A DNA stretch of 63,792 nucleotides, counting the filler, from Reticulomyxa filosa (Eukaryota > Protista > Foraminifera), in the NCBI GenBank assembly GCA_000512085.1. It is 13 parts of 13 records of this genome, joined end to end, with 100 filler letters (N's around TTAATTAATTAA, not from the genome) between each part and the next. Parts side by side here need not be neighbours in the genome. Positions count along the whole stretch, not along the records: positions 35,126 to 60,642 come from ASPP01047817.1; 12 more parts are not named here. The stretch is one strand, 5' to 3'. The number at the start of each line of letters is the position of its first letter. The stretch's first letter is position 1. The notes below the pieces were generated by a model. It saw only the letters and a list, made by a program, of their open reading frames with translations, ran no database searches and was not told the DNA's origin. Both the position numbers and the translations under genes were made by a program. Shown here piece after piece: positions 1 to 63,792 of this stretch.

Positions 1-75
1 TTTTTTTTTTTTTTTTTTATCCTTTTTCCTCTCTTCACTCCCTGTTTTCTCTTCTCTTTTTTTTTGTTATCTTAC

Positions 76-2130
76 CATAATTGCCCAATAAAAGATCTGT
101 GCCAATAGCTTGGGGTCCAATAACAACCAATTTTTTGATGGCATTGGCACTCAAGGGCAAAACACGTTTGTTGTTTTTGTACATGCACACTGAATGGCCT
201 GCGATGACACGACTCATTTCGACGTGAGCAGTACCTTCAACACTGCTGTCGTTCTTCAAATAATTGTATTCCACAAATGTTGGTGGATCAAGCAATCCCA
301 ATCGAATGCGAACTGTAAACAACCGAGCGAACGCTTGGTTCACTTCGTCCTCAGTTAGCATGCCTTCATCAATTGCCTCAGGGATTTGGTCAATTGCTGC
401 CAATTTTTCATTTTAATTTTTTTTTAAAGAAATTATGTACAGTATACGTTGGTACTTTTTTTTTGTTTGTTTGTTTTGTTTCCTCTTTTCTCAGTTTCGC
501 GGATATTACTTACCAACAGTGCCTCCACCTTCCTATTAAATTATTTCACATATATATACAGCAAAATTTTTTTTTTTTCTTCCCTCCACTCATAAGTACT
601 TATTGAGAGTTATGTCCGTACATACCTGGTCACATCCGTTTGTAATGGCTATCGACACAGCTTGAGTGTAATTGTCGGCATAGCCGTGTCTTTGTATCAA
701 TCACCCAACAAAAGTATTACAACGGTGTAGTGTCCGTGCAAACAAACAAACAGCCATAGAAATATGTATTTCAAATAATAAAAATAAAAGCTAACGTTTC
801 ATAAATTTGTGCCATTGCCTTCAATGTTTTATTCCATTGTCACATATCAACCATTTAACATAGCAAAAAAAAAAAACAAGCAAACAAAAAATTAATGAGC
901 AGACAAAATGTGTTTGCTTTAGGTTGGGTTGTTGTTGTTAATGCAATAGCACTCAACATCGTAATCGGAAACGACAAAACCTGGAAATCCCCATTGGCTA
1001 CGCAACACTATTTTTTTAAAATTATGATTGTTCTTGTGTTAGGCTTTTGTCTTCCTTTCTTTGTCCCTTTTCTGGTAAGAAGCACAAAGAAAAAAGCGGT
1101 GTTAAGATAACAAACCAGTATTCAATAAATCACCATTTCCGCAAGCAGGAACTCCATTAATGGAGTTATAACTATATACAATTAAAAGTGGTCATTTTTA
1201 TTTCGTTTTTCCCAAACCCAGCCCCAAAAAATTCGTACATTATATATACGCACACAAATATGTATATTGAAAAGCAGTAGATAATGTACCTGCACATCAC
1301 ATGAGCGCCTTCGGCTTCAACGACACATGCTAGTTTGTGTATTGGAGATGAGAGGACGTTGCATTTCAAATGAAATAAGTTACCACAAACACGTTTGAAG
1401 AGGGAGGAAGAAAATAAAAAAAAAGAGATCTGAATGTACAAACCACGAAATGCAGGAGAATACGTTTCAGCCCAGTTTCTCGAGTCTACTATTGCATTGA
1501 AATAGTATCTTGGCACTGGATCCGATTCCAAGTCGTAAGCTTTTATTTGTCCCAATTTGTAAGTTATAATGTCAGAGAAAAACAAAAGTTGTGGCACGGT
1601 ATTCCAAAAAGTTTTAGAAAGTTCGAATTCGAATCGTTTTTAAAAAGAAAAAAAAGAAAAAAAAAATTGTATAAAATGTAAAGTGTAAATGTGAATAAAT
1701 TTGAATGAATAGGATAGAGAGGTTGAAACCTGCAAAGTGCTTGCAACATGCGGCAGTTAACAAATAAGTGTTATTTTGTTTGTTACCAAATTGCAATCCT
1801 CGAACGTAATGATAAGTTAATTTCCCAGTCAGCAAAGGATCTTCTGAATACACTTCTTGGGATCTCCCCCATCTTTTTTTTTTTTTTTTTTTTGGATAGA
1901 AGTGAAGGTAAGAGGACAAAGGAGGAAAAGAGGGACAATTGAAGATAATTTACCTTGGGTCTCTCACTAAGTTGAGATTTGGAGAATAAATGGTGATAGT
2001 GGCTCCATTTTCGTTGGTACCACGATCTCCGGCATTGACATGCGCATTGTAGAGAGCGCGGGCTTCATAGGCAGTGATATTGCCAACGTTGTACAAATCC
2101 ATTTTGCTCCAAGTCGCACCTAATCCACAT
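76..2130 (-). CDS. Glycoside hydrolase family 3 (beta-xylosidase/beta-glucosidase-like), multi-exon, partial at both ends
   Basis: Spliced exons give GH3 signatures: CGLGATW, IYSPNLNLVRDPR|WGRSQEVYSEDP (GT-AG intron 1873-1953), ACCKHF, WGFPGFVVSDY (catalytic nucleophile Asp, ~962-993), RLFTVRIRLGLLD, KNNKRVLPL and LVVIGP. Confidence 0.93.
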
Positions 2131-2248
2131 CTGCAATCAAACACCACGTTTGTATCTCAAGTCATGTTAGTGTCTGTCATACACAAGGAAGCAAAGAAGA
2201 CCAGGGCAAGAGAAGGGGAGGGGGGGAGGGAGAGAAAAAAAAAAAAAA

Positions 2249-2348
2249 NNNNNNNNNNNNNNNNNNNNNNNNNNNNNNNNNNNNNNNNNNNNTTAATTAA
2301 TTAANNNNNNNNNNNNNNNNNNNNNNNNNNNNNNNNNNNNNNNNNNNN
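2249..2348. other. Artificial contig spacer (44 N + TTAATTAATTAA + 44 N). Identical spacers at 3677-3776, 12304-12403, 14292-14391, 16729-16828, 19943-20042, 21866-21965, 29343-29442, 31218-31317, 35026-35125, 60643-60742 and 62373-62472
   Basis: The same 100-nt structure occurs 12 times. The 12-mer places stop codons in all six frames, and sequence content changes abruptly across each spacer. Confidence 0.99.
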
Positions 2349-2773
2349 TTTTTTTTTTTTTTTTTTTTTTTTGAGTGTTCAGAGTTTGTACACGTATACA
2401 AGTTCTTTTTTTTTTTTATTCTTTTTTTTTTTTTTTTAAAAAAAGACGTAAAAGCAAGCAGTCAAAAAGTCAAAGTATCAAACGGAAGTCTTCGATGTCC
2501 ACCTCTTCAAAGTCTCATAAATCTTTGATGAGCCACTCCTCGACTATTTCCCGCTCCAGTATGGCACTTTTGTTGTTGTTTTTTTTTTTTTTAAATCACT
2601 CTAAAACTTATCCTTTTTTTTTTTTTTTAAGAATGATACAAGATATGAAACATAGAAACGCTAAAGTACTTTGCGAAAGGGGGAGGAAGGGGATGTCTAG
2701 TGAGTATACTGCGTTTCTAAAGTGTGTTCACAATATTCACAAACCAAAAAAAAAAAAAAGCTAACAAGTCATT

Positions 2774-3647
2774 GATGACAGAGGAAGATGTAGAGGACAG
2801 TGAAGAAAAACAAATTGTAGACTTGTGGAGGACAAACAAGACGATAGAGTATTGTGATGAAGACGACAGACAGAATTGTGTGAACGAAAATTATGAGTGC
2901 GAATTTGAGAGCAGTGAACTTCCTGTTGATGGGGATAATCGCGAGTATAGTGTTTCCAAAAAAAGTCAGAACAAACAAAAAAGCAGAGACATTATGTTGG
3001 AAGAGAAGTCAGCAAAGAAAAAAAAAAGCGGACGCAAACGCGTACTTCGAACCAAGACCATGAAAACGCACAAAGCGTCCATTTCCAAACATTCACGCAA
3101 TCTGTCCAAAACAAAGTCGCAGCCCACGCCCAAACGCACTACCATTCCAAACGGCCAGGTCAAGTGTAGTCAATCTGATACCTCTACCACTGTTTCCCTT
3201 CCTGGTGACAGCAGAAAGTCTTTTATCGTGTCCAGAAAAGCTCACAGTGAAAGTTTTGGAAATTGGGACAAATGCAAGATATTTGAAAAGTTATAAATTT
3301 TTTTTTTTTTTTTTGGTGTATGTATACGTATTTGTGTTTTTTTTTTTGCCAGGGATAATCTTTTTTTGGATTGACCAATTAGGTTAAGGAGGGGGGGGGA
3401 GAAGAGATTTTAAAAAAATTAAAAAATAAAAAAGGCGCTTTTCAATTGACTCCCTGTCCATGATGAGCTCAAGACCTGAAGTAAAGTTTTATTGTGTCCA
3501 TGCAAAGAAGCCACAGGATGTATCAATCAACGACTTCAAATCGAACTTTGGGATTAATCAACCCACATATGTTGAAGTACATCAGCAAGCAGTGGCACAA
3601 GAACTGGTTGTCTCTGCGTTTGACACGTTGGACAAAGCCCAAATGGT
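2774..3647 (+). CDS. Hypothetical protein, spliced, partial (acidic/basic low-complexity region followed by a globular segment)
   Basis: Long ORF 2724-3296 followed by a T-rich/A-rich intron ending ...aaaaaag at ~3434 and an exon reading RFSIDSLSMMSSRPEVKFYCV. No family recognised. Confidence 0.5.
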
Positions 3648-3859
3648 ACAACTTTTTTTTTTTTTTTTTTTTTTTGNNNNNNNNNNNNNNNNNNNNNNNN
3701 NNNNNNNNNNNNNNNNNNNNTTAATTAATTAANNNNNNNNNNNNNNNNNNNNNNNNNNNNNNNNNNNNNNNNNNNNTTTTTTTTTTTTTTTCTTCCTTCC
3801 TCCCCTACCCCTTTTTTCTTTACCTCTTTTTTTCAAAAAAAAAAAAAAGAGGAACATAC

Positions 3860-4729
3860 TTAAAAAAGGTTGAATGGACTCGCCGGAATACGTTTCGTAT
3901 TTGTTAACAATGTTGAAAATCGCCAATTCGTTTTGTTTCCAAAACAGCAACAAACGACTTAATGCACGGATGGCCATGGTGACATCTTTGGAAGTGATAA
4001 GCTTCCCAGTCACCGCTTCGCTGGATCCCTTTTTCTCTTTGTCTTTTTGGTCAGTTGCTTCATTTTCGTCAATGGCCATCAGCGCGTCTTCCAGATCCAA
4101 ATTGGAAAATGCCTCCCCGTCTATTTCTTGCTGTGAGGTTGTCTCCGCTGTCGATTGCGTTGTAGTGCGCTTCTTCTTTTGTGTTTGGGTTGTGTCTTCG
4201 CTATTGTTCGTCTTGTGCTGCTCTTCGTCCAGTTTCGCTTGCTGTGATCGCTCTTGCTCCTTTGATTGCAAATATGCTTTTTGTTTTTCCAATTGATTCG
4301 CTTTCCATTCGTTGTACTCTGCTGGTAGCAGTTTTTTTTTGTGCTGTTCATTATACTTTCGCAGTCTCTCTCCATGAAAATTGTCCACACTGCTAATCTG
4401 GAGTTATTGCACAACAAACGCCTGTTTTCTATTGATATCCAAAAAATAAACACAACAAACAAATCATCAAAATTAACTTCTTTCAACAATGCCTGCAAAA
4501 ACGTCAATCTTTTTTTTCGTAATGACTGATTCACGTGCGCTTCCGATGTGAATTGGTCGTGCAATAGTGACTTTAATGACTCGTAGTCAATGTAATAATC
4601 TGAAAACTGTAGGATTTGGGCTGCTTTATACTGGTCTCCAAACTTTAACACTGATTCAACCCGATGAAGCTTCTTGTTTGGCACTGGAACATTTTCTGAC
4701 TCATTTGGCTTTTCATTTGGGGTGGTCAT
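3860..4729 (-). CDS. SPX domain-containing protein, 3'-partial
   Basis: LKFGDQYKAAQILQFSDYYIDYESLKSLL matches the SPX start (MKFG...YIDYxxLKK). FLQALLKE|ISSVDNF matches the next SPX helix. LLLFWKQNELAIFNIVNKYE matches the last SPX helix. Confidence 0.85.
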
Positions 4730-5248
4730 GGATTATCAAGATATGGAATGCTAAATGTCAAAAGCTTACAAAAAACTCAAAAAGCTAATCCCGCTGTGTT
4801 TTCCCTTTTCTGCCGAGAAAGAACTTTTCGCTTAGTAAAGATTACCAAAAATTATACGAAAAATACACAGCGGATTACTTTTTGTGAAAATTTCCTCACT
4901 TCTCGTTTATCATACTTGTAATATGGCCTTTTTATTTTTGCGATAGTACATGTTTGAGTCTGGGAAGTAATATTTTTCCCTTTCCACGAGTGCAATTTGT
5001 CACCACTAAGGAAAAAAAGAACGGAAATAGACATCTTCACATTTAATGAAAACTTGGTTGACAAACAAGTGCACCTCTCACATCTCTCTCGCTCAGAAAT
5101 GTTAAATGTGCAGAGTGACCAAGTAAAAAGTTTTGTTTTCTATTGATTCAATAACTCAAAATTTTTTCAATGTGCACTGACACAACACTCAATTTACAAA
5201 CTTTGTTGTTTGGTTGTTTGGTGTTTAGGCTGGTTTGATTGCATTTCT

Positions 5249-5890
5249 TTAATAAAAGAATCCTAACACCTTCCCACCAGTGTGTTTGGATAAGGCTTCT
5301 TCGTGATCCATTATGCCATAACTGGTTGTAAGAACGACAAATCCATATTGTCTGCTCGGCAGCAACTCACTTGATCTTCTCTCAATTTGTTTTCGTCCAA
5401 TATCAAAACGTGGTGATATCACCCCGGCTTTGTTAAGTCTCCCCAACAATTCTACCACACATTTTTTGTTTCTTTTATCATCAATTACTTCAAAATCGCC
5501 GATGTATCCTTTTGTTTTTCATTGTTTAGGTGAGTATTTGTATTCACTTTTCATTGTATTTTATTATTTTTTTTTCAAATTTAAAGAGGGAAGAAAAAAA
5601 TTAAAATCTAAATTGCGAAATTTCGATCGCGTGTGTTCGCACTGATTAGTAAAGCAAAAAGACTTTCAAGGGTCCATTTAACAAATAGGACAAACACAAG
5701 TAGAAAGAGTGAATAAAAAATTTTCAAAAAATGTCTTGTCGGGTTTTATTGTTTTACCATGTTTTTGCATCACAAGTAAAAATTTTATGACGACTTTTGA
5801 AACAGGACGAATCAACACTTGTCTTCGGCCAATTCTTTCAGCATTTACCAAAGCAGTCAAAGCATTGCGCAATACACTGTAATACACCAT
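5249..5890 (-). CDS. RPS15A: 40S ribosomal protein S15a (uS8), two exons 5890-5758 and 5508-5249
   Basis: [45 protein letters not shown]|[10 protein letters not shown]...[19 protein letters not shown]...[24 protein letters not shown]...GGKVLGFFY. The GT-AG intron 5757-5509 joins the exons in frame. Confidence 0.97.
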
Positions 5891-6207
5891 CTTTTTTTCA
5901 AAGTCGCTTGCTTCTGCGAAAACTAATGAAAAAGGGAGAGAGATGGAAAAACAAGAACAACTTTTTCCCCTTTGACAATTGTATATCTCCGTTATCTTTG
6001 ATACTTCCAATTTGCAAAAACAATTTTTTGGTATGTTACGTTGTAACAAAGAGTGCTTGTGTTAGAACAAGAAATAACTATTTCACACATGTCAAATGGC
6101 TAACATTTGAAAGAATGCACCAAATGTTATTGTATTTTATCTTTAAAAAAAATTTTGACATATAGTAGGACGTAAGAGCATTGAGTTGTGTAGAACTTTA
6201 ATGAAGG

Positions 6208-6895
6208 GTGGCACACAAAAAACTTGGAGTGATGACTCAAGAGCATTGTATGGAGAAATTATTGTATAAAAAATCCAATGGACGCCTTGGAAAATGGTAT
6301 TGTGGTCAGCCAGTGAAGGTGTATAGTGTAGGATTAGAGCAATGGCGTCCAGGAGAAGTTCTTTCAATAGGTAGAGACGAAGAGGGATTATGTTTGGACG
6401 TGAGATATTGGGTGGAACATCAAATGAAAACAAAGTTTTTGGATCCAAGTTCAGACTACCTTCGTCCGATAGCAGGAGTTAAGACATTTTCAAATGTCTC
6501 GAGAATATTGTGAAACAAAAGAGAGGAGGTGTAAAATAAGCAATATGAAAAAAAATCATGTTATGGACGTTTTTTTTTTTTGCCATCGGCCCCTCTTTCC
6601 TCTTTAAAAAAAAAAAAAAAAGGGCACCAAATCGGAAAAAGTGGACTAAAGAAACAAAAGTAGAGTGTTGGAGCAACACACATCGGCGCTGGTTCCCAGC
6701 AGAAGTGGTGGGGGTGCGTAGCCAAACAAAAGAGGATGAAAATGACGACGATGAATGGCTCAAGATACAATGGCAAGTGGACAACGTTGATGGACAAACA
6801 CATGTGATGTCCAAAGAAGTTGGTAGAAAATCTTTCTGGGTGAGATATCGATATCCCGATTTAGAAGATGAATTAGTAATATTTGACATATACAA

Positions 6896-6934
<39 letters not shown>

Positions 6935-9900
6935 TGTATAATGCATTTCTTTTTTTGTATGCTTTTATCGGGAAAAAGAGAGAGAGAGAGAGAAAATGAA
7001 TGACAACATAAGAATAAGATTGAAAAAAAAAAATAAATAAATAAAATCATAACATTGGATAAAAGCCTCCAGGTGTTGTTGAGGATGGAAACGACAATGG
7101 GGCTGAAGATGAAGATGAACTGGAGACTGAGGAAGAAGAGAAAGAGGAACAACTGAAAGACGTGGAACACACTGGGGGCAATGAGAAAGGGGAGAAGGAA
7201 CTGATAATTGGAGCGGAAGGAGATATGAGCAAAGAAACGACAACAGAGAGGATGGAAAAGGAGGAAAGCGAAGTGGAAAAGAAGACAAAAAAAGGGATAA
7301 TGGATCGAAATGGGGAAACAGATGACACACTGATGCAACAAGAACAAGCGACGTCTGAAGTGGACACAACGGCCAATGAAACGACCACGTATTTGAAACG
7401 AAGGCCGGGAGAACTTTCTCAAAGTGCCTGTTCCGATGCTCTTCCATCCGATTCCACTCCACGAGCTATGAGTGGAGGAGATATTCCCTCATTCACAGGC
7501 ACAGTCATTTGCTTTTTACTATTATCTATTTCCAATTCCTATTCCTATTCCCATTCCCATTCCCATTCCCATTCCCATTCCCATTGTTTACGTCTGTTGT
7601 TGTGAATTTATATAATACAAAACAAATGAAAAGAATGGAAAGAGGAAAAGGATCGATTGCTACAAAAAATGGCGAGCTTGGAAACGGAGATAGAGATGAA
7701 GGACGCACAAATAGCAAATGAAGAAGAGACAAGTGGAGAACTGTTGAAAGAGTTGGAATTCAAAAAACACACCATCGCCGAACTCGAGCGAGAACTGCAA
7801 AAAATGAAAGAGAAAAACTCCAGTTTGAAAGAGCACATTAAAAAATACAACCAATCCATATCTCCTGATCGTCACACCCCCGGATCCAACAAAGGCTCTT
7901 CCAATGAAACCAGTGAAGACGACAAAAAGTCATGTTCATCACTTCAAAGCTCACAAAAAGTAGCACGCAAATACGAAGTAATTACCACAAAATAACACAC
8001 ACATACACACATGCTATTTCAACATTTGCATTTATTTTGTTTTTTCCTCTCCTCCTCTCAAAAAAAACAAACACTTGGATGGTTGAAATAGCTCGTACAA
8101 CAAAACAATAAAATGTTACGAGAAGAAAACAAAACATTGAAAGAAAAATTAAAAGAAACAGAGACTTCATTACAACTCAAAATCACTCAAAGTTATGTTA
8201 TTTCTTTTTACTATACATATATATGTATATATATATATATGTATATGTAATTGGTTATAACAGTGCGGCAAAGAGATGATTTTGAGACGATATACAATGA
8301 AAACGCATCACTGAAACAATTACAATCGAGCAATCAAGATCACAGTGTCACCGAAAATGAACAATCGAGCGATATTAAAAAAGCAACGTTGGCACTATTG
8401 CCGACTCAGCCACAAACACAAGTGCAAACACAAGTGCAAATACAAGTGCAAACACAAGTGCAAACACAAGTGCAAACGCAAGCAAAGACAAATAACGAAA
8501 ATGAAGCAAAGGACATGATGTCAATTTGGCGAGTAAAACAGCGCAAATTGTATCAACAAATCGAGCAATTACAAAAAGAACTCGAATCAATTCAAAGTCA
8601 AAAATTGACGTTAAATATAACCAATCAAAAACTACGTCAAGAGTGTGTATTGGAACAAGAATTAAACAGCGCAATCGGAGTCCATGTGAAGCGCGCTCTC
8701 ATCAACAGCGGACTCTTACACACGCGCGTGAAACATTTGCGAAAGCGATTCACAGGGACCACCATTATCAATTGCGATAGTCTATCCACACACCTTGTCA
8801 ATTTGGAATCCGAGTTATTGGCATTAATTCACAACTTGAACGACATCATTGCCGAAAAAAATAAAAGCAGAACTGGTCGACAATGTTTAGTTACTTTTTA
8901 AATCACACTTTATCATAGCCTAGATTCAAACACAATTCCATTTTATATAAAAAAAAGTATATGATCGTCATCCATTCAAGCCCACTCACGTCGAACGAGG
9001 ATCTGACAACACCACGACGATAATGAAAAACCAACTGAAGAAGAAAAAAAACAATGGTTCTGCTTTTCTTTTGTATAAAAAAAAAAATGTGTGTCTTATT
9101 TTCACAACTGAGATCTGCATCTGCAATATAACATGGGCGGGGATGAACGGAGGATAGAGGGCAATGCAAGGTCACATTCAAACACAAATAAACGCCATTT
9201 GAAGTCAAAGAGCTTATCTCCACGCACTCCTCCGGGCAATGGAGAATCGACCAATTTTGTCGATCAAGTTAGCAACGACGGAGATCATAATGACAATGCT
9301 CACGATTGTGATCATGACGATGGCAATGAAAACCAATCAAATGGACACACTCGCTTCTGTTTTAATGGCAAACGTAAAATTAATATCCGAAAACCTGTCA
9401 TTTTACGAACCTCGCCACTTCATGACGGAGACGAGGACGAAGATGGGGATGGAGACGAGAACGAAGATGAAGATGAAGATGAAGATCAAGATCAAGATCA
9501 AGATCAAGATCAAGATCAAGAGGAGGATGTTGACTACGGAGTACAATCGCCCCGTGTGACTGATTTTATACAGCTTGAATCGTCAGCTTCACCCGGGATA
9601 ACCAACGACAACGGAGCTGCCTTGCCAAAGACAGGAAGAGACGTCCCTGCCGAATCTGTCGAAATTGTGCGTGCTTGCATTTTACATATATCTTTGTACA
9701 TGTGCATGTTCAAACAAAGAAGAGCGAAGCAAATTGGTCACCATACGTACGCATTTGCATTCTTATAACATATGCTCATACATATATATATTATTCAATA
9801 TATATATGTATGCATATATGTATATATTATATACATATGTGTGCATACATAAATACATAAACATATACACCAATATTTCTATTGTACGCGGATATGCGAC

Positions 9901-10706
9901 ATTCATCCCAATTAGGAAGACAGACGGAAAGGGGCATCTGCAAGTGTCATCGCGCCAAGTCATACTCTCTCTCCAGTTTCAACCACATCCAGTACACCTG
10001 GCACATCAACAGCCCCAAACGCAGTCGGTAGCAACAACAATAAAAGCACTCCAAGGAAAATTATACGTAACGAAAGCGTAACATATCAACCTTCGTCTGG
10101 TGGGAAGCGATCCCACAACAATGCCAGTATGGTGACGTCAGTCACATCAAATCAACTGGGTCACGAACACGTCACTAGCGATCATTCGAAAAATGGAATA
10201 ACAAACGCAAGCGCAAAACAAATCTCGTCAAATGACGACAAAATTGACGATACATTATCGTGGACAATGCCAATTAAATGGCCAAAATGCTTCAGATCCA
10301 AAAACCGAAATGCAGAAACCAATGTCTCCTTCACTGTGGATGACATCATTTTTACAGACCGCGCTAATCCTTCACAACGTATATATTTTTTTGTTTGATT
10401 ATACAATGTCATATGCTACTAAAAAAAAAAAACAACACAAATAAAATGTTTTGATATATATCCTTACGTACAGAGCAAGTGTATTCATGTTATGATTTAA
10501 GCCAATACAAGTTAAATGACAAGTCCAATTTGTTCGTTGTTGTTTTCAAGGATGGATCCAAGTTTGAATTAAATTTACAAACAAAGTTAGAATATACACT
10601 TCATATACGTAAAAAGTTAGATCAAACAAAATCAATAAGCGTTTGTTGTGGGTTGATGTTTGTTCCTAAAATAATCGAAACAAAAGGGGACAAGCGAATC
10701 GACTAA
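6208..10706 (+). CDS. Multi-exon protein with two Agenet/Tudor-like repeats, acidic and coiled-coil regions, and a possible C-terminal PH-like fold
   Basis: Two similar units, WYCGQPVKVYSVGLEQWRPGEVLSI and WTKETKVECWSNTHRRWFPAEVVGV, are joined by the in-frame intron 6510-6622. Heptad-rich exons lie at 7657-7995 and 8251-8901, and beta-rich terminal exons at 10260-10706. The start codon and some exon joins are uncertain. Confidence 0.6.
8416..8481 (+). repeat. 12-bp coding tandem repeat (ACACAAGTGCAA)n encoding TQVQ
   Basis: Seen directly within ORF 8251-8901. Confidence 0.9.
9463..9520 (+). repeat. Coding hexamer repeats (GAAGAT)n then (CAAGAT)n encoding ED/QD runs
   Basis: Seen directly within ORF 9133-9768. 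Confidence 0.9.
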
Positions 10707-12499
10707 CCCGGAAATTTGAACAGTTTGAGCGAAAAATAACACAAGCAGTTAGAAATAGATTTTAAGTAGGTGCATGACTTGATGTTGTTTGATTGTTTTA
10801 CTGTATTTGAAGCAACAAAAACTTTGGTGTTTATCGATGTCGCTTGTGTCTTATTGCCTTGAAATTCTGTTTGTATCTTTTTTACTTTATTTTAGAACTT
10901 TTTTGTTTTTGTTTTTTTTGGTTGCTACGTAAGCGACGCTTGAAGCAAACACAGTATTTGTTGTGATTTTTTTTTATTTGAAAAGAATTCAGGATTGAAA
11001 TGCATTGTTATTTTTATGTTTGAAATTACACTTTTATTTGCCTTGTGGTTGGAAGATTATTTAGTGTATACGTGTTGTGTTGAACAATTTGCTTTGCTTT
11101 GTGTTTTTTTGCTTTCTTTTTTTTTTGAATTTATCAATGAACAAACACATTTGTTCGTTTTCAAAAAAAAAAATATATTATACATATTTATTATATTATT
11201 ACTGATATTTGCCATGCTCTTTCTAAAAAAAATTTCTTATCTTCATTGAAAAAAAATTAAATATATTGTTAAAATCCATTTAAAATATTTTTTAAAACAT
11301 CTTTCATTACCATTTAGAAAAAAAAAAAACTCAATATCCCTTTTTACATTAGATGAACATGCAAGAAAAAAAAATACAATCTAAGATATACTTAAACTCA
11401 ATGATCTCCAAATGCCAGAATTCAACTTGTTGTTATTACTAGTTCAAAGTTTGAGCATTGACTCTACGTTGTACGTTGCTAGTTTTATTAAAGATCAATT
11501 GCATGCTATGATTTGTATCACTATATTATCAATCTTTTTTGGATTCATAGTGTTAGTTGCTACACTAACTAGTTAATTTTTTTTTTTTTTTCTTATTTCA
11601 ATATTTAATTGTTTGTTTTTTTTTTGTAGGAAGGACTATTTTAGTTCGTGAAAATAGTGGTATCAACTCAAACTCAAGATTTTCCAACCTTTCCGAGTAT
11701 TCCCACTATTCAAGTGACGCCGAGAATCACTTTTAGAAGACAAGATTTCAAGATATGAACTAGATGAGAAAAAAAAGTGAAATGTTTTTTTTTTTATTCT
11801 TTGTGAAATCTAAGTGACATTATTTTGGCAAAGCTTATTTTGTAACGTCACAGCAAATCTCACTTAGTATAGACAATTGTACTGGTGAGAGTCAGCTACA
11901 GTAAAGTGAACACGAAAGGTTTATCTTGCAACAAATCTCAGTAAAAGTTATTTTTACAAAGGACAAAAGCAACCAAAGAACGAGAAAGCTGAACGAAATG
12001 ATATAAAGTTTAAAGAAAAGGAATTCCAAGGTTCTGTTGGAAATGTTGTTCAACACAAAAAGAGAAAATTGGGAACACGAAAAAATGGAAAATTTACAAA
12101 TCAAAGATATGTAATGTTTTTTGTACCTTTAGCAGCGTTAGGAATACAATTACTTCAGTCCCTTTTTGCTAAACAGTTGTATGTAGGAAGTTATCAAATC
12201 ATTTGCAAGCCAACTGTACAACAGTTTCGACAAACGTGTACAAAAGTGCTAACAAGAATGGGTGAAACCCATAAAAATAAAAATCCATATTGGAGAAAGT
12301 ACTNNNNNNNNNNNNNNNNNNNNNNNNNNNNNNNNNNNNNNNNNNNNTTAATTAATTAANNNNNNNNNNNNNNNNNNNNNNNNNNNNNNNNNNNNNNNNN
12401 NNNATATTCACAGATGCATATAAAAAAATTGCTTTCTTTCCCTTTTTTTCCCTTTTTTTTTTTTTATTTAAAAAAAAAAAGAAAGGAATGGATACACGT

Positions 12500-13000
12500 A
12501 ACATAGTATCCCTTGTTATCATAACTCCCGGTGGCCAACATTATCAAAGAAATGAGCGCCATGACTGGTTTGATTACGATAAACTGAATGCAGGATTGCT
12601 TGCAAAATCTCAAAAAACGTACATTGAGTTGCATCTTTGGCAAGAAACACAGCGGCCATGGATGTGATAATGGATTTTTGTGCGACAACAGTACAATTAG
12701 CGACGATTCCCCGCCGACGTAACCCAACACCAAAGTTAAAAAACAATACACGACAAACGCCTCGTACACATCACGGACAATCTCCAGATACAACCCCAAA
12801 CTACGGGATCTCATACTAGACCACGATATTATTGCATACAACGGTACAATGAATAGAATTCGAACAATAAACAGCTGTTGCTCTGGCTTTGTGTAGAATT
12901 GCACGTGTTTGAACATATTGTACAAGGCTATCAAGCAACCTAACAACGAACATATCCCTCCTATCACCCATGCGGTGTCTGAGTCGGCCCATTCGACCAT
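12500..13000 (-). CDS. TMEM184 / organic solute transporter alpha (OSTalpha) family membrane protein, 3'-partial
   Basis: From ATG at 13000: HVQFYTKPEQQLFIVRILFIVPLYAIISW, VRDVYEAFVVYCFLTL, HPWPLCFL and CIQFIVIKPVMAL are family signatures. Confidence 0.92.
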
Positions 13001-15360
13001 TATGCCTTTGCAAAATTGAGTTTTGAAAAGGGGGGGGAGGAAAAATAATACAAAAATCAAAAAAATCTAGGCACTGTTGAAGTTTTTTGGTCAAAGAATT
13101 TCGACACTTGCTCTGACGTATTTGTTCAAGACAAAGGGTAAAATAACAGCACTCAAGTGCTCGAGAACGTCACGTGGTTTGTGGACCACAAACCCACTCG
13201 CTTTCCACGTTAGTTGTTTATCAATGAAATCAATCCATTTTATGCACCCAAACATTGGCAAACAAAAAAAAAATTGTTCTTGCCTTTTTCGTGCTTGACT
13301 GCTTACATTTTTTTCTGTAAAAAATGATAACATTACATCAAGTGTAATCATAAAATAATATACGAATAAAAATAATTCGTACTATGGCTAATTCAAAGAC
13401 CTTTTTGCCATTGCTTGACTTTATTTCGTAGTCCTCTCTTTCTTCGAATGGCCTTGTACTATGCAATGTACGGCAAGGATATTGATAATATGTACTTTCT
13501 GTTTCTGCACACACACTTGTCGCATTTTTGAATATTTCTTTAAAAAAATTGACAAGCACACCAAAAGTTGTACTACGCTCCTGTGCTGTGAAAGTGTCAA
13601 AGTTGAAGTCCTTAAAAAACTGGCAATAGGGTCATAAGAGTATTGTACTTTTATCAAGCTCGACAAAACTTTAGCTGTTGAGCAGTTTTCGTTTTACTAA
13701 ACAGAATGAATATAAATTTCGATTGTAGAAACGCACGAGTGGACAACCCGAGTGTAAGTAGCTACATCAATAACGGGATTGCACCAAGCATGTATACACA
13801 TGAACAAGCGACCAACACAATTCCAAGGCCCTTGCAGGCAGTGCCAGTGTGCATTATATCACCAACTAGCACTTACGACACAAGACTGAAACTATTGGTG
13901 CTAGACGAAATTAGGTGCATGATTGTCCATTTTTTTGTTTTGTTTTTTTAGGTACTTTCGTTTTTTTTTTTGTACAAATGATGCGTATACCTCTCGAAGT
14001 CTACCTTTTTGCTATGAGAGCAACCAGATTCTCACTTGCATGCTTTTTTTTGCATGAAGAGTGATCATTTGAAAGCAATTCAATTCTAGTGCTTTTCTAG
14101 ATTGAAATTAAACAAAAATGGAGTAAGAGTCTATTCTTCTATTTTTTTTATTTAAATGGCTTTTTTTTAGGATAAAAAAAAAAGAAAAGGGCGAACGGGG
14201 AAAAAAAATACAAATATGTACGTATTTACTTTTCTTTTACACAGTACAAAGATCCAAATAATTAGGAGAGAATATGACAAAAAAAAAAAAANNNNNNNNN
14301 NNNNNNNNNNNNNNNNNNNNNNNNNNNNNNNNNNNTTAATTAATTAANNNNNNNNNNNNNNNNNNNNNNNNNNNNNNNNNNNNNNNNNNNNGCGCCTTAG
14401 AAAAAGTGGGAACTTTTCGAAACTGTATTGACTTTAAAAAAAAAATAGATAACGTTTCTCAGCTTCAACCATGTTGAAAAATTGAAATAGAGGTTCAAAA
14501 TTGTGCAAATGAACTCTCGTATTTATCAGATGATTTAGCACGATCATATGCAAACATAAAGAGATGGATTGTAAAGGATACAAACGTATAATCACCAAGA
14601 TAAACTTGAAACCTGGTGACATTTAGTTTTTCATTTTACACAATGTTAATAATGAAGAGATAATTGTTGTTTCTAAAAATGATCAAGTTTGAAAAATTTT
14701 TGGGAAAGGTATGGTGTCACAAATGGCATTCGATTTAACTCCAGTCCTATTTCTGTGTCTTCATATGTTAAACTTGATACCCAAGATAAATGAACAATCA
14801 AGTCAGATCCCAAACTATTTGATCTTAATGCACAACATGATATACATCAATTGGAATATGACCATAGTGTGTATTTTTTTTTTTAAACATGTCCAACATA
14901 AAAACGGCAATTGTTGAAGACGATGACAATCTAAACGTGACAAGTAAAGTTAAGAAAATTGAGGAAGCGAGCAAAAAATACCCTTAAATGTGTTTGCTTA
15001 TATTAAAGGAAGATGAGAGGGGACAGCAAGATAAATCTTTTCAATATTCCGTTACTTTTTTTCTCTACTGCACTTATTTTAGTTTCTTTTTTTTGTGAAA
15101 CAAACAATTACAATCAATAAATTCGATCCGAATTTATGCAATATAATTTTTTCTGTGTAAATAATTCATTAGGTGGACATTTTTTACTCAAACTAAAGAT
15201 CATATGTTGATCTCTAGATTTGCATGGTCGCAAAAAAAATTATTTGCAACGAGGTTTGACATATACTGCTGAAAAAAAAGTTATTTATAAGAACAGTGAT
15301 ATCCTTCCGTTAAATTTGGCAAGAATTGAAAAGTTGAAGTTTGACTTGCTAAGTTGAAAC

Positions 15361-15475
15361 TCTCAGTCAACACCTACCCCTTCCACCCTTCATAGATAAT
15401 AACAATTCGACAATGTCCTCTCAGTCAACCCCTCCATCTACCCCCTTCATGGATAATAACAATTCGACAATGTCC
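15361..15475 (+). repeat. Imperfect ~58-bp tandem duplication
   Basis: tctcagtcaac...cccttcat(a/g)gataataacaattcgacaatgtcc occurs at 15361-15418 and again at 15419-15475. Confidence 0.9.
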
Positions 15476-16728
15476 ACCTTGAATGAGTCCAGTTCATCAC
15501 TCAATGAAGACAATGCTTTCCGCAAGCGTATTGGTATGAAATGGCCTTTATCACAAATACTTAAAGAAGAAGAAGAAATAAAGTCTTGTACAAGACCTAA
15601 GAATTATCAATCCAAAGGAGAAGGAAAAGAAAAATTATCAGAAGCATTGGCAACAGGGGCAGAATCACCAACAGATAGAGAAATTAAAGGGGAAAAACAA
15701 AATGAAGCAAATGCAGCAAGTAATGATAGAGTGGAAGACAACTATCGAGTTTTTGACAACTCAGACGACATAAAGTTTATTCAAGGAGTACGAAAGCGAT
15801 CAAGAAGGATGTGCTTGTCATTTGAGTCAATGAATACATACACGAACAGTGGACTGGACAATCCGGAATTATTTCATGTGGAAAATTCGAAACAATTTGA
15901 TGAATCTTTTGAGAAGGAAAAAGTGCAAAAAGAACGGGTGGATGAAGAGTTACGAAAGCAAATGCAGAAATAATGACGAATACTCAGTCTATTGTGTATA
16001 TATGCATATATATATATATATATATATAAATATATATACATATATTTATTTATTTACTTATAGATCCACTTTGAACCAACAACATCTTATAATGACAAAC
16101 AACAGCCAAACAACAAACACTGATGAAAAAAGTCGAAACATGATGACATTGTCGACGATATTGGACAGTGACGACTCGAACCAAAAGGCGAGCAGTGATG
16201 TCGAAGTTATGATGACAACACTGAACAGACTGTGGAGCAATTCGACGAAAAAGGGTATGATCCAATCATCTCACATGAAAAAACATACAACTTTGGACTT
16301 GACTGAGTCTCAAACAGCAGTATGATTGAACGGAACAATCAAACGATTAATCTATCACAACCATCATCTACTATCAACGTGACACGAACACTAATGTCGA
16401 GTGAAAACTCTAAAGATGAAATGCAAGTGCATCAGGACTATATGTATCATATTATCAGCGATAATTTTACATCGTCGAGCATATAGTCGTATCCTTCACA
16501 ATCTCAGCAAATGCTCCATAATGAAGATGACATTATAAGTTTTCATAGTCATTATCATGACCATGATCGTGATAATGAACAATCTCATACATATACAATT
16601 TCCAACTCAGTTGAATCATATATCAAAGATGATATATTTAATCAACGTATTGTCGCAATTTCATATGTTGAAGATAAAATAAATAATATCTTGGAAAAAT
16701 TACAAAATAATCTAAAATGTAATTATTG
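15413..16728 (+). CDS. Hypothetical low-complexity S/N/E-rich protein, possibly disrupted
   Basis: 186-aa ORF, a (TA)n intron-like segment at ~15990-16063, then short ORFs in shifting frames. No family recognised. Confidence 0.4.
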
Positions 16729-16828
16729 NNNNNNNNNNNNNNNNNNNNNNNNNNNNNNNNNNNNNNNNNNNNTTAATTAATTAANNNNNNNNNNNNNNNN
16801 NNNNNNNNNNNNNNNNNNNNNNNNNNNN

Positions 16829-18790
16829 GTGCATTTTTTGGATTTGGTGTTGTGCTGTTGTTGGAGTTTCAGTCGAACATAGGTAATGTACGTTGTAATG
16901 TTTGTTGGGCTATCCGTTGGGTTGCAAGTCGTTGAAGTTGGAGCATTTGTTAGGTTTGGAATCGGACTGTTTGTTGGACTAAATCGGGCTCTCCGTTGAG
17001 CTGTTATGTCGGACTAAGGCTTGTCGTTTGTAGAAAGTTGGAGCACAGTTGGTGAGCATGTTGGTGTGTTGGAGAATAAGTGGTGATGGAGCCGGTGAAT
17101 CAGTAGGTAATTACTTGGAGCACCCGTTGCAAATAGTTTGCGAGTAAGTTGTGATTGTGTTGGTGACTGCGTTGGAACGTTTGTTGGACTGCCGGTTGGT
17201 GAAAAAGGAAGTTGGACTATAAGTCATCGGGGAATGTTGGCGGTTGGATAGTTCGTTGGGCTGGATGTTAGCGTCCGTTAGAAAAAATGTTGAAGCACCC
17301 GTTGGTGAAAAGTTGGTGATCGTGTTGGAGCATCAATCGGACTGTGTCGGGGCATTTGTTAGAGAATACGTTGGCATCAATTGGTGAGTATGCCGGAGCG
17401 CCGTTGGGAAATAAGGAATATGTTCGTACTATGTTGGGATACTCGTTGGCAAATACACTGGTGAACAAGTTGGCGAGTTGTCGGAAATATTGGTGCATCC
17501 GTTGGTGACTGTGTCGGCACGTTAGTTGTGACTCCGTTGGACTGTTGGTGATAAGTTGTTGGAATGTTGGTGCGCCCGTTGGCGACTCCGTTGGTGCATT
17601 TATTGGTGAAAGTTGGTGAGCACGTGGGTTTGTATATTGGAGAGAAGGTCGGTCTTTGTGTTGGGGCGTCCGTTGTGATTCGTTGGAGAAAATGTTAAGG
17701 TTGGCGCACTGTTGGGGCGTTCGTTGGCGATAAGTGGGACTGGATGTTGATGTATAGTCTGTTAATGTTGGCGCATCGTTGGTGAAAAAGTTGGCGACTG
17801 CATGAGTGCGTTGGTCGGTGACTCCGTTGGCCCATTTGTTGGTGACTGCGTTGGCAGTATGTGGGACAATGTCGGGCATCCGTTGGACAGAATGTCAGTT
17901 CATCCGTTGGAACATTATAGAAAATTTGGCAACTGCGTGTGTGCATCGGTCGGTGACTACATTGGTGAATAGGTTGGCGAGATTTGGGACAATATTGGTA
18001 AGTTCGTTGAATACGTTGGAGTATTCGTTGGAGTATTCGTCAAAGATTCCGTTGGAACACCAGTTGGAGAATACGTTGGGCTGTCTTGGCGATTGTGTTG
18101 GCAGTATGTTGGTGCGCCCGTTGGTGAAGCAGTACGTTGGGCTTGATGTTGGAGAACCCGTGGGAATAAGTTATGACTCGTTGAAGCATCAGTCGGGATT
18201 GTCGGATCATATGTTGGAGCGTTTGTTGGTAGTTGGAGAAAAGGTTGACGAGTACGTTGGAGCTCCTGTTGAGGATAGTTATAGAATATGTTGGTGAGAA
18301 CGTTGACGCGTCGTTGGCGACTGTGCGGATGCATTGGTTGGTTTGGGGCAGTTGTTGGTGATAAGTTGGTGAGTACGTGGGCATATTAGAGCGCTCGTTG
18401 GAGAATATGTTGAAGGTCGCTATGTTGGCGTCAGTTGGGGAATGTTGGAGAAAACGTTGGCGCACACGTTGGTGATTGCGTTGGTTGGCGACTAGCGCAT
18501 TCGTTGGTGAGACGGATAATGTCGGGGGGCATTCGTTGGACAGTATGTCGGAGCACAGTCAGTGATTGTTGGGGCGTCGTGGTGAATACGTTGGGGAGAA
18601 TGTCTGCGCATCCAATTGGCGAATATGTTGACGAATAAGTTGAATGTTGGTCATCGTTGGTGAAATGTTGGAAAGAACGTCGGGCACATGTTGGTGAAAA
18701 TATTGGAGCGCTCGTTGGGGATTTCGTTGGAAAAAAGGTTGACTGAATGATGGTGAGAAAGTTGGAGCATTAGTTGGTGACTGTCGGCGC
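16829..18790 (-). repeat. Degenerate 12/24-bp coding repeat array (core CCAAC; SPTNAPTY/F-like units)
   Basis: Dozens of gttgg cores on the + strand at roughly 12-bp periodicity. The best-preserved unit is SPTNAPTFSP at ~18750-18782. Confidence 0.85.
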
Positions 18791-19942
18791 GCTTGGAAAG
18801 TTTCACAGTTTGTATTGACAAACAAGTTGATTTCTATTTTGGTCACATAAGTTGGGTTATCAAACAAGTGACATGCGCATCATCTGTCGTTGGATTTAAA
18901 ACATGGCCTTTAATCGCCCAAACACAACTCTTTCTGCATCACAAAGTGGAATACCATGCGTATCGGGACCAGTTGAATCACAAATTGGATAAATGACCAA
19001 TAATCGTTAAATTTCGAATATTTCGCCTTGCTTTCATTGATGATTCTTTTTTGGCTATCCAACGTTCCAATGGCACCATCAACTCCATCAGCAAGATATG
19101 CTCACTGAAATAGTTTGTGGAGCAGTCAATGCTCAAAATTTCGTTTCGAATATTTGTGTTCGATGTTCCCTCTTTCAAATCCAATTTTACAACATCATTA
19201 CGTCGGTAGGTGACAATTCCGATTCTTGTGTCAAGTGTTAATCTTGATCCGACATTGTATTCATAAACCAAATCGATCAAATGTTGTTTGAGCTTATTAC
19301 AATTAGTTATAGTCATATTTTTGCAATCATCGACAATAAAAATGACATCATTTGGAATTGCGCACACTGCTGGAGACCGATGATGGGATCTTGGCTTTTT
19401 GTGGGATGTTTGGAGGTTCAGTTGGAGGTTTGTAGGATGCTTGGTTGGTGGTTTTATTGGGGTCATTGGGTGGTTTTGTTGGGGTCATTGGGTGCTTGGT
19501 TGGTGGTCTGTTTAAGTTAAAACGTATTGAATATTTTTTAGGCAAATAAAAAAATGCTATTAGTGGCACAAAAAACAAAACTTGTTTTGATACATAATAC
19601 ATTGCGAAGATCGCCAGTTCTTCAAGGTGATGACTTGATTGGCAGTGATATCACGTTGAGTCGCAGGTTTCAACAAGGAGGAAAACAAATCATTGCAAGG
19701 ATGATCTCTTTCTACAGGAACCCACCAGAAGTCAGTCAATTTATTCCGGAATTTGACACTACGATAACTAGCAAAACAAGGATTTTGATTAGTATCAGGA
19801 CCCGAGAAATAACTTTGTGGCTGTTCATCAGCAAAGCAATGCCATAAAGTTAGTACAAGCTTGTTGCTTGAGTTATACATCAGCAACGCGCATCTAACGC
19901 ATCTCGAATGTGTGTTCTGAAAACGGGTTGTTGCCTTGTGGA
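16829..19942 (-). pseudogene. vWA-like domain(s) + Pro/Thr-repeat (SPTxAPT) mucin-like surface protein, heavily frame-disrupted (pseudogene or error-rich sequence)
   Basis: CAIPNDVIFIVDD...LIDLVYEY...TRIGIVTY (18978-19380) resembles a vWA domain start. A PT linker lies at ~19400-19510. About 2 kb of SPT/APT repeats change frame many times. Confidence 0.7.
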
Positions 19943-20042
19943 NNNNNNNNNNNNNNNNNNNNNNNNNNNNNNNNNNNNNNNNNNNNTTAATTAATTAANN
20001 NNNNNNNNNNNNNNNNNNNNNNNNNNNNNNNNNNNNNNNNNN

Positions 20043-20711
20043 GTCGACAAAGCCGCCGTTGGGCGTGAACCGGGCCGGGACCGGCGTATCGTTCGGGCTG
20101 AACGTGCCGGCGACAGTCAGGTTGTAATTGAATTTGCCTTCGCTACCGCGCACATAGGCGCCGCTGTTGCTCGTCAGCCGCGTGCCGAGCTCGGTGAAGG
20201 CCGCGCCGTTCATCGGCCCCTTGCCGGCCTTGGTGACCATGTTGATGACGCCGCCCATCGCCTGGCTGCCGTACATGGTGCTCATGGGGCCGCGCACGAC
20301 TTCGATGCGGTCGAGGTTCTCGGTGAGGAAGTTGCCGAAGTCGACCGCGCCGGCGGCACTCGACGGATCGCTGACGTTGACGCCGTCGATCAGCACCAGC
20401 ACGTGATTGGCATTGGAGCCGCGCACGAAGACCGAGGTCTGTGTGCCGACGCCGCCGGACTGTTGCACGGAGACGCCGGGGACGGTCCTGAGGACTTCGG
20501 CGGCCGTGCGAAGCTGCCGTCGCTGCATCTCTTCCTGCAGGACCACGGTGTAGCTGGCGGTGACCTTGCTCGGGTCGGTCGGGAAGCGATCGGCCGTCAC
20601 GACCGTCGTGGGCATCATGGCGTCCGGCTCGGTCTGGGCGTGGGCTGTCATGGGTGCGGCCAGAGGCGCCAGGAACGGAAGGACGAATAGAATTCGACGG
20701 ATCGGCGTCAT
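20043..20711 (-). CDS. btuB: Bacterial TonB-dependent receptor, vitamin B12 transporter BtuB-like, 3'-partial
   Basis: Signal peptide MTPIRRILFVLPFLAPLAAPMTAHAQ, TonB box-like TTVVTA, and plug motifs LRTVPGV, VFVRGSNANHVLVLIDGV and RIEVVRGPMSTMYGSQAMGGVIN. GGGAG RBS upstream. Lies directly downstream of a cobalamin riboswitch. Confidence 0.88.
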
Positions 20712-20802
20712 CGACGGATCTCCCAAGACAGAACACGCACAAGGCGCGTCACCGCTCGGTTGACCGTCCCGTTGGATTGTCCCGTCCATCGGAAGAGCGA
20801 CG

Positions 20803-20986
20803 CTATCGGCGGCAGGTCTTCTGGCTCGCGGGTCGCAGCTCCTGCCCGTCTTCCCAGACCAAGTTGGTCCAGTGACGCTGGGGCAGTCGCTCGCCGCTTA
20901 CAGCTGCGGGTACAGCTGCCGATTAGCCCCCGAAGGAGCGACACGGCATTCCCTGTTAGCCTCCGGTTAAGGAGGACCGTCGATAG
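20803..20986 (-). promoter_or_regulatory. Cobalamin (AdoCbl/B12) riboswitch
   Basis: The minus strand reads GACGGT...AACAGGGAA-TGCCGTG...AATCGGCAGCTGTACCCGCAGCTGTAAGCGGCGAG...GTCACTGG...CTGGGAAGACG...CGCGAGCCAGAAGACCTGCCG (B12 box). The 5' ATCGACGG pairs with the 3' CCGCCGAT. Confidence 0.95.
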
Positions 20987-21057
20987 GCACTGGTTAAGCT
21001 TGCGCTTGGCCTCGGTCAATTGCTTTGATGGTTCAAATATCGGGAGGAGACTGCAAA

Positions 21058-21865
21058 ATGTCGATGATTCGCAGAGTCGCCGCGGCGGCGCTTGGCATGG
21101 CACTCGCCTGGCCGGCAGGGGCCCAGGGCATTCCCAAGGTACAGTCCCCGGAAGAGGTGGGGTTTCTCTCGACCCGCCTGAAGCGGCTCAGTGACCGGCT
21201 GAACGAGGGCGTGAAGACAACGAGCTGCCGGGCGCCGTCGTCCTGATCGCCCGCAACGGCAAGATCGTGATGTTCGAATCCTACGGATTCCGGGACAAGG
21301 AAGCCAAGGTCGCGATGACCAACGACACGATCTTCCGCATCGCCTCGATGACCAAGCCGATCGTCACCCTAGCCGCGATGATGCTGATGGAGGAGGGCAA
21401 GCTCACCCTCGCGGACCGGGTGTCGAGGTACATACCGGCCTTCGCCGACACTAAGGTCGCCGTGCCGAAGAAGAAGGAGGACGGAACGGTCGAGATGGTG
21501 CTGGAGCCGCAGTTCCGGCCGATGACGGTGCACGACCTGATGCGACATACGTCGGGCCTGACCTATGGCGCGGTCGGCGCGAATCCGGTGAAGCAGTCGT
21601 ATTTCGACATGAAGGTCGCGGACCGTAGCCAGACCAATGCCGAGATGGCCGACAAACTCGCCAAACTCGCGCTGCTCTATCAGCCGGGCACGACCTGGGA
21701 ATATTCGATGTCGACCGACGTGCTGGGCCGTGTCGTCGAGGTCGCCTCCGGCATGCCGCTCGACAAGTTCATCGAAGAGCGCATCACCAAGCCGTTGAAG
21801 ATGGGCGACACGGCGTTCGAGGTCAGCGCCGACAAGAAGGCGCGCGGCGCACGGCCGATGAAGGG
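21058..21865 (+). CDS. Bacterial serine hydrolase, beta-lactamase class C / family VIII esterase-like, secreted, 3'-partial, one frameshift near 21217
   Basis: GGAGG RBS, signal peptide [22 protein letters not shown], then [22 protein letters not shown] (SxxK), DLMRHTSG and [16 protein letters not shown]. Adding one A in aagacaac restores the frame. Confidence 0.9.
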
Positions 21866-21965
21866 NNNNNNNNNNNNNNNNNNNNNNNNNNNNNNNNNNN
21901 NNNNNNNNNTTAATTAATTAANNNNNNNNNNNNNNNNNNNNNNNNNNNNNNNNNNNNNNNNNNNN

Positions 21966-24900
21966 AAATGTTCGCAAATGCCAATTGCTTTGTGTTTAAT
22001 ATCGAAACATCCATTTATTTCATTGGTCGACCAAATAATGGACAACCTATTGGTGAGATGGCTGTGCAACCCAGACGCAATAGTGCCATTATTGGACAGC
22101 ATAACCAATCACCCAACTCCGTCATTGGGGGACGTGTTCCACGTCCGGATCAAGTCACAAATGCCCAATGTCGCCGACGAAGTGATCACCCTATGGCTGC
22201 AAAAGACGTATCACGTTTCATTGCGTCCTTTATTCACCGTTCTGTCCATTGACGTCATCTTGCTTGCACTTTCGTGTATTTTAACAGAAAAAAGGCAAAC
22301 TTTACATTATTGTCACACTATTTATTTATTTATTTTTTTTTTTGTTCCCCTCCCCACTCCTTCCCCATTCTCCTTTGCTTTCTCCCTCTATGAATGAACA
22401 TGATTGTTTCAAATGACTTTTGATAATCATAAATAATATAATACCATTTGCTTTTGGATTGAATTTTGTTCACCAGCGACTCGTTAGAGAGATTGACAGC
22501 GTGTGTGCATGGGATAATGGCCGTGATGTATCCCTTTCGATGGCAACACATCTTTGTTCCCGTCCTTCCGGAGCAATTCCTCAACTATTTGTCTGCGCCC
22601 ATGCCCTTTGTGATTGGGATCAAAGCTCACGTGGTCAATCACTTGGACAAATACCCCATGAACGAAGTTGTGCTGATCGACCTGGACAAAAACGCCGTGG
22701 TATCCAGCTACACCGAGCTGCATCGGCTGCCGCACGAAACAACCTGGAAGTTGAAACGTGCACTGAAGACGTTGCTGAAAAAGTCCAAGGAACTTATGTC
22801 GAATTCAGATAACACGGAGCTCGTCGCCAATGTCTCCAGTTCCAATTTCAAAGTCAAAAAATTGAAAATTTTTGACAACTTGCATGGTATGTTTACTTTT
22901 GTCACATTTTTTATTTTTTTATTTTTAATGTTGCAATCGTTACAACAATATTGTCATTATGCAAACATGCATATACCTGTGTATAACATGTACATATACA
23001 TACATATATGCATACAAATATAAATATATACATATATATATATATATATATATGTATATAGAAATAGCCAAGGGATGGGATGACTCCGCATTCTTTGATG
23101 CCTTTTTGGCATTCTTCGTGGTGTTTGTCGGCGACTGGCAAAATTACTTTCACGCGCATTCGCCCACCGTGCCCATTCCGCCGTTTCACTTGGCGAGTGA
23201 AGACGTGCAACTGCGAGTGCTGGATGACATCCTCCGAAGTGGCCATCCTGTGGGTAAAACGTTGGCCAAAAAGGTGCGTCCTTTTGAGATTGCGCTAGCG
23301 CAGGGCAGTGGCATCAACAAACAAGAGTTAGCAACAGAAACAACAACAACAACAACAACAACAACGATGGCGACGACGGAGCCTATTGACGAAAGACCCT
23401 CTCATGAAAATGGCGTCGATGACAATCTCGATACCATTGCTTCTCATCCACGACTGTCCTACAGTCGAAGCGAAAGCACTAGTCGAAGTGAAGACCAGAC
23501 GTCATCCATTGTGATAGGGGAGAACGAGGAAGCTACGGAATCGAAAAAGATTCAGCGCAGAGAGGCAATTGTGAATGGGCCCTCCTCTTCGTCGATGCTC
23601 TCTCACACGGCAATGACAACGACAATGATGACAGCAGTCACCTCTACCTCCACTTCCACTTCCACTTCTTCTTTGGGTGGCAAGTACATGGCTGAACTGA
23701 AAAATTGGAAGCACAAATGGCAGAGAGTCGCGGGCAAACGAAACGTGTCCATTGGAGGAGGGGGCAGCTTCAAACTTATCTCCGCGACGGAACGCTTGGT
23801 TCGTCGCACAACACGCAAACAAAACAAAAAGGCTTTGCACATCACTTACGACGAAGAAGTCTTGATCTATTTTCAAAGGATGTGCCAAAGTCAATTTTTT
23901 CAAAGTTGGTTTGTTCGGCAAAAAGAAGATGCCTTGCATCCGCATACTAAATTGCAAGGAATGCAGGTTCATTTATTTAAACTTTTTTTTTTTTTTTTAA
24001 GAATACGTACAATAATAAATTCCCCTTTTTTTAAAAAAAAAAAAAAGGATCGGTTTGATTATGCCATGCGTAATCGCTCATTGTACGGTGGTGCTTCATA
24101 TTCTGGGTGCTTTCGATTTTTAAGGGAAGCCACAATGTCGCATGACAATGTGGCGAATTTGACGATTAATCTGAAAAGCTACGTAGAAGACATGGCAGCA
24201 TTGACGTCAGCAAAAGAAATGATCGAATTTGTCGAAAGGAAGGAAATGCACGCGGAACAATTGGCTTCCGGCGCTCGACATCCTCGTGTGTTTGACGCTT
24301 TGAATAACGTGTTGCACTACCGGCTAAAAAATTGCATTGGCAAAAGTTATCAACACGGATTAATGGGATTGTTTTTGTTGACCTATTTTGTTCAAAACTC
24401 CACTGACCGATATGTCGTTGCCGCTACCAATTTATTTTTCCCGGTTATTTTGCAATTGACGCAGTACCGACATCCCCATGATGACATTCAATTAAAGTTT
24501 AGCTTATCTTTCCCCCTCCCCCCTTTTTTTTTTTGTCATCCTCCTCCTTGTTTCGGAAATCTTCTTTCTCATGAATTGCTTGAATGAATTGTGAACAAAG
24601 AATGTGCAAACAAGCTTCGAAATTGCATCAAATGGTAACAAACATTGACCAATTGAAAAAGACAAGACAGAAAAAGTATGTGACGCTGAAGGACTTGCGC
24701 AGCTTTGAGTTCAAAGAGGAGGACCATTTGGAAGGCACGAAGAAATCCAATTGGATTGATGAAGCCACTGTCGCTGCTAATTTTGTCACAACTAATTTAG
24801 ACAAAAAAGAACAAGATATGATGACCGACTTGCTGGGATTGAGCTCAAATGACTTTGATGACGAGGGGACTGTCTTTTGCGAAGTTAAGTCTAAAAGAAA

Positions 24901-26211
24901 TACAATACTGACAAACTGCAAAAAAAATGTGGTAAAGAAGAGAAAAAAAAAAGGAAGAAGGACAACAACAACAATAATACTGAAACATACAAAAAGATAT
25001 CTCAATTTGACGCGAAAGATCCCAAAGCATACCGTGACAAGATGGTGGCCGGGGAGGTAAAAATGATACCCCCATTCGATCATTTGCATAGACAATTTCA
25101 ACCACAACTTCGGCCCTCTCATCTTTCCAATTTTCGATCTAGCTACGACTCGGCATACTCTGATAAAAAAAAAAAAAAAGCTTCCAATCAAATACAATAT
25201 CCTTCAAATAAGGACATTGCACCTTTCAACTGTTGAGATATATACATATATATTTTTATATGCCGTATAATATGTACAGATATTTCTTCTTAAAATAAAT
25301 TTTCTTTTTAAAAAAAAAAATAACGTATACGTAAGTCTGTTTTGCTTTTATATCTGTTAATGTGTATGAAATAAATAACCACAGCCAAAGACAAGCCCCT
25401 CAATCTACAAACACAAACAACAGTAAAGAGTGAAAACGATATCTTTTTTTTGGATGATATCACAATTTTTGAAGACAAAAAACAAACTAGTTCTGCTAGT
25501 AATCCCAGCCTTAGCTCCAGCATGCCCATGTTTCGGGATTCACACAATGATCCTGACTTTATCGATTTCGATAAAAGTTTTTCAGAAAAAGTTCCTGTGC
25601 CAAAACTCTTGATTGGTGCGAAACAAATAAATACTCAAAACCAACAAGCATCAATTAATAATAACTTGACGAATGACAAGAAAAAAGATTTTGATTTCGA
25701 CTTTTTTCAGACATCAAATAACACGAATCATACAGCTTCCAATCAAGATTCAGTCAAACATCAATCCTCCACGACAACACCTTACAAACCGATCACTCGC
25801 ACAAACACAGGCAATAACAATATTATCTCTTCATTTTCAACCCCTTTAACCATATCTGCGAACAACAATCCTTCAAAGTTACGTAAATCCTCACCATGAC
25901 TTTTTTTTGATACTTTTGCTGAATTTGGAACATATGATAGCGATAAAAACGTTGGACTGTTTTTATGTAATAGGACATTGGAAGACGCCAAAAAACAACC
26001 ACAAGACAATTTCAACAATGTTGATCTTTTTGATTTCTTTAATACTGCGCCCAAGCAGACTTATAACAATAGTAATTACGGTCATAATGTGAATAATGAC
26101 CCACCCAACAAAAACAAAAAAGTGAATGTTCAAGAGCTTATCAAAAGTGGAGCTTACACAAATCAAAATAACTCAAATAATACCCATTGTGATCTCTTCC
26201 AAGGATTATAA
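21966..26211 (+). CDS. DENN-domain Rab GEF-like protein fused to an ENTH-like domain and a disordered tail with clathrin/adaptor-type motifs, 5'-partial, multi-exon
   Basis: DENN core: LSCILTEK|ILFTSDSLERLTACV...YPFRWQHIFVPVLP...LSAPMPFVIGI...VVLIDLD. dDENN: FFDAFLAFFV and SQFFQSWF. ENTH-like: LREATM...LFLLTYFVQNSTDRYV...LQLTQYRH...ASKLHQMVTNIDQLKKTRQK. Tail motifs: DLLGL, DFDFDFF, DLFDFF, DLFQGL*. Confidence 0.85.
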
Positions 26212-27410
26212 TGATCGAACGTTTTGTATCTTCTTTATGGTTTACTGAAACACGTTGTTTCGAGTGGTTTTTTCTTATTATTATCTTATTTTGTTTGGTT
26301 TTTTTGAGAATAATGTTAGATTTTTTTGGCCAAAATGGTATTGTTGTTGCATTTGCATAAAATCAGCAATCTATCGGAAGTTCATCTGATTTTTGTCACT
26401 GTTAGCTAGTTCTAATTTGTTTTTCAATACATATTATTCCTCCACCAAATGTAATTCCTGTTCAGACGTTCCTTTTCGAATGGGGTCAATATATGAATAA
26501 TAATTGAAGTGTAATACGAAAGGAGCTTATTAAATAAAAATTACTCACAAAAGACGATGAAACAATAAAACCAAAAAAGTAAAATCATTGTTTGTTAAAG
26601 TTTTAAAAAATTCATTTTAATTGCATTTATCACACATACGTTGAATTAATTCAACTATATAATCCAACGAACAGCAGTAACTGAAAGAAATTTGAAGAAA
26701 ATCTTCACAGATTTAAACTATTTTCGTCTTCAACAACGTTTGTGGTAAAAGTGAAACAAAGACAAATCTAAAGAATAATTTATTTTTGCAAAGCACAGAA
26801 ATTATTTTTTTTAATTAGTAAAATTTTTAATAATATTACAAAAAAATTTTTTATTAGTTATTTCAATTTTCATTGATTTAAATTTACTTGTTCTTATTGA
26901 AAATTATCTAATACAGTGATACCAACATTACACTTTATTATCGTTAAGTGACAGTCAGCAAAGCTCACATTCTTTTTAACTAGAACAAGATATCAATTTT
27001 CAGATGTAGTCCATACTGGCTCTGCAGTTCCATCAGAGCTTTAGTAAAACAATTCGAACATACTTTTAGTGTTATATAATGCAAAGTTTTTTAGCTAATT
27101 TGAAAAATAAGATTAATTTTTAAAAAGTATTAATTAAAAAATACATAATCTAACTGTCATCTTCTTGACAGTCTTGGCAAAATTTTTTAAATATTGCCAA
27201 ATATGACCTGGAGATAGATCAAAAGTAATGCATTTCTTTTGTCAATGTTGTGATTTGTACTGTTATCTTTTTTACTTTATACCGTCAAGATAAATCCAAT
27301 CCAAATGTGTGTAGAGAGTTGGCTTAAAAAGCGATTTAAGCTGACTAAAGAGATAGTTTAGATCTCACACAACCTGTTTAAAAAAATTTCATGTGGTATG
27401 CAAATTTGAA

Positions 27411-29297
27411 ATGTCTCTGAGCACTGCAATAATCGACTCGACGGCCTATCTTGACGTAAATTTTGCAATGAAATCGCAAAATTTTATTCCTTTAAATGGA
27501 CCTCTCGCTCCTTTGTCTCGAAGTCGAAGCGAAGACAGTCATAGCAACGATAACATAAATCCTAGCAAGCAATTGCATCCTATTCATCTAAAAAAACCGA
27601 ACTATCCTGCGCCATTGCCACCTTCCGCAGATCTATATACCAACCATAGACGAAAAGAAGCATATGTTCTGTCGACTCCGACCCGCAATAATGACGGTTA
27701 AGCAAAAGTGATATAGTGATTCATTTGTATGTAGGGAAGGGAGAAAAAAAGGGGGAAGGATTTATGAGTCTGTACGTATTTTTGACGGCGTGATTTTCGA
27801 AAATGGGACAGATGAATTTGACAAATGGGCGTTGGAGACAAAAGGACAAACACAAACGAGCAAAAATGGCACCGAAAAGATAGTCCCAGTAACAAAATCA
27901 ATGCATCAAGTAAGGAAAGATCAATCAGAAAAGACGGAAATGCAGAAAATTGCAAACAACAAAGGCAAACATTACAATGGCTATGACTACTCTCACACGC
28001 CAAACATGACAGGAAAGAGTGTACCCCATGGCAATGACCGTGTTTCCCATGACATGAGAAGCCAAAGCTTGAGTGAACGAGTGAAAAACATGTTTGGACT
28101 AAAAGTATAAAATAGATCAATATTCACATTTTTTTTTTTTGTCAATGACCATCTGTCGAATGTTCCTTAACCCAACTTTGTGAAATGCAATCTTTGTGTG
28201 TGTTGTATACATACGTATCTTTAATATCAACATATATGTATATGTATACATACGTTTGATGCATGTGTAAATTGTGTAGAATTCCCCACGGAATACACAT
28301 TTATCGGTAAATGACATTGCTATTGGTAGCCCCTCGGAATGGACTAAAAAAAATTTGACGGTATTAAAAACACCGCCGAATACATCTCTCGAGTATCGGC
28401 TTGCCAATACGAAAAGTATGAGCAGTAGCAACATTGTTGCAAATCGATCTTGGACGCAATCTCTGAACACATTGTCTATTGAAAGTTGAGGGTGCAAAAA
28501 AAAAAAAAAATACAACTTTTTTTCTCCTTTCCAAAAAGGATGGAAGAACATTTATTTAAAGGGAGGAGGGAACCCGACAAAAAAAAAAAAAAAAAAAAAG
28601 AATACATCTGTGATGCCGGAACTGATATTATCAACGAACGACGATGATAAAAGTAAGGAAACGAAAGGAGCAAGCGCGGCGACAAGCAAGAAAACATGCT
28701 CATTTGAAACGGTGGCAACGAATAGCATATCCAATGTTTCTTCCTTGTCAGCATCGCTTGGCCGAGTGGGATGTGTGCCAGTGATATTAAAAACCATGAG
28801 TGTGACTCGTCGAGTGACCAAGAAGAGCCAATGGATCGCCCTTTACCTTGTTACAGTCCGAATGTGCCAGTGTGGTCCCCAAAACAAACCACCTCCGCCA
28901 TTTCTGGTAATACGTACGCAAAACCGAAACGAAGCTTAACGTTATCACAAAAACAATTTAGTCGCGATATTTCCAGTAACGATTTACAGATGCAACAACC
29001 TTTAAGCCGCTCTCTGTCCATGGGCGAGTTGATGCCGGAACAGGAAAAGGGCGACACTTGTGAAAATGATTATCCAAAACATGACGCTCATAAGAACTCG
29101 GTTACGGATCTGTGGCCATCTGCAAGCAACAGAACAAAGCAAAACGATCCATTGCAAATTAGAACTACCAGTCGTGCATTACAACACATTGTACCATCTT
29201 TGGAAGACGTTTTGAAAGACAATTTGCTGTGTCATCATTTTGAATTATTTTTGAAAACTGTTTTTTGTGATGAAAATTTATTGTTCATTAAAGGTAC

Positions 29298-29334
<37 letters not shown>

Positions 29335-29342
29335 TTAAAAAA
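27411..29342 (+). CDS. RGS (regulator of G-protein signalling) domain protein with long disordered N-terminus, multi-exon, 3'-partial
   Basis: PSLEDVLKDNLLCHHFELFLKTVFCDENLLFIK (~29193-29292) matches RGS helices 1-4 (SLxxLL...F..FL.....ENL.F). Confidence 0.8.
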
Positions 29343-29447
29343 NNNNNNNNNNNNNNNNNNNNNNNNNNNNNNNNNNNNNNNNNNNNTTAATTAATTAANN
29401 NNNNNNNNNNNNNNNNNNNNNNNNNNNNNNNNNNNNNNNNNNTTTGG

Positions 29448-29753
29448 TCATTTTTTTTTTTTTTGCATACCATTGGCATCATTGTTGGCCTTGTCGTTTT
29501 GCTTGCTTTGCTGCTTTTGATATTCCTCCTGCGTTGGCACTAGGTAAATCGATTGCACGCCGGATAAGTCAATCTCGCCAATTGGGGTCTTCTTTTTTGC
29601 TAGGTCTTCTTCCTTTTCGTAGTAAGCAAGCTTTCGTCCTTCGTATAGTACGAAATATCTTTTCTTCCACGATTTGTTCACCTTCCCTTTTTTAAACAGT
29701 ACCCCCTGGTGACGGGGCTTGCTTTCGTCCAGTAGGGATGTCTCTTGAGCCAT
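29448..29753 (-). CDS. PH domain-containing protein, 3'-partial
   Basis: HQGVLFKKGKVNKSWKKRYFVLYEGRKLAYYEKE...PIGEIDLS is a canonical PH domain start with the basic KxxKxR phosphoinositide-binding signature. Confidence 0.92.
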   Translation of the reverse strand: MAQETSLLDESKPRHQGVLFKKGKVNKSWKKRYFVLYEGRKLAYYEKEEDLAKKKTPIGEIDLSGVQSIYLVPTQEEYQKQQSKQNDKANNDANGMQKKKK

Positions 29754-30681
29754 TTTACAATGCTGCTTTTGTTCGAATCAATATCTAAAAACTAAAGATT
29801 CGCAAAATTCCAAAAAGGGGATGAATTGGGGCAAGAGTTTGTTGATCAATGCCTAATCCAGGTACCCCTTCAGCACGTAAAAGCAAGCAAAAAAAAAAAT
29901 GCAAATTAACATTGATAACAATGTTGGAATTAATAAGAGCTCTTGTTTTCGGTTCTTCGTCTGATTAATGATGTAATTGAATTAACTAAAATGCGATCAA
30001 TGAAACTTTGTGAATGAGCAAAAATTATGTGTTTGAGCTTAATGTTGCCACTTGAAGGGCAAGGGGCGTCTTCGAGGGTCATGCCTTGTGTCAAACTTTG
30101 CTTTTTTTAAAGACAGAGAACTGCCAAAAGAGTTGCAGAATAACAGACACAATGGATGTTAACAAATAAATAAAAAAGTCGTTGGCTGAGATCAATTGTT
30201 TTCACGCTCTTTGAACCAAGCCGCGACTTTTGCTTGTGCTGTTCTTTCGTTTTAGAAAATTCCACGGAGTAATACACCCCTCAAGTTCTTGTATGCTTAG
30301 TGCTTTTTTAAGAAAACCACAAGGCAACCAAATACAGATATTTTTTTTACTACACTTTTTTAATTTTCGAAGCCATCAACCTGTGAAATATTTTTGAAAA
30401 GAAATACAACTTCGTTTCAGTCACTTTAAGAAATGTTTAATAAATTTTTTGTAGAAGAAATAACAGAATAAATGCTAAAGTAAAATTAGCTGTGTGGTTA
30501 CAACTTAGTTCGATAAAAAAATCAATGAAATTTACACAAAAGACTGATTTACACTTTGCGTCGCAACTTGCTTTTTTTTTTTAAGAAAAAGGAAAAAAGC
30601 AAAGAGCAAGAAAAATCCCAATTTTATGCTCAGATAGAGGGCTCTTATTTTGTGGAGTTTTGATCATTTACAAAGAGTGAA

Positions 30682-31217
30682 ATGGAGAAATGCTCAATTT
30701 TCTTCGCTTTGAATGATGAATACAGTGACGAAAGTTTCATCAGTAGCGACGGGAGCCTGGCTACGTACAACGACAATGCTTGTTGCCCTGGAAGCACAGG
30801 GGTGAAAGACGCTTTGGATTTCTATATCGGCGCTTCTTCGATCTCGGGCAATGTAATTGAGGGAATTGAAAATCAAAAGTTGGATTTTGTTTTTTTTTTT
30901 TTTTTTTTTTACGCACAAAGAAAGGGAGGGGGTTAAAAGGGGGGAGGGGGGGGGGGCAGAAGAGGGGAGGGAAGAAAAAAAAAGAACAACATTATCAATG
31001 GCCTATTCCACATAATAGGTTATATACGTACACACCGAGAATTTGTTTTTGGTATCAATTATGTTAATTTGGTAAAAAAAAAAAAAAAAAGAGATCGCAG
31101 TGCTGTCTACAAAAGTGCAAGGCGCGAAAGAAACAAAAGCAATCGTGTGGAAATGCCTTCAAGCGAAGGTAGTTGTACATTGGAAAGTATGACGAACCAA
31201 AATCGCAAAAGCACAGT
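30682..31217 (+). CDS. Hypothetical protein, spliced fragment
   Basis: ATG-initiated ORF 30682-~30880, an intron-like T/G/A-run segment, and an exon after an A-run AG at ~31092. No family recognised. Confidence 0.35.
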
Positions 31218-31519
31218 NNNNNNNNNNNNNNNNNNNNNNNNNNNNNNNNNNNNNNNNNNNNTTAATTAATTAANNNNNNNNNNNNNNNNNNNNNNNNNNN
31301 NNNNNNNNNNNNNNNNNTCTTTTATAACTTGTTTTTTTGTTAAAGTTAGTTGAATAAAAAATAGATTTGTAATAAACTATCCAAAATATCAAAATAAAGT
31401 TTAAATAAGAGCCTAAAAAAAGAAAAAAAAAAAAAACAAAGACACGTGATTTTTAGTATCCCATGCGAGTATTATTTCTGACAATTCATACCCACCCGAT
31501 ACACACACACACGTACACA

Positions 31520-32570
31520 CGTTATTGATTATCTTGAAGAAGAGGATCCAGAGGGAATGTTTTCGGTGCTGTTGATTTGCCGTTGTATGTTTGCTTTGTT
31601 TTTCACATCATTCGATTGTTGTAATTTTCTTCCATTCTATTTGTGAGTCCTCTTTTCCTTCGTCCTTGTCATTGATACTTGGGGCTTTGTTCTTCTCTCA
31701 ACTTCCACTATCATACATATACTGATCCCGCATCACATCGTCGTCCCAGTCTTCATCTTTCCCACTCCAACCCAATCGTGTGTTCTTCACATTTATATTC
31801 CGCTCCTAATTGTTGTGGGTTCCCTTTTTCAGACACTCTAATCTTGTTACGTACTAACTACAATATTTCATTATATACACGTACATATATGTGTACATAT
31901 ATATACATATACATATGTATACGTATATATGCTCAGTTTAAAGTATTGAGGAAAACAACAACAACTTGAAGAATGGAGAAAATGTCAGATCCAAAAGACG
32001 AATGTCGACATGACAAGGCAATCGATTAGACCATTTGCAATTGTGAAATGGTTTGGATTATCGATAATTTGAGTGATTTTATTTTTTTTGGTTGAGGGGA
32101 GGTCGCTCATGCACTGTACCAAATTGTCATTACATTATTTCAACTGCTCTTCTTCTTTGGCTTTGACATACTGTTCCATCGACAACAGCAACTCCTTTTT
32201 ATCACAACCACTTGGCACAGTGTCTTTTGATTTTGTTAGTCTTTATACACGCTCGATGCTGGAGTATTGCGCAACACTCGAAATAAATCTGTTCGGCTCA
32301 TTACTCCAATTTTGGCTTCTACGCAAATGTCCCTTTTTTTTTTGGAGGGGGGGGAGAGAGACAAAGAGAAAAAAAGTGAACTGTAAAACTCTAAAAGATT
32401 TAAATGCAATCAACTCACCTGATGTCCTTTTCTCTGTATTCCAGCAAATACGCTAGAGAGAGCCCCAAGTCTGTCAGTTTTGTTGACACATCTTCGAAAT
32501 TTTTCACATTGTTCTTTTTCAAAAAATCTTTTAGACTTTCTTCGCCTTTGTTCTCATTCGTTGACAACAT
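31520..32570 (-). pseudogene. Decayed gene with N-terminal SAM-like helical domain
   Basis: MLSTNENKGEESLKDFLKKNNVKNFEDVSTKLTDLGLSLAYLLEYREKDIR|DICVEAKIGVMSRTDLFRVL spans an intact GT-AG intron. An in-frame TAA follows at 32238-32236, with further stops and shifts downstream. Confidence 0.5.
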
Positions 32571-32699
32571 GATCAATTGCCCCTTTTTTTTTTTTTTTTG
32601 AACAGTGCGAACATTATCTTCTGCTGTGCAGTTTTATGAACATTTTTCTGGTTTTGACAAGTTGCACAGGACAAAGTGTTTTTAGTTATATGCAAACTT

Positions 32700-35010
32700 G
32701 CTACAATCGTATTATGAAATACAAGTTAAAAATGGGACAAACCCTCTTTTCAAAACACCTCAATGTCTGCGTATTGCAATGTCGCGGTTGGACCTCCTCC
32801 ATATGCTTTGTATCCATATCCGATTACCCTTGCGTCTTTACCATTGACACAACAATCTATCTTGCCCCCTCCTCCGTTTGTCCATATTTCGGTACCCCCA
32901 ACACATTCATATCACTTGTGATTACGATCAACATTTGATCTTTAGACTCGTTTTGTTGAGTCTCAACAGTTGCTATTAAACTTGTTATTGTGATAGCCAT
33001 TTTTTCCGTAATTCCAATGTTCATTTACCTTCATTGCTTTTCGTGAAGCCAAACAAAGTATGCTGATGAAAGGGTATACTGACAATATTCACCGCATGCA
33101 CTTCAACACAATGACTTTGGTGCCATTCTACTTGCCGAAAAAAATAATTTTCGCGCTCCTTTTGCATAAGCCTTTATCATTATGCAAAAGTCTCGTGCCA
33201 CTAACATGGACAAACATTGTATGCGTTGTCCGGACAATAAGTGTTCGAAATGCTGTTTGGAGTCTCCATTTACTTGCAATCAATTCCTATTTCGCAGTCT
33301 TATGTGTGGCTCTTTTGGAGCACTTACTGTCTTTTTTTTTCTTGGTACCAACTCTAAAACAACAGAAGAGAGAAAAATCAGTCGATTGCAGTTTTTTCAA
33401 ACCAAATCGAATCCATCTGCATATTTTCTACTTTCTTTTAGATTTAAAATTAAAATTCAGAAATTTTTACGATAAATATAATTTGATGAAGGATATCAGG
33501 TGAGCTGGAGGAAGGATATTCAAATTATAATTAAAAAAAAATCAATTCACAAAAAAAAAAACAAAATTTTTCAATCAAAAAATTTGGAGGCAAGTGTCAA
33601 ATACTTGCAATCAAATATGCCACAAATTTAGCGTTGTTTCACTTTGAATTACCCTTGCTTTCTGACACCGCAACCACCACAGCCACTTTCCAATTGCTCG
33701 ATAGACAGTTATTGTATTCTTTGGAGACCTATGTTATATACGTGTGTACTGATCATATATGTTTCAATCACATTATAAGGAAAATATTATAACTTGAAAT
33801 ATAGGTTGCGCATATAAAATAATCACGATAATGACCAGATCACCACTTCCAATAATCTGTCATGAGCCACATTACACGATATGGACCTTCAATTTTTTTT
33901 TTCCTCCAAATTATGCGTCATTCAAAACGCAAACCATGACCCATATTTGATGCACGCCGTCATTAACAGATACTTGTTCAATGATGAGCAAATAAATTTA
34001 TTGAAGAAATGACAGGCGTGTGTTGTAGTGTGGCTTCCATGATTCGACATATTGAGTTTTTGATAAGCAACAATTCGATTATGAGATTGTCACTTTTACT
34101 TTCGTAGCTATCGATACTGCTGCCGTTGCTGTCACTGTTGTCATTATTGCTGGGGAACTTGCTGCAGCACCAATGACAATGTAAACAGCAAAAATGCGTT
34201 TATCTGCATCCAACACTTCATGTTACACTTTTGAATATCTATTCAAAAATTTCAAGCAACACATACCACATACATACAAATAAATAATCAATATACGTAT
34301 AAAGATGTCGTGTTGCTGTTAGTTATTGAATATGTACATATCAAAAAAAAAAAAAAATGGACATATAAAAAAACATTTTCAAGCAATGGACCCAAGCACG
34401 GACTATAGCATCAGGTAACAGGAAGGAGGACATGCGCACAAACGATCAATAAAATAACAGTAACTCCTTGAGTTCTTGTGAATGCGCGGCTTCGATTTCA
34501 ATGACACTGTTCCCATCAAGTACTCCGTTATTTTGGACGATCAGATGGACTTGGTGGGAAAATTGGTATCATTGAAAGGCTCTCGTTTCTTAGAGCCCAC
34601 CATTTTTTTTTTTTTTTTGGAATTTGCAGTGGCAGCCTTGTTAATATCAGACCATTCCACTTTTCGAACACGAGTGATGTGATTTTTGGTAACCGAACAA
34701 TTGGTAACCACAGCGACGACCGCTTTAGGAGGGGAGAGGAGGATGAGGGGCTCGGCTGCTGACATAAAATATTGTATACGTATTCACTCAGCAAGGGCCC
34801 CCAGCGCCATCAAATCAAATTATGGAATACAGCAACGGCACCCAAATATTGGCGCACACACACATACACAGACAGCACTAATCCAATGTGTTGAAACAAT
34901 TGACAAATGAGTAAGAAATAGAACACACGGACTGCGCGTTGTCATTGTCGTCATCATAAAGCATCATTGGCACAGTGCTTGACATTGTCACACCAGTCAA
35001 GAGGCTTCCA
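32700..35010 (-). pseudogene. Probable decayed multi-pass membrane protein (7TM receptor-like) gene
   Basis: Hydrophobic fragments in changing frames (LLTGVTMSSTVPMML...VCSISYSFV; QLFQHIGLVLSVYVCVRQYL; GPYRVMWLMTDYWKW*; YRAIGKWLWWLRC) with many stops and residual splice sites. Confidence 0.3.
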
Positions 35011-35125
35011 TTTGGGGGGGGGGGGNNNNNNNNNNNNNNNNNNNNNNNNNNNNNNNNNNNNNNNNNNNNTTAATTAATTAANNNNNNNNNNNNNNNNNNN
35101 NNNNNNNNNNNNNNNNNNNNNNNNN

Positions 35126-38100
35126 GAGAGAGAGAGAGAGCCCAAAATCAAAAAGTGAAATATAGTTGAGAGTGCTCTCATACAAAACTCGATGCAATCA
35201 CTCTTGTCAGTAGCCATATGATGAGTCAGCAAAATCAAGTTGACGAATAATCCCGCGACGCGAATGGATATTTCATTAAAATCCCTGCACTTGTTTTCTA
35301 CGGCGCCTTCCATGATGACATAGCCCTGAGGTGCGAGCAAGTCAGGTCGATATTCGGTCTTTCCCTCAGTGGCGCCATAGTCATCCGCGACAATGCGTCC
35401 ATCGGCCTGTACTTTGCCTAATCGCCGATTACCCGTGGCTGCTACGTGGCCGCCGGCGCCTTTCTTGTTTCCAATATCATGTCCACAAGTGGGACACTTG
35501 GCGCTTTCATTAGTGGCGGTGCAATTGGCCACGAAGTACAAATGGTTGTTGGGACACAACCAGGCACCTAGTCCGGCCATGACCTGCAACAGCGATGCAC
35601 TTTGATCCTCTGGCATTGCTACCAAATACTGGTTTGTGAATGTCTTGGGGTTGTGGAACAAAATACTGAAGGGTGACTGTGGTAAAGACAATACAGTGCC
35701 AAGGAAATGCCAAGCCAAGCGATAAAGCTGAATATTCTCTGTGAGAGCTGGTGTTTTTATTGCATGTTTAAACACTCCGCATTCGCAGTCGCCAATAGCC
35801 AATCTTTTACAAAAAACCAAAAATGTTTCGAGCGATTGAAAAAAAGGAGGCACATAAAACAAAAGAAAGACAAATCAACTGTGAGAGCAAGTATTTAACA
35901 CGGTCGTGACATCGCTCTGGATTTTCTAATTTGTCAGGGAGATATTTGATTATCGGCCCAAAGAAGTTTTTGGTCATGTCATAACGATCGAAAGGAGGAC
36001 TGTTTATGTATAACTCATTGAACACACCTATGTGATAATGATTGTAAATACATACACACGTGTCGACAATTGCATCCTTGGCAATGTTTTGTTGAGAGTG
36101 GTTTTGAAAAGAACAAAGGAACAGTTGACAAAAAACCTGCAATGAAATGGATAATATAGCGTCGTTCAAACCATGGCCAATTGAAATTCTTGGACTGAAG
36201 TGCTGCTGCAAATACTTGTTGCATATCGTTGTATTTTTCATCGAGTTTTTGATCTTGACAGTGCTCTAACAAGCGGAAGGCGTTGTCAGAAGGCGCATTG
36301 GGAATACGTGGAACATTGTCCGCCTTTTCTACTTGCATTGCAAAACCAAAGAGATGTTTGAATCTTTTGCTGTTCAAATGCAGCGCCGCGCGTGATCCTT
36401 TGCGTTTCCACAGCTCAGTCATCAAATAATATCCTAACCCTTGGCGAATTTTGCGTTCTTTATCGGTCATTTGCGCTTTCTGAGAAAGGTCGTACAATTG
36501 TCCAATGCTGGCGCAATCTTGTGGTGACAAGTACACTTTTAAACCCTTTTTCGTCCCTTGTATCCACATTTCTTTAATACCGTCGTCTCGATACGCGTAA
36601 GGAAATTCCATTGTCCAACTCAAGTAGTGTGACAAGTAATATGTCCACATCTTGCACTCCGCGACCAATAGCAACACTTCCAGCAAAACTCCATTTCGTA
36701 TTTTTTCGCTCAGTGATTGTGACAATCGCACAAATCTGCCAACGTCCGGCTTGTCTTGCGTTTCTAAACGTTTGCGCGAAGTGATTTCTTGGAAGTGCAA
36801 ATATTGTTCTTGGGCGCGAATTAAAAGAACAGCAAACTCGCCATTCAAATCACTTCCTTCGACATGGTTCACTAAAAAGTTTCGAACATTCTGATGTTCG
36901 TTCTGTGTGTCCCCCAAGTGGCAGAGAGTTGGATTTTGTTTTGTTCCTAACATACAAATAAAAATGTAACGCAACTCTTCGAATCAATGTAACCAATTGG
37001 GTTGCGATTTCCATTTTTGTAAACATGGTCGGCTTCAAAGTAAAGTCTGTATCTTTGCCAAGCAACCACTCCACAATCTTTTCGGCAAATTCGTCGTCAA
37101 TGATGTATCTCGTATCGGGGGCGACAATCGATGTCCTCAATCCGAATGTGTTGACGTAATTTTGTACAAACCATTGCAGCATTTCCTGTTTACCCTCCGC
37201 TTTGAGGTCCGTTCGACCCAACATACCCTCAATATGGTCCACCAAGTACTTTAGTGATAGGAAATTATCAAAGCGACATTGGGCAAATCTCGTTTTAATG
37301 ATATCGACAAACTTGTTGCTTTGAATTTGGTAATTGGTCGTCGTAAGACACAACATACATAATTTCAATTGATCCCATTGTTGATTCACCATTTGGAATA
37401 CATTTTGATCACGACAGCCTTTTCGCAACCATTGAACGATATTCTCAAATGCCTGTGATATCGAAACGAGTCGATCGAGATTGTGTTTCATTTTGTCGCC
37501 AGAAATATTTTGCCAAGACTTTTCAATTAGCTCTAGTACGACAATCAGTATTTTGCCCACGCATTCGTGTAGGCTTGCTTTCTCGTCCCAGACTGTGAAT
37601 AGTCGATGAAGGCCAAATCAACATCAATCACACACATACACATAATATTGGATATGCACATATACATATATGTATATATTGTATATCTCCAACAAGTGTA
37701 CATTACCTTTGATGACTTTCTCCAAATCCTTGGCAGAGTGATCTTGCAAAACGGATAAGACGTCGACAAAGTGAGACAAGAGCTGTTCGTGTGACCACAA
37801 AATGGCATACATTTCGGTGACTTGAAATTGGATATCTTCGGGCTCTGCTTCAGCTTCGGCATTTTTGACCTCTTCTTCGTCGACGAGCTCTTCCTTTTTC
37901 TCTTCGACAGGCAATTCGATTTGGGATCCTGTCTTTGGAGTGTCGGTTTTGGCAGCCGCGGCGGCGCGTTGTTCGATTTCGTCCATGAGTGCATACTGTC
38001 CCCACAAATTGTCATCATCTTCTTCTTCATTGTCGTTGTCACTGTCTACGTTATCGACAGCCACGTTTACGGGTCGCGTCGTTGCTGTCTTCGGATCGAG

Positions 38101-41100
38101 CTCTTGTTTTTTTTCCTCGTATTGTCCTCTTTCTCTTCTTGCTGTTTATCTTTGGGAATGGAGAAGTCTCGCTTGGTTTCCTTGGACGCACCGAATTTCT
38201 GCAAGGCTTCCATTGATGCTTTTTCGACAAACAGACACACGTGATTGACCAGCGTGTTGTATACGTGGGCGTCCTTCGAAAAGCGACGTAAGCCCAAGGT
38301 GCCACTGCTTTCCAAAAGCACGACGTCGTGCAGTAGTCGTTTGATGAGGTCCATCGACAATCGGTTCAAACTGATCTTCAATCCCGACGTCTGGATCGAC
38401 GTGTGTATCTGAACAATCAGAAACTCCACCAAACTTTCGCGGATGTCCTGTTTCATCCGCTCGTATACCTCGAAGCACACCTCGCGAAAAGAGGATACAA
38501 AGGCGTGCAGATGCGAGCTGAATGGGAAGCGGCCTCCTCCTGGAATGTCGTCCTTGGGAACAATCTCGTGGTTGTGTTCTCGATGCTCCCTTTGCGTAAC
38601 GCGAACGATTTTTGGCTCACTCAAAATACGCAAAAACAAATTGTCGATTCGTTCGTCCTTTTGTCTTCTGTAAAGCAAGGAATTGCCGTTTTCGAAAATG
38701 ACGCACAGAATTTCCACCAACAGATTCTTAATCTTCTGTGCCAAATTCGACATAAACTCGCTGCGAAGTGATCCCCTTTCGCGCAATTGCTGCTTCAACA
38801 CTGTTTTCAGACAGTATGTCGCTCCCGTCTCCGTGTCTAATAGCACATCTTGCAGTCGACCATTCAACACTTCTTGCAATTCGCCATTGTCGGGAGGATC
38901 GGCATTCAAGTAGGTGCGCAGAGTATGGATTTCGTCACAGAATTCGGTTTGGTTTCTTCGGCCGAAATTGATAAAGTTTAACGCCAACTCGTACGAGTCT
39001 GCCAATAACTTGAAGCTGTTAGGCTCGATTCGCTTTTGGATTTGCGTCAGAGACTGCGGCTCGAAGACATTGATGTCGTTGATCTGGACCTCGTTCAGAC
39101 TATTTGCCGGCAAAAGGGCATCGACAAACACATGCTTCCATAGACTATTGAATACCAAGGGATTGGTCAATACTGGGTCTTGTCCTTTTGAGGGACTGGC
39201 CACGCGATTGGAATAAAACAACATTACAAACGTGCGTTTCGGTCGAATGGCTTTCGTCTCATTGCTGCTTTTCTGATTCGCGACAAATGCCTTTTCCACG
39301 AGGTATTGCACGTGCAGGTAGTGCATCAACATGCTTTCACTCATCAGCGGATCGCATGCGATAACAAGCACACTGTGCTTCAACACGCAAGATACGTCGC
39401 GCAAAAAGTCGAATACGTACGTAAATAAATCTGTTTCTTGTACAAAGTCGCGCAAGTCTTTGAAGCGGATTTCGGTGAGTTCCGTGGTTTGGGACACCTG
39501 CTTCGTGTCTTTGGTCAGACGCGTGCAGATTGTTGTTAGGTCTTCCACTGACTTTGGAATATAAGAACTGTTCAATAGGTCATCTCTGGTTATCACATAT
39601 GCCTCGTTACCCTTCCGCAGTACATGTGTGTCCAGCAATTGAAAGTCGTGCGTCACCACTTTGATTAGTACTTGTTCGTTCTTTTCGTTCGCGCCTTCTC
39701 TTTCCAATACGTCCAACTTCGATGTGTCATCCAAAAAAAAAAACATGTACAATATGTATGTGTATGTCGGATTAAAAATATATATATGTATACACATATA
39801 TAAAGATAAGGTTAATACAATGTCGGCATATGGAATAAAGTCACGTTGTCGCTTTTTATCGTCAATCAAAATTTGCAGTGACGTGTTTTGCAACAACATC
39901 CTCAAACAGTTTTGAACAATTTGGTCAATTTGCACTTCTTGTGCCGCTTCTTCATTGTCAGTGTCATATTTCTTTTCTTCATTGGACTCGTTCTTCCTCG
40001 AGGTGGCCTCGTTGATCAATAAACTAATGTACGTATACCTTTCCAGAAATCCAACAAACAACGCGCTTTTTTTAAGTTGCAGACGATCGCTGAATCGAAT
40101 GGCAATGGTTTTTTGCAATTTGTCGAATTTGCTTTTCCACAAAGGATCCAAGCTGTATTGTTCCAACAGACTCGGATCCAAGAAAAACTTTTCAAAGCGA
40201 TTCAGGAACGCGACAGGGGTATGCAGATCGTGGTTTTTGGTTTCGTGAAACGCTTCTGCTCTGGACACGACCACCACACATCGGAATGTCTTGGCAATTC
40301 GACATCGAATGGATTCTCCTCCAATGCAAATGCGACAAAACTTTTGTCCATCGACCGATTGATACCTCTGATTGAGGATGTCATAAAGTGAATCGTATAA
40401 TTGCTCCAATTTCAATAACACACATATCTTGCCCGTGCTCATTGCGTTCCTTACTTTTTCAATGGTTCGATATAAATAAATGGTGGAATTGATATCTCCT
40501 GCAAATTTGCTGCCAAATATTACTTCGGTGGACTCCATTGTGGTGATGCCACTATCGAAAAGTATCTTCCACATCACCGGCGACTCGGTAATCAGCATGA
40601 TGTTGCGCATTTCGGGTCTCTTAATATCTCGCGACTGCTCGATGTTGTTGCGGATCAAATGCAAAGGCGAAAACTGCTTCCATATTATCTCCGGCTTTGG
40701 CAAGACATTGCCGTAAAAATACTTTGCGATTTTTGGGAATAAAAACTCTTCCGTTTGTTCTTTTGTCATCCCACCAAAGTTCCTCATCACGGCCTCGACC
40801 AGTAGCTCTCTGCTCACTCCACCACGCATCTGACAAGAGTACTTCAAGTAACTCGCCAGCGAATAAAAGTCCCTGTATCCGTAAAAGTCGAATTTGAACG
40901 GAGACATTTCGTGGTCTGTCATTATGCTGTTGTACAACTCTGCTATTTTTGGAACCTTTATCGACAAATCCTGTTGATAGTTTGCGTTTTCTCCTTCCAA
41001 CTTTTCGTTGATTATTTCGTCGGCCGTTGCCACCAGCTCCTTTGTGTCCGGTTGCATCACTTGGTGCAGTACCTTTCATTTGTTTTTTGTTTGCATTCGG

Positions 41101-44100
41101 ATATGTTGTGTGTTTATCTTCAAATCCAATGTGTGTATTGTCTTAACCATTCGATTCATCTTTGCCGAGTCCAATCTCCAGTTGCTCAAGCCAATGAATG
41201 CAATTTGTCGGTTGTCGTCTTCCAACAATTTGTGTAAGATTTTCAATGGTCTGTGTGGACCTAATGATCATCATTCGATTATTCGTTGTTTCATTGTTTG
41301 TTATTTATGACTTTTTTTATTAGAAAAAAAAAAAAAAGAAACTTTGTTCGGCTAATCCGACTTCATCCAGCCACAATACCACACTACGATTGCTTTTTGG
41401 TTGAGTCTTTTCCGCATCATTTTCCACCTTCTGTTCTTTTTCGTCTGTCCCGGATTGCTTCTTCGAAGGTATGGCTCTGTTTGTATTTGCACACAACGTA
41501 GTATCCACATTGGCCGAGAAAAAGAGAGAAAGAGAAAAACGCAACTTAAGTTTTTCTTGGAAACCAACAGCGTTTTCCCATCTTTTTCGAATTAAATCAG
41601 CAGTGGTCAATTTTGAGCATTGAAATGAAACCTAATACACATACGTGTAACAAATAGCATTGTTTGAACAAAACATAACAAAACACTGTGTGTTTGGTAT
41701 TTGCTACTTACGACAAAGAAATCATCAAAGTTCATTTCCGTGAGTCCCTTGCTTTTACTGGAAGATGACAGATTGCTTTGCACCACTGCCATGGCAAGTG
41801 TTTTGGAAGAACCTTTGTTTTCGTATTGTGTTCACAGCAGCCGTGTGTATGTGTGTGTGAGTGAGACAGACAAAAAAAAAGCAAAAAAAAAGAGGGGTTT
41901 ATACAAACCAGGACGCCCGACGACAATGGTTGGGGTCTTAGTCGCGAGTCCAACCAACATAACAAACAAGTTTTCACAAAAGGCACGGTTTTTGGCAATT
42001 CCAGGTGGAATATCTAATGTTCTCACGTATCTGTAAAAGGATATTGCAAACAGTTGTGTGCGAACGCAAAAGACAAAAAAAAAAATATCATGCCTTTGTT
42101 GTTCGTTTTCAACGACTACTCCAAATTGGATGTCTGTGTTAAGCTTTTTCAAAAGCTGTTCAACCAGGTTCTCATATTCTTTTCGTTGGCTCTTAGTTAA
42201 ACGATAATAGTAGCACTGTGCAAGAGATAAGATCATCGCTTCAATGACGCTCGTGCGTGTTTTTTTTCCTTCACGATTGTTGAAAAACCATAAGAACAGG
42301 GTATTGGCTCGACGCACGTCACGCAGTGAGCAAACACTCTGATCTTTTAATTTTTCTCTGTTCAAATCAATAAACATTTCAAAAACAAAAAAACGATTTA
42401 AAAAAAAAAAACAAACCTGACAAAATTTTGGGAAGTGAATATCGCATTAATGAAAAACAGTTTTAGGGAATCCAGCACTTTCGGTGTATTCTTCAGATCT
42501 TCAATGTTGTCAACAAACTCCTTTTTGGACCACGTGCTCGTGGTCATGACGGCAATATACTGCTGTTCGTCGTGTTGCGACAACGAGCCAAAGTTCCAAA
42601 CGTAGGTTTGCAACGACTTGGGCAAGGGGAAGACGCGATATACCAATTGACACATTTCTTTGTCCAAGTCATCCAAGTAGTGCTTGGTGACGTTCCTTTC
42701 CTCATCTTTTTCATCGGCGAGGTCTTCGTCCGTTTTGTGCCGAGTGCGATGTGGATTCAGTGCAGCGATAATGACGAGGTTGTCCGGAAACATCTGGCCT
42801 TTCAGACTGTGATCGCATACCACTTCTTTGAATGCTCCGATTTCAGGACTCGTGTTGATTTCATCCAAAAACACCAAATGGGTACGATTTGGATTGGTCT
42901 TTGCGCTCTCCAGAGGTGCCTCCAGATCTTTTTGCAAGTTTTCTACCGAGTAGCCTCCATGCACGTCGATCGATGTCATGGCAATGTTTAATGCACTGGC
43001 CATGAATTTCAATAGTTTGGTTTTTCCGCATCCCTTTTATATATACACATACATACATACAAATGTATATACATATATATTATATATGTATATACATTTT
43101 CGCAAAGTGCAAAGTGAAAACTGTTTCGCCCATGATCAAGACAGGTATTGCCGATTTGATTCGGAAAAATATGGAAACGATTTTCAAAATGTTATCAAAG
43201 GTCAGTGCGTAATCACTGTGTTCTGCCAGTATGTCTGACACTTGTTTGGTTCTCAATTTCTCGTCCTCGGATCTGTTGCACACATACACACACATATACA
43301 TGTATATAAGAATGATTCACTTTGATAATATATTTTTTTTGCTGAAGAGCAGAAATGGCCTATTGAACTTAAATCCACCGCAAATTTGCAACAGCAGATG
43401 CAACTTTTTGGCTTGATCGGTCATGTCTTCTTGATAAACTCCAACCTGCTTCACCGAATTTTGCTTTTTGATCAAGTCTTCCTCAAAGTTGTACAAATCC
43501 CATTTGTAGAGCCGACGGAGCAGCCTCCACTCTTGCGCGTGCGCATGGAGATTTTTGTCCAGATTCATCGACAGCAGCGACAAGGAGTTGTCCATTTGGG
43601 TGAGCTGCAGATCTTGCACAAGCGTGGTTTTGTGCATGTGCACTTGGATGGACTCGGAGATGGGGATCTGATTTAAGAGAACCATGGGAGGATCGGCCTT
43701 TTTCCACACTTTGACCAGGAAGAACTCTTCGTCGCCTCTGGACTCGTCGACCACATACTTTTCGTCTTCGTCGGCCTTGTCTTCGTCCAAGCGCTGATAC
43801 ATGTCACATGCGATATGTTCCCGGATTGCGCCAGCGAGCTGACGATCATTTCGTGCAAAGGGACAATGTGCAGTGGACTGTGACTGTGATGGGGACGTTT
43901 TCGTTTTTGATGTAAGGAAGTTGTACACCTGGACCAATTGTCGATACATGAATTGCAGGAACGACTTCAATTGAACCAGACTGTGTTCCGCTCTTGGAGC
44001 ATACTTATTGATTAACTGCAACATTCGAGCTCGGTCGATCTGGGGATGAGTTGTGTACGTCCAATCGTCTTTGGGGTTTTGCGTGTTCTTCAGTTGTCCC

Positions 44101-47100
44101 TTGTCCAACGCATCCAAATACTGCAACACAAAGTGTTCCTTCGGAGAAAGCTGCAATTCGTTTTTAAGGAACTGCGCAAACTTTGGTCTGACGTCTCGCA
44201 ATTCGTCGAACACTTCTGTCGACGGAATTGCAAGCTCTTTGATACGATCTCCGAAGAAATAAAACCATTTAAACACGTCCTCCAAACGGGTCTTCTTGTG
44301 AGTGGTCGACAGCTGCGTCGGCAATTCGACTAAAAACGCGTGGTTCTTGCGAACGCTGAAGCTCTCTCCGTTGCTTTTCGTGAGATAGCGCAGCACCAAC
44401 AGTTGGAACATCATCGTATTTACGTCCTTGCCTGCCTGTGTCGATATGTTAATGTGAAACACCATGAGGTCGTCCGTGACAGGGGCACTCGCGAAGCGAT
44501 CCACGACAAAGTCGGTGTCCAGAACAGGAGTGTTGATCGGAATGTGAACAAAGTGTCCTTCCTTCAATTGTAAACTTTTCACCATCTCCGTGATCACGTG
44601 GGATTTACCGACGCACTCATTTTGCGAAAAAAACACGGTCACAAAGGGCGCTTTGTTCTTTTTCTCGCGAAACGCTTTCAGGTCGCCACATAACACGTCC
44701 GAATAAAACGACTTGCTCTCTTCTTGCTGCAATATCGGCGACTCAATCTCGCGGAATGCGGACAAGGCCTGCGCCACCAAGCATTGGCCGTCTGTGGTAA
44801 TAATTGCCAACAGCGAGGTCTGGTTATGCATATACATCGGGAGAATTCGAACCAAACCCTGTTGAATGGAACGAGTTAACAGCTCGGGCAAAACGAGACA
44901 ATGCAATAGATTGCGTCCTGACTCCCTCGAACTTTTGTAACAACTGCGAATTAGAAAACATTCCAATTGCTCGATAGATGTCAAGTGGTCACAAAAGATC
45001 ACCTAAATTATGTATTGTTGCATTGTGATATACTGTAATTAAATATATAATATATATTTATATTTATATTTATATTTATATTTATATTTATATTTATATT
45101 TATATTTATATTTATATTTATATGTAATGCACGTAACTCGACTGGCAGTTGGCCGCTGTCCCTGCAACAAGTACAATTTGACCACATGGGACAAGACTTG
45201 GGTGTCTTTGCAAAAATATATGTGCGGCTGTCCACTGTGCAAAATATTTCCATGCTGTCTCCACTGAAGAGCGAAGCACTTTCGTCAAGTTGCTTTGAAA
45301 ATAACTCAAAGCCTCTCCGAGTTGACTCAATATGTCGCCATCCCAATTCCAATTCTTTCATTAAAGGAAGATCACACAAACAGTTATTCTGCGCATTGTT
45401 GATGTATGACAAGAGAGCAGAGACAAACATCTTTTCTTTAAACTGTTTTGGAGCCAATGGCGTTTTCAATGTCGGCAATAGTGATATCGGGATGAATGAA
45501 CGAAATTTTGGAAGCAATGGCTCCCAGATAGTTGCTCTTATCGGCGCTTTGAACGTACAGACGAAGATGATCACATAAATAGCGCATATCATTGATGGTA
45601 TAAAATAACAAAACGGGATATTTTTGTCGAAGCTGTTATAACGAAATGTATACGTGTGATGCAATATATAATGTTGAAGGATGAGAAGACAGATAAAGCC
45701 TAAAAGAAAATACCTTAGTAACGGTGGTTTTCCACGATTCGAGACATTCCTTCCAATAGCGATCAAGTTTTTCAAAGTCGTCTGCATTCCGCGATAAGTC
45801 AATGACTCGATCTTTGTTCAATTCGTCGCGTCCGCCAAGGGCATAATACTGCAATCTCTTTTTTGCGATGCTTTTGCATTTGTCGAATTTCGGAATGAAA
45901 TCGTTTTTCACTTTTTCTTTGAGCATTTCGAAATGAACGATTTTAATAATTTCGGATACAACTTGTTCTCGATTGATGGTAAGATCGACATTCTGTCCCA
46001 AGATCAGATCACCCAACTCTCGCGTAGATTTTTTCAAGTGTTCGGAAAGTACTTTGCCGGTGACATTGTGAGATCGCAGACGAGTGAGAATGAGATTGAG
46101 AGTCTCCACGTTGACTGACGAGAGTTGCTTTCGACGCGAGCGAAGCAGATTCTCGACGTCTTCGCGAGTCAAAGCGCTGAGTCCTCTTTGCGAAGTGAGC
46201 ACATCGCTCTCCACGGCGCCCGAGTCTCCTGTCATGTACATCAATAGTCTGTCCGTCAGTTGTTCGAATTCGTCCTGCGTCAAATCAATATGCGTTGCAG
46301 TTGCGTCGAGTGCAGTGGTGTTTTGATACTGAATACCCATGTACTTTTCTCGGTCGGGTCTGCTTTCGTCGGTGAAACAGACAGTACGAATTTTCTCCAA
46401 TTGGTCCTTGTCTGTCTGATGCAGCCATCCCTGCGGATCAATGGCATCGCGGATGAGTGACTCCCACGAGGATCGAACCACATTGAGACACTCCAACTTA
46501 TCCGCGTCAATATCGTGTTGCGATATCTGCAGCAGACGTCTTTCCATCGTCGATATGTCCTCATACTCGCCATTCAGAAAGCCGACAACGAACGTGCGCA
46601 CCTGCATCAGACTGGTGCTCCGCGAATGTTGCACCGGATCGTTTTCCGTAAAGTTTTGCATGTGTTCGTTGAACACGTTGTCGTTTTGGAACGTGGTGTG
46701 ACACTCCTTGATGATCTTGCTGCTGCTCACCAGCAGACGAAGCCATTCAATCGAAACGGTGGGAATGTCCGGGAATTGATCCTGATGATCCAACCAAAAT
46801 TGTTGAATTTTGGCCATTGGTGCAGTTTCCTTATCAAAGGATTTGAGCAATTGCTTTTCGGTCTCCCATCTGTCGTCATTCCATCCGTCCTGCTTGTTAC
46901 GCTTGTACAGCAAACCAAATGTCGTTGTCACGTCTCGCAACAATTTCAATGCCTCTTCGCGACGGAAGCACTCAAATACTTGACTCAAGGCCGTTGCCTG
47001 CGTTTGATACATTTCCATTTTTCGTAAGCAAAAGTCTGTGTTCTTCAACACTATCCTTTGTGCCACAAATATTACCCACGACTCTTTGCTCTTTGAGATT

Positions 47101-50100
47101 TGACACTTGTCCACTATATCCGACCATTGTATCTCTCTCACCGCAACTGTCGTCTTGTCGCTTTGATTGGCGATTCGCACAATTTCCTTTTTAATCGCTC
47201 CAATCAGCACGTATTCGCTCAATGCGCCCGTCCCATTCAGCAGTAGCGGCATTTTCATATCCAGTCCTTTGCACAATCGTCGCAATGCGTCCACCAGTTT
47301 GCTGTCCGATTCACCCTCCTTTGGCTTTGGCACTGTCATTGTCGACAGCTCCTTCAGCTCTGTCTCGGACAGGGCGATAGTATCCGAGAATCGTGTATGC
47401 GGTTCATACATTAGACGAATCTGTTTCTCGATTTCCTCCACTGACTTTTTGCGCAGCAGGCCAAAGTCGGTGGCAATACGTCGGCCGTTCACGTTGCGTT
47501 CTTTCAGTTCTTGTTTGGCTGATTCCCATTTCGCTTTGATATTTTTGAAGAGTTCTCGAAGAGTGGTAAGATGGAATTGACGTTGGGTGGGTGGGAATTT
47601 CAGCAGTATTTCTGCCAATTTTGTTTTCTATTGTTACGAGTAATGTTGTGAAAATATACACATATATATGTACATATATACGTATATATATATGTATGTA
47701 TATGTATATATTATATTATGTAATAGTTTAACTTTTTCTTGAACGCAATTCCACAGACACAAAGTGACTTTTTTTTCAGCCTCGGAAATGGTGTTTGCAG
47801 ATTGCCCGGGATACAATGCATTCAACAAACTCTCCACATTCCAACCCGTACTGTCCATCTTGATTCCATCGATTTCCTGCTCAAAGAACTTGTGGACGTA
47901 CTTTTCCAAATCAAATTGTTCCAAGTCTCTGGTCAGAGTGCTCTCTTGTTCTCTGATCCAGTTGCACAGCGCATAGGTGTCATACGACGACAGTGGTCTG
48001 AGACTCCATTGAATTTCATACTCTTCTACCACCGTCCTCCACATCGATAACGAAATATCGGACGCTTGGATTTTCTCAAAAGCTTCGAATATGGCTTTGG
48101 CCTCGTTGAAGGCCGACCAATCCATTTGGAGTGCAGCCTGCAGAGCTATTTCATCCCAGCCATGGGCCGTGGTCATTTTCATGCTCAGTTCATGCAATTG
48201 TTGTAGTTCGTTGCCAAACCACGCTTGTCGAATGCTGGAATTGGCGAAAAAGTTTTGCAACAATTCGCGATTCGATTTGATTTTGCCAAACTTTGCCATT
48301 AAACTGCGGACGCTTTTGATATCGATTGCCGTACCCGTTTTTTCGTCGGAGTTACTCGTGTCGTTCCACAGTTCGAGGAGCATTTCCAATTTTTCATCGC
48401 TTACGAGCATTTCCATCACCGCCACGCTCACTGTTTCCTTTGTTATTTGTTCGCACAAATGCACAAGCCACAAGCAATAGGACTCGAATACTTCCGATTT
48501 TACTTGTTTTCTTATCTGGCCCAAAAACCTGATGTTTGTGTGATGTGTGTCATACTTTATATAAATATACATATATATGTATATTTATATATGTTGTATG
48601 TATATATGTTTGTATGTATTGAATACTAAACCGCAACAATTGCAATCCTTCCTCCGAGGTCACGTAGTTAGCAATCTCATTCAGGTCTTTGATGTGAGAT
48701 GAAAATGGATGAAACCCATCCAACAACTGATCCAGTAGTCGACTCACTACCTTCCATTGCGACTCTGTCTTCATCCACGACCTCACTACGTTTATACACT
48801 CCACACGTTCGCCCGCGTCCAATGCCATGTAACTGCCTCTCAAAAACTTGGTTGTCCATTTTTTGTGTGATTGTCGCAATGATCTTCTCTTTCACTGTTC
48901 ATACACAATCGGATAATATGTGGACTGTAATCAGTTGCTCAAAAACCAAACACCAAAATAAAACAAAACAGTTGTAGGGCATTTGCTCCGTGGACAGGAG
49001 TTTCACTTTGTTGATAAACAGTTGGTCCAGATACTTGGACAATGGCTCGTTCGACGATTGGAATATGGCTTGGAATGTCTCCCAGTGCAAGTTGTACTTG
49101 ATAATATTCTCAACGCTTTCTGCAAACCCATACTTTGATAGCCAGCATCCAAAGATACGTTTCAACAGCATTTGTGTTTCTGAGATTGGATATTGGACCT
49201 GTGTGACATTTTAAAATATACCAAATGAAAACAACAAAGACAAAAACAAAGACAGAGCCAACGATCTATGAACTTGGATTGACTCCAAATAAAATGGGAT
49301 AAATCGAGTATCGGCGAGTAGAAATGGACTCTCTAAAATGAACATTCGGGCCATTCGACCTAACACTGGGAAGTCTCGGAGTAGTTTAAGTAGACAGTCG
49401 GATTCATTGACTGTGGCAATTCGTTTGATCAAGTCTCCCATTATTCGCTTGTCCAAAAGTGAAAGTAGCTTTTCATTGAGTTTGTTATCCGCGCTGGTCC
49501 GTTGTACCAATTGTTGCACTATTCCAACTGCTAATTCGCACGGCAAGTTTTGTACAAACTGCGAAAAATCGTATTTGAAATTTTCCAATAAAACAAGTAG
49601 CCGATCACGAAAACTGGGTAAATACTTTTCCATTGTGTCGAACACTGGTTGAGTGTTTTTGTCATCAAAAACAAATGCATATATGTATACATATATATTT
49701 ATATTTTTTAGACAACGTACGTTGAAGCATCAAATCGTGCTTTGTGGTACTGTTTGTTGCAGAAACGTCTCGCAAAAGACTTCCAAAAAAATACTCTTCC
49801 ATAGGGAATGGTCGCTGAGGCAGATTTACAAGTCGCAATTCGATTTCCACCAATCCCAACACATTTTCCTGCTGCTTCGTCATCGAGTTCAACTTTTCTT
49901 TGAAGGCGCGCACATGCGTATCCTTGTTTTTGTTTAGCGCGCAGATGCTAAATAAATTGTACCACATCAAACTGAGAAGAACTTCCTTTATGTCAGTTTT
50001 CTTTGCAATTTTGTCGACCAAAGAGATTTGAATGCTGTCCAAATGGTCCAAAGTCATTGCTTTCAAATTATTGATCACTGTCTGTAAGAAGTAAATATGT

Positions 50101-52778
50101 TTTTGATTTTCAAGTAATATTGGATATGTATGTATGTGCATGTATGTGTATCATTTTACAGTATAACACACCAATATATCTCCAATGTGTTCATTGCCTA
50201 GGAAATTATAAAAAAGAAACAAATGTTCGTACTGCACGTCAGCTGATAACATCCAAAGCACACACATTCCAAAAATTAAGCGAGCAATTTGATCCCATGA
50301 TATTACCTTTTCATGCATTACGGCTTTGAAATTGCTTAAAACAAAGGTTGCTATTTTCTGGCGCAATGCCTGAAAGTCGACTTTGTAACAACGGTTTTCT
50401 TTTTGAGTGCTACAAGTCAGCCAAAACCTTTTCATGATTTGTAGAGACGTATTCACCGAGATCGTGTCGTTTATTCGAAGATACAGCCACACCAAAATGG
50501 TGACTGCGTATTTTACGTACTGTTCATGAGGGATCGAACGTATCATTCCTTTTTCCGTGACATCATGCACGATAGCCCTACAAGGAATAGTGATATCGAC
50601 CTTCTCATGCTCTCGCTTTGCTGTTTCGATCACGTATGAGACTTTGCTCTTTTTTTTTTGAATTTCACTTAAATTCCATACGCAATGGTACACAGAAACG
50701 TCTTCTCCGATTTTTTCGAACATTAGACCTTTTTTTTTTATTTATTGCCATTGTTTTTGCAGATAGAACATATCACAAGTCATATATATACACACACATA
50801 TATGTATATGTAAAAACTGGAGCTATTGGCAACACTGGGACGCAAAGAATAGTCATCGTCCTTGCCCGACAGCAGGATAACGTGACACAATGAGTTGGGC
50901 TCGGCCAGGATGGATTCTTCACTGGTGACTTCGAGCACGTCGCTTGGCGGGGACGTGTATCTTTTATCTCCCCAGCTGCACACACTCTGCACAAACAGCG
51001 AGCGACGATCTCTATCGATTGAAGACAGCAGATTACAGACGCTATTGATATCAGTCCAATCGGAACAGGACGATGGATCTCTGTCGCGCCCCCACGCGAT
51101 TTGGTAAGAGATAAATCCGATCGCTTGATATGGGGAATGCCAACACATCCATTTCTTGGAATTGTCCCGGAACACACGCACATGCGTAGGAGCAGACGGT
51201 TCAAAGTGTTTCGTCGAATCCTGTACTTCGACAGATGGGGTCATAAACACGACGGGCCACGTTTCTTTAGTCTGTTCCTTGTCCATGTTCTCTTTTTCGC
51301 GTATAGCGGAGATGGTGATAAAGTACTCCGTGTCGGGGACCAAATCATCGGACATCCACTCAGACTCATAGGTGGTGCCAATGACTTGGCCGTAATGGTG
51401 GTTGTACTCGCGAATCAGATACTTTATATTCTTGTTTTTTGGGTCCTGGGCGAAGCGAGCTGGCCACCACTGCAGTTTCGCGGACATTGGCAGGACCTCT
51501 AAAAGTTGGGGGAAAATAGGACGACAAGGAAGCACAGACAACGAGAGCATCTCTTCGAACGTCTTATGTGTACGAACACGCAATGGCTCTGTCCACAGCG
51601 ATTGCTCCATATCTTGCTTTTGTTCTAGATTGTTAAGCATTCGCCATTCAAAACATGTTTGCAGTGATATATCGTACACACAATTTTCTTTCAAATTATC
51701 CAACACTGCATAACGCTTCTTGTTTGATACTTTCCATGTCATCTTTCGCTCTTCTTTTTCATCTGTATTCGTCGCACTCTCTTTTGTATCTTCGCCACTC
51801 CAATCTCCAGATGCGTTTGCATTTGTCCTTGTATTTGTTTTTTTATTGGTTGAATTACTTTTGCTATTGCTATTGCTATTGCTATTGCTATTACTATTGC
51901 GATTATTATTGCCATTGTTTTTACTGTTGACTTCGGATGCATTCGACGATTTCAAATCTTGCTCTTTTGCACAAACCTCAAACCACCACATACTCTGCTC
52001 GTTCAATCCATGTGCACGGAGTTGATCCATGTTATACTTACTCATTTTCTGCTTGATCCATCCTGTGGACACATCCTCCACACTCCAGTTTATTATTATT
52101 TGATTCACTTCCACTCCAACAATCCTCGTTTGGATTGGGATGCACGTCACTGTTGTTTTTTTTTTTAATTAAAATAAAAAAAAAAAGGGTCACTTGGGAT
52201 CGACGTAGAATCTCCCTTTCCACTCTATTTTTTCCTTTTCCTTACGCTTACCCAGTCTTTTGATAAGGAATTCTTTGAGGAAGGACTGTGACGATAAATT
52301 CGATGAATCGCTGTCATTTGTATCTGTAGAGCTTGAGGACTTCTCTGAATCTTCAAACTCCGTTTGCAATGTGTCGTCGTCCACGATCTCGACATCCGAA
52401 GAACAGTTGCTCAAGATTTGATGTGCGTCTTTAAAAGACACCATCAACCATTTCACATTCTTCGAGTAATCGTCATCCATTATTCCTGGAATCTCTTCTT
52501 TGAACTTTTTTTTTATTTGATCAACCAAATCTTTATATTTCATTTCTTTTATTGTTTCGCTTGTTAATTTTGAAAATGTTATATCCTTGTAGCTGCACTC
52601 CTTTTTATAAGTGTGCTCTCCGTTGTCTACATATACTCGCAGAGTCACTTTCCCTTCGCCTAATCACAATACATATCACCGTATGTTGTTTTTTAAATTT
52701 AACCGACAAAATGTTCAAAGCAAAAATCAAGTATATACAATGTTATTGAACTACTTTTATCAGACCTGTGTCACTCAT
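35126..52778 (-). CDS. RNF213: Giant RNF213/mysterin-like dynein-related AAA+ ATPase / RZ-type E3 ubiquitin ligase, many exons, 3'-truncated by the contig end
   Basis: RNF213-family motifs appear in the expected order: GQPHIYFC...IFCDHLTSIEQLECFLIRS; SQNECVGKS; DYALTFDNILKI...PVLIMGET|GCGKT; VFLDEINT; IIAALNPHR; QLVYRVFPLPKSLQTYVWNFGSL; SVCSLRDVRR; IAKNRAFCENLF...VVGRPG|SSKTLAM; LDEVGLAE; GLSNWRLDSAKMNR; FYGYRDFYSL; MRNFGG; IFGSKF; AMSTGKICVLLKLEQLYDSLYDILNQRY; FLNRFEK; RFPFS; RZ finger CPNNHLYFVANC...CPTC. The first three introns (from 52765, 52251-52150, 50817-50729) join in frame from ATG 52778. Confidence 0.93.
45055..45123 (+). repeat. (TATATT)n intronic microsatellite
   Basis: About 11 perfect copies inside an intron of the RNF213-like gene. 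Confidence 0.95.
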
Positions 52779-54109
52779 CTTTCTTGTCTCTATCAAGACC
52801 AAGATGTAGTAAAAGGGGTAAATAAAACAAAAAGAGTTTTGTGGATCTGCCTGAAAGACAGATCTTTTAAAGTAAGGAGTGTGATTATATCAAATCAATT
52901 AGTCAGTGGAATATTTTAGCGCGTGTGAATGTCATTAACTTTGATAAACAGGCCCTCATTTATTATGTGATGAAAAACAAGGGGATTTTTGAAAAGACTC
53001 TAATAATGGAAAAGCCTTTGCGCTCTGGACGAGGCACCTAGACACTTGATGATTTTGTGGTTGCTCTAAAAACTAAGAAAGAGTATTTCTCAAATATTTT
53101 CATCGGACGTTTTCGCAAACGATTTTGTCTTTTTTGTCGACTCTTGTCTCCCAACTTCTTTCTTTTTCATTGGGCAGCAAAAAAAACCGCTTTTGAACAA
53201 AAAGATAAATCAAAATAAGAAAAAAAATGAGCCGTGGATATCTTTGTTATGGTTGTTCAGTGTTGTGTGTCATTCAGTTTGTAAATGCGACCCGAACTTA
53301 GAAGGTACTGTTGATACAACTTAGTAATGGCGGCGGGTTTTAGTTGCTCCGTTTCCGGCCTCACTCGATGCCCCGACTCTTTGACTTGAATCAACTCCGA
53401 TTTCATACAAGAGACTTGTATTCCAATCACTTCCGTGACAGTATCAGTGTTGAACCATAACTTTGACCAACAGAACCATTTAACGTTTGGACATTTTCAA
53501 AACATCACAAATCTCAAACAATTCTAACTTAAGAATCCAACGACTCATTTTGATAGTATATATATTTTTTACTTCTATATATAGCCAGTTGAAGATAGCA
53601 ATATTTTCTTTATGGAAATTTTAGTTTTTCTTAATTTCGAGAAATCAAACAGCAGAAAAATGGTTTGCCTACTTTTTATCGAATGGCACAACTTTGTTGA
53701 AATTATTTAACAAAAAATCCTATTGCCTAGGGAAAACGTACTGAATGCATGAAGGTCCATTTGAGAAAACTCTTTGATTGCCGGTTAGTGTAGTGACTGT
53801 GTAACAAACAGCGTTAGCCTCTGGTTGTTTTCGACTATCAACCATACTCTCCTCGGCAAGGCAGTATTGCCATAACCTTCCTTAAAATTTACTTTTTTCA
53901 AAAATGAAGTTTATAAGTTTCCTTTTATCTAATGCAAAAATGATTGTCAAGTCCTACATGGATCGATTAAGAACAATATCGTTGTGTTGAAAATACTAAT
54001 TTGATTAAATTAAATATCCAAAAAGAAAAAAGCAAATAAACCCACCACACAAATAATTGAGCACGCATTTTACTTCGTGCCACCTTCCCCTTCTTCAAAT
54101 CACAAACGG

Positions 54110-57100
54110 TTATTCGGTAGCATTGAGAATTGTGATAAGAGGATTTTCACCCAACCAATCAGTGGATTTCACTTTTCCTAATTTATCCAATCGATCCAAT
54201 ACTTTTTTCAACTCGCTATGTAGCAAATGCTATTTGAAAGCAATGTCCAATACATGCAGTCAGTAAAAATGTCAAAATACAAACGTACCAAAAACAGATA
54301 GAACAAAAAAAAAACAAACTTTAGTGTTTTCAGGTAAATCTTTGTTGTATTTGTTCAGTAAAGTCATAAATTTGATAGTGCGGTCTTGGTGATTTCTCAG
54401 AATCTCCAAAACCAAATTCGATTGCTTTTGTAAATCTAATTCTTCTGCCATAGATCTTCCAACATTGAGTCTGTCTAGATCAATGGCCCCAGTTTTTGGA
54501 TCTGTGGCAGCAGCTAACGTGGCGACTTTGTGCAAGCGAACGGCTTCCTCGACGTCATCCTCTGTCACAGACGAAGAATGTCGCATCCTGGCCAAAGCTT
54601 CGCTGATGCGAATCAACGACTCCAACTGGCGAGGAGTGGCGGTAATTGTCTTTCGTCCATCCTGACGACCCATTCTTCGCATTTCACAGTACTTTTCTTG
54701 TAATCGGTGACATGCACGATCCGATAGCGTTGGATGTATTTCCCGACGACTGTAGGAAATGTAATCCATCAAGAGTTGCTGATCGATTAGGCCGGATTCG
54801 ACCTCTTCCTCTCGATTCTGTCATGTTTATTGTAAAGTTTGAAATGAACACAAATATAAGATAGGAAAAAAAAGAAGAGGGTAAACATAACTGCATAATA
54901 CAAAGACACAATGTGCTTTGCCAATTTTTTGTCAATCGCTTCATTTGGTCTGTCCAAAACCAAGTAAATCAAATCAAATCGACTCATTAAAGTCGGTGGC
55001 AAGTCAATATTTTCGACAATGGACTTGTTTGGATTGTATCGACTGTCGACGGGATTGGCCGCTGCCAAAATGCATGTGCGAGCATTCAACGTGCAAATGA
55101 TCCCTGCTTTTGCAATGCTTACTGTTTGTTGCTCCATCACCTCGTGCAATATGCTTCTGGCTGACTCACTCATTTTGTCAAACTCATCGATGCAACAAAT
55201 ACCACGATCACTCAACACGAGAGCACCAGACTCCAATACCAAGTCACGGCTGTCCGCGTCTTTGGTAATGTATGCTGTCAACCCGACCGCCGAGGATCCC
55301 TTTCCGCTCGTGTAAATGCCGCGAGGAGCAATCTTATGCACATACTGCAACAATTGGGACTTGCTTGTTCCAGGGTCCCCACACAACAGTACGTTCATTT
55401 GACTTCGAAAGCGGCCGCCCCCTCCAGCAGAAAAATCCTTGTCTGAGCTTCCAAACAACTGACACAAAACACCTTTTTTGACATCTTCCATTTCCCAAAT
55501 GGAAGGAGCCAAAGAGCGAACTAGCTTTTCGTAAATATTTGGGTCTCTTCCCAAGTCTTTCAACTGTCTAATGCGAGTCTCTCGTCGAGCTTCCGACTCG
55601 TCCAGCTCTTCAAACGTTGTAAAGCTGTCCGTGTCTTTTTGGCTTTTACTACTTTCCACTGTAAACTGGTTCGACTTACTTTTTTTCACATGCAACGCGT
55701 CCACATATGTTTTGTACACAGCCTGGATCTGTCGTCGTCGAGGATTGGCACGGATGGCTGCCTTTGGTGGAATATTTCAATCTTTTGATTAGGTCCACCT
55801 CACAGGGAACGAGGGAAAAAGCAAAATAAATAAATAAATAAATAAAATTTGAACTGCACGATAAACACCGGTTACTTCAATCCGGTCGCCAGGCTTGCAA
55901 ATGTCTACCAAGTTCTCGTACACGTAAACGTCAATGGTTTGCGGAGTTTCACCATCAGGGATGTGTTCTGGGGTCTCTTGCACCTTTACCAACTGCTTGT
56001 CTTGGAATTTGCATCGATTGTGTATCAATTCCATTGTGTTCCCACTCTTTTGTTTTTTTTTTTTTTTAAAAAAAAAATACAACGGAAAAAAATGAATGTG
56101 CAAATGTAGTGTTTCGTTTTTTTTTTTTTTTTTTTCCGCGGACTTTGTTTGCTCGTCATAGCAACAAACACTTGACAAAAAATCTATTTCTAACGCCTCT
56201 CAGCTCTCAATAGTTTTTGTTGTCAAAATGGACGGACCTGACAAGAGACGTTTGGACATTTGATGGGCTCTTCGATTCTGCCCGCTTCAATCATATTTTC
56301 CACTTCTGTGTGACACAACACACATCTGAAAAAAGCGGTTTGAATGTCTGGAATGGTCCCGGTGCAACGAATCACCATGCCTTGGACGGCAACTAGCTTG
56401 TCAATGTCGGACGGGTTCATGTTTCGCATTGATTTTACTTCGCGTAAATTGAAGGGTCGAATCCAAATGTCGACCTGATCTGTGTGCTCGTCGATTATTC
56501 TTTTGAAGTGGTCCTCTGTTCGTTTGTTTTGTTTTGTTTATTGGTTTGTTGATTTTTGAATTCAAACGTTGCTCATTTATTCTTTTGCTCAATCGACACC
56601 CCTTTTTTTTTATTCGAGTTGCTTAACCAGCATAAACGTTCACTTGCGAATCAAATGCAGGCACTACTTCAGATGGAAAATTGACAGTTTGATTGTACAA
56701 TTCTCGGTCAAAGTTGTAGACGTTGCTCATATCCAAATTTAAATTTGTCAGCTGAAATAATATTTTTTTGTATGTTGTGGTGTTCTTTGGTTGTCGTTCT
56801 TACTTTTTTTTTTCCGGACTTGTTCCCCTCTTTGTCATTTTTTTTTTTTTTTTTAAAAAAAAAGGACCGACGTAGGCATATTGATGCAATGGTTGTTGTT
56901 TTTTTTTCGACACAACAAAAACAAAGCGAATAAGTATAAATATATGCAAACTTGTGCTTCTAAACAGTCTTGAATTAGATCTGTGTACAATTTTTCTCCG
57001 TTTTTCTCAAATGCTGAAATAAAGCGACGAAATCGTTTGCTGACATCGTCAATGTTGATATTAGTTCCCCATATTGTACTTGCTGCTACTGGCTGGCTAT

Positions 57101-57408
57101 CTGTGTCGTTTTGCTCGGTACTTGGGATGACAGGGCGTTGGTGTTGATGTTTCAGTAGCCTTCTTACGTATGGGCTGTTTATTCGTTTGTATGTTCGTTT
57201 TTTTTTGCAAACATTCCATGTGCTTATTATGTTTTTATACCCACAAGATGGCAGGTTTCATAACAAAAAAAAAAACTAACGATCGAGAGGCTATTGATCT
57301 TTGTGACGGTTGTTCGTCGGAGCCATTGTTGTTTGTGTTCTCACTTTCTGGCGCATTTATCCGTGGGGGAGATGACGTACGAATGGGTGAACTAGAAAGA
57401 CCACTCAT
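54110..57408 (-). CDS. MCM4: DNA replication licensing factor MCM4, multi-exon, apparently complete
   Basis: [21 protein letters not shown], Zn finger CVLC...[90 protein letters not shown] and [15 protein letters not shown] at 57408 starts an S/P-rich N-terminus; TAA at 54112-54110. Confidence 0.96.
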
Positions 57409-58168
57409 TTTTTATTTGAAATAAAGTTTCTGTTTATAAAGAAAAAAGTGGCAATTGGCGCCTCGAGAAAAGTTCAGTCAAAACTAAAAAAGAGCCTGTC
57501 TTCGCGAAACTGATTGACTAATTTAGCTTTCTTATTTTTGGCAAAAATAAACAAGATGGAAAATGCAAATTCAAAAGTCGCGTATTCCAAACAAAAGATA
57601 GAGACACAAAAAATAGTGGAGAAAAGTATTTGTAAATTAAGATTTAATTCTGTATCAAATATCACTCGGTGCTAATAATTCAAAAGTGTAATTTTGAAAG
57701 CTATGATTAGATTCTTTGTGAGCACAAGTATTCTGAAATTCATGACGAATCACAATCAGTTCACGTCGGTTACGTAATTCTGAAAAAGATCGTGATGTGT
57801 TTGATCTCGCTAGAGCCGAGTTGAATACTTAGCAGCTTTGATCTTTATCAATTTCTCAAGAAATAGTAGTGGAGTTATCATATTTCTTTAGATCGAAAGG
57901 TAAACAAAATTGATTTTGTTCGGAAATTGGCTGTGTAGCAAAAAAAATGTTGATTTCTTAAAATTAATGACTTTTTGTGTGCTGAAAATTATTTAAATTT
58001 TGATATTGAGCATTTAAAAAAAATTGAGTTAGTGCCTTTGATGAAGTAGTGATACTTTTAGAAGAAAAATGTCACCTTTAATTGACCTTTTTGGCAGGGG
58101 AAAAAAAGAAACCAAAATTGCGTTCCAACAGCCCTTTGTCAAAAATAAGAAAACCCCTATCCTTTTGA

Positions 58169-60342
58169 CTAAGAATGAGATCGCAATTTACTTCGGCTGT
58201 GGTCCTTTTCTCTGCCATTTTCTTTTCTGTCTTTGTTTTTGTCTCGGCTTCTATCTCTGTCTCTATCTTTTTCTTTGCTTGGAGTGCGTGACTTTTTGAA
58301 ATCGCGTTCTCTGTTATCTCTTTCTCTGTCTCTCTCTCTATCTCTATCTCGCTCTCTGTCCTTTTCTCTGTCTTTTTCTCTTTCCCTTTCTTTTTCTTTT
58401 CCTCTTTCTCTATCACCTTCTCTGTCTCGTTCTCTTTCTTTTTCTTTTTCTCTTTCCCTTTCTCTTTCTCTATTCTCTCTTTCAATGTCTCGTTCTCGGC
58501 TACGATCGCGGCTGCGGTCACGACTCCTGTCCCTGCTTCGATCTCTGCTTTTGTCTCGACTACGGCCTCTGCTTTGGTCTCGGCTGCGGTCACGACTGCG
58601 ATCTCGACTGCGGTCTCGAGATTTGGCACGATATCTCTCCGTGTCTCTGTCCCTGTTTCTGCTTCGGCTGCCACTGCGCCCATGATCTCCGCGGTTGTTG
58701 CGGTATGTGTCTCGTCGTTCGCTACTTTTTATGCATAGAAAAATTAAAAATCAAATTATTTCGAATATATTTCGTTGTGTGTTTTTTAAATTTCCCAACT
58801 GATAATCTCTTTCTGAAAAGCGGTCTCGTGGTGATGCTCCTCTTGAGTAGCCGTGGCGATCACTACTACGGTCACGATCTCGACGAGATATTGGTGGACC
58901 AAACGTCTTGAGTTTTCTGCGATTGTAGTCGCGCTCGTCGAATACACGGACGCTGTGCCCACCAAATTTGCTGGAATCCAATACTCGAAGAGCTCTTTCA
59001 AATTCATCTTGATCCATGAACTCGATTACCCCTTCGCTCTATTTTACATCATTACCCCCCAAAATTGAACCATTAATATTACTCTTCTCATCCTCATCAC
59101 GTTCAACTTAGAAATTAACAAAAAAGGAATCAGCACAAAAAAAGATTACCATTCCATGTCTATTGTAAACATCAGTTAAGGCAATGGATTGCAATTTTTC
59201 ACGTTCAGCCCATCTGCGAATATCATCTGCGGTGGTGTCGGAGCCAATGCCACTAATAATTGCACGATATTGACCACGTTTACCTTTTGGTGGAGGGCGA
59301 CGATAACGGGGATCCCCGCCTCTGTCAACAACAAAACAAAAATCTTTTCCAATTCCATCTCTCATGTTATTTCATTATTCGTGTTTTTAGTAGCGTGTTT
59401 TATGTTAGTTTTATTTGAATTTTTGTCACCTGTAGCGAAAAGGCTCGACGATTAATTTTCTCCCGTTCATCTTTACTCCATCGACACATCTACATCCCAA
59501 TTATAAAGAAAAAGAAAAAAACACATAGTTTCTTTTTTTTTTGGTAATCGTCATTAAAAAAAAAATCAAGTCCGAATCAAATCAAACAAAGCAATTTTGT
59601 ACAGGCAAACTAAAAGTTAAAAACCAATCATTAACGTTCTTTTTTTTTAAAGGAAAAACAAACAAACAAGACAAAAAGACCAAACCGTTGGTTTAAATTT
59701 TGCTGTAATGTTTTGAATTGACATAACAATACAAAAGGAATAAAAATCAACTGAGATTACAATCAAAGCAATCCCAACGATTCACAATTTGGCATTTCAC
59801 AAACCAAAAAATCTTTGCCAATTTTTTTGTCATACCCTTATCATTTATCACCGCGGAATGTCGCGCTCATGTATTGCATTATTTAAAAGTGAAAAGAAAA
59901 AAAAAAAGATCGGTTTGATTTGTCCACAAATCCATCTAGCAATCATCCATTTTTTGTCACCAAGCGTACTACCAGGAACAAATTTAGAAAAGGCAAAGGG
60001 GGAGGAGAGGGGGAAAAAAAAAAGCAAAAAAAAATTGCAGTTAAGAAACGCTCTAATTGACGGAACCGGTACAATTTTTCGGAAATTCAAAAAGATTGGC
60101 ATACCAAAAAAAATCCAAAAAAAACAAAAAATTAAAGCAAAGGCAAGCAAATGAAAAATCACTGACTTAATCGCTTGTTCAGCTGCATACTGTTCGTCAA
60201 ATTCCACAAATGCGAAATCTCCCTTGAATTCGAACCCAATAACTTTTCCAAAGTCTCTGAACAATTTTTCCACTTCAGATTCTGACACGTCACGAGGTAT
60301 ATTGCCAATATAAACCTTTTGGGGGTTCTTAACAACAGACAT
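58169..60342 (-). CDS. SR-family splicing factor (two RRMs + long RS/RD domain; SRSF4/5/6-like architecture)
   Basis: RRM1: KVYIGNIP...KGDFAFVEFD...AIK|CVDGVKMNGRKLIVE. RRM2: YRAIISGIG...SEGVIEFMDQDEFERALRVLD. The tail has RDRS/RSRD repeats and ends at TAG 58171-58169. Confidence 0.9.
58240..58680 (-). repeat. Low-complexity coding repeats encoding RDRS / RERD / KEKE
   Basis: (CGAGACCGCAGT)-like 12-mers and AG-rich hexamers in the last exon of the SR gene. Confidence 0.85.
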
Positions 60343-60742
60343 CTCAACACCTGTTGACTAATTGTGAAAGGGAAGGTGATTAGCAAAAATTTTCTAAAAG
60401 TTCTTTTCTTTAGTTTTTAATAATTTAGTATTTTTAGCTAACAACAAAACGTATTCCATTTTTGAAGAAATTAACAGACGAAATAGAAAAACTTTGCAGA
60501 TAATTTGTGTATCCTTCTGGTTTGTTTATTTTTTTTTTTAAATTTAATCCAAAACTTTACATAATTTTCTTTAACAATAAAAAAGATGTTGCAAAAACTC
60601 AAGCATTGAAAGAGATATTATTTATGTTATTTGCATGTATGANNNNNNNNNNNNNNNNNNNNNNNNNNNNNNNNNNNNNNNNNNNNTTAATTAATTAANN
60701 NNNNNNNNNNNNNNNNNNNNNNNNNNNNNNNNNNNNNNNNNN

Positions 60743-62047
60743 TATCACTGAAATATCTTTACGAGGATATTTATATTTTATCACATGTAATACTCTTTGT
60801 TGGATCTCACAAGAAATGATTGCCTGTCCACATTTCAATCCTTCCCATGCAATTTGAGATAAATAATCCATTTCCATTTCAAATATATTCAATATTTTGT
60901 CATTATTTAATTTATTCAATCCATTTAATTTCATCCAATTCCATTTCATATAACTTTTCAATAATGTCTCATACAATTGTGAAAGAGTCATTTCATCCCA
61001 CTTTTCATGATTTGAATTATCTTGTCTTGATAAATAACAAAATAATCTTAAATATAAAGGTGTATGACTCAATAATTTCAAACTTCGATTATTGTTCAAT
61101 TTCTTCATCAAAATATTTGATTCTTTGTTATTTTTGAAATAAGCGTTGATATAATTTTGAATATCTTGTGATTGAAATCCAATGACATTCAACATTCTTG
61201 GATTGTTCAGATATTCACACATTGCATTGGGTCGACTTGTCATTATTATTGAATATTTTTGATTTGAAGTGCAATGTTGTAACCATGCTTTTAAATTTGT
61301 ATTATTTTGAATTTCATTTGCAATTTCATCAAATCCATCCAATATTAATAACAATCCATTCATTGAATTAATCATGCATTTGGTGTCATTTAAATTCCAT
61401 TGTGGAATATGTAATTCATTGACAATGATTGACCATAAGTATTCAATATCATCATTACTTTCATCTTTTTTTTCATCATCACAATTATCATTAATATGAT
61501 GAAAAGCATTGATAATAATTCTCAAAGGGATGTGCAATAGATATTGAAATTGATGATTCCACATCTGATCATTTCCCCATAAATGTGCAATTCTTTGAGA
61601 TAACACACTTTTTCCACTCCCAGCTTCTCCTCGAATACTAGTGTGATGTATTTTTGATTGATTTTGTTTGTCATTCCAAATATCTTGCAATTCGATATGC
61701 TCAGTTTGATTTCCATAAATTAATGAATAATCTAAAGAATTTGGCCATTTTCCATTTTCTTCTTCATTTTTTTCATGTCCTTGATTGTTAGTCATTTTAT
61801 CTTTTTGTTTCTGGAATTGTTGCTGAGTCAAAAGGGCCAATCGAACGTAGCACGTGTGAATGGATTGTTCAGGATCATCGAATAATGGAGCCAATTTATC
61901 TTGTGATTGGTAATGTCGTTTCAATTTTTGTTTGATTGAATGTAATTGTTCGTTTTCACTTTGTGCTTTGCCGTTGTCATTTTTTTCTTCGTTAATACTT
62001 GAAATTTGTGCAAGAAAGTCCTCTCTTGCTTCTCTTTGGCCATCCAT
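60743..62047 (-). CDS. NACHT-family (STAND) NTPase, NLR-like, 3'-partial
   Basis: Walker A IRGEAGSGKS, Walker B LLLILDGFDE, sensor IIMTSRP, GFQSQDIQNYINAYF, HTPLYLRLFC and winged-helix LSQIAWEGL. No intron in more than 1.3 kb. Confidence 0.92.
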
Positions 62048-63021
62048 GGTGATTTTTTCCTTTGAAGCGTTGAAGAATTTTGATGAAGGGGCCTATGTAA
62101 AGTTTTTAAGAGTTTTTGTTTAAGTTTGTAGAGTTTTTTTCTGTTGTGGATTTTTATACAATTTCAATATGTCTACGTGTTTTTAAAACGATAAAAATAT
62201 TGACAAGTGTCACAGTTTTTCATTTGAATTATGAATAAAATACTCCGATTTGTCATTCTTTTGAAAGAAAGAAAAAGCGGAATTGTATCAAAATAGTTTT
62301 CTCTAGTGGACACAAAATTATTTTTTTATTCAATTTGAGACCTATTTGTTACTTGAAAAACTAGAGTCATATNNNNNNNNNNNNNNNNNNNNNNNNNNNN
62401 NNNNNNNNNNNNNNNNTTAATTAATTAANNNNNNNNNNNNNNNNNNNNNNNNNNNNNNNNNNNNNNNNNNNNTGACACCTAAAATGACACTTTATATAGA
62501 TTATTGATTTTCTTCATGAAAAAACAACATTCAGACATAATTTTTTTTTTTAAAAATATCTACAAATTGTGTACTTTTTAAATATCATCTTGAATTTAGT
62601 TTTTTATTATATCTTTTCTAATTGTTTAAAAAATTTGAATATTTTATTCATTTTTGAAAATTTTCGAGAAAAGTTGACAATTGATCTTATATGCGCAGTC
62701 GTTTTATGCAGGGTTGTGGCAAAGAGATACAAAGCTTTGCGTTTCATTTTGATTGTAAAAAAACTTCCATAAGACGATCATTTGCAAATATAATTCTAAT
62801 CCTGGCAGAGGAAAAACAGCACAAGAATAACAGAATATAAAAAATATAGTTTTAAACAGTAATAACATATTGAATAATTACAAACAACAAAAGAGTATAA
62901 GCAAAGAACACAAAAATCCTTATTAGTTGAACAGACAATAAATAAAACAGCACTATAAAGATACTGAACAAAATTAGAGCCTTCTTCCCCCCCCTCTTTT
63001 CTCTATTTTTTTTTGCATAAT

Positions 63022-63783
63022 ATGTCTAGCGAGGCAAACCCAAACACTCTCAAATTCCCATGATCTCTCCATGGTGCAGAGTGCAGCATATGCGGTAGGA
63101 TTCCGCAAAATTAAGGCAGCGAAAGAAAGACCTCTAGCCGAGCAAGAGGACAAGCGTATGCCATTGTTGATGAATGCAGAAGATGAAGAGAAAGGCCAAA
63201 CAACAGGTGGTGTCGAATGAAAGAGGACATGGACGCGGTGAAGAAATTGATACTGGGCAGCGGTATTAATCTTTTGTTGATTGCAGTTCCTTTTGGTTTT
63301 ATAAGCAATTATCTGAACTGGCGACCAACTGTCGTGTTTTTTATAAATTTTTTTGGGATGATCCCGTTGGCAAGTATTTTGGGAGACGCCACGTTGAGAT
63401 TTTTTTTTTTCCTGAGGAGCAAAAGATCAGAGGGAAAGAAATTTCTACTCATTCCGTTTTTTTTTTTTTTTTTATGTTTCTAAAATCACGTGCAACTAAC
63501 GCAGCAACTGTGAAGGACAGAGAAGAAACAAGGGAAGGAAAGGGGAAAAAAGATAAAAATAAAAAAAAGTAATGTAATAAATACATGTCATTGGTTGTGT
63601 TATTTACAATAGGGAATGTTTGGCAGACCACGTATGTAGCATGCTCCCTTTCTTTGAATGTGCAAAAAAAAAAAAAAAAAAGAAATGTTTTTGTCTATTT
63701 ATTTATTTGCTTTTTTTTAATTTAAAAAGTTAGGAGAAACGATCGGTGGTTTGTTGAACGCTACGTTTGGCAATGCTGTAGAG
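63022..63783 (+). CDS. CAX-family Ca2+/H+ exchanger, multi-exon, 3'-partial
   Basis: INLLLIAVPFG...FFGMIPLASILGDAT|ECLADH|LGETIGGLLNATFGNAVE contains the alpha-1 repeat GNxxE. A 19-nt microexon lies at 63613-63631. The N-terminal part has one or two single-base frameshifts. Confidence 0.92.
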
Positions 63784-63792
63784 GTAACGAAA

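What the first reader, a model, noticed from the sequence alone, without database searches (positions are those of the whole stretch)
35126..52778. Giant RNF213/mysterin-like AAA+ E3 ligase in a protist: candidate cell-autonomous antibacterial ubiquitylation system
Seen: more than 17.6 kb of minus-strand exons carry, in order, the stalk-proximal motifs, the dynein-like AAA ring (Walker A GETGCGKT and GRPGSSKT; Walker B FLDE and WLDE) and the E3 module with an RZ finger. The gene has host-type introns and shares its contig with MCM4 and an SR gene, so it is nuclear and not an animal or bacterial contaminant. Established: animal RNF213 senses cytosolic pathogens and ubiquitylates bacterial LPS through its RZ finger. 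Inference: a bacterivorous single-celled eukaryote, probably a foraminiferan, has a full-size version, possibly to tag escaped or endosymbiotic bacteria. I cannot tell from here how well protist RNF213 homologues have already been described.
Basis: partly seen in the sequence, partly recalled or inferred. Interest (0 to 1): 0.9.

Follow-up and report, generated by a model that had tools for sequence, protein, structure and literature searches.

The report
RING-less RNF213-like giant ligase, foraminiferan
The locus is one very large nuclear gene of the foraminiferan Reticulomyxa filosa that encodes a relative of the human immune and moyamoya-disease ubiquitin ligase RNF213; it lacks the RING domain, is cut off by the contig end, and belongs to a family found across eukaryotes, so it is real but not unique.

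Summary
Window 35126-52778 (minus strand) is a contig of Reticulomyxa filosa. GenBank splits the locus into four "hypothetical" genes, but it is one gene of about 24-27 exons and at least 5,100 codons.

- **Motifs:** Walker A GET|GCGKT and GRPG|SSKT (each split by an intron), Walker B FLDE and WLDE, and a Pfam RZ finger (E 1.6e-14) are all present, in RNF213 order.
- **Family:** Sequence searches against solved structures hit only RNF213 (E 8e-27). A good AlphaFold model of the 1002-codon exon matches RNF213 structures over about 970 columns (E 7e-32), against 2e-9 for dynein. The E3 shell aligns to vertebrate RNF213 by profile comparison (98.9%).
- **Differences:** There is no RING or U-box. 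The general-base histidine of the RZ finger sits four residues later. The N-terminus has no CBM20. The last 700-850 codons lie beyond the contig end. Four or five frame breaks are unexplained.
- **Context:** R. filosa has at least 11 paralogues. Homologues of 2,700 residues or more occur in Naegleria, Physarum, Thecamonas, Amoebophrya, chlorarachniophytes, brown and green algae, a fungus and animals, mostly under automatic names. No paper found discusses them.

The antibacterial role is untested speculation.

The parts
35126..52778 (-). Whole RNF213-like gene as far as the contig holds it. It has about 24-27 exons, about 15.3 kb of exon, and introns of 39-138 nt. GenBank annotates it as four separate genes: 52778-45438, 44837-43317, 43003-38067 and 37986-35413.
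   Evidence: Paralogue proteins bridge all three annotated gaps. The locus is colinear with paralogue locus L002 over window 49729-35128.
52755..52778 (-). Annotated start codon and a short first exon (MSDTGLIK) followed by GT. The position of the start is not verified.
49730..52663 (-). N-terminal region with no detectable relatives. It includes an Asn/Ser repeat (51861-51917).
   Evidence: No homologue of 254-808 aa was found. There was no tblastn hit from any family member. The repeat is shown.
51293..51493 (-). Possible fibronectin-III-like beta-sandwich domain (weak evidence).
   Evidence: Pfam fn3 scores 24.5 bits, just under the cut-off of 25, with E 3.1e-5. Language-model look-alikes are all fn3, score 0.92 with low recognition. 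The single-sequence fold failed.
45444..49729 (-). Arm or stalk region preceding the AAA ring. It is conserved at 30-35% with an R. filosa paralogue and includes a 1,905-nt exon.
   Evidence: tblastn against L002. P0016 residues 7-415 match 46511-45135. Language-model look-alikes are dynein tail, which is a lead only.
43321..45357 (-). Part of AAA1 and AAA2, with a degenerate P-loop (ECVGKS, GKS at 44609-44601).
   Evidence: phmmer against mouse RNF213 residues 1977-2101, E 3.5e-6. The motif is shown.
45241..45244 (-). T4 run where the paralogue-supported reading changes frame without an intron.
43807..43922 (-). Three successive 1-nt frame changes in the same direction. Residues conserved in relatives (YIKNE.VP, H.IPLHEM..SL.QS) are encoded in the two other frames. 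The nominal frame stays open.
42417..43272 (-). AAA3. Walker A is GET|GCGKT (43130-43122 plus 43033-43019), split by intron 43121-43034. Walker B is FLDE (42871-42860).
   Evidence: The Walker A is identical in vertebrate RNF213. tblastn gives 35-37% identity to fish and lamprey RNF213.
41343..42357 (-). AAA4 N-terminal half. Walker A is GRPG|SSKT (41918-41909 plus 41812-41799), split by intron 41908-41813. Walker B is WLDE (41373-41362).
   Evidence: Vertebrates have GKPGSSKS and VVLDEIGLAE at these positions.
38070..41075 (-). Single 1002-codon open frame covering the rest of AAA4, AAA5, AAA6 and the hinge.
   Evidence: phmmer against the PDB hits only RNF213, E 8e-27. The AlphaFold model has pLDDT 83.9 and pTM 0.82. 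In Foldseek the top 8 hits are RNF213, E 7e-32 to 6e-26 over about 950-980 columns, and dynein follows at 2e-9.
38042..38114 (-). Frame change between annotated genes 3 and 4. It is either a 1-nt error or mutation in the A8 run (38114-38107), or an unusually short 29-nt GT..AG intron (38070-38042).
35872..37995 (-). E3 shell exons with no RING or U-box.
   Evidence: Profile comparison of foraminiferan against vertebrate E3 regions: probability 98.9%, E 1.6e-17, 548 columns. There is a gap where vertebrates have a RING and Ectocarpus a U-box. Pfam controls are and the regular-expression scan.
35422..35583 (-). RZ finger WLCPNNHLYFVANCTATNESAKCPTCGHDIGNKKGAGGH. The four zinc ligands and the nucleophile Cys (equivalent to human C4516) are kept. 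The general-base His lies at +13 from the last Cys instead of +9.
   Evidence: Pfam PF20173, E 1.6e-14. Alignment to human RNF213. Family alignment. Residue roles are taken from the bioRxiv preprint 10.1101/2025.10.14.682297.
35126..35421 (-). Start of the C-terminal domain. The frame is open to the contig edge, which ends in a (GA)n run, so the rest of the gene is not in this piece.
   Evidence: open frame and contig end. Homologue matches run to 35179. Relatives have 620-900 residues after the RZ finger.

Best explanation
Window 35126-52778 (minus strand) is a single nuclear gene of Reticulomyxa filosa. It is mis-annotated as four genes and cut at its 3' end by the contig edge.

It encodes a giant protein: at least about 5,100 residues here, and probably about 5,900 in full. 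The protein belongs to the pan-eukaryotic RNF213-like family. Its layout is:
- a lineage-specific N-terminal arm;
- a dynein-like AAA+ ring in which AAA3 and AAA4 keep complete Walker A and B motifs;
- a hinge;
- an E3 shell without a RING or U-box;
- an RZ finger that keeps its zinc ligands and nucleophile cysteine.

Inferred mechanism, by homology with mouse and human RNF213: ATP binding or hydrolysis in AAA3 and AAA4 gates a RING-independent, transthiolating ubiquitin ligase. Ubiquitin passes from an E2 to the RZ cysteine and then to a substrate, possibly a non-protein hydroxyl group. The substrate and the cellular role are unknown.

The gene is one of at least 11 diverged paralogues in this genome.
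For: **Shown:**
- Organism and contig are identified, and the neighbours MCM4 and an SR gene are nuclear-type.
- It is one gene. The AAA3 Walker A is split by an intron exactly at the annotated gene 2/3 boundary. Paralogue proteins RFI_22618, RFI_22838 and RFI_05388 span all three boundaries. The locus is colinear with paralogue locus L002.
- It belongs to the RNF213 family. PDB sequence hits are only RNF213. Vertebrate RNF213 matches AAA3, AAA4 and the RZ finger colinearly. Walker motifs are identical or near-identical. Foldseek gives E 7e-32 to RNF213 over about 970 of 1002 residues, against 2e-9 for dynein. The E3 shell profile comparison gives 98.9%. Pfam finds the RZ finger.
- The catalytic Cys and the zinc ligands align with human C4516, C4505, H4509, C4525 and C4528.
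- At least 11 paralogues overlap the same 250 residues at 72% identity or less.
- Transcriptome-derived homologues exist in the foraminifera Nonionella and Bolivina.

**Inferred:** the catalytic mechanism. RNF213 ubiquitylation is RING-independent and needs the RZ finger and the AAA ATPase (PMC12203941; PMC11549300).
Against: - No RNA data could be listed for R. filosa, so expression and splicing of this copy are unverified.
- There are four or five places where the reading frame supported by relatives changes without a canonical intron: 45241-45244, three within 43807-43922, and 38042-38114. If these are real, this copy may be damaged.
- The general-base His of the RZ finger is displaced by a 4-residue insertion shared by the foraminiferan clade.
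- AAA1, the N-arm and the missing C-terminal domain were not shown to resemble RNF213.
- The exon chain is a crude model. It mis-places exons near 45.0-45.4 kb and 41.7-42.0 kb.
Confidence: 0.8

Rival explanations
1. This particular copy is a recently inactivated or decaying paralogue (pseudogene) within a large family. The frame breaks are real mutations.
For: There are four or five frame breaks. Three of them are not in long homopolymers, and they scramble about 40 residues that are conserved from R. filosa paralogues to distant relatives. The family has at least 11 copies, so losing one is affordable. Another paralogue (L002, RFI_14863) has already lost the RZ nucleophile Cys. The MCM4 gene on the same contig needs no frame correction over about 2.1 kb, which is a weak control.
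Against: Exons of 2,952, 1,905 and 1,682 nt contain no in-frame stop codon. All catalytic motifs are intact. The three clustered shifts go the same way and sum to 3 nt. One other break lies in an A8 run and another in a T4 run, as low-quality read ends and homopolymer miscalls would give. The assembly is a highly fragmented draft with N50 of 3.6 kb (PMC13746701).
Confidence: 0.25
2. The protein is a cell-autonomous antibacterial sensor and ligase that ubiquitylates LPS or other surface molecules of escaped or endosymbiotic bacteria.
For: This rests on homology only. Animal RNF213 does this through its RZ finger and AAA ATPase, and both elements are conserved here. The expansion into at least 11 diverged paralogues and an N-terminus without detectable relatives fit the pattern of immune gene families. 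R. filosa is a phagotroph (general knowledge).
Against: Nothing in the sequence points to bacteria. The window's N-terminal exons have no CBM20, lectin or lipid-binding domain. There is no expression or localisation data. Animal RNF213 also acts on lipid droplets, viruses and host proteins. The family also occurs in non-phagotrophic algae and a fungus. R. filosa is known for many expanded gene families, so expansion alone is weak evidence.
Confidence: 0.15
3. The GenBank annotation is right: there are four independent adjacent genes.
For: The annotation itself. The paralogue locus L002 is split in a similar way.
Against: The 2/3 boundary cuts a Walker A motif in half at a canonical intron, and the same split happens at the same intron in L002, which points to a gene-predictor artefact. 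Annotated paralogue proteins cross every boundary. The four pieces are colinear with single RNF213-family polypeptides from many lineages.
Confidence: 0.03
4. It is a dynein, midasin or ZNFX1 relative rather than an RNF213 relative.
For: The AAA fold is shared. Dynein motor domains appear in Foldseek at E 2e-9, and weak Pfam AAA_5 and AAA_8 hits were seen. ZNFX1 also has an RZ finger.
Against: The PDB sequence search returns only RNF213. RNF213 structures beat dynein by more than 20 orders of magnitude. No SF1 helicase or NFX1 zinc fingers were found in any exon.
Confidence: 0.01

Closest known systems
Vertebrate RNF213 (mysterin), e.g. mouse 6TAX/7OIK and human 8S24
   Same: - The order is the same: arm, six-module dynein-like AAA ring, hinge, E3 shell, RZ finger.
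- The AAA3 Walker A, GETGCGKT, is identical.
- The AAA4 Walker A, both Walker B motifs and the NRFEK-type motifs are near-identical.
- The RZ zinc ligands and the nucleophile Cys are conserved.
- The fold of AAA4 to the hinge is similar (Foldseek E 7e-32).
   Different: - There is no C3HC4 RING in the E3 shell.
- No CBM20 was detected.
- The RZ general-base His lies 4 residues further along.
- The N-terminal 2,000 or so residues cannot be aligned.
- Overall identity is only about 20-35% even in the core.
- R. filosa has at least 11 paralogues, against one or two in vertebrates.
- The C-terminal domain is not on the contig.
Uncharacterised giant AAA+/RZ proteins of other protists and algae, e.g. 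Naegleria gruberi NAEGRDRAFT_79490 'RZ-type domain-containing protein', Thecamonas AMSG_01915, Amoebophrya, Amorphochlora, Ectocarpus, Cymbomonas CYMTET_14987
   Same: They belong to the same family by sequence: 2,136 proteins of 2,727 residues or more at E<=1e-10. They share the AAA core plus the RZ finger. Many also lack a RING.
   Different: The foraminiferan sequences form their own long-branched clade. Stramenopile-type and chlorarachniophyte members carry a U-box where vertebrates have the RING. Some members carry CBM20, UBA, WWE or PH domains that the window's exons lack.
ZNFX1
   Same: It shares the RZ finger with the same zinc-ligand and Cys/His catalytic layout, and it can ubiquitylate non-protein substrates.
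   Different: ZNFX1 is an SF1 RNA helicase with NFX1 zinc fingers and a Miz domain. None of these is present here.
Dynein heavy chain and midasin AAA rings
   Same: They also have six AAA+ modules concatenated in one polypeptide.
   Different: Structural similarity is much weaker (E 2e-9 against 7e-32). Sequence searches return no match. They have no E3 shell or RZ finger.

Membership tests
RNF213 (mysterin) sensu stricto | Single-chain dynein-like ring of six AAA+ modules | tested here: met
   AAA2 matches by phmmer at E 3.5e-6. AAA3 and AAA4 match by phmmer at E 8e-27 and by colinear tblastn. AAA4 lid, AAA5, AAA6 and the hinge match by Foldseek at E 7e-32 over about 970 columns. AAA1 was not shown on its own.
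RNF213 (mysterin) sensu stricto | AAA3 and AAA4 carry complete Walker A and Walker B motifs (the two active modules) | tested here: met
   The window has GETGCGKT with FLDE and GRPGSSKT with WLDE. Vertebrates have GETGCGKT with FFDE and GKPGSSKS with VLDE.
RNF213 (mysterin) sensu stricto | E3 shell between the hinge and the RZ finger | tested here: met
   hhalign of the foraminiferan profile (which includes a window exon) against the vertebrate profile: probability 98.9%, E 1.6e-17, 548 columns. Part of the score comes from the segment next to the RZ finger.
RNF213 (mysterin) sensu stricto | C3HC4 RING domain inside the E3 module | tested here: not met
   No RING pattern occurs in any minus-strand frame. 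The multiple alignment has a gap at the RING position. Pfam finds a RING in the fish control and a U-box in Ectocarpus, but nothing in the window's exons or in paralogue P0014.
RNF213 (mysterin) sensu stricto | RZ finger with four zinc ligands and the catalytic Cys/His pair | tested here: met
   Pfam PF20173, E 1.6e-14. The pattern is C-x3-H, Cys at +7, then C-x2-C. The general-base His is at +13 rather than +9, so that one residue is inconclusive.
RNF213 (mysterin) sensu stricto | C-terminal domain of about 700 residues after the RZ finger | not testable with these tools
   The contig ends about 100 codons after the RZ finger. The domain is present in paralogues RFI_30897 and L002.
RNF213 (mysterin) sensu stricto | N-terminal CBM20 carbohydrate-binding domain and stalk | tested here: not met
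   No CBM20 hit in any N-terminal exon. There is only a borderline fn3 hit. The fold of the N-terminal exon failed, with pLDDT 33.8.
RNF213 (mysterin) sensu stricto | RING-independent, ATP-dependent ubiquitylation of LPS or pathogens | not testable with these tools
   This needs biochemistry and cell biology.
Pan-eukaryotic RNF213-like AAA+/RZ family (database-level, unnamed) | RNF213-type AAA3-AAA4 core followed, about 1,300-1,600 residues later, by an RZ finger in one polypeptide | tested here: met
ZNFX1 | SF1 helicase core and NFX1-type zinc fingers upstream of the RZ finger | tested here: not met
   No such Pfam hits in any exon.

The most novel reading that the evidence does not exclude
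Foraminifera carry an expanded, RING-less branch of an RNF213-type ligase family that is spread across most eukaryotic supergroups. Its members act as cell-autonomous sensors and ligases that coat bacteria, symbionts or other foreign surfaces with ubiquitin. If so, RNF213-style immunity, including ubiquitylation of non-protein substrates, would predate animals. The RING or U-box and the N-terminal binding modules (CBM20, fn3, UBA, WWE) would be interchangeable accessories.
Probability: 0.15. Interest if true: 0.8.

Novelty: new variant of a known kind. Interest (0 to 1): 0.5.

Why it matters
RNF213 is studied almost only in vertebrates, as the moyamoya disease factor and as the ligase that ubiquitylates bacterial LPS.

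This locus and the searches it prompted show that the same architecture exists in a foraminiferan, and in Discoba, Amoebozoa, Apusozoa, Alveolata, Stramenopila, other Rhizaria, green algae and a fungus. The AAA3 and AAA4 motifs and the RZ catalytic cysteine are conserved. The RING is absent in the foraminiferan clade, apparently absent in some other protist members, and replaced by a U-box in others.

That supports the view that the RZ finger plus the AAA ring is the ancestral catalytic core. It also offers simple phagotrophic or algal systems in which to ask what the ancestral substrate was.

For genome annotation, it shows that the R. filosa gene set breaks giant genes into several 'hypothetical proteins'.

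Tried and rejected
- **RNA evidence:** The look-up of sequencing runs listed no run, so read laying could not be used. Expression, splice sites and the frame breaks remain untested.
- **N-terminal exon (50783-52168):** the homologue search returned nothing at 254-808 aa. The single-sequence AlphaFold model was useless (pLDDT 33.8), so no fold search was run on it.
- **Language-model look-alikes:** fn3 for the N-terminal exon and dynein tail for the 663-aa exon. Both had low recognition scores and are kept only as leads.
- **Second exon chain:** a version weighted by tblastn hits produced spurious frameshifts, because the hits read through short introns. I discarded it in favour of the first chain plus manual checks.
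- **Automatic scan for frameshifts between adjacent tblastn hits:** it found mostly introns.
- **RZ exon alone against the PDB:** only E 0.5, although the alignment is residue-consistent. I rely on the Pfam hit instead.
- **Other scans:** Rfam and tRNA scans of the piece found nothing.
- **Literature:** the Glöckner 2014 genome paper is not held. Seven literature searches found no paper on non-animal RNF213, and one search was badly framed.
- Exons were searched separately by reference.
- **Contamination:** I considered and rejected contamination, on the grounds of R. filosa-type short introns, the MCM4 and SR neighbours, and homologues in foraminiferan transcriptomes.

Full report
**What the piece is.** Only 35126-60642 is real sequence. 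The 1002-codon open frame 38070-41075 (minus strand) is 100% identical to part of RFI_39478 of Reticulomyxa filosa, on a 25,517-bp contig, ASPP01047817.1. Upstream on the same strand lie an MCM gene and an RRM plus Arg/Ser-repeat gene. The MCM gene (54275-56537) carries Pfam MCM, MCM_OB and MCM_lid domains, and its best solved relatives are all MCM4 (E 1.8e-113, against 1e-74 for MCM7). The RRM gene lies at 58081-60357. Introns in my exon chain are 39-138 nt, in line with the published mean of 87 nt for this genome (PMC13746701).

**Checking the observation.**
- Both Walker A motifs exist but are each split by a canonical GT..AG intron. The first is ...LIMGET | GCGKT... (intron 43121-43034). 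The second is ...VVGRPG | SSKT... (intron 41908-41813).
- Walker B VFLDE (42871-42860) and LWLDE (41373-41362) follow at the expected distances.
- The exon at 35128-35874 holds a Pfam RZ-type zinc finger (E 1.6e-14, 53.7 bits against a cut-off of 27).

**One gene, not four.** GenBank calls four same-strand genes of 2155, 506, 1534 and 736 residues. Several results show they are one gene.
- The 2/3 boundary is an artefact. It falls at the intron that divides GET from GCGKT, preceded by a 48-nt in-frame intron.
- The annotated paralogue RFI_22618 aligns continuously across boundaries 1/2 and 2/3, with gaps where the window has introns.
- RFI_22838 and RFI_05388 cross boundary 3/4.
- A second R. 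filosa locus (L002, contig ASPP01010825.1) is colinear with window 49729-35128. It is split by the annotators in the same way, again at the Walker A intron.
- A simple GT-AG exon chain gives about 24 exons and 15.3 kb of exon. It skips two small exons near 45.3 kb and mis-places the exons around the second Walker A, so it is approximate.
- All searches used single exons by reference.

**Family assignment.**
- phmmer against all solved structures returns only RNF213 chains: E 8e-27 for the 1002-codon exon (mouse residues about 2387-2629 of the 6TAX construct) and E 3.5e-6 for the exon at 43320-45002 (AAA2 region).
- Full-length lamprey, fish and frog RNF213 match the window colinearly at AAA3, AAA4 and the RZ finger.
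- The motifs are strikingly conserved. GETGCGKT is identical in vertebrates. The AAA4 Walker A is GKPGSSKS in vertebrates and GRPGSSKT here. Walker B is FFDEANT and VVLDEIGLAE in vertebrates, against FLDEINT and LWLDEVGLAE here.
- An AlphaFold model of the 1002-codon exon, built from a 50-sequence alignment, has pLDDT 83.9 and pTM 0.82. Its eight best Foldseek hits are all RNF213 structures (E 7e-32 to 6e-26, about 950-980 aligned columns), and dynein motors follow at 2e-9.
- A profile of the foraminiferan E3 region, including a window exon, aligns to a vertebrate E3-module profile with 98.9% probability over 548 columns.

**What is different.**
- There is no RING. No C3HC4 pattern occurs in any frame. 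In a family alignment the foraminiferan sequences and the window have a gap where vertebrates have the RING, and where Ectocarpus and a metagenomic relative have a U-box. Pfam confirms the controls: a RING about 480 residues before the RZ finger in fish, a U-box about 520 residues before it in Ectocarpus, and only the RZ finger in the R. filosa paralogue.
- The RZ finger keeps C-x3-H, the Cys at +7 (human C4516, the proposed nucleophile) and C-x2-C. The His that serves as general base (human H4537, +9 from the last Cys) sits at +13 here and in the other foraminiferan sequences with a standard RZ pattern.
- No CBM20 is detectable. The N-terminal 900 or so codons have no relatives and only a borderline fn3 signal, and folding that exon failed.
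- The frame is still open at the contig edge, about 100 codons after the RZ finger. Complete relatives have 620-900 more residues, so the gene is 3'-truncated in this assembly.

**Frame problems.** Relatives show that the true reading changes frame without an intron at several places.
- Three successive shifts in the same direction lie within 43807-43922. There, conserved residues (YIKNE.VP, H.IPLHEM..SL.QS) lie in the two other frames, while the nominal frame happens to stay open.
- One shift lies at a T4 run, 45241-45244.
- One lies between 38114 and 38042. It is explained either by a 1-nt change in an A8 run or by a 29-nt GT..AG intron.
- The long exons have no stop codon and all catalytic motifs are intact. 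The draft assembly is very fragmented, with N50 of 3.6 kb. I favour assembly error at roughly 60-70%, but a recently damaged copy cannot be excluded. MCM4 on the same contig needs no correction, which is a weak control.

**Context.**
- Ten other R. filosa proteins overlap the same 250 residues of AAA4, at 31-72% identity to the window and to each other. The genome therefore has at least 11 paralogous loci.
- Two of these fragments were named 'ring finger protein' by the genome authors.
- One paralogue (L002) has Gly in place of the RZ nucleophile.
- Homologues derived from transcriptomes exist in the foraminifera Nonionella stella and Bolivina argentea.
- Beyond foraminifera the family is very broad. 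There are 1,031 representative clusters at E<=1e-3 and 2,136 proteins of 2,727 residues or more at E<=1e-10.
- Named members come from Naegleria, Willaertia, Physarum, Thecamonas, Amoebophrya, Amorphochlora, Gymnochlora, a cercozoan, Ectocarpus, Cymbomonas, the fungus Entrophospora, and invertebrate and vertebrate animals.
- In quick unrooted trees the foraminiferan sequences form a well-supported, long-branched clade. It is separate from the vertebrate clade and from the other protists.
- No paper in the searchable library discusses non-animal RNF213. One preprint notes only that the ZNFX1 RZ domain reaches back to choanoflagellates.

**Mechanism and verdict.**
- Shown: the architecture and the conserved catalytic residues.
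- Inferred from mouse and human work: an ATP-gated, RING-independent ligase that passes ubiquitin through the RZ cysteine.
- Unknown: the substrate, the role, and whether this copy is expressed.
- The antibacterial reading is a reasonable hypothesis with no direct support here.
- The finding is a correct identification of a RING-less variant of a known family. It is of moderate interest, mainly because the family's wide distribution outside animals is unexplored in the literature.

Noticed in passing
window 54275-56785 (-): An MCM4 orthologue. The ATPase exon gives E 1.8e-113 to MCM4 structures. It can be modelled with five exons and GT-AG introns of 41-124 nt, with no frame correction.
   Followed up: partly
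window 58081-60357 (-): An SR-type splicing factor gene. It has an RRM (Pfam E 6.8e-12) followed by an Arg/Ser/Asp-rich region encoded by hexamer and 12-36-nt tandem repeats (58317-58619).
   Followed up: partly
L002:14111-14419 (paralogue RFI_14863, contig ASPP01010825.1): In this complete-3'-end paralogue the RZ finger reads CPQKHLFFAADG...CSLC. It has Gly where the nucleophile Cys should be, followed by a poly-Asn insertion. Its RZ is probably catalytically dead.
   Followed up: partly
P0161 (Ectocarpus fasciculatus) residues ~3690-3750; P0053; also P0182 Amorphochlora and P0183 Gymnochlora: Stramenopile-type and chlorarachniophyte RNF213-like proteins carry a U-box (Pfam PF04564, E 5e-9 and 1.5e-14) at the position where vertebrates have the RING. 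Foraminiferan members have neither.
   Followed up: partly
P0195, P0260 and other rows: Precomputed Pfam lists show CBM20 (PF00686) in some protist family members, and UBA, WWE, PH, NHL or EF-hand domains in others. Accessory domains appear to be swapped between lineages. CBM20 was recently described in the human RNF213 N-terminus.
   Followed up: no
window 43121-43034 and 41908-41813: Both active-module Walker A motifs are interrupted by introns at almost the same motif position: after codon 3 of GETGCGKT (phase 0), and after the first base of codon 4 of GRPGSSKT (phase 1). It is unclear whether this reflects an old intron predating the AAA duplication, or chance.
   Followed up: no
window 45053-45123; 47660-47722; 48571-48619; 35126-35140: Introns carry TA/TG-rich microsatellites, for example (TATATT)x12. 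The contig ends in a (GA)n run, which probably caused the assembly break inside the gene.
   Followed up: no
P0218: A 5,630-residue family member is labelled 'ATP-binding protein [bacterium]' in NCBI, on a 110-kb contig. It is either a eukaryotic contig binned into a bacterial MAG or a real bacterial homologue.
   Followed up: no
window 51861-51917 (-): An in-frame hexamer repeat encodes (Asn-Ser)n inside the N-terminal exon.
   Followed up: no

What the first reader, a model, noticed from the sequence alone, without database searches (positions are those of the whole stretch)
50560..52778. Unexpected N-terminal sensor module on the RNF213-like protein: PB1/ubiquitin-like domain + three FN3 repeats + CBM20-like sandwich
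Seen: exon 1 MSDTG (52778-52766) splices to a domain (VTLRVYVD...YKDLVDQIKKKF...VEIVDDDTLQTEF) resembling a PB1/beta-grasp fold with an acidic OPCA-like motif. A phase-1 GTAAGC...CAG intron (52251-52150) leads to three FN3-like repeats (IIINWS...LDNLKENCVYDISL; AKLQWW...DDLVPDTEYFITISA; PSAPTHVRV...WHSP...SYQIAW). These continue via intron 50817-50729 into LMFEKIGEDVSVYHCVWNL...VSYVI...HDV, at the position where animal RNF213 has its CBM20-like domain. Established: FN3 and PB1 domains are not part of the vertebrate RNF213 architecture. Inference: this is a lineage-specific, swappable ligand-recognition or oligomerisation module. A PB1 domain could link it to p62/NBR1-type autophagy adaptors.
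Basis: partly seen in the sequence, partly recalled or inferred. Interest (0 to 1): 0.8.

Follow-up and report, generated by a model that had tools for sequence, protein, structure and literature searches.

The report
FN3-array head on foraminiferal RNF213-like ligase
The 5' end of a giant RNF213-like ubiquitin-ligase gene from a Reticulomyxa-type foraminifer encodes three fibronectin type III domains behind a conserved ~100-residue domain of unknown fold; the proposed PB1 and CBM20 identities found no support.

Summary
All three introns are GT..AG and frame-consistent. Annotated Reticulomyxa filosa paralogues run uninterrupted across both the exon 2/3 and exon 3/4 junctions.

Downstream ORFs on the same strand match the RNF213 AAA core (E 9e-27) and carry an RZ-type zinc finger (E 1.5e-14). 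The whole order, N-domain, FN3s, helical arm, AAA, is collinear with R. filosa paralogous loci. Linkage is therefore well supported genomically. No RNA run was listed, so there is no transcript proof.

The three FN3 domains are confirmed through paralogues:
- Pfam fn3 matches 11 of 15 family members.
- An AlphaFold model of a paralogue has pLDDT 86-96 for FN3-2 and FN3-3.
- Foldseek's top hits are three-FN3 arrays.

The PB1/beta-grasp claim is not confirmed. There is no Pfam or PDB match, the models are low-confidence, and the "OPCA-like" acidic run lies after the domain. The CBM20-like claim has no support and its fold was not tested.

This is a lineage-specific, multi-paralogue N-terminal module whose copy number of the first domain varies (one or two). 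It diverges faster than the AAA core. I rate it a new variant of a known kind, of moderate interest.

The parts
52766..52778 (-). Putative exon 1 (start codon plus 4 codons, phase 1)
   Evidence: Read directly from the sequence. Paralogue products also begin with a short Met-led peptide just before the first strand. No cDNA is available.
52343..52659 (-). Conserved ~100-residue N-terminal domain of unknown fold (predicted beta-beta-alpha, then poorly predicted)
   Evidence: 36-50% identical to 9 copies in R. filosa paralogues (alignments A1 and A7). No Pfam or PDB match. AlphaFold pLDDT is 53 for the single sequence and 46-75 within the paralogue model.
52252..52342 (-). Acidic, Ser/Asp-rich linker at the end of exon 2.
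   Evidence: Sequence and alignment A1. pLDDT is below 50 in both models.
51560..52141 (-). FN3-1, atypical: a helical insertion after strand B and a long low-complexity loop
   Evidence: The profile of 9 copies hits FN3 domains of IL-2R beta, neogenin, contactin and DCC (E 4e-4 and weaker). The paralogue model has pLDDT 53-84 with a helix at residues 283-296.
51740..51958 (-). Asn/Ser-rich low-complexity insertion inside FN3-1, holding a coding hexanucleotide microsatellite (51861-51917)
   Evidence: period 6, 9.5 copies. The insertion is shorter or absent in paralogues.
51239..51535 (-). FN3-2, canonical
50924..51202 (-). FN3-3
   Evidence: Paralogue model pLDDT is 74-96. Tandem-FN3 alignments span model residues 361-562. 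Foldseek top hits are three-FN3 arrays over ~340 columns. Profile hits are weak: chitinase, EphA8 and neogenin FN3 at E 0.07-0.4.
50541..50911 (-). Beta-looking segment (~95 residues) that straddles intron 3 (50729-50817).
   Evidence: Alignment A5. No PDB profile hit, although human RNF213 chains were in the searched set. No Pfam hit. The Atlas ESMFold model of P0002 has pLDDT 0.52 and its matches are uninformative. The window copy lacks 13 residues that P0002, P0006 and P0013 have.
45639..50540 (-). Long helical N-arm/linker exons, contiguous with the module
   Evidence: Collinear with L001, L002/P0005 and L003. No detectable sequence similarity to the RNF213 N-arm.
38067..45002 (-). RNF213-like AAA core
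   Evidence: phmmer against PDB finds only RNF213 chains, at E 8.7e-27 and 3.5e-6. A Walker A motif (GCGKT) lies at the start of ORF piece 43036-42401.
35422..35583 (-). RZ-type zinc finger, near the cut 3' end of the piece
   Evidence: Pfam PF20173, E 1.5e-14, 53.8 bits against a cut-off of 27.

Best explanation
**What it is.** Coordinates 50560-52778 are the 5' end of one very long minus-strand gene (52778 down to beyond 35126, cut by the edge of the piece). The gene encodes a cytosolic RNF213-like AAA+/RZ-finger ubiquitin ligase of a Reticulomyxa-type foraminifer.

**Domain order at the N-terminus (shown).**
- a family-specific ~100-residue alpha/beta domain of unknown fold
- an acidic Ser/Asp-rich linker
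- three FN3 domains, the first with a helical insertion and a microsatellite-encoded Asn/Ser loop
- a ~95-residue beta-looking segment
- the helical arm leading to the AAA ring

**How it likely works (inferred).** The FN3 array and the first domain sit at the free tip of the N-arm, the region where human RNF213 has its disordered N-terminus and CBM20. There they probably act as the target-binding or self-association head of the ligase. Gene-family expansion, faster divergence of this head than of the AAA core, and one or two copies of the first domain would diversify specificity or valency.
For: **Exon model**
- The frames and splice sites fit.
- The annotated R. filosa product P0018 runs N-domain to FN3-1 across the same junction.
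- P0002 and P0006 run FN3-3 to the beta segment across the exon 3/4 junction.

**One gene**
- The window's ORF pieces 52663 to 41323 are collinear with L001 9033 to 20519 on one strand. The ORF pieces lie close together on the same strand, separated by short gaps.
- L002 and L003 are collinear too.
- P0005 (1808 aa) joins the FN3s to the helical arm.
- MCM4 lies upstream and bounds the 5' end.

**RNF213-like**.

**FN3**.

**Family-wide module**
- 14 R. filosa clusters match exon 3.
- Three more N-domain copies were found with the A1 profile.
- The first domain is duplicated in P0003 and in L002.

**Faster divergence of the head** (window against L001)
- FN3 region 26% identity, N-domain 40%, arm 27-39%.
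- AAA region 46-73%.
- This parallels positive selection in the N-terminal 1000 codons of simian RNF213 (PMC11549300).
Against: - There is no transcript evidence: no RNA run was listed.
- The 2014 R. filosa annotation splits the paralogous genes into several models. For example, P0003 ends 62 nt before the next model.
- The binding or self-association role is inference only. Faster divergence may simply reflect weaker constraint.
- The folds of the first domain and of the beta segment are unknown.
- The FN3 structural evidence comes from a paralogue about 33% identical to the window's exon 3, not from the window's own protein.
Confidence: 0.7

Rival explanations
1. The first domain is a true PB1 or ubiquitin-like beta-grasp domain. 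It polymerises the ligase or docks it to p62/NBR1-type adaptors.
For: - The predicted secondary-structure order (beta-beta-alpha, weak beta, alpha, beta) is compatible with a beta-grasp.
- The language-model search listed plant PB1-like clusters at 0.87, below the 0.9 level at which such hits count.
- Loosely, the KW.LVSF..A...L stretch resembles the PB1 beta4-alpha2 pattern. This is my own reading, not a test.
Against: - No PB1, PB1-like or ubiquitin-family Pfam hit in any of 10 copies at E up to 10.
- No PDB hit for the profile.
- AlphaFold did not close a beta-grasp, either alone or with alignment.
- The acidic run lies after the domain, not between beta3 and alpha2.
- The beta1 basic residue is E or D in 4 of 10 copies.
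Confidence: 0.15
2. The beta segment after FN3-3 is the homologue of the CBM20 domain of animal RNF213. The foraminiferal protein would then have kept an ancestral glycan-binding domain and added the FN3s and the first domain in front of it.
For: - The segment sits directly before the helical arm, as CBM20 (aa 378-515) does in human RNF213 (PMC11549300).
- It is about the right size, ~95-110 residues with strand-like stretches.
- My rough count puts it ~1750 residues upstream of the first AAA match, against ~1460 in human.
Against: - No CBM20 Pfam hit.
- A profile of the segment finds nothing in PDB, although human RNF213 chains are there.
- The Atlas model is of low confidence.
- The window copy lacks 13 residues that the paralogues have.
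- The N-arm shows no sequence similarity to the RNF213 arm that could anchor the position.
Confidence: 0.2
3. The N-terminal exons belong to a separate small FN3 gene that merely lies upstream of the RNF213-like gene.
For: The R. filosa annotation calls P0003 as a separate 562-aa gene, followed 62 nt later by the next model. No cDNA is available.
Against: - Homology to the window continues past the annotated P0003 stop, to L001 10623.
- P0002, P0005, P0006 and P0013 continue from FN3-3 into the arm within one product.
- The same order is kept at three other loci.
- No stop-bounded intergenic gap exists in the window, and the exon 3/4 junction is in frame.
Confidence: 0.07
4. The FN3 array is a passive spacer or scaffold extending the arm, with no ligand-recognition role.
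For: FN3 arrays serve as rulers or scaffolds in intracellular proteins such as titin, twitchin and myomesin. These are among the best structural matches.
Against: - The array's position is at the free tip of the protein.
- One loop is expanded and microsatellite-encoded.
- Divergence between paralogues is strong.

None of these points is decisive.
Confidence: 0.25

Closest known systems
Vertebrate RNF213 (mysterin)
   Same: Giant cytosolic protein. The AAA core matches only RNF213 chains in PDB (E 9e-27). There is an RZ-type zinc finger near the C-terminus. A long helical arm precedes the AAA ring.
   Different: - The N-terminus carries an orphan domain plus three FN3 domains. Human RNF213 has a disordered N-terminus and CBM20 there (PMC11549300).
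- The arm has no detectable sequence similarity.
- No RING motif was found by pattern search in the ORF pieces.
- It belongs to a multi-copy, partly tandem gene family.
Reticulomyxa filosa hypothetical proteins ETO32080, ETN98897, ETO22969, ETO29274 and others (UniProt X6LA66, X6NB38 and X6NEQ8, auto-named 'Fibronectin type-III domain-containing protein')
   Same: Same module in the same order: first domain, three FN3s, beta segment, arm. Identity to the window is 25-50%.
   Different: - They are fragmentary gene models not linked to RNF213 in their annotation.
- None is closer than 42% (exon 3) to 50% (first domain) to the window.
- Two loci have the first domain twice.
FN3-containing TRIM E3 ligases (C-I subfamily, e.g. 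MID1, TRIM9; from my own knowledge)
   Same: Cytosolic ubiquitin ligases that carry FN3 as a non-catalytic module.
   Different: A single FN3 placed between COS and SPRY, with RING/B-box catalysis and no AAA ring. There is no homology beyond the generic fold. This comparison was not tested here.
PB1 domains (p62, NBR1, aPKC, Par6)
   Same: Similar size and a possible beta-beta-alpha start.
   Different: No family match, no OPCA motif at the canonical place, no conserved beta1 lysine, and the fold was not reproduced.

Membership tests
Fibronectin type III (PF00041) | Pfam fn3 profile match at or above the gathering score | tested here: met
   The window's FN3-2 scores 24.8 bits against a cut-off of 25, i.e. 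marginal. The homologous domain in paralogue P0002 scores 46.5 bits. 11 of 15 family members match, best E 1.7e-15.
Fibronectin type III (PF00041) | Seven-stranded beta-sandwich of ~90-100 residues superposing on solved FN3 domains | tested here: met
   Tested on paralogue P0003, about 33% identical to the window's exon 3.
- FN3-2 plus FN3-3 align to tandem FN3 pairs.
- Foldseek top hits are three-FN3 arrays, E 9e-12.
- FN3-1 has only moderate confidence (pLDDT 53-84).
- The window's own exon was not folded.
Fibronectin type III (PF00041) | Three separate repeats, each recognisable as FN3 | tested here: met
   - FN3-1: profile hits to FN3s, E 4e-4.
- FN3-2: Pfam match and structure.
- FN3-3: structure with pLDDT 74-96, but only weak profile hits at E 0.07-0.4.
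PB1 (PF00564 / PF26130) | Profile match to PB1 or PB1-like | tested here: not met
   No PB1 hit in 10 copies at E up to 10. No PDB hit for the profiles. The Atlas feature score of 0.87 is a lead only.
PB1 (PF00564 / PF26130) | Beta-grasp fold beta1-beta2-alpha1-beta3-beta4-alpha2-beta5 | tested here: inconclusive
PB1 (PF00564 / PF26130) | OPCA acidic motif between beta3 and alpha2 (type A), or an invariant Lys in beta1 (type B) | tested here: not met
   In alignment A7 the acidic run follows the last conserved strand. The beta1 position is R in 6 of 10 copies and E or D in 4.
CBM20 (PF00686) | Profile match, or similarity to the RNF213 CBM20 (human aa 378-515) | tested here: not met
   No Pfam hit for exon 3, exon 4 or the paralogues. 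The profile of the segment finds no PDB chain, although human RNF213 chains were in the searched set.
CBM20 (PF00686) | Beta-sandwich fold with two aromatic sugar-binding sites | not tested
The segment straddles intron 3, so the window's copy has no single reference. The Atlas ESMFold model of P0002 has pLDDT 0.52 and its matches are uninformative.
RNF213-like E3 ligases | Dynein-like AAA core similar to RNF213 | tested here: met
   Only RNF213 chains are hit, at E 8.7e-27 and 3.5e-6.
RNF213-like E3 ligases | RZ-type zinc finger | tested here: met
   PF20173, E 1.5e-14, at 35422-35583.
RNF213-like E3 ligases | RING finger in the E3 module | tested here: inconclusive
   No C3HC4-type pattern in minus-strand ORF pieces of 60 aa or more. 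Short exons were not examined, nor was the part beyond the cut at 35126.

The most novel reading that the evidence does not exclude
The ~100-residue first domain is a previously undescribed, possibly beta-grasp-like, self-association domain whose copy number (one or two) sets valency. Together with a rapidly diversifying FN3 array it would form the recognition head of an expanded family of RNF213-type coat-forming ligases in a giant syncytial protist. That would imply that RNF213-style cell-autonomous defence with variable N-terminal sensors predates animals.
Probability: 0.12. Interest if true: 0.75.

Novelty: new variant of a known kind. Interest (0 to 1): 0.45.

Why it matters
How RNF213 recognises its very diverse targets is an open question, and attention has turned to its fast-evolving N-terminus (PMC11549300). 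A protist lineage has multiplied RNF213-like genes and placed a different module on the same end of the molecule: an FN3 array plus an orphan domain. This is a natural experiment suggesting that the N-terminal tip is the exchangeable specificity end of this ligase class. It also supplies a compact, foldable module (FN3-2 and FN3-3 are predicted with high confidence) that could be expressed to look for partners. Finally, it corrects the fragmentary R. filosa annotation, in which these pieces appear as unrelated hypothetical proteins.

Tried and rejected
- **Word-index search with exon 3.** It found nothing because candidates are length-limited. The exhaustive HMMER search then found the family.
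- **RNA evidence.** No run was listed.
- **First domain, sequence searches.**
  - Pfam on 7 and then 10 copies gave nothing.
  - PDB profiles gave nothing.
- **First domain, structure and feature searches.**
  - The single-sequence AlphaFold model had pLDDT 53.
  - Atlas feature hits were 0.87-0.89, below the useful level.
- **Beta segment.**
  - The PDB profile found nothing.
  - Atlas structure neighbours of a low-confidence model reached TM 0.5 at most, to a glycosyltransferase. I reject this.
  - hhalign against the FN3-3 profile gave probability 0.3%, so it is not recognisably a fourth FN3.
  - hhalign is insensitive here: FN3-3 against FN3-1 gave only 1.3%.
- **Anchoring the arm to RNF213.** Neither phmmer nor a 5-sequence profile of 45639-47627 hit RNF213.
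- **Species.**
  - The MCM4 fragment found no near-identical protein within the length window.
  - blastn against four R. filosa loci gave only 69-81% identity, and only in core exons.
  - The window is therefore either an unannotated R. filosa paralogue or a close relative; I could not tell which.
- **RING.** The pattern search found none.
- **Joined spliced protein.** Exons were searched one by one by reference, and natural paralogue proteins stood in where a domain crosses an intron.
Full report
**1. What is in the sequence**

| Feature | Coordinates | Notes |
|---|---|---|
| Exon 1 | 52778-52766 | ATG plus 10 nt, ends in phase 1 |
| Intron 1 | 52765-52660 | starts GT, ends AG |
| Exon 2 | 52659-52252 | |
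| Intron 2 | 52251-52150 | GTAAGC...ACAG, 102 nt, holds an in-frame stop |
| Exon 3 | 52149-50818 | |
| Intron 3 | 50817-50729 | GTTTTT...AAAG |
| Exon 4 | from 50728 | |

All junctions keep the frame. The acceptors of introns 2 and 3 share an A-rich tract before the AG.

A second in-frame donor exists at 50835 and would remove six residues.

Upstream, 54272-56178 (minus strand) is an MCM4 gene. The N-terminus therefore cannot extend much further 5'.

**2. What gene it belongs to**

- ORFs further down the same strand match only RNF213 among all PDB sequences. ORF 38067-41060 scores E 8.7e-27 and ORF 43317-45002 scores E 3.5e-6.
- ORF 35128-35862 carries a Pfam RZ-type zinc finger, E 1.5e-14.
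- A pattern search found no RING. I regard that as inconclusive.
- The piece ends at 35126, so the C-terminus is cut off.

**3. Relatives**

The exhaustive HMMER search with exon 3 against 1.84 billion representatives gave 15 hits.

- Fourteen are hypothetical proteins of the foraminifer Reticulomyxa filosa.
- The fifteenth is a generic FN3 protein, myomesin-3-like.
- The best hit is 42% identical, so these are paralogues or orthologues in a close relative, not the window's own product.
- A profile of the first domain found three more R. filosa copies.
- I could not fix the species of the window.

**4. Linkage of the N-terminal exons to the core**

No RNA run was listed for this stretch, so linkage rests on comparative evidence.

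- The window's ORF pieces from 52663 to 41323 align in order and on one strand to R. filosa contig ASPP01010330 (L001 9033 to 20519). The order is first domain, FN3s, arm, AAA.
- L002 and L003 show the same order.
- P0005 (1808 aa) joins the FN3s to the arm in one product.
- The old annotation splits these genes. P0003 ends 62 nt before the next model, but homology runs on past that stop.

I take a single gene as well supported (about 0.9), though not proven by transcript.

**5. The FN3 repeats**

- Pfam fn3 scores 24.8 bits (cut-off 25) on the window's second repeat. It scores 46.5 bits on paralogue P0002, and 11 of 15 family members match.
- A profile of the first repeat hits FN3 domains of IL-2R beta, neogenin, contactin and DCC, from E 4e-4.
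- The third repeat gives only weak FN3/Ig hits.
- I folded paralogue P0003 with a 19-row alignment that includes the window's exons as separate rows.
  - FN3-2 and FN3-3 have pLDDT 74-96.
  - FN3-1 has pLDDT 53-84, with a helix inserted after strand B.
- Foldseek's best matches are three-FN3 arrays (neogenin, fibronectin 12-14, contactin FN1-3) over about 340 columns, E down to 9e-12.
- In the window, FN3-1 carries a ~70-residue Asn/Ser-rich loop encoded partly by a hexanucleotide microsatellite.

Three FN3 domains are thus confirmed, by homology to a modelled paralogue.

**6. The first domain**

- It is a real, conserved domain: 36-50% identity among ten copies, with five invariant positions.
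- Nothing identifies it as PB1 or ubiquitin-like.
  - Pfam gave no such hit at E up to 10.
  - PDB profiles gave no hit.
  - In the alignment-based model only a beta-hairpin and one helix reach pLDDT 46-75 in either copy.
- The Atlas feature search listed plant PB1-like clusters at 0.87, which is only a lead.
The beta1 basic residue is not conserved.
- I put a beta-grasp-type fold at roughly 0.4 and a true PB1 at about 0.15.

**7. The 'CBM20-like' segment**

- Between FN3-3 and the first long helices lie ~95-110 residues with strand-like stretches. The segment straddles intron 3.
- Pfam finds nothing.
- The profile finds no PDB chain, although human RNF213 chains were in the searched set.
- hhalign does not relate it to FN3.
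- The Atlas model is of low confidence.
- The positional analogy to human CBM20 (aa 378-515, just before the stalk; PMC11549300) is reasonable. It cannot be anchored, because the arm shows no sequence similarity to RNF213.

**8. Family features**

- The first domain occurs twice in tandem in P0003 and at the P0005 locus.
- On L004 the RZ-finger 3' end of one paralogue is followed by a degenerate N-terminal fragment of another, which indicates tandem arrays.
- Between the window and L001, identity is 26% in the FN3 region, 40% in the first domain and 27-39% in the arm. It is 46-73% in the AAA region.

**9. Interpretation**

- Shown: the domain order, the FN3 identity, membership in an expanded R. 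filosa family, and collinearity with an RNF213-like core.
- Inferred: the module is the binding or self-association head at the free end of the arm, and the paralogues diversify it.
- The parallel with positive selection in the primate RNF213 N-terminus (PMC11549300) is suggestive only.
- There is no signal peptide-like start, so the FN3s are presumably cytosolic, as in titin or FN3-bearing TRIM ligases (my own knowledge).

**10. Verdict**

- This is a new variant of a known kind. UniProt already auto-labels three of the fragment entries as FN3-containing, but nothing I found links them to RNF213: the source names are 'hypothetical' or FN3-only, and a paper search for RNF213 with Reticulomyxa found none.
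- Interest is moderate.

Noticed in passing
window 54272-56178 (-): An MCM4 replication-licensing gene lies directly upstream of the RNF213-like gene. Best matches are 60-82% identical eukaryotic MCM4 fragments, and no near-identical protein appeared in the length-limited search.
   Followed up: partly
window 58751-60342 (-): ORFs that look by eye like an RRM domain, followed by Arg/Asp/Ser-rich repeats, resembling an SR-type splicing factor. Next to them, 58078-58683 is a Glu/Lys/Thr-rich low-complexity ORF.
   Followed up: no
window 51861-51917: A coding hexanucleotide microsatellite (period 6, 9.5 copies) gives an Asn-Ser run inside a loop of FN3-1. It is a likely site of length polymorphism.
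   Followed up: partly
L001 (P0003) and L002:9064-9838: Two R. filosa paralogues carry the ~100-residue first domain twice in tandem. The window and most other copies have it once.
   Followed up: yes
L004:38-5374: The RZ-finger 3' end of one RNF213-like paralogue is followed about 1.4 kb downstream of its annotated end by a rearranged fragment. The fragment runs from the start of the first domain to the end of FN3-1 and then jumps to arm sequence. This suggests tandem arrays with decaying copies.
   Followed up: partly
window 50541-50726 (-): The window's copy of the beta segment lacks 13 residues that are present in paralogues P0002, P0006 and P0013, all within one exon.
   Followed up: no
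window 35810-38145 (-): No RING-type Cys/His pattern was seen between the AAA core and the RZ finger. This ligase may rely on the RZ finger alone.
   Followed up: partly
window 50835 / 50817: Two in-frame GT donors lie 18 nt apart for intron 3. They are possible alternative 5' splice sites differing by six residues.
   Followed up: partly
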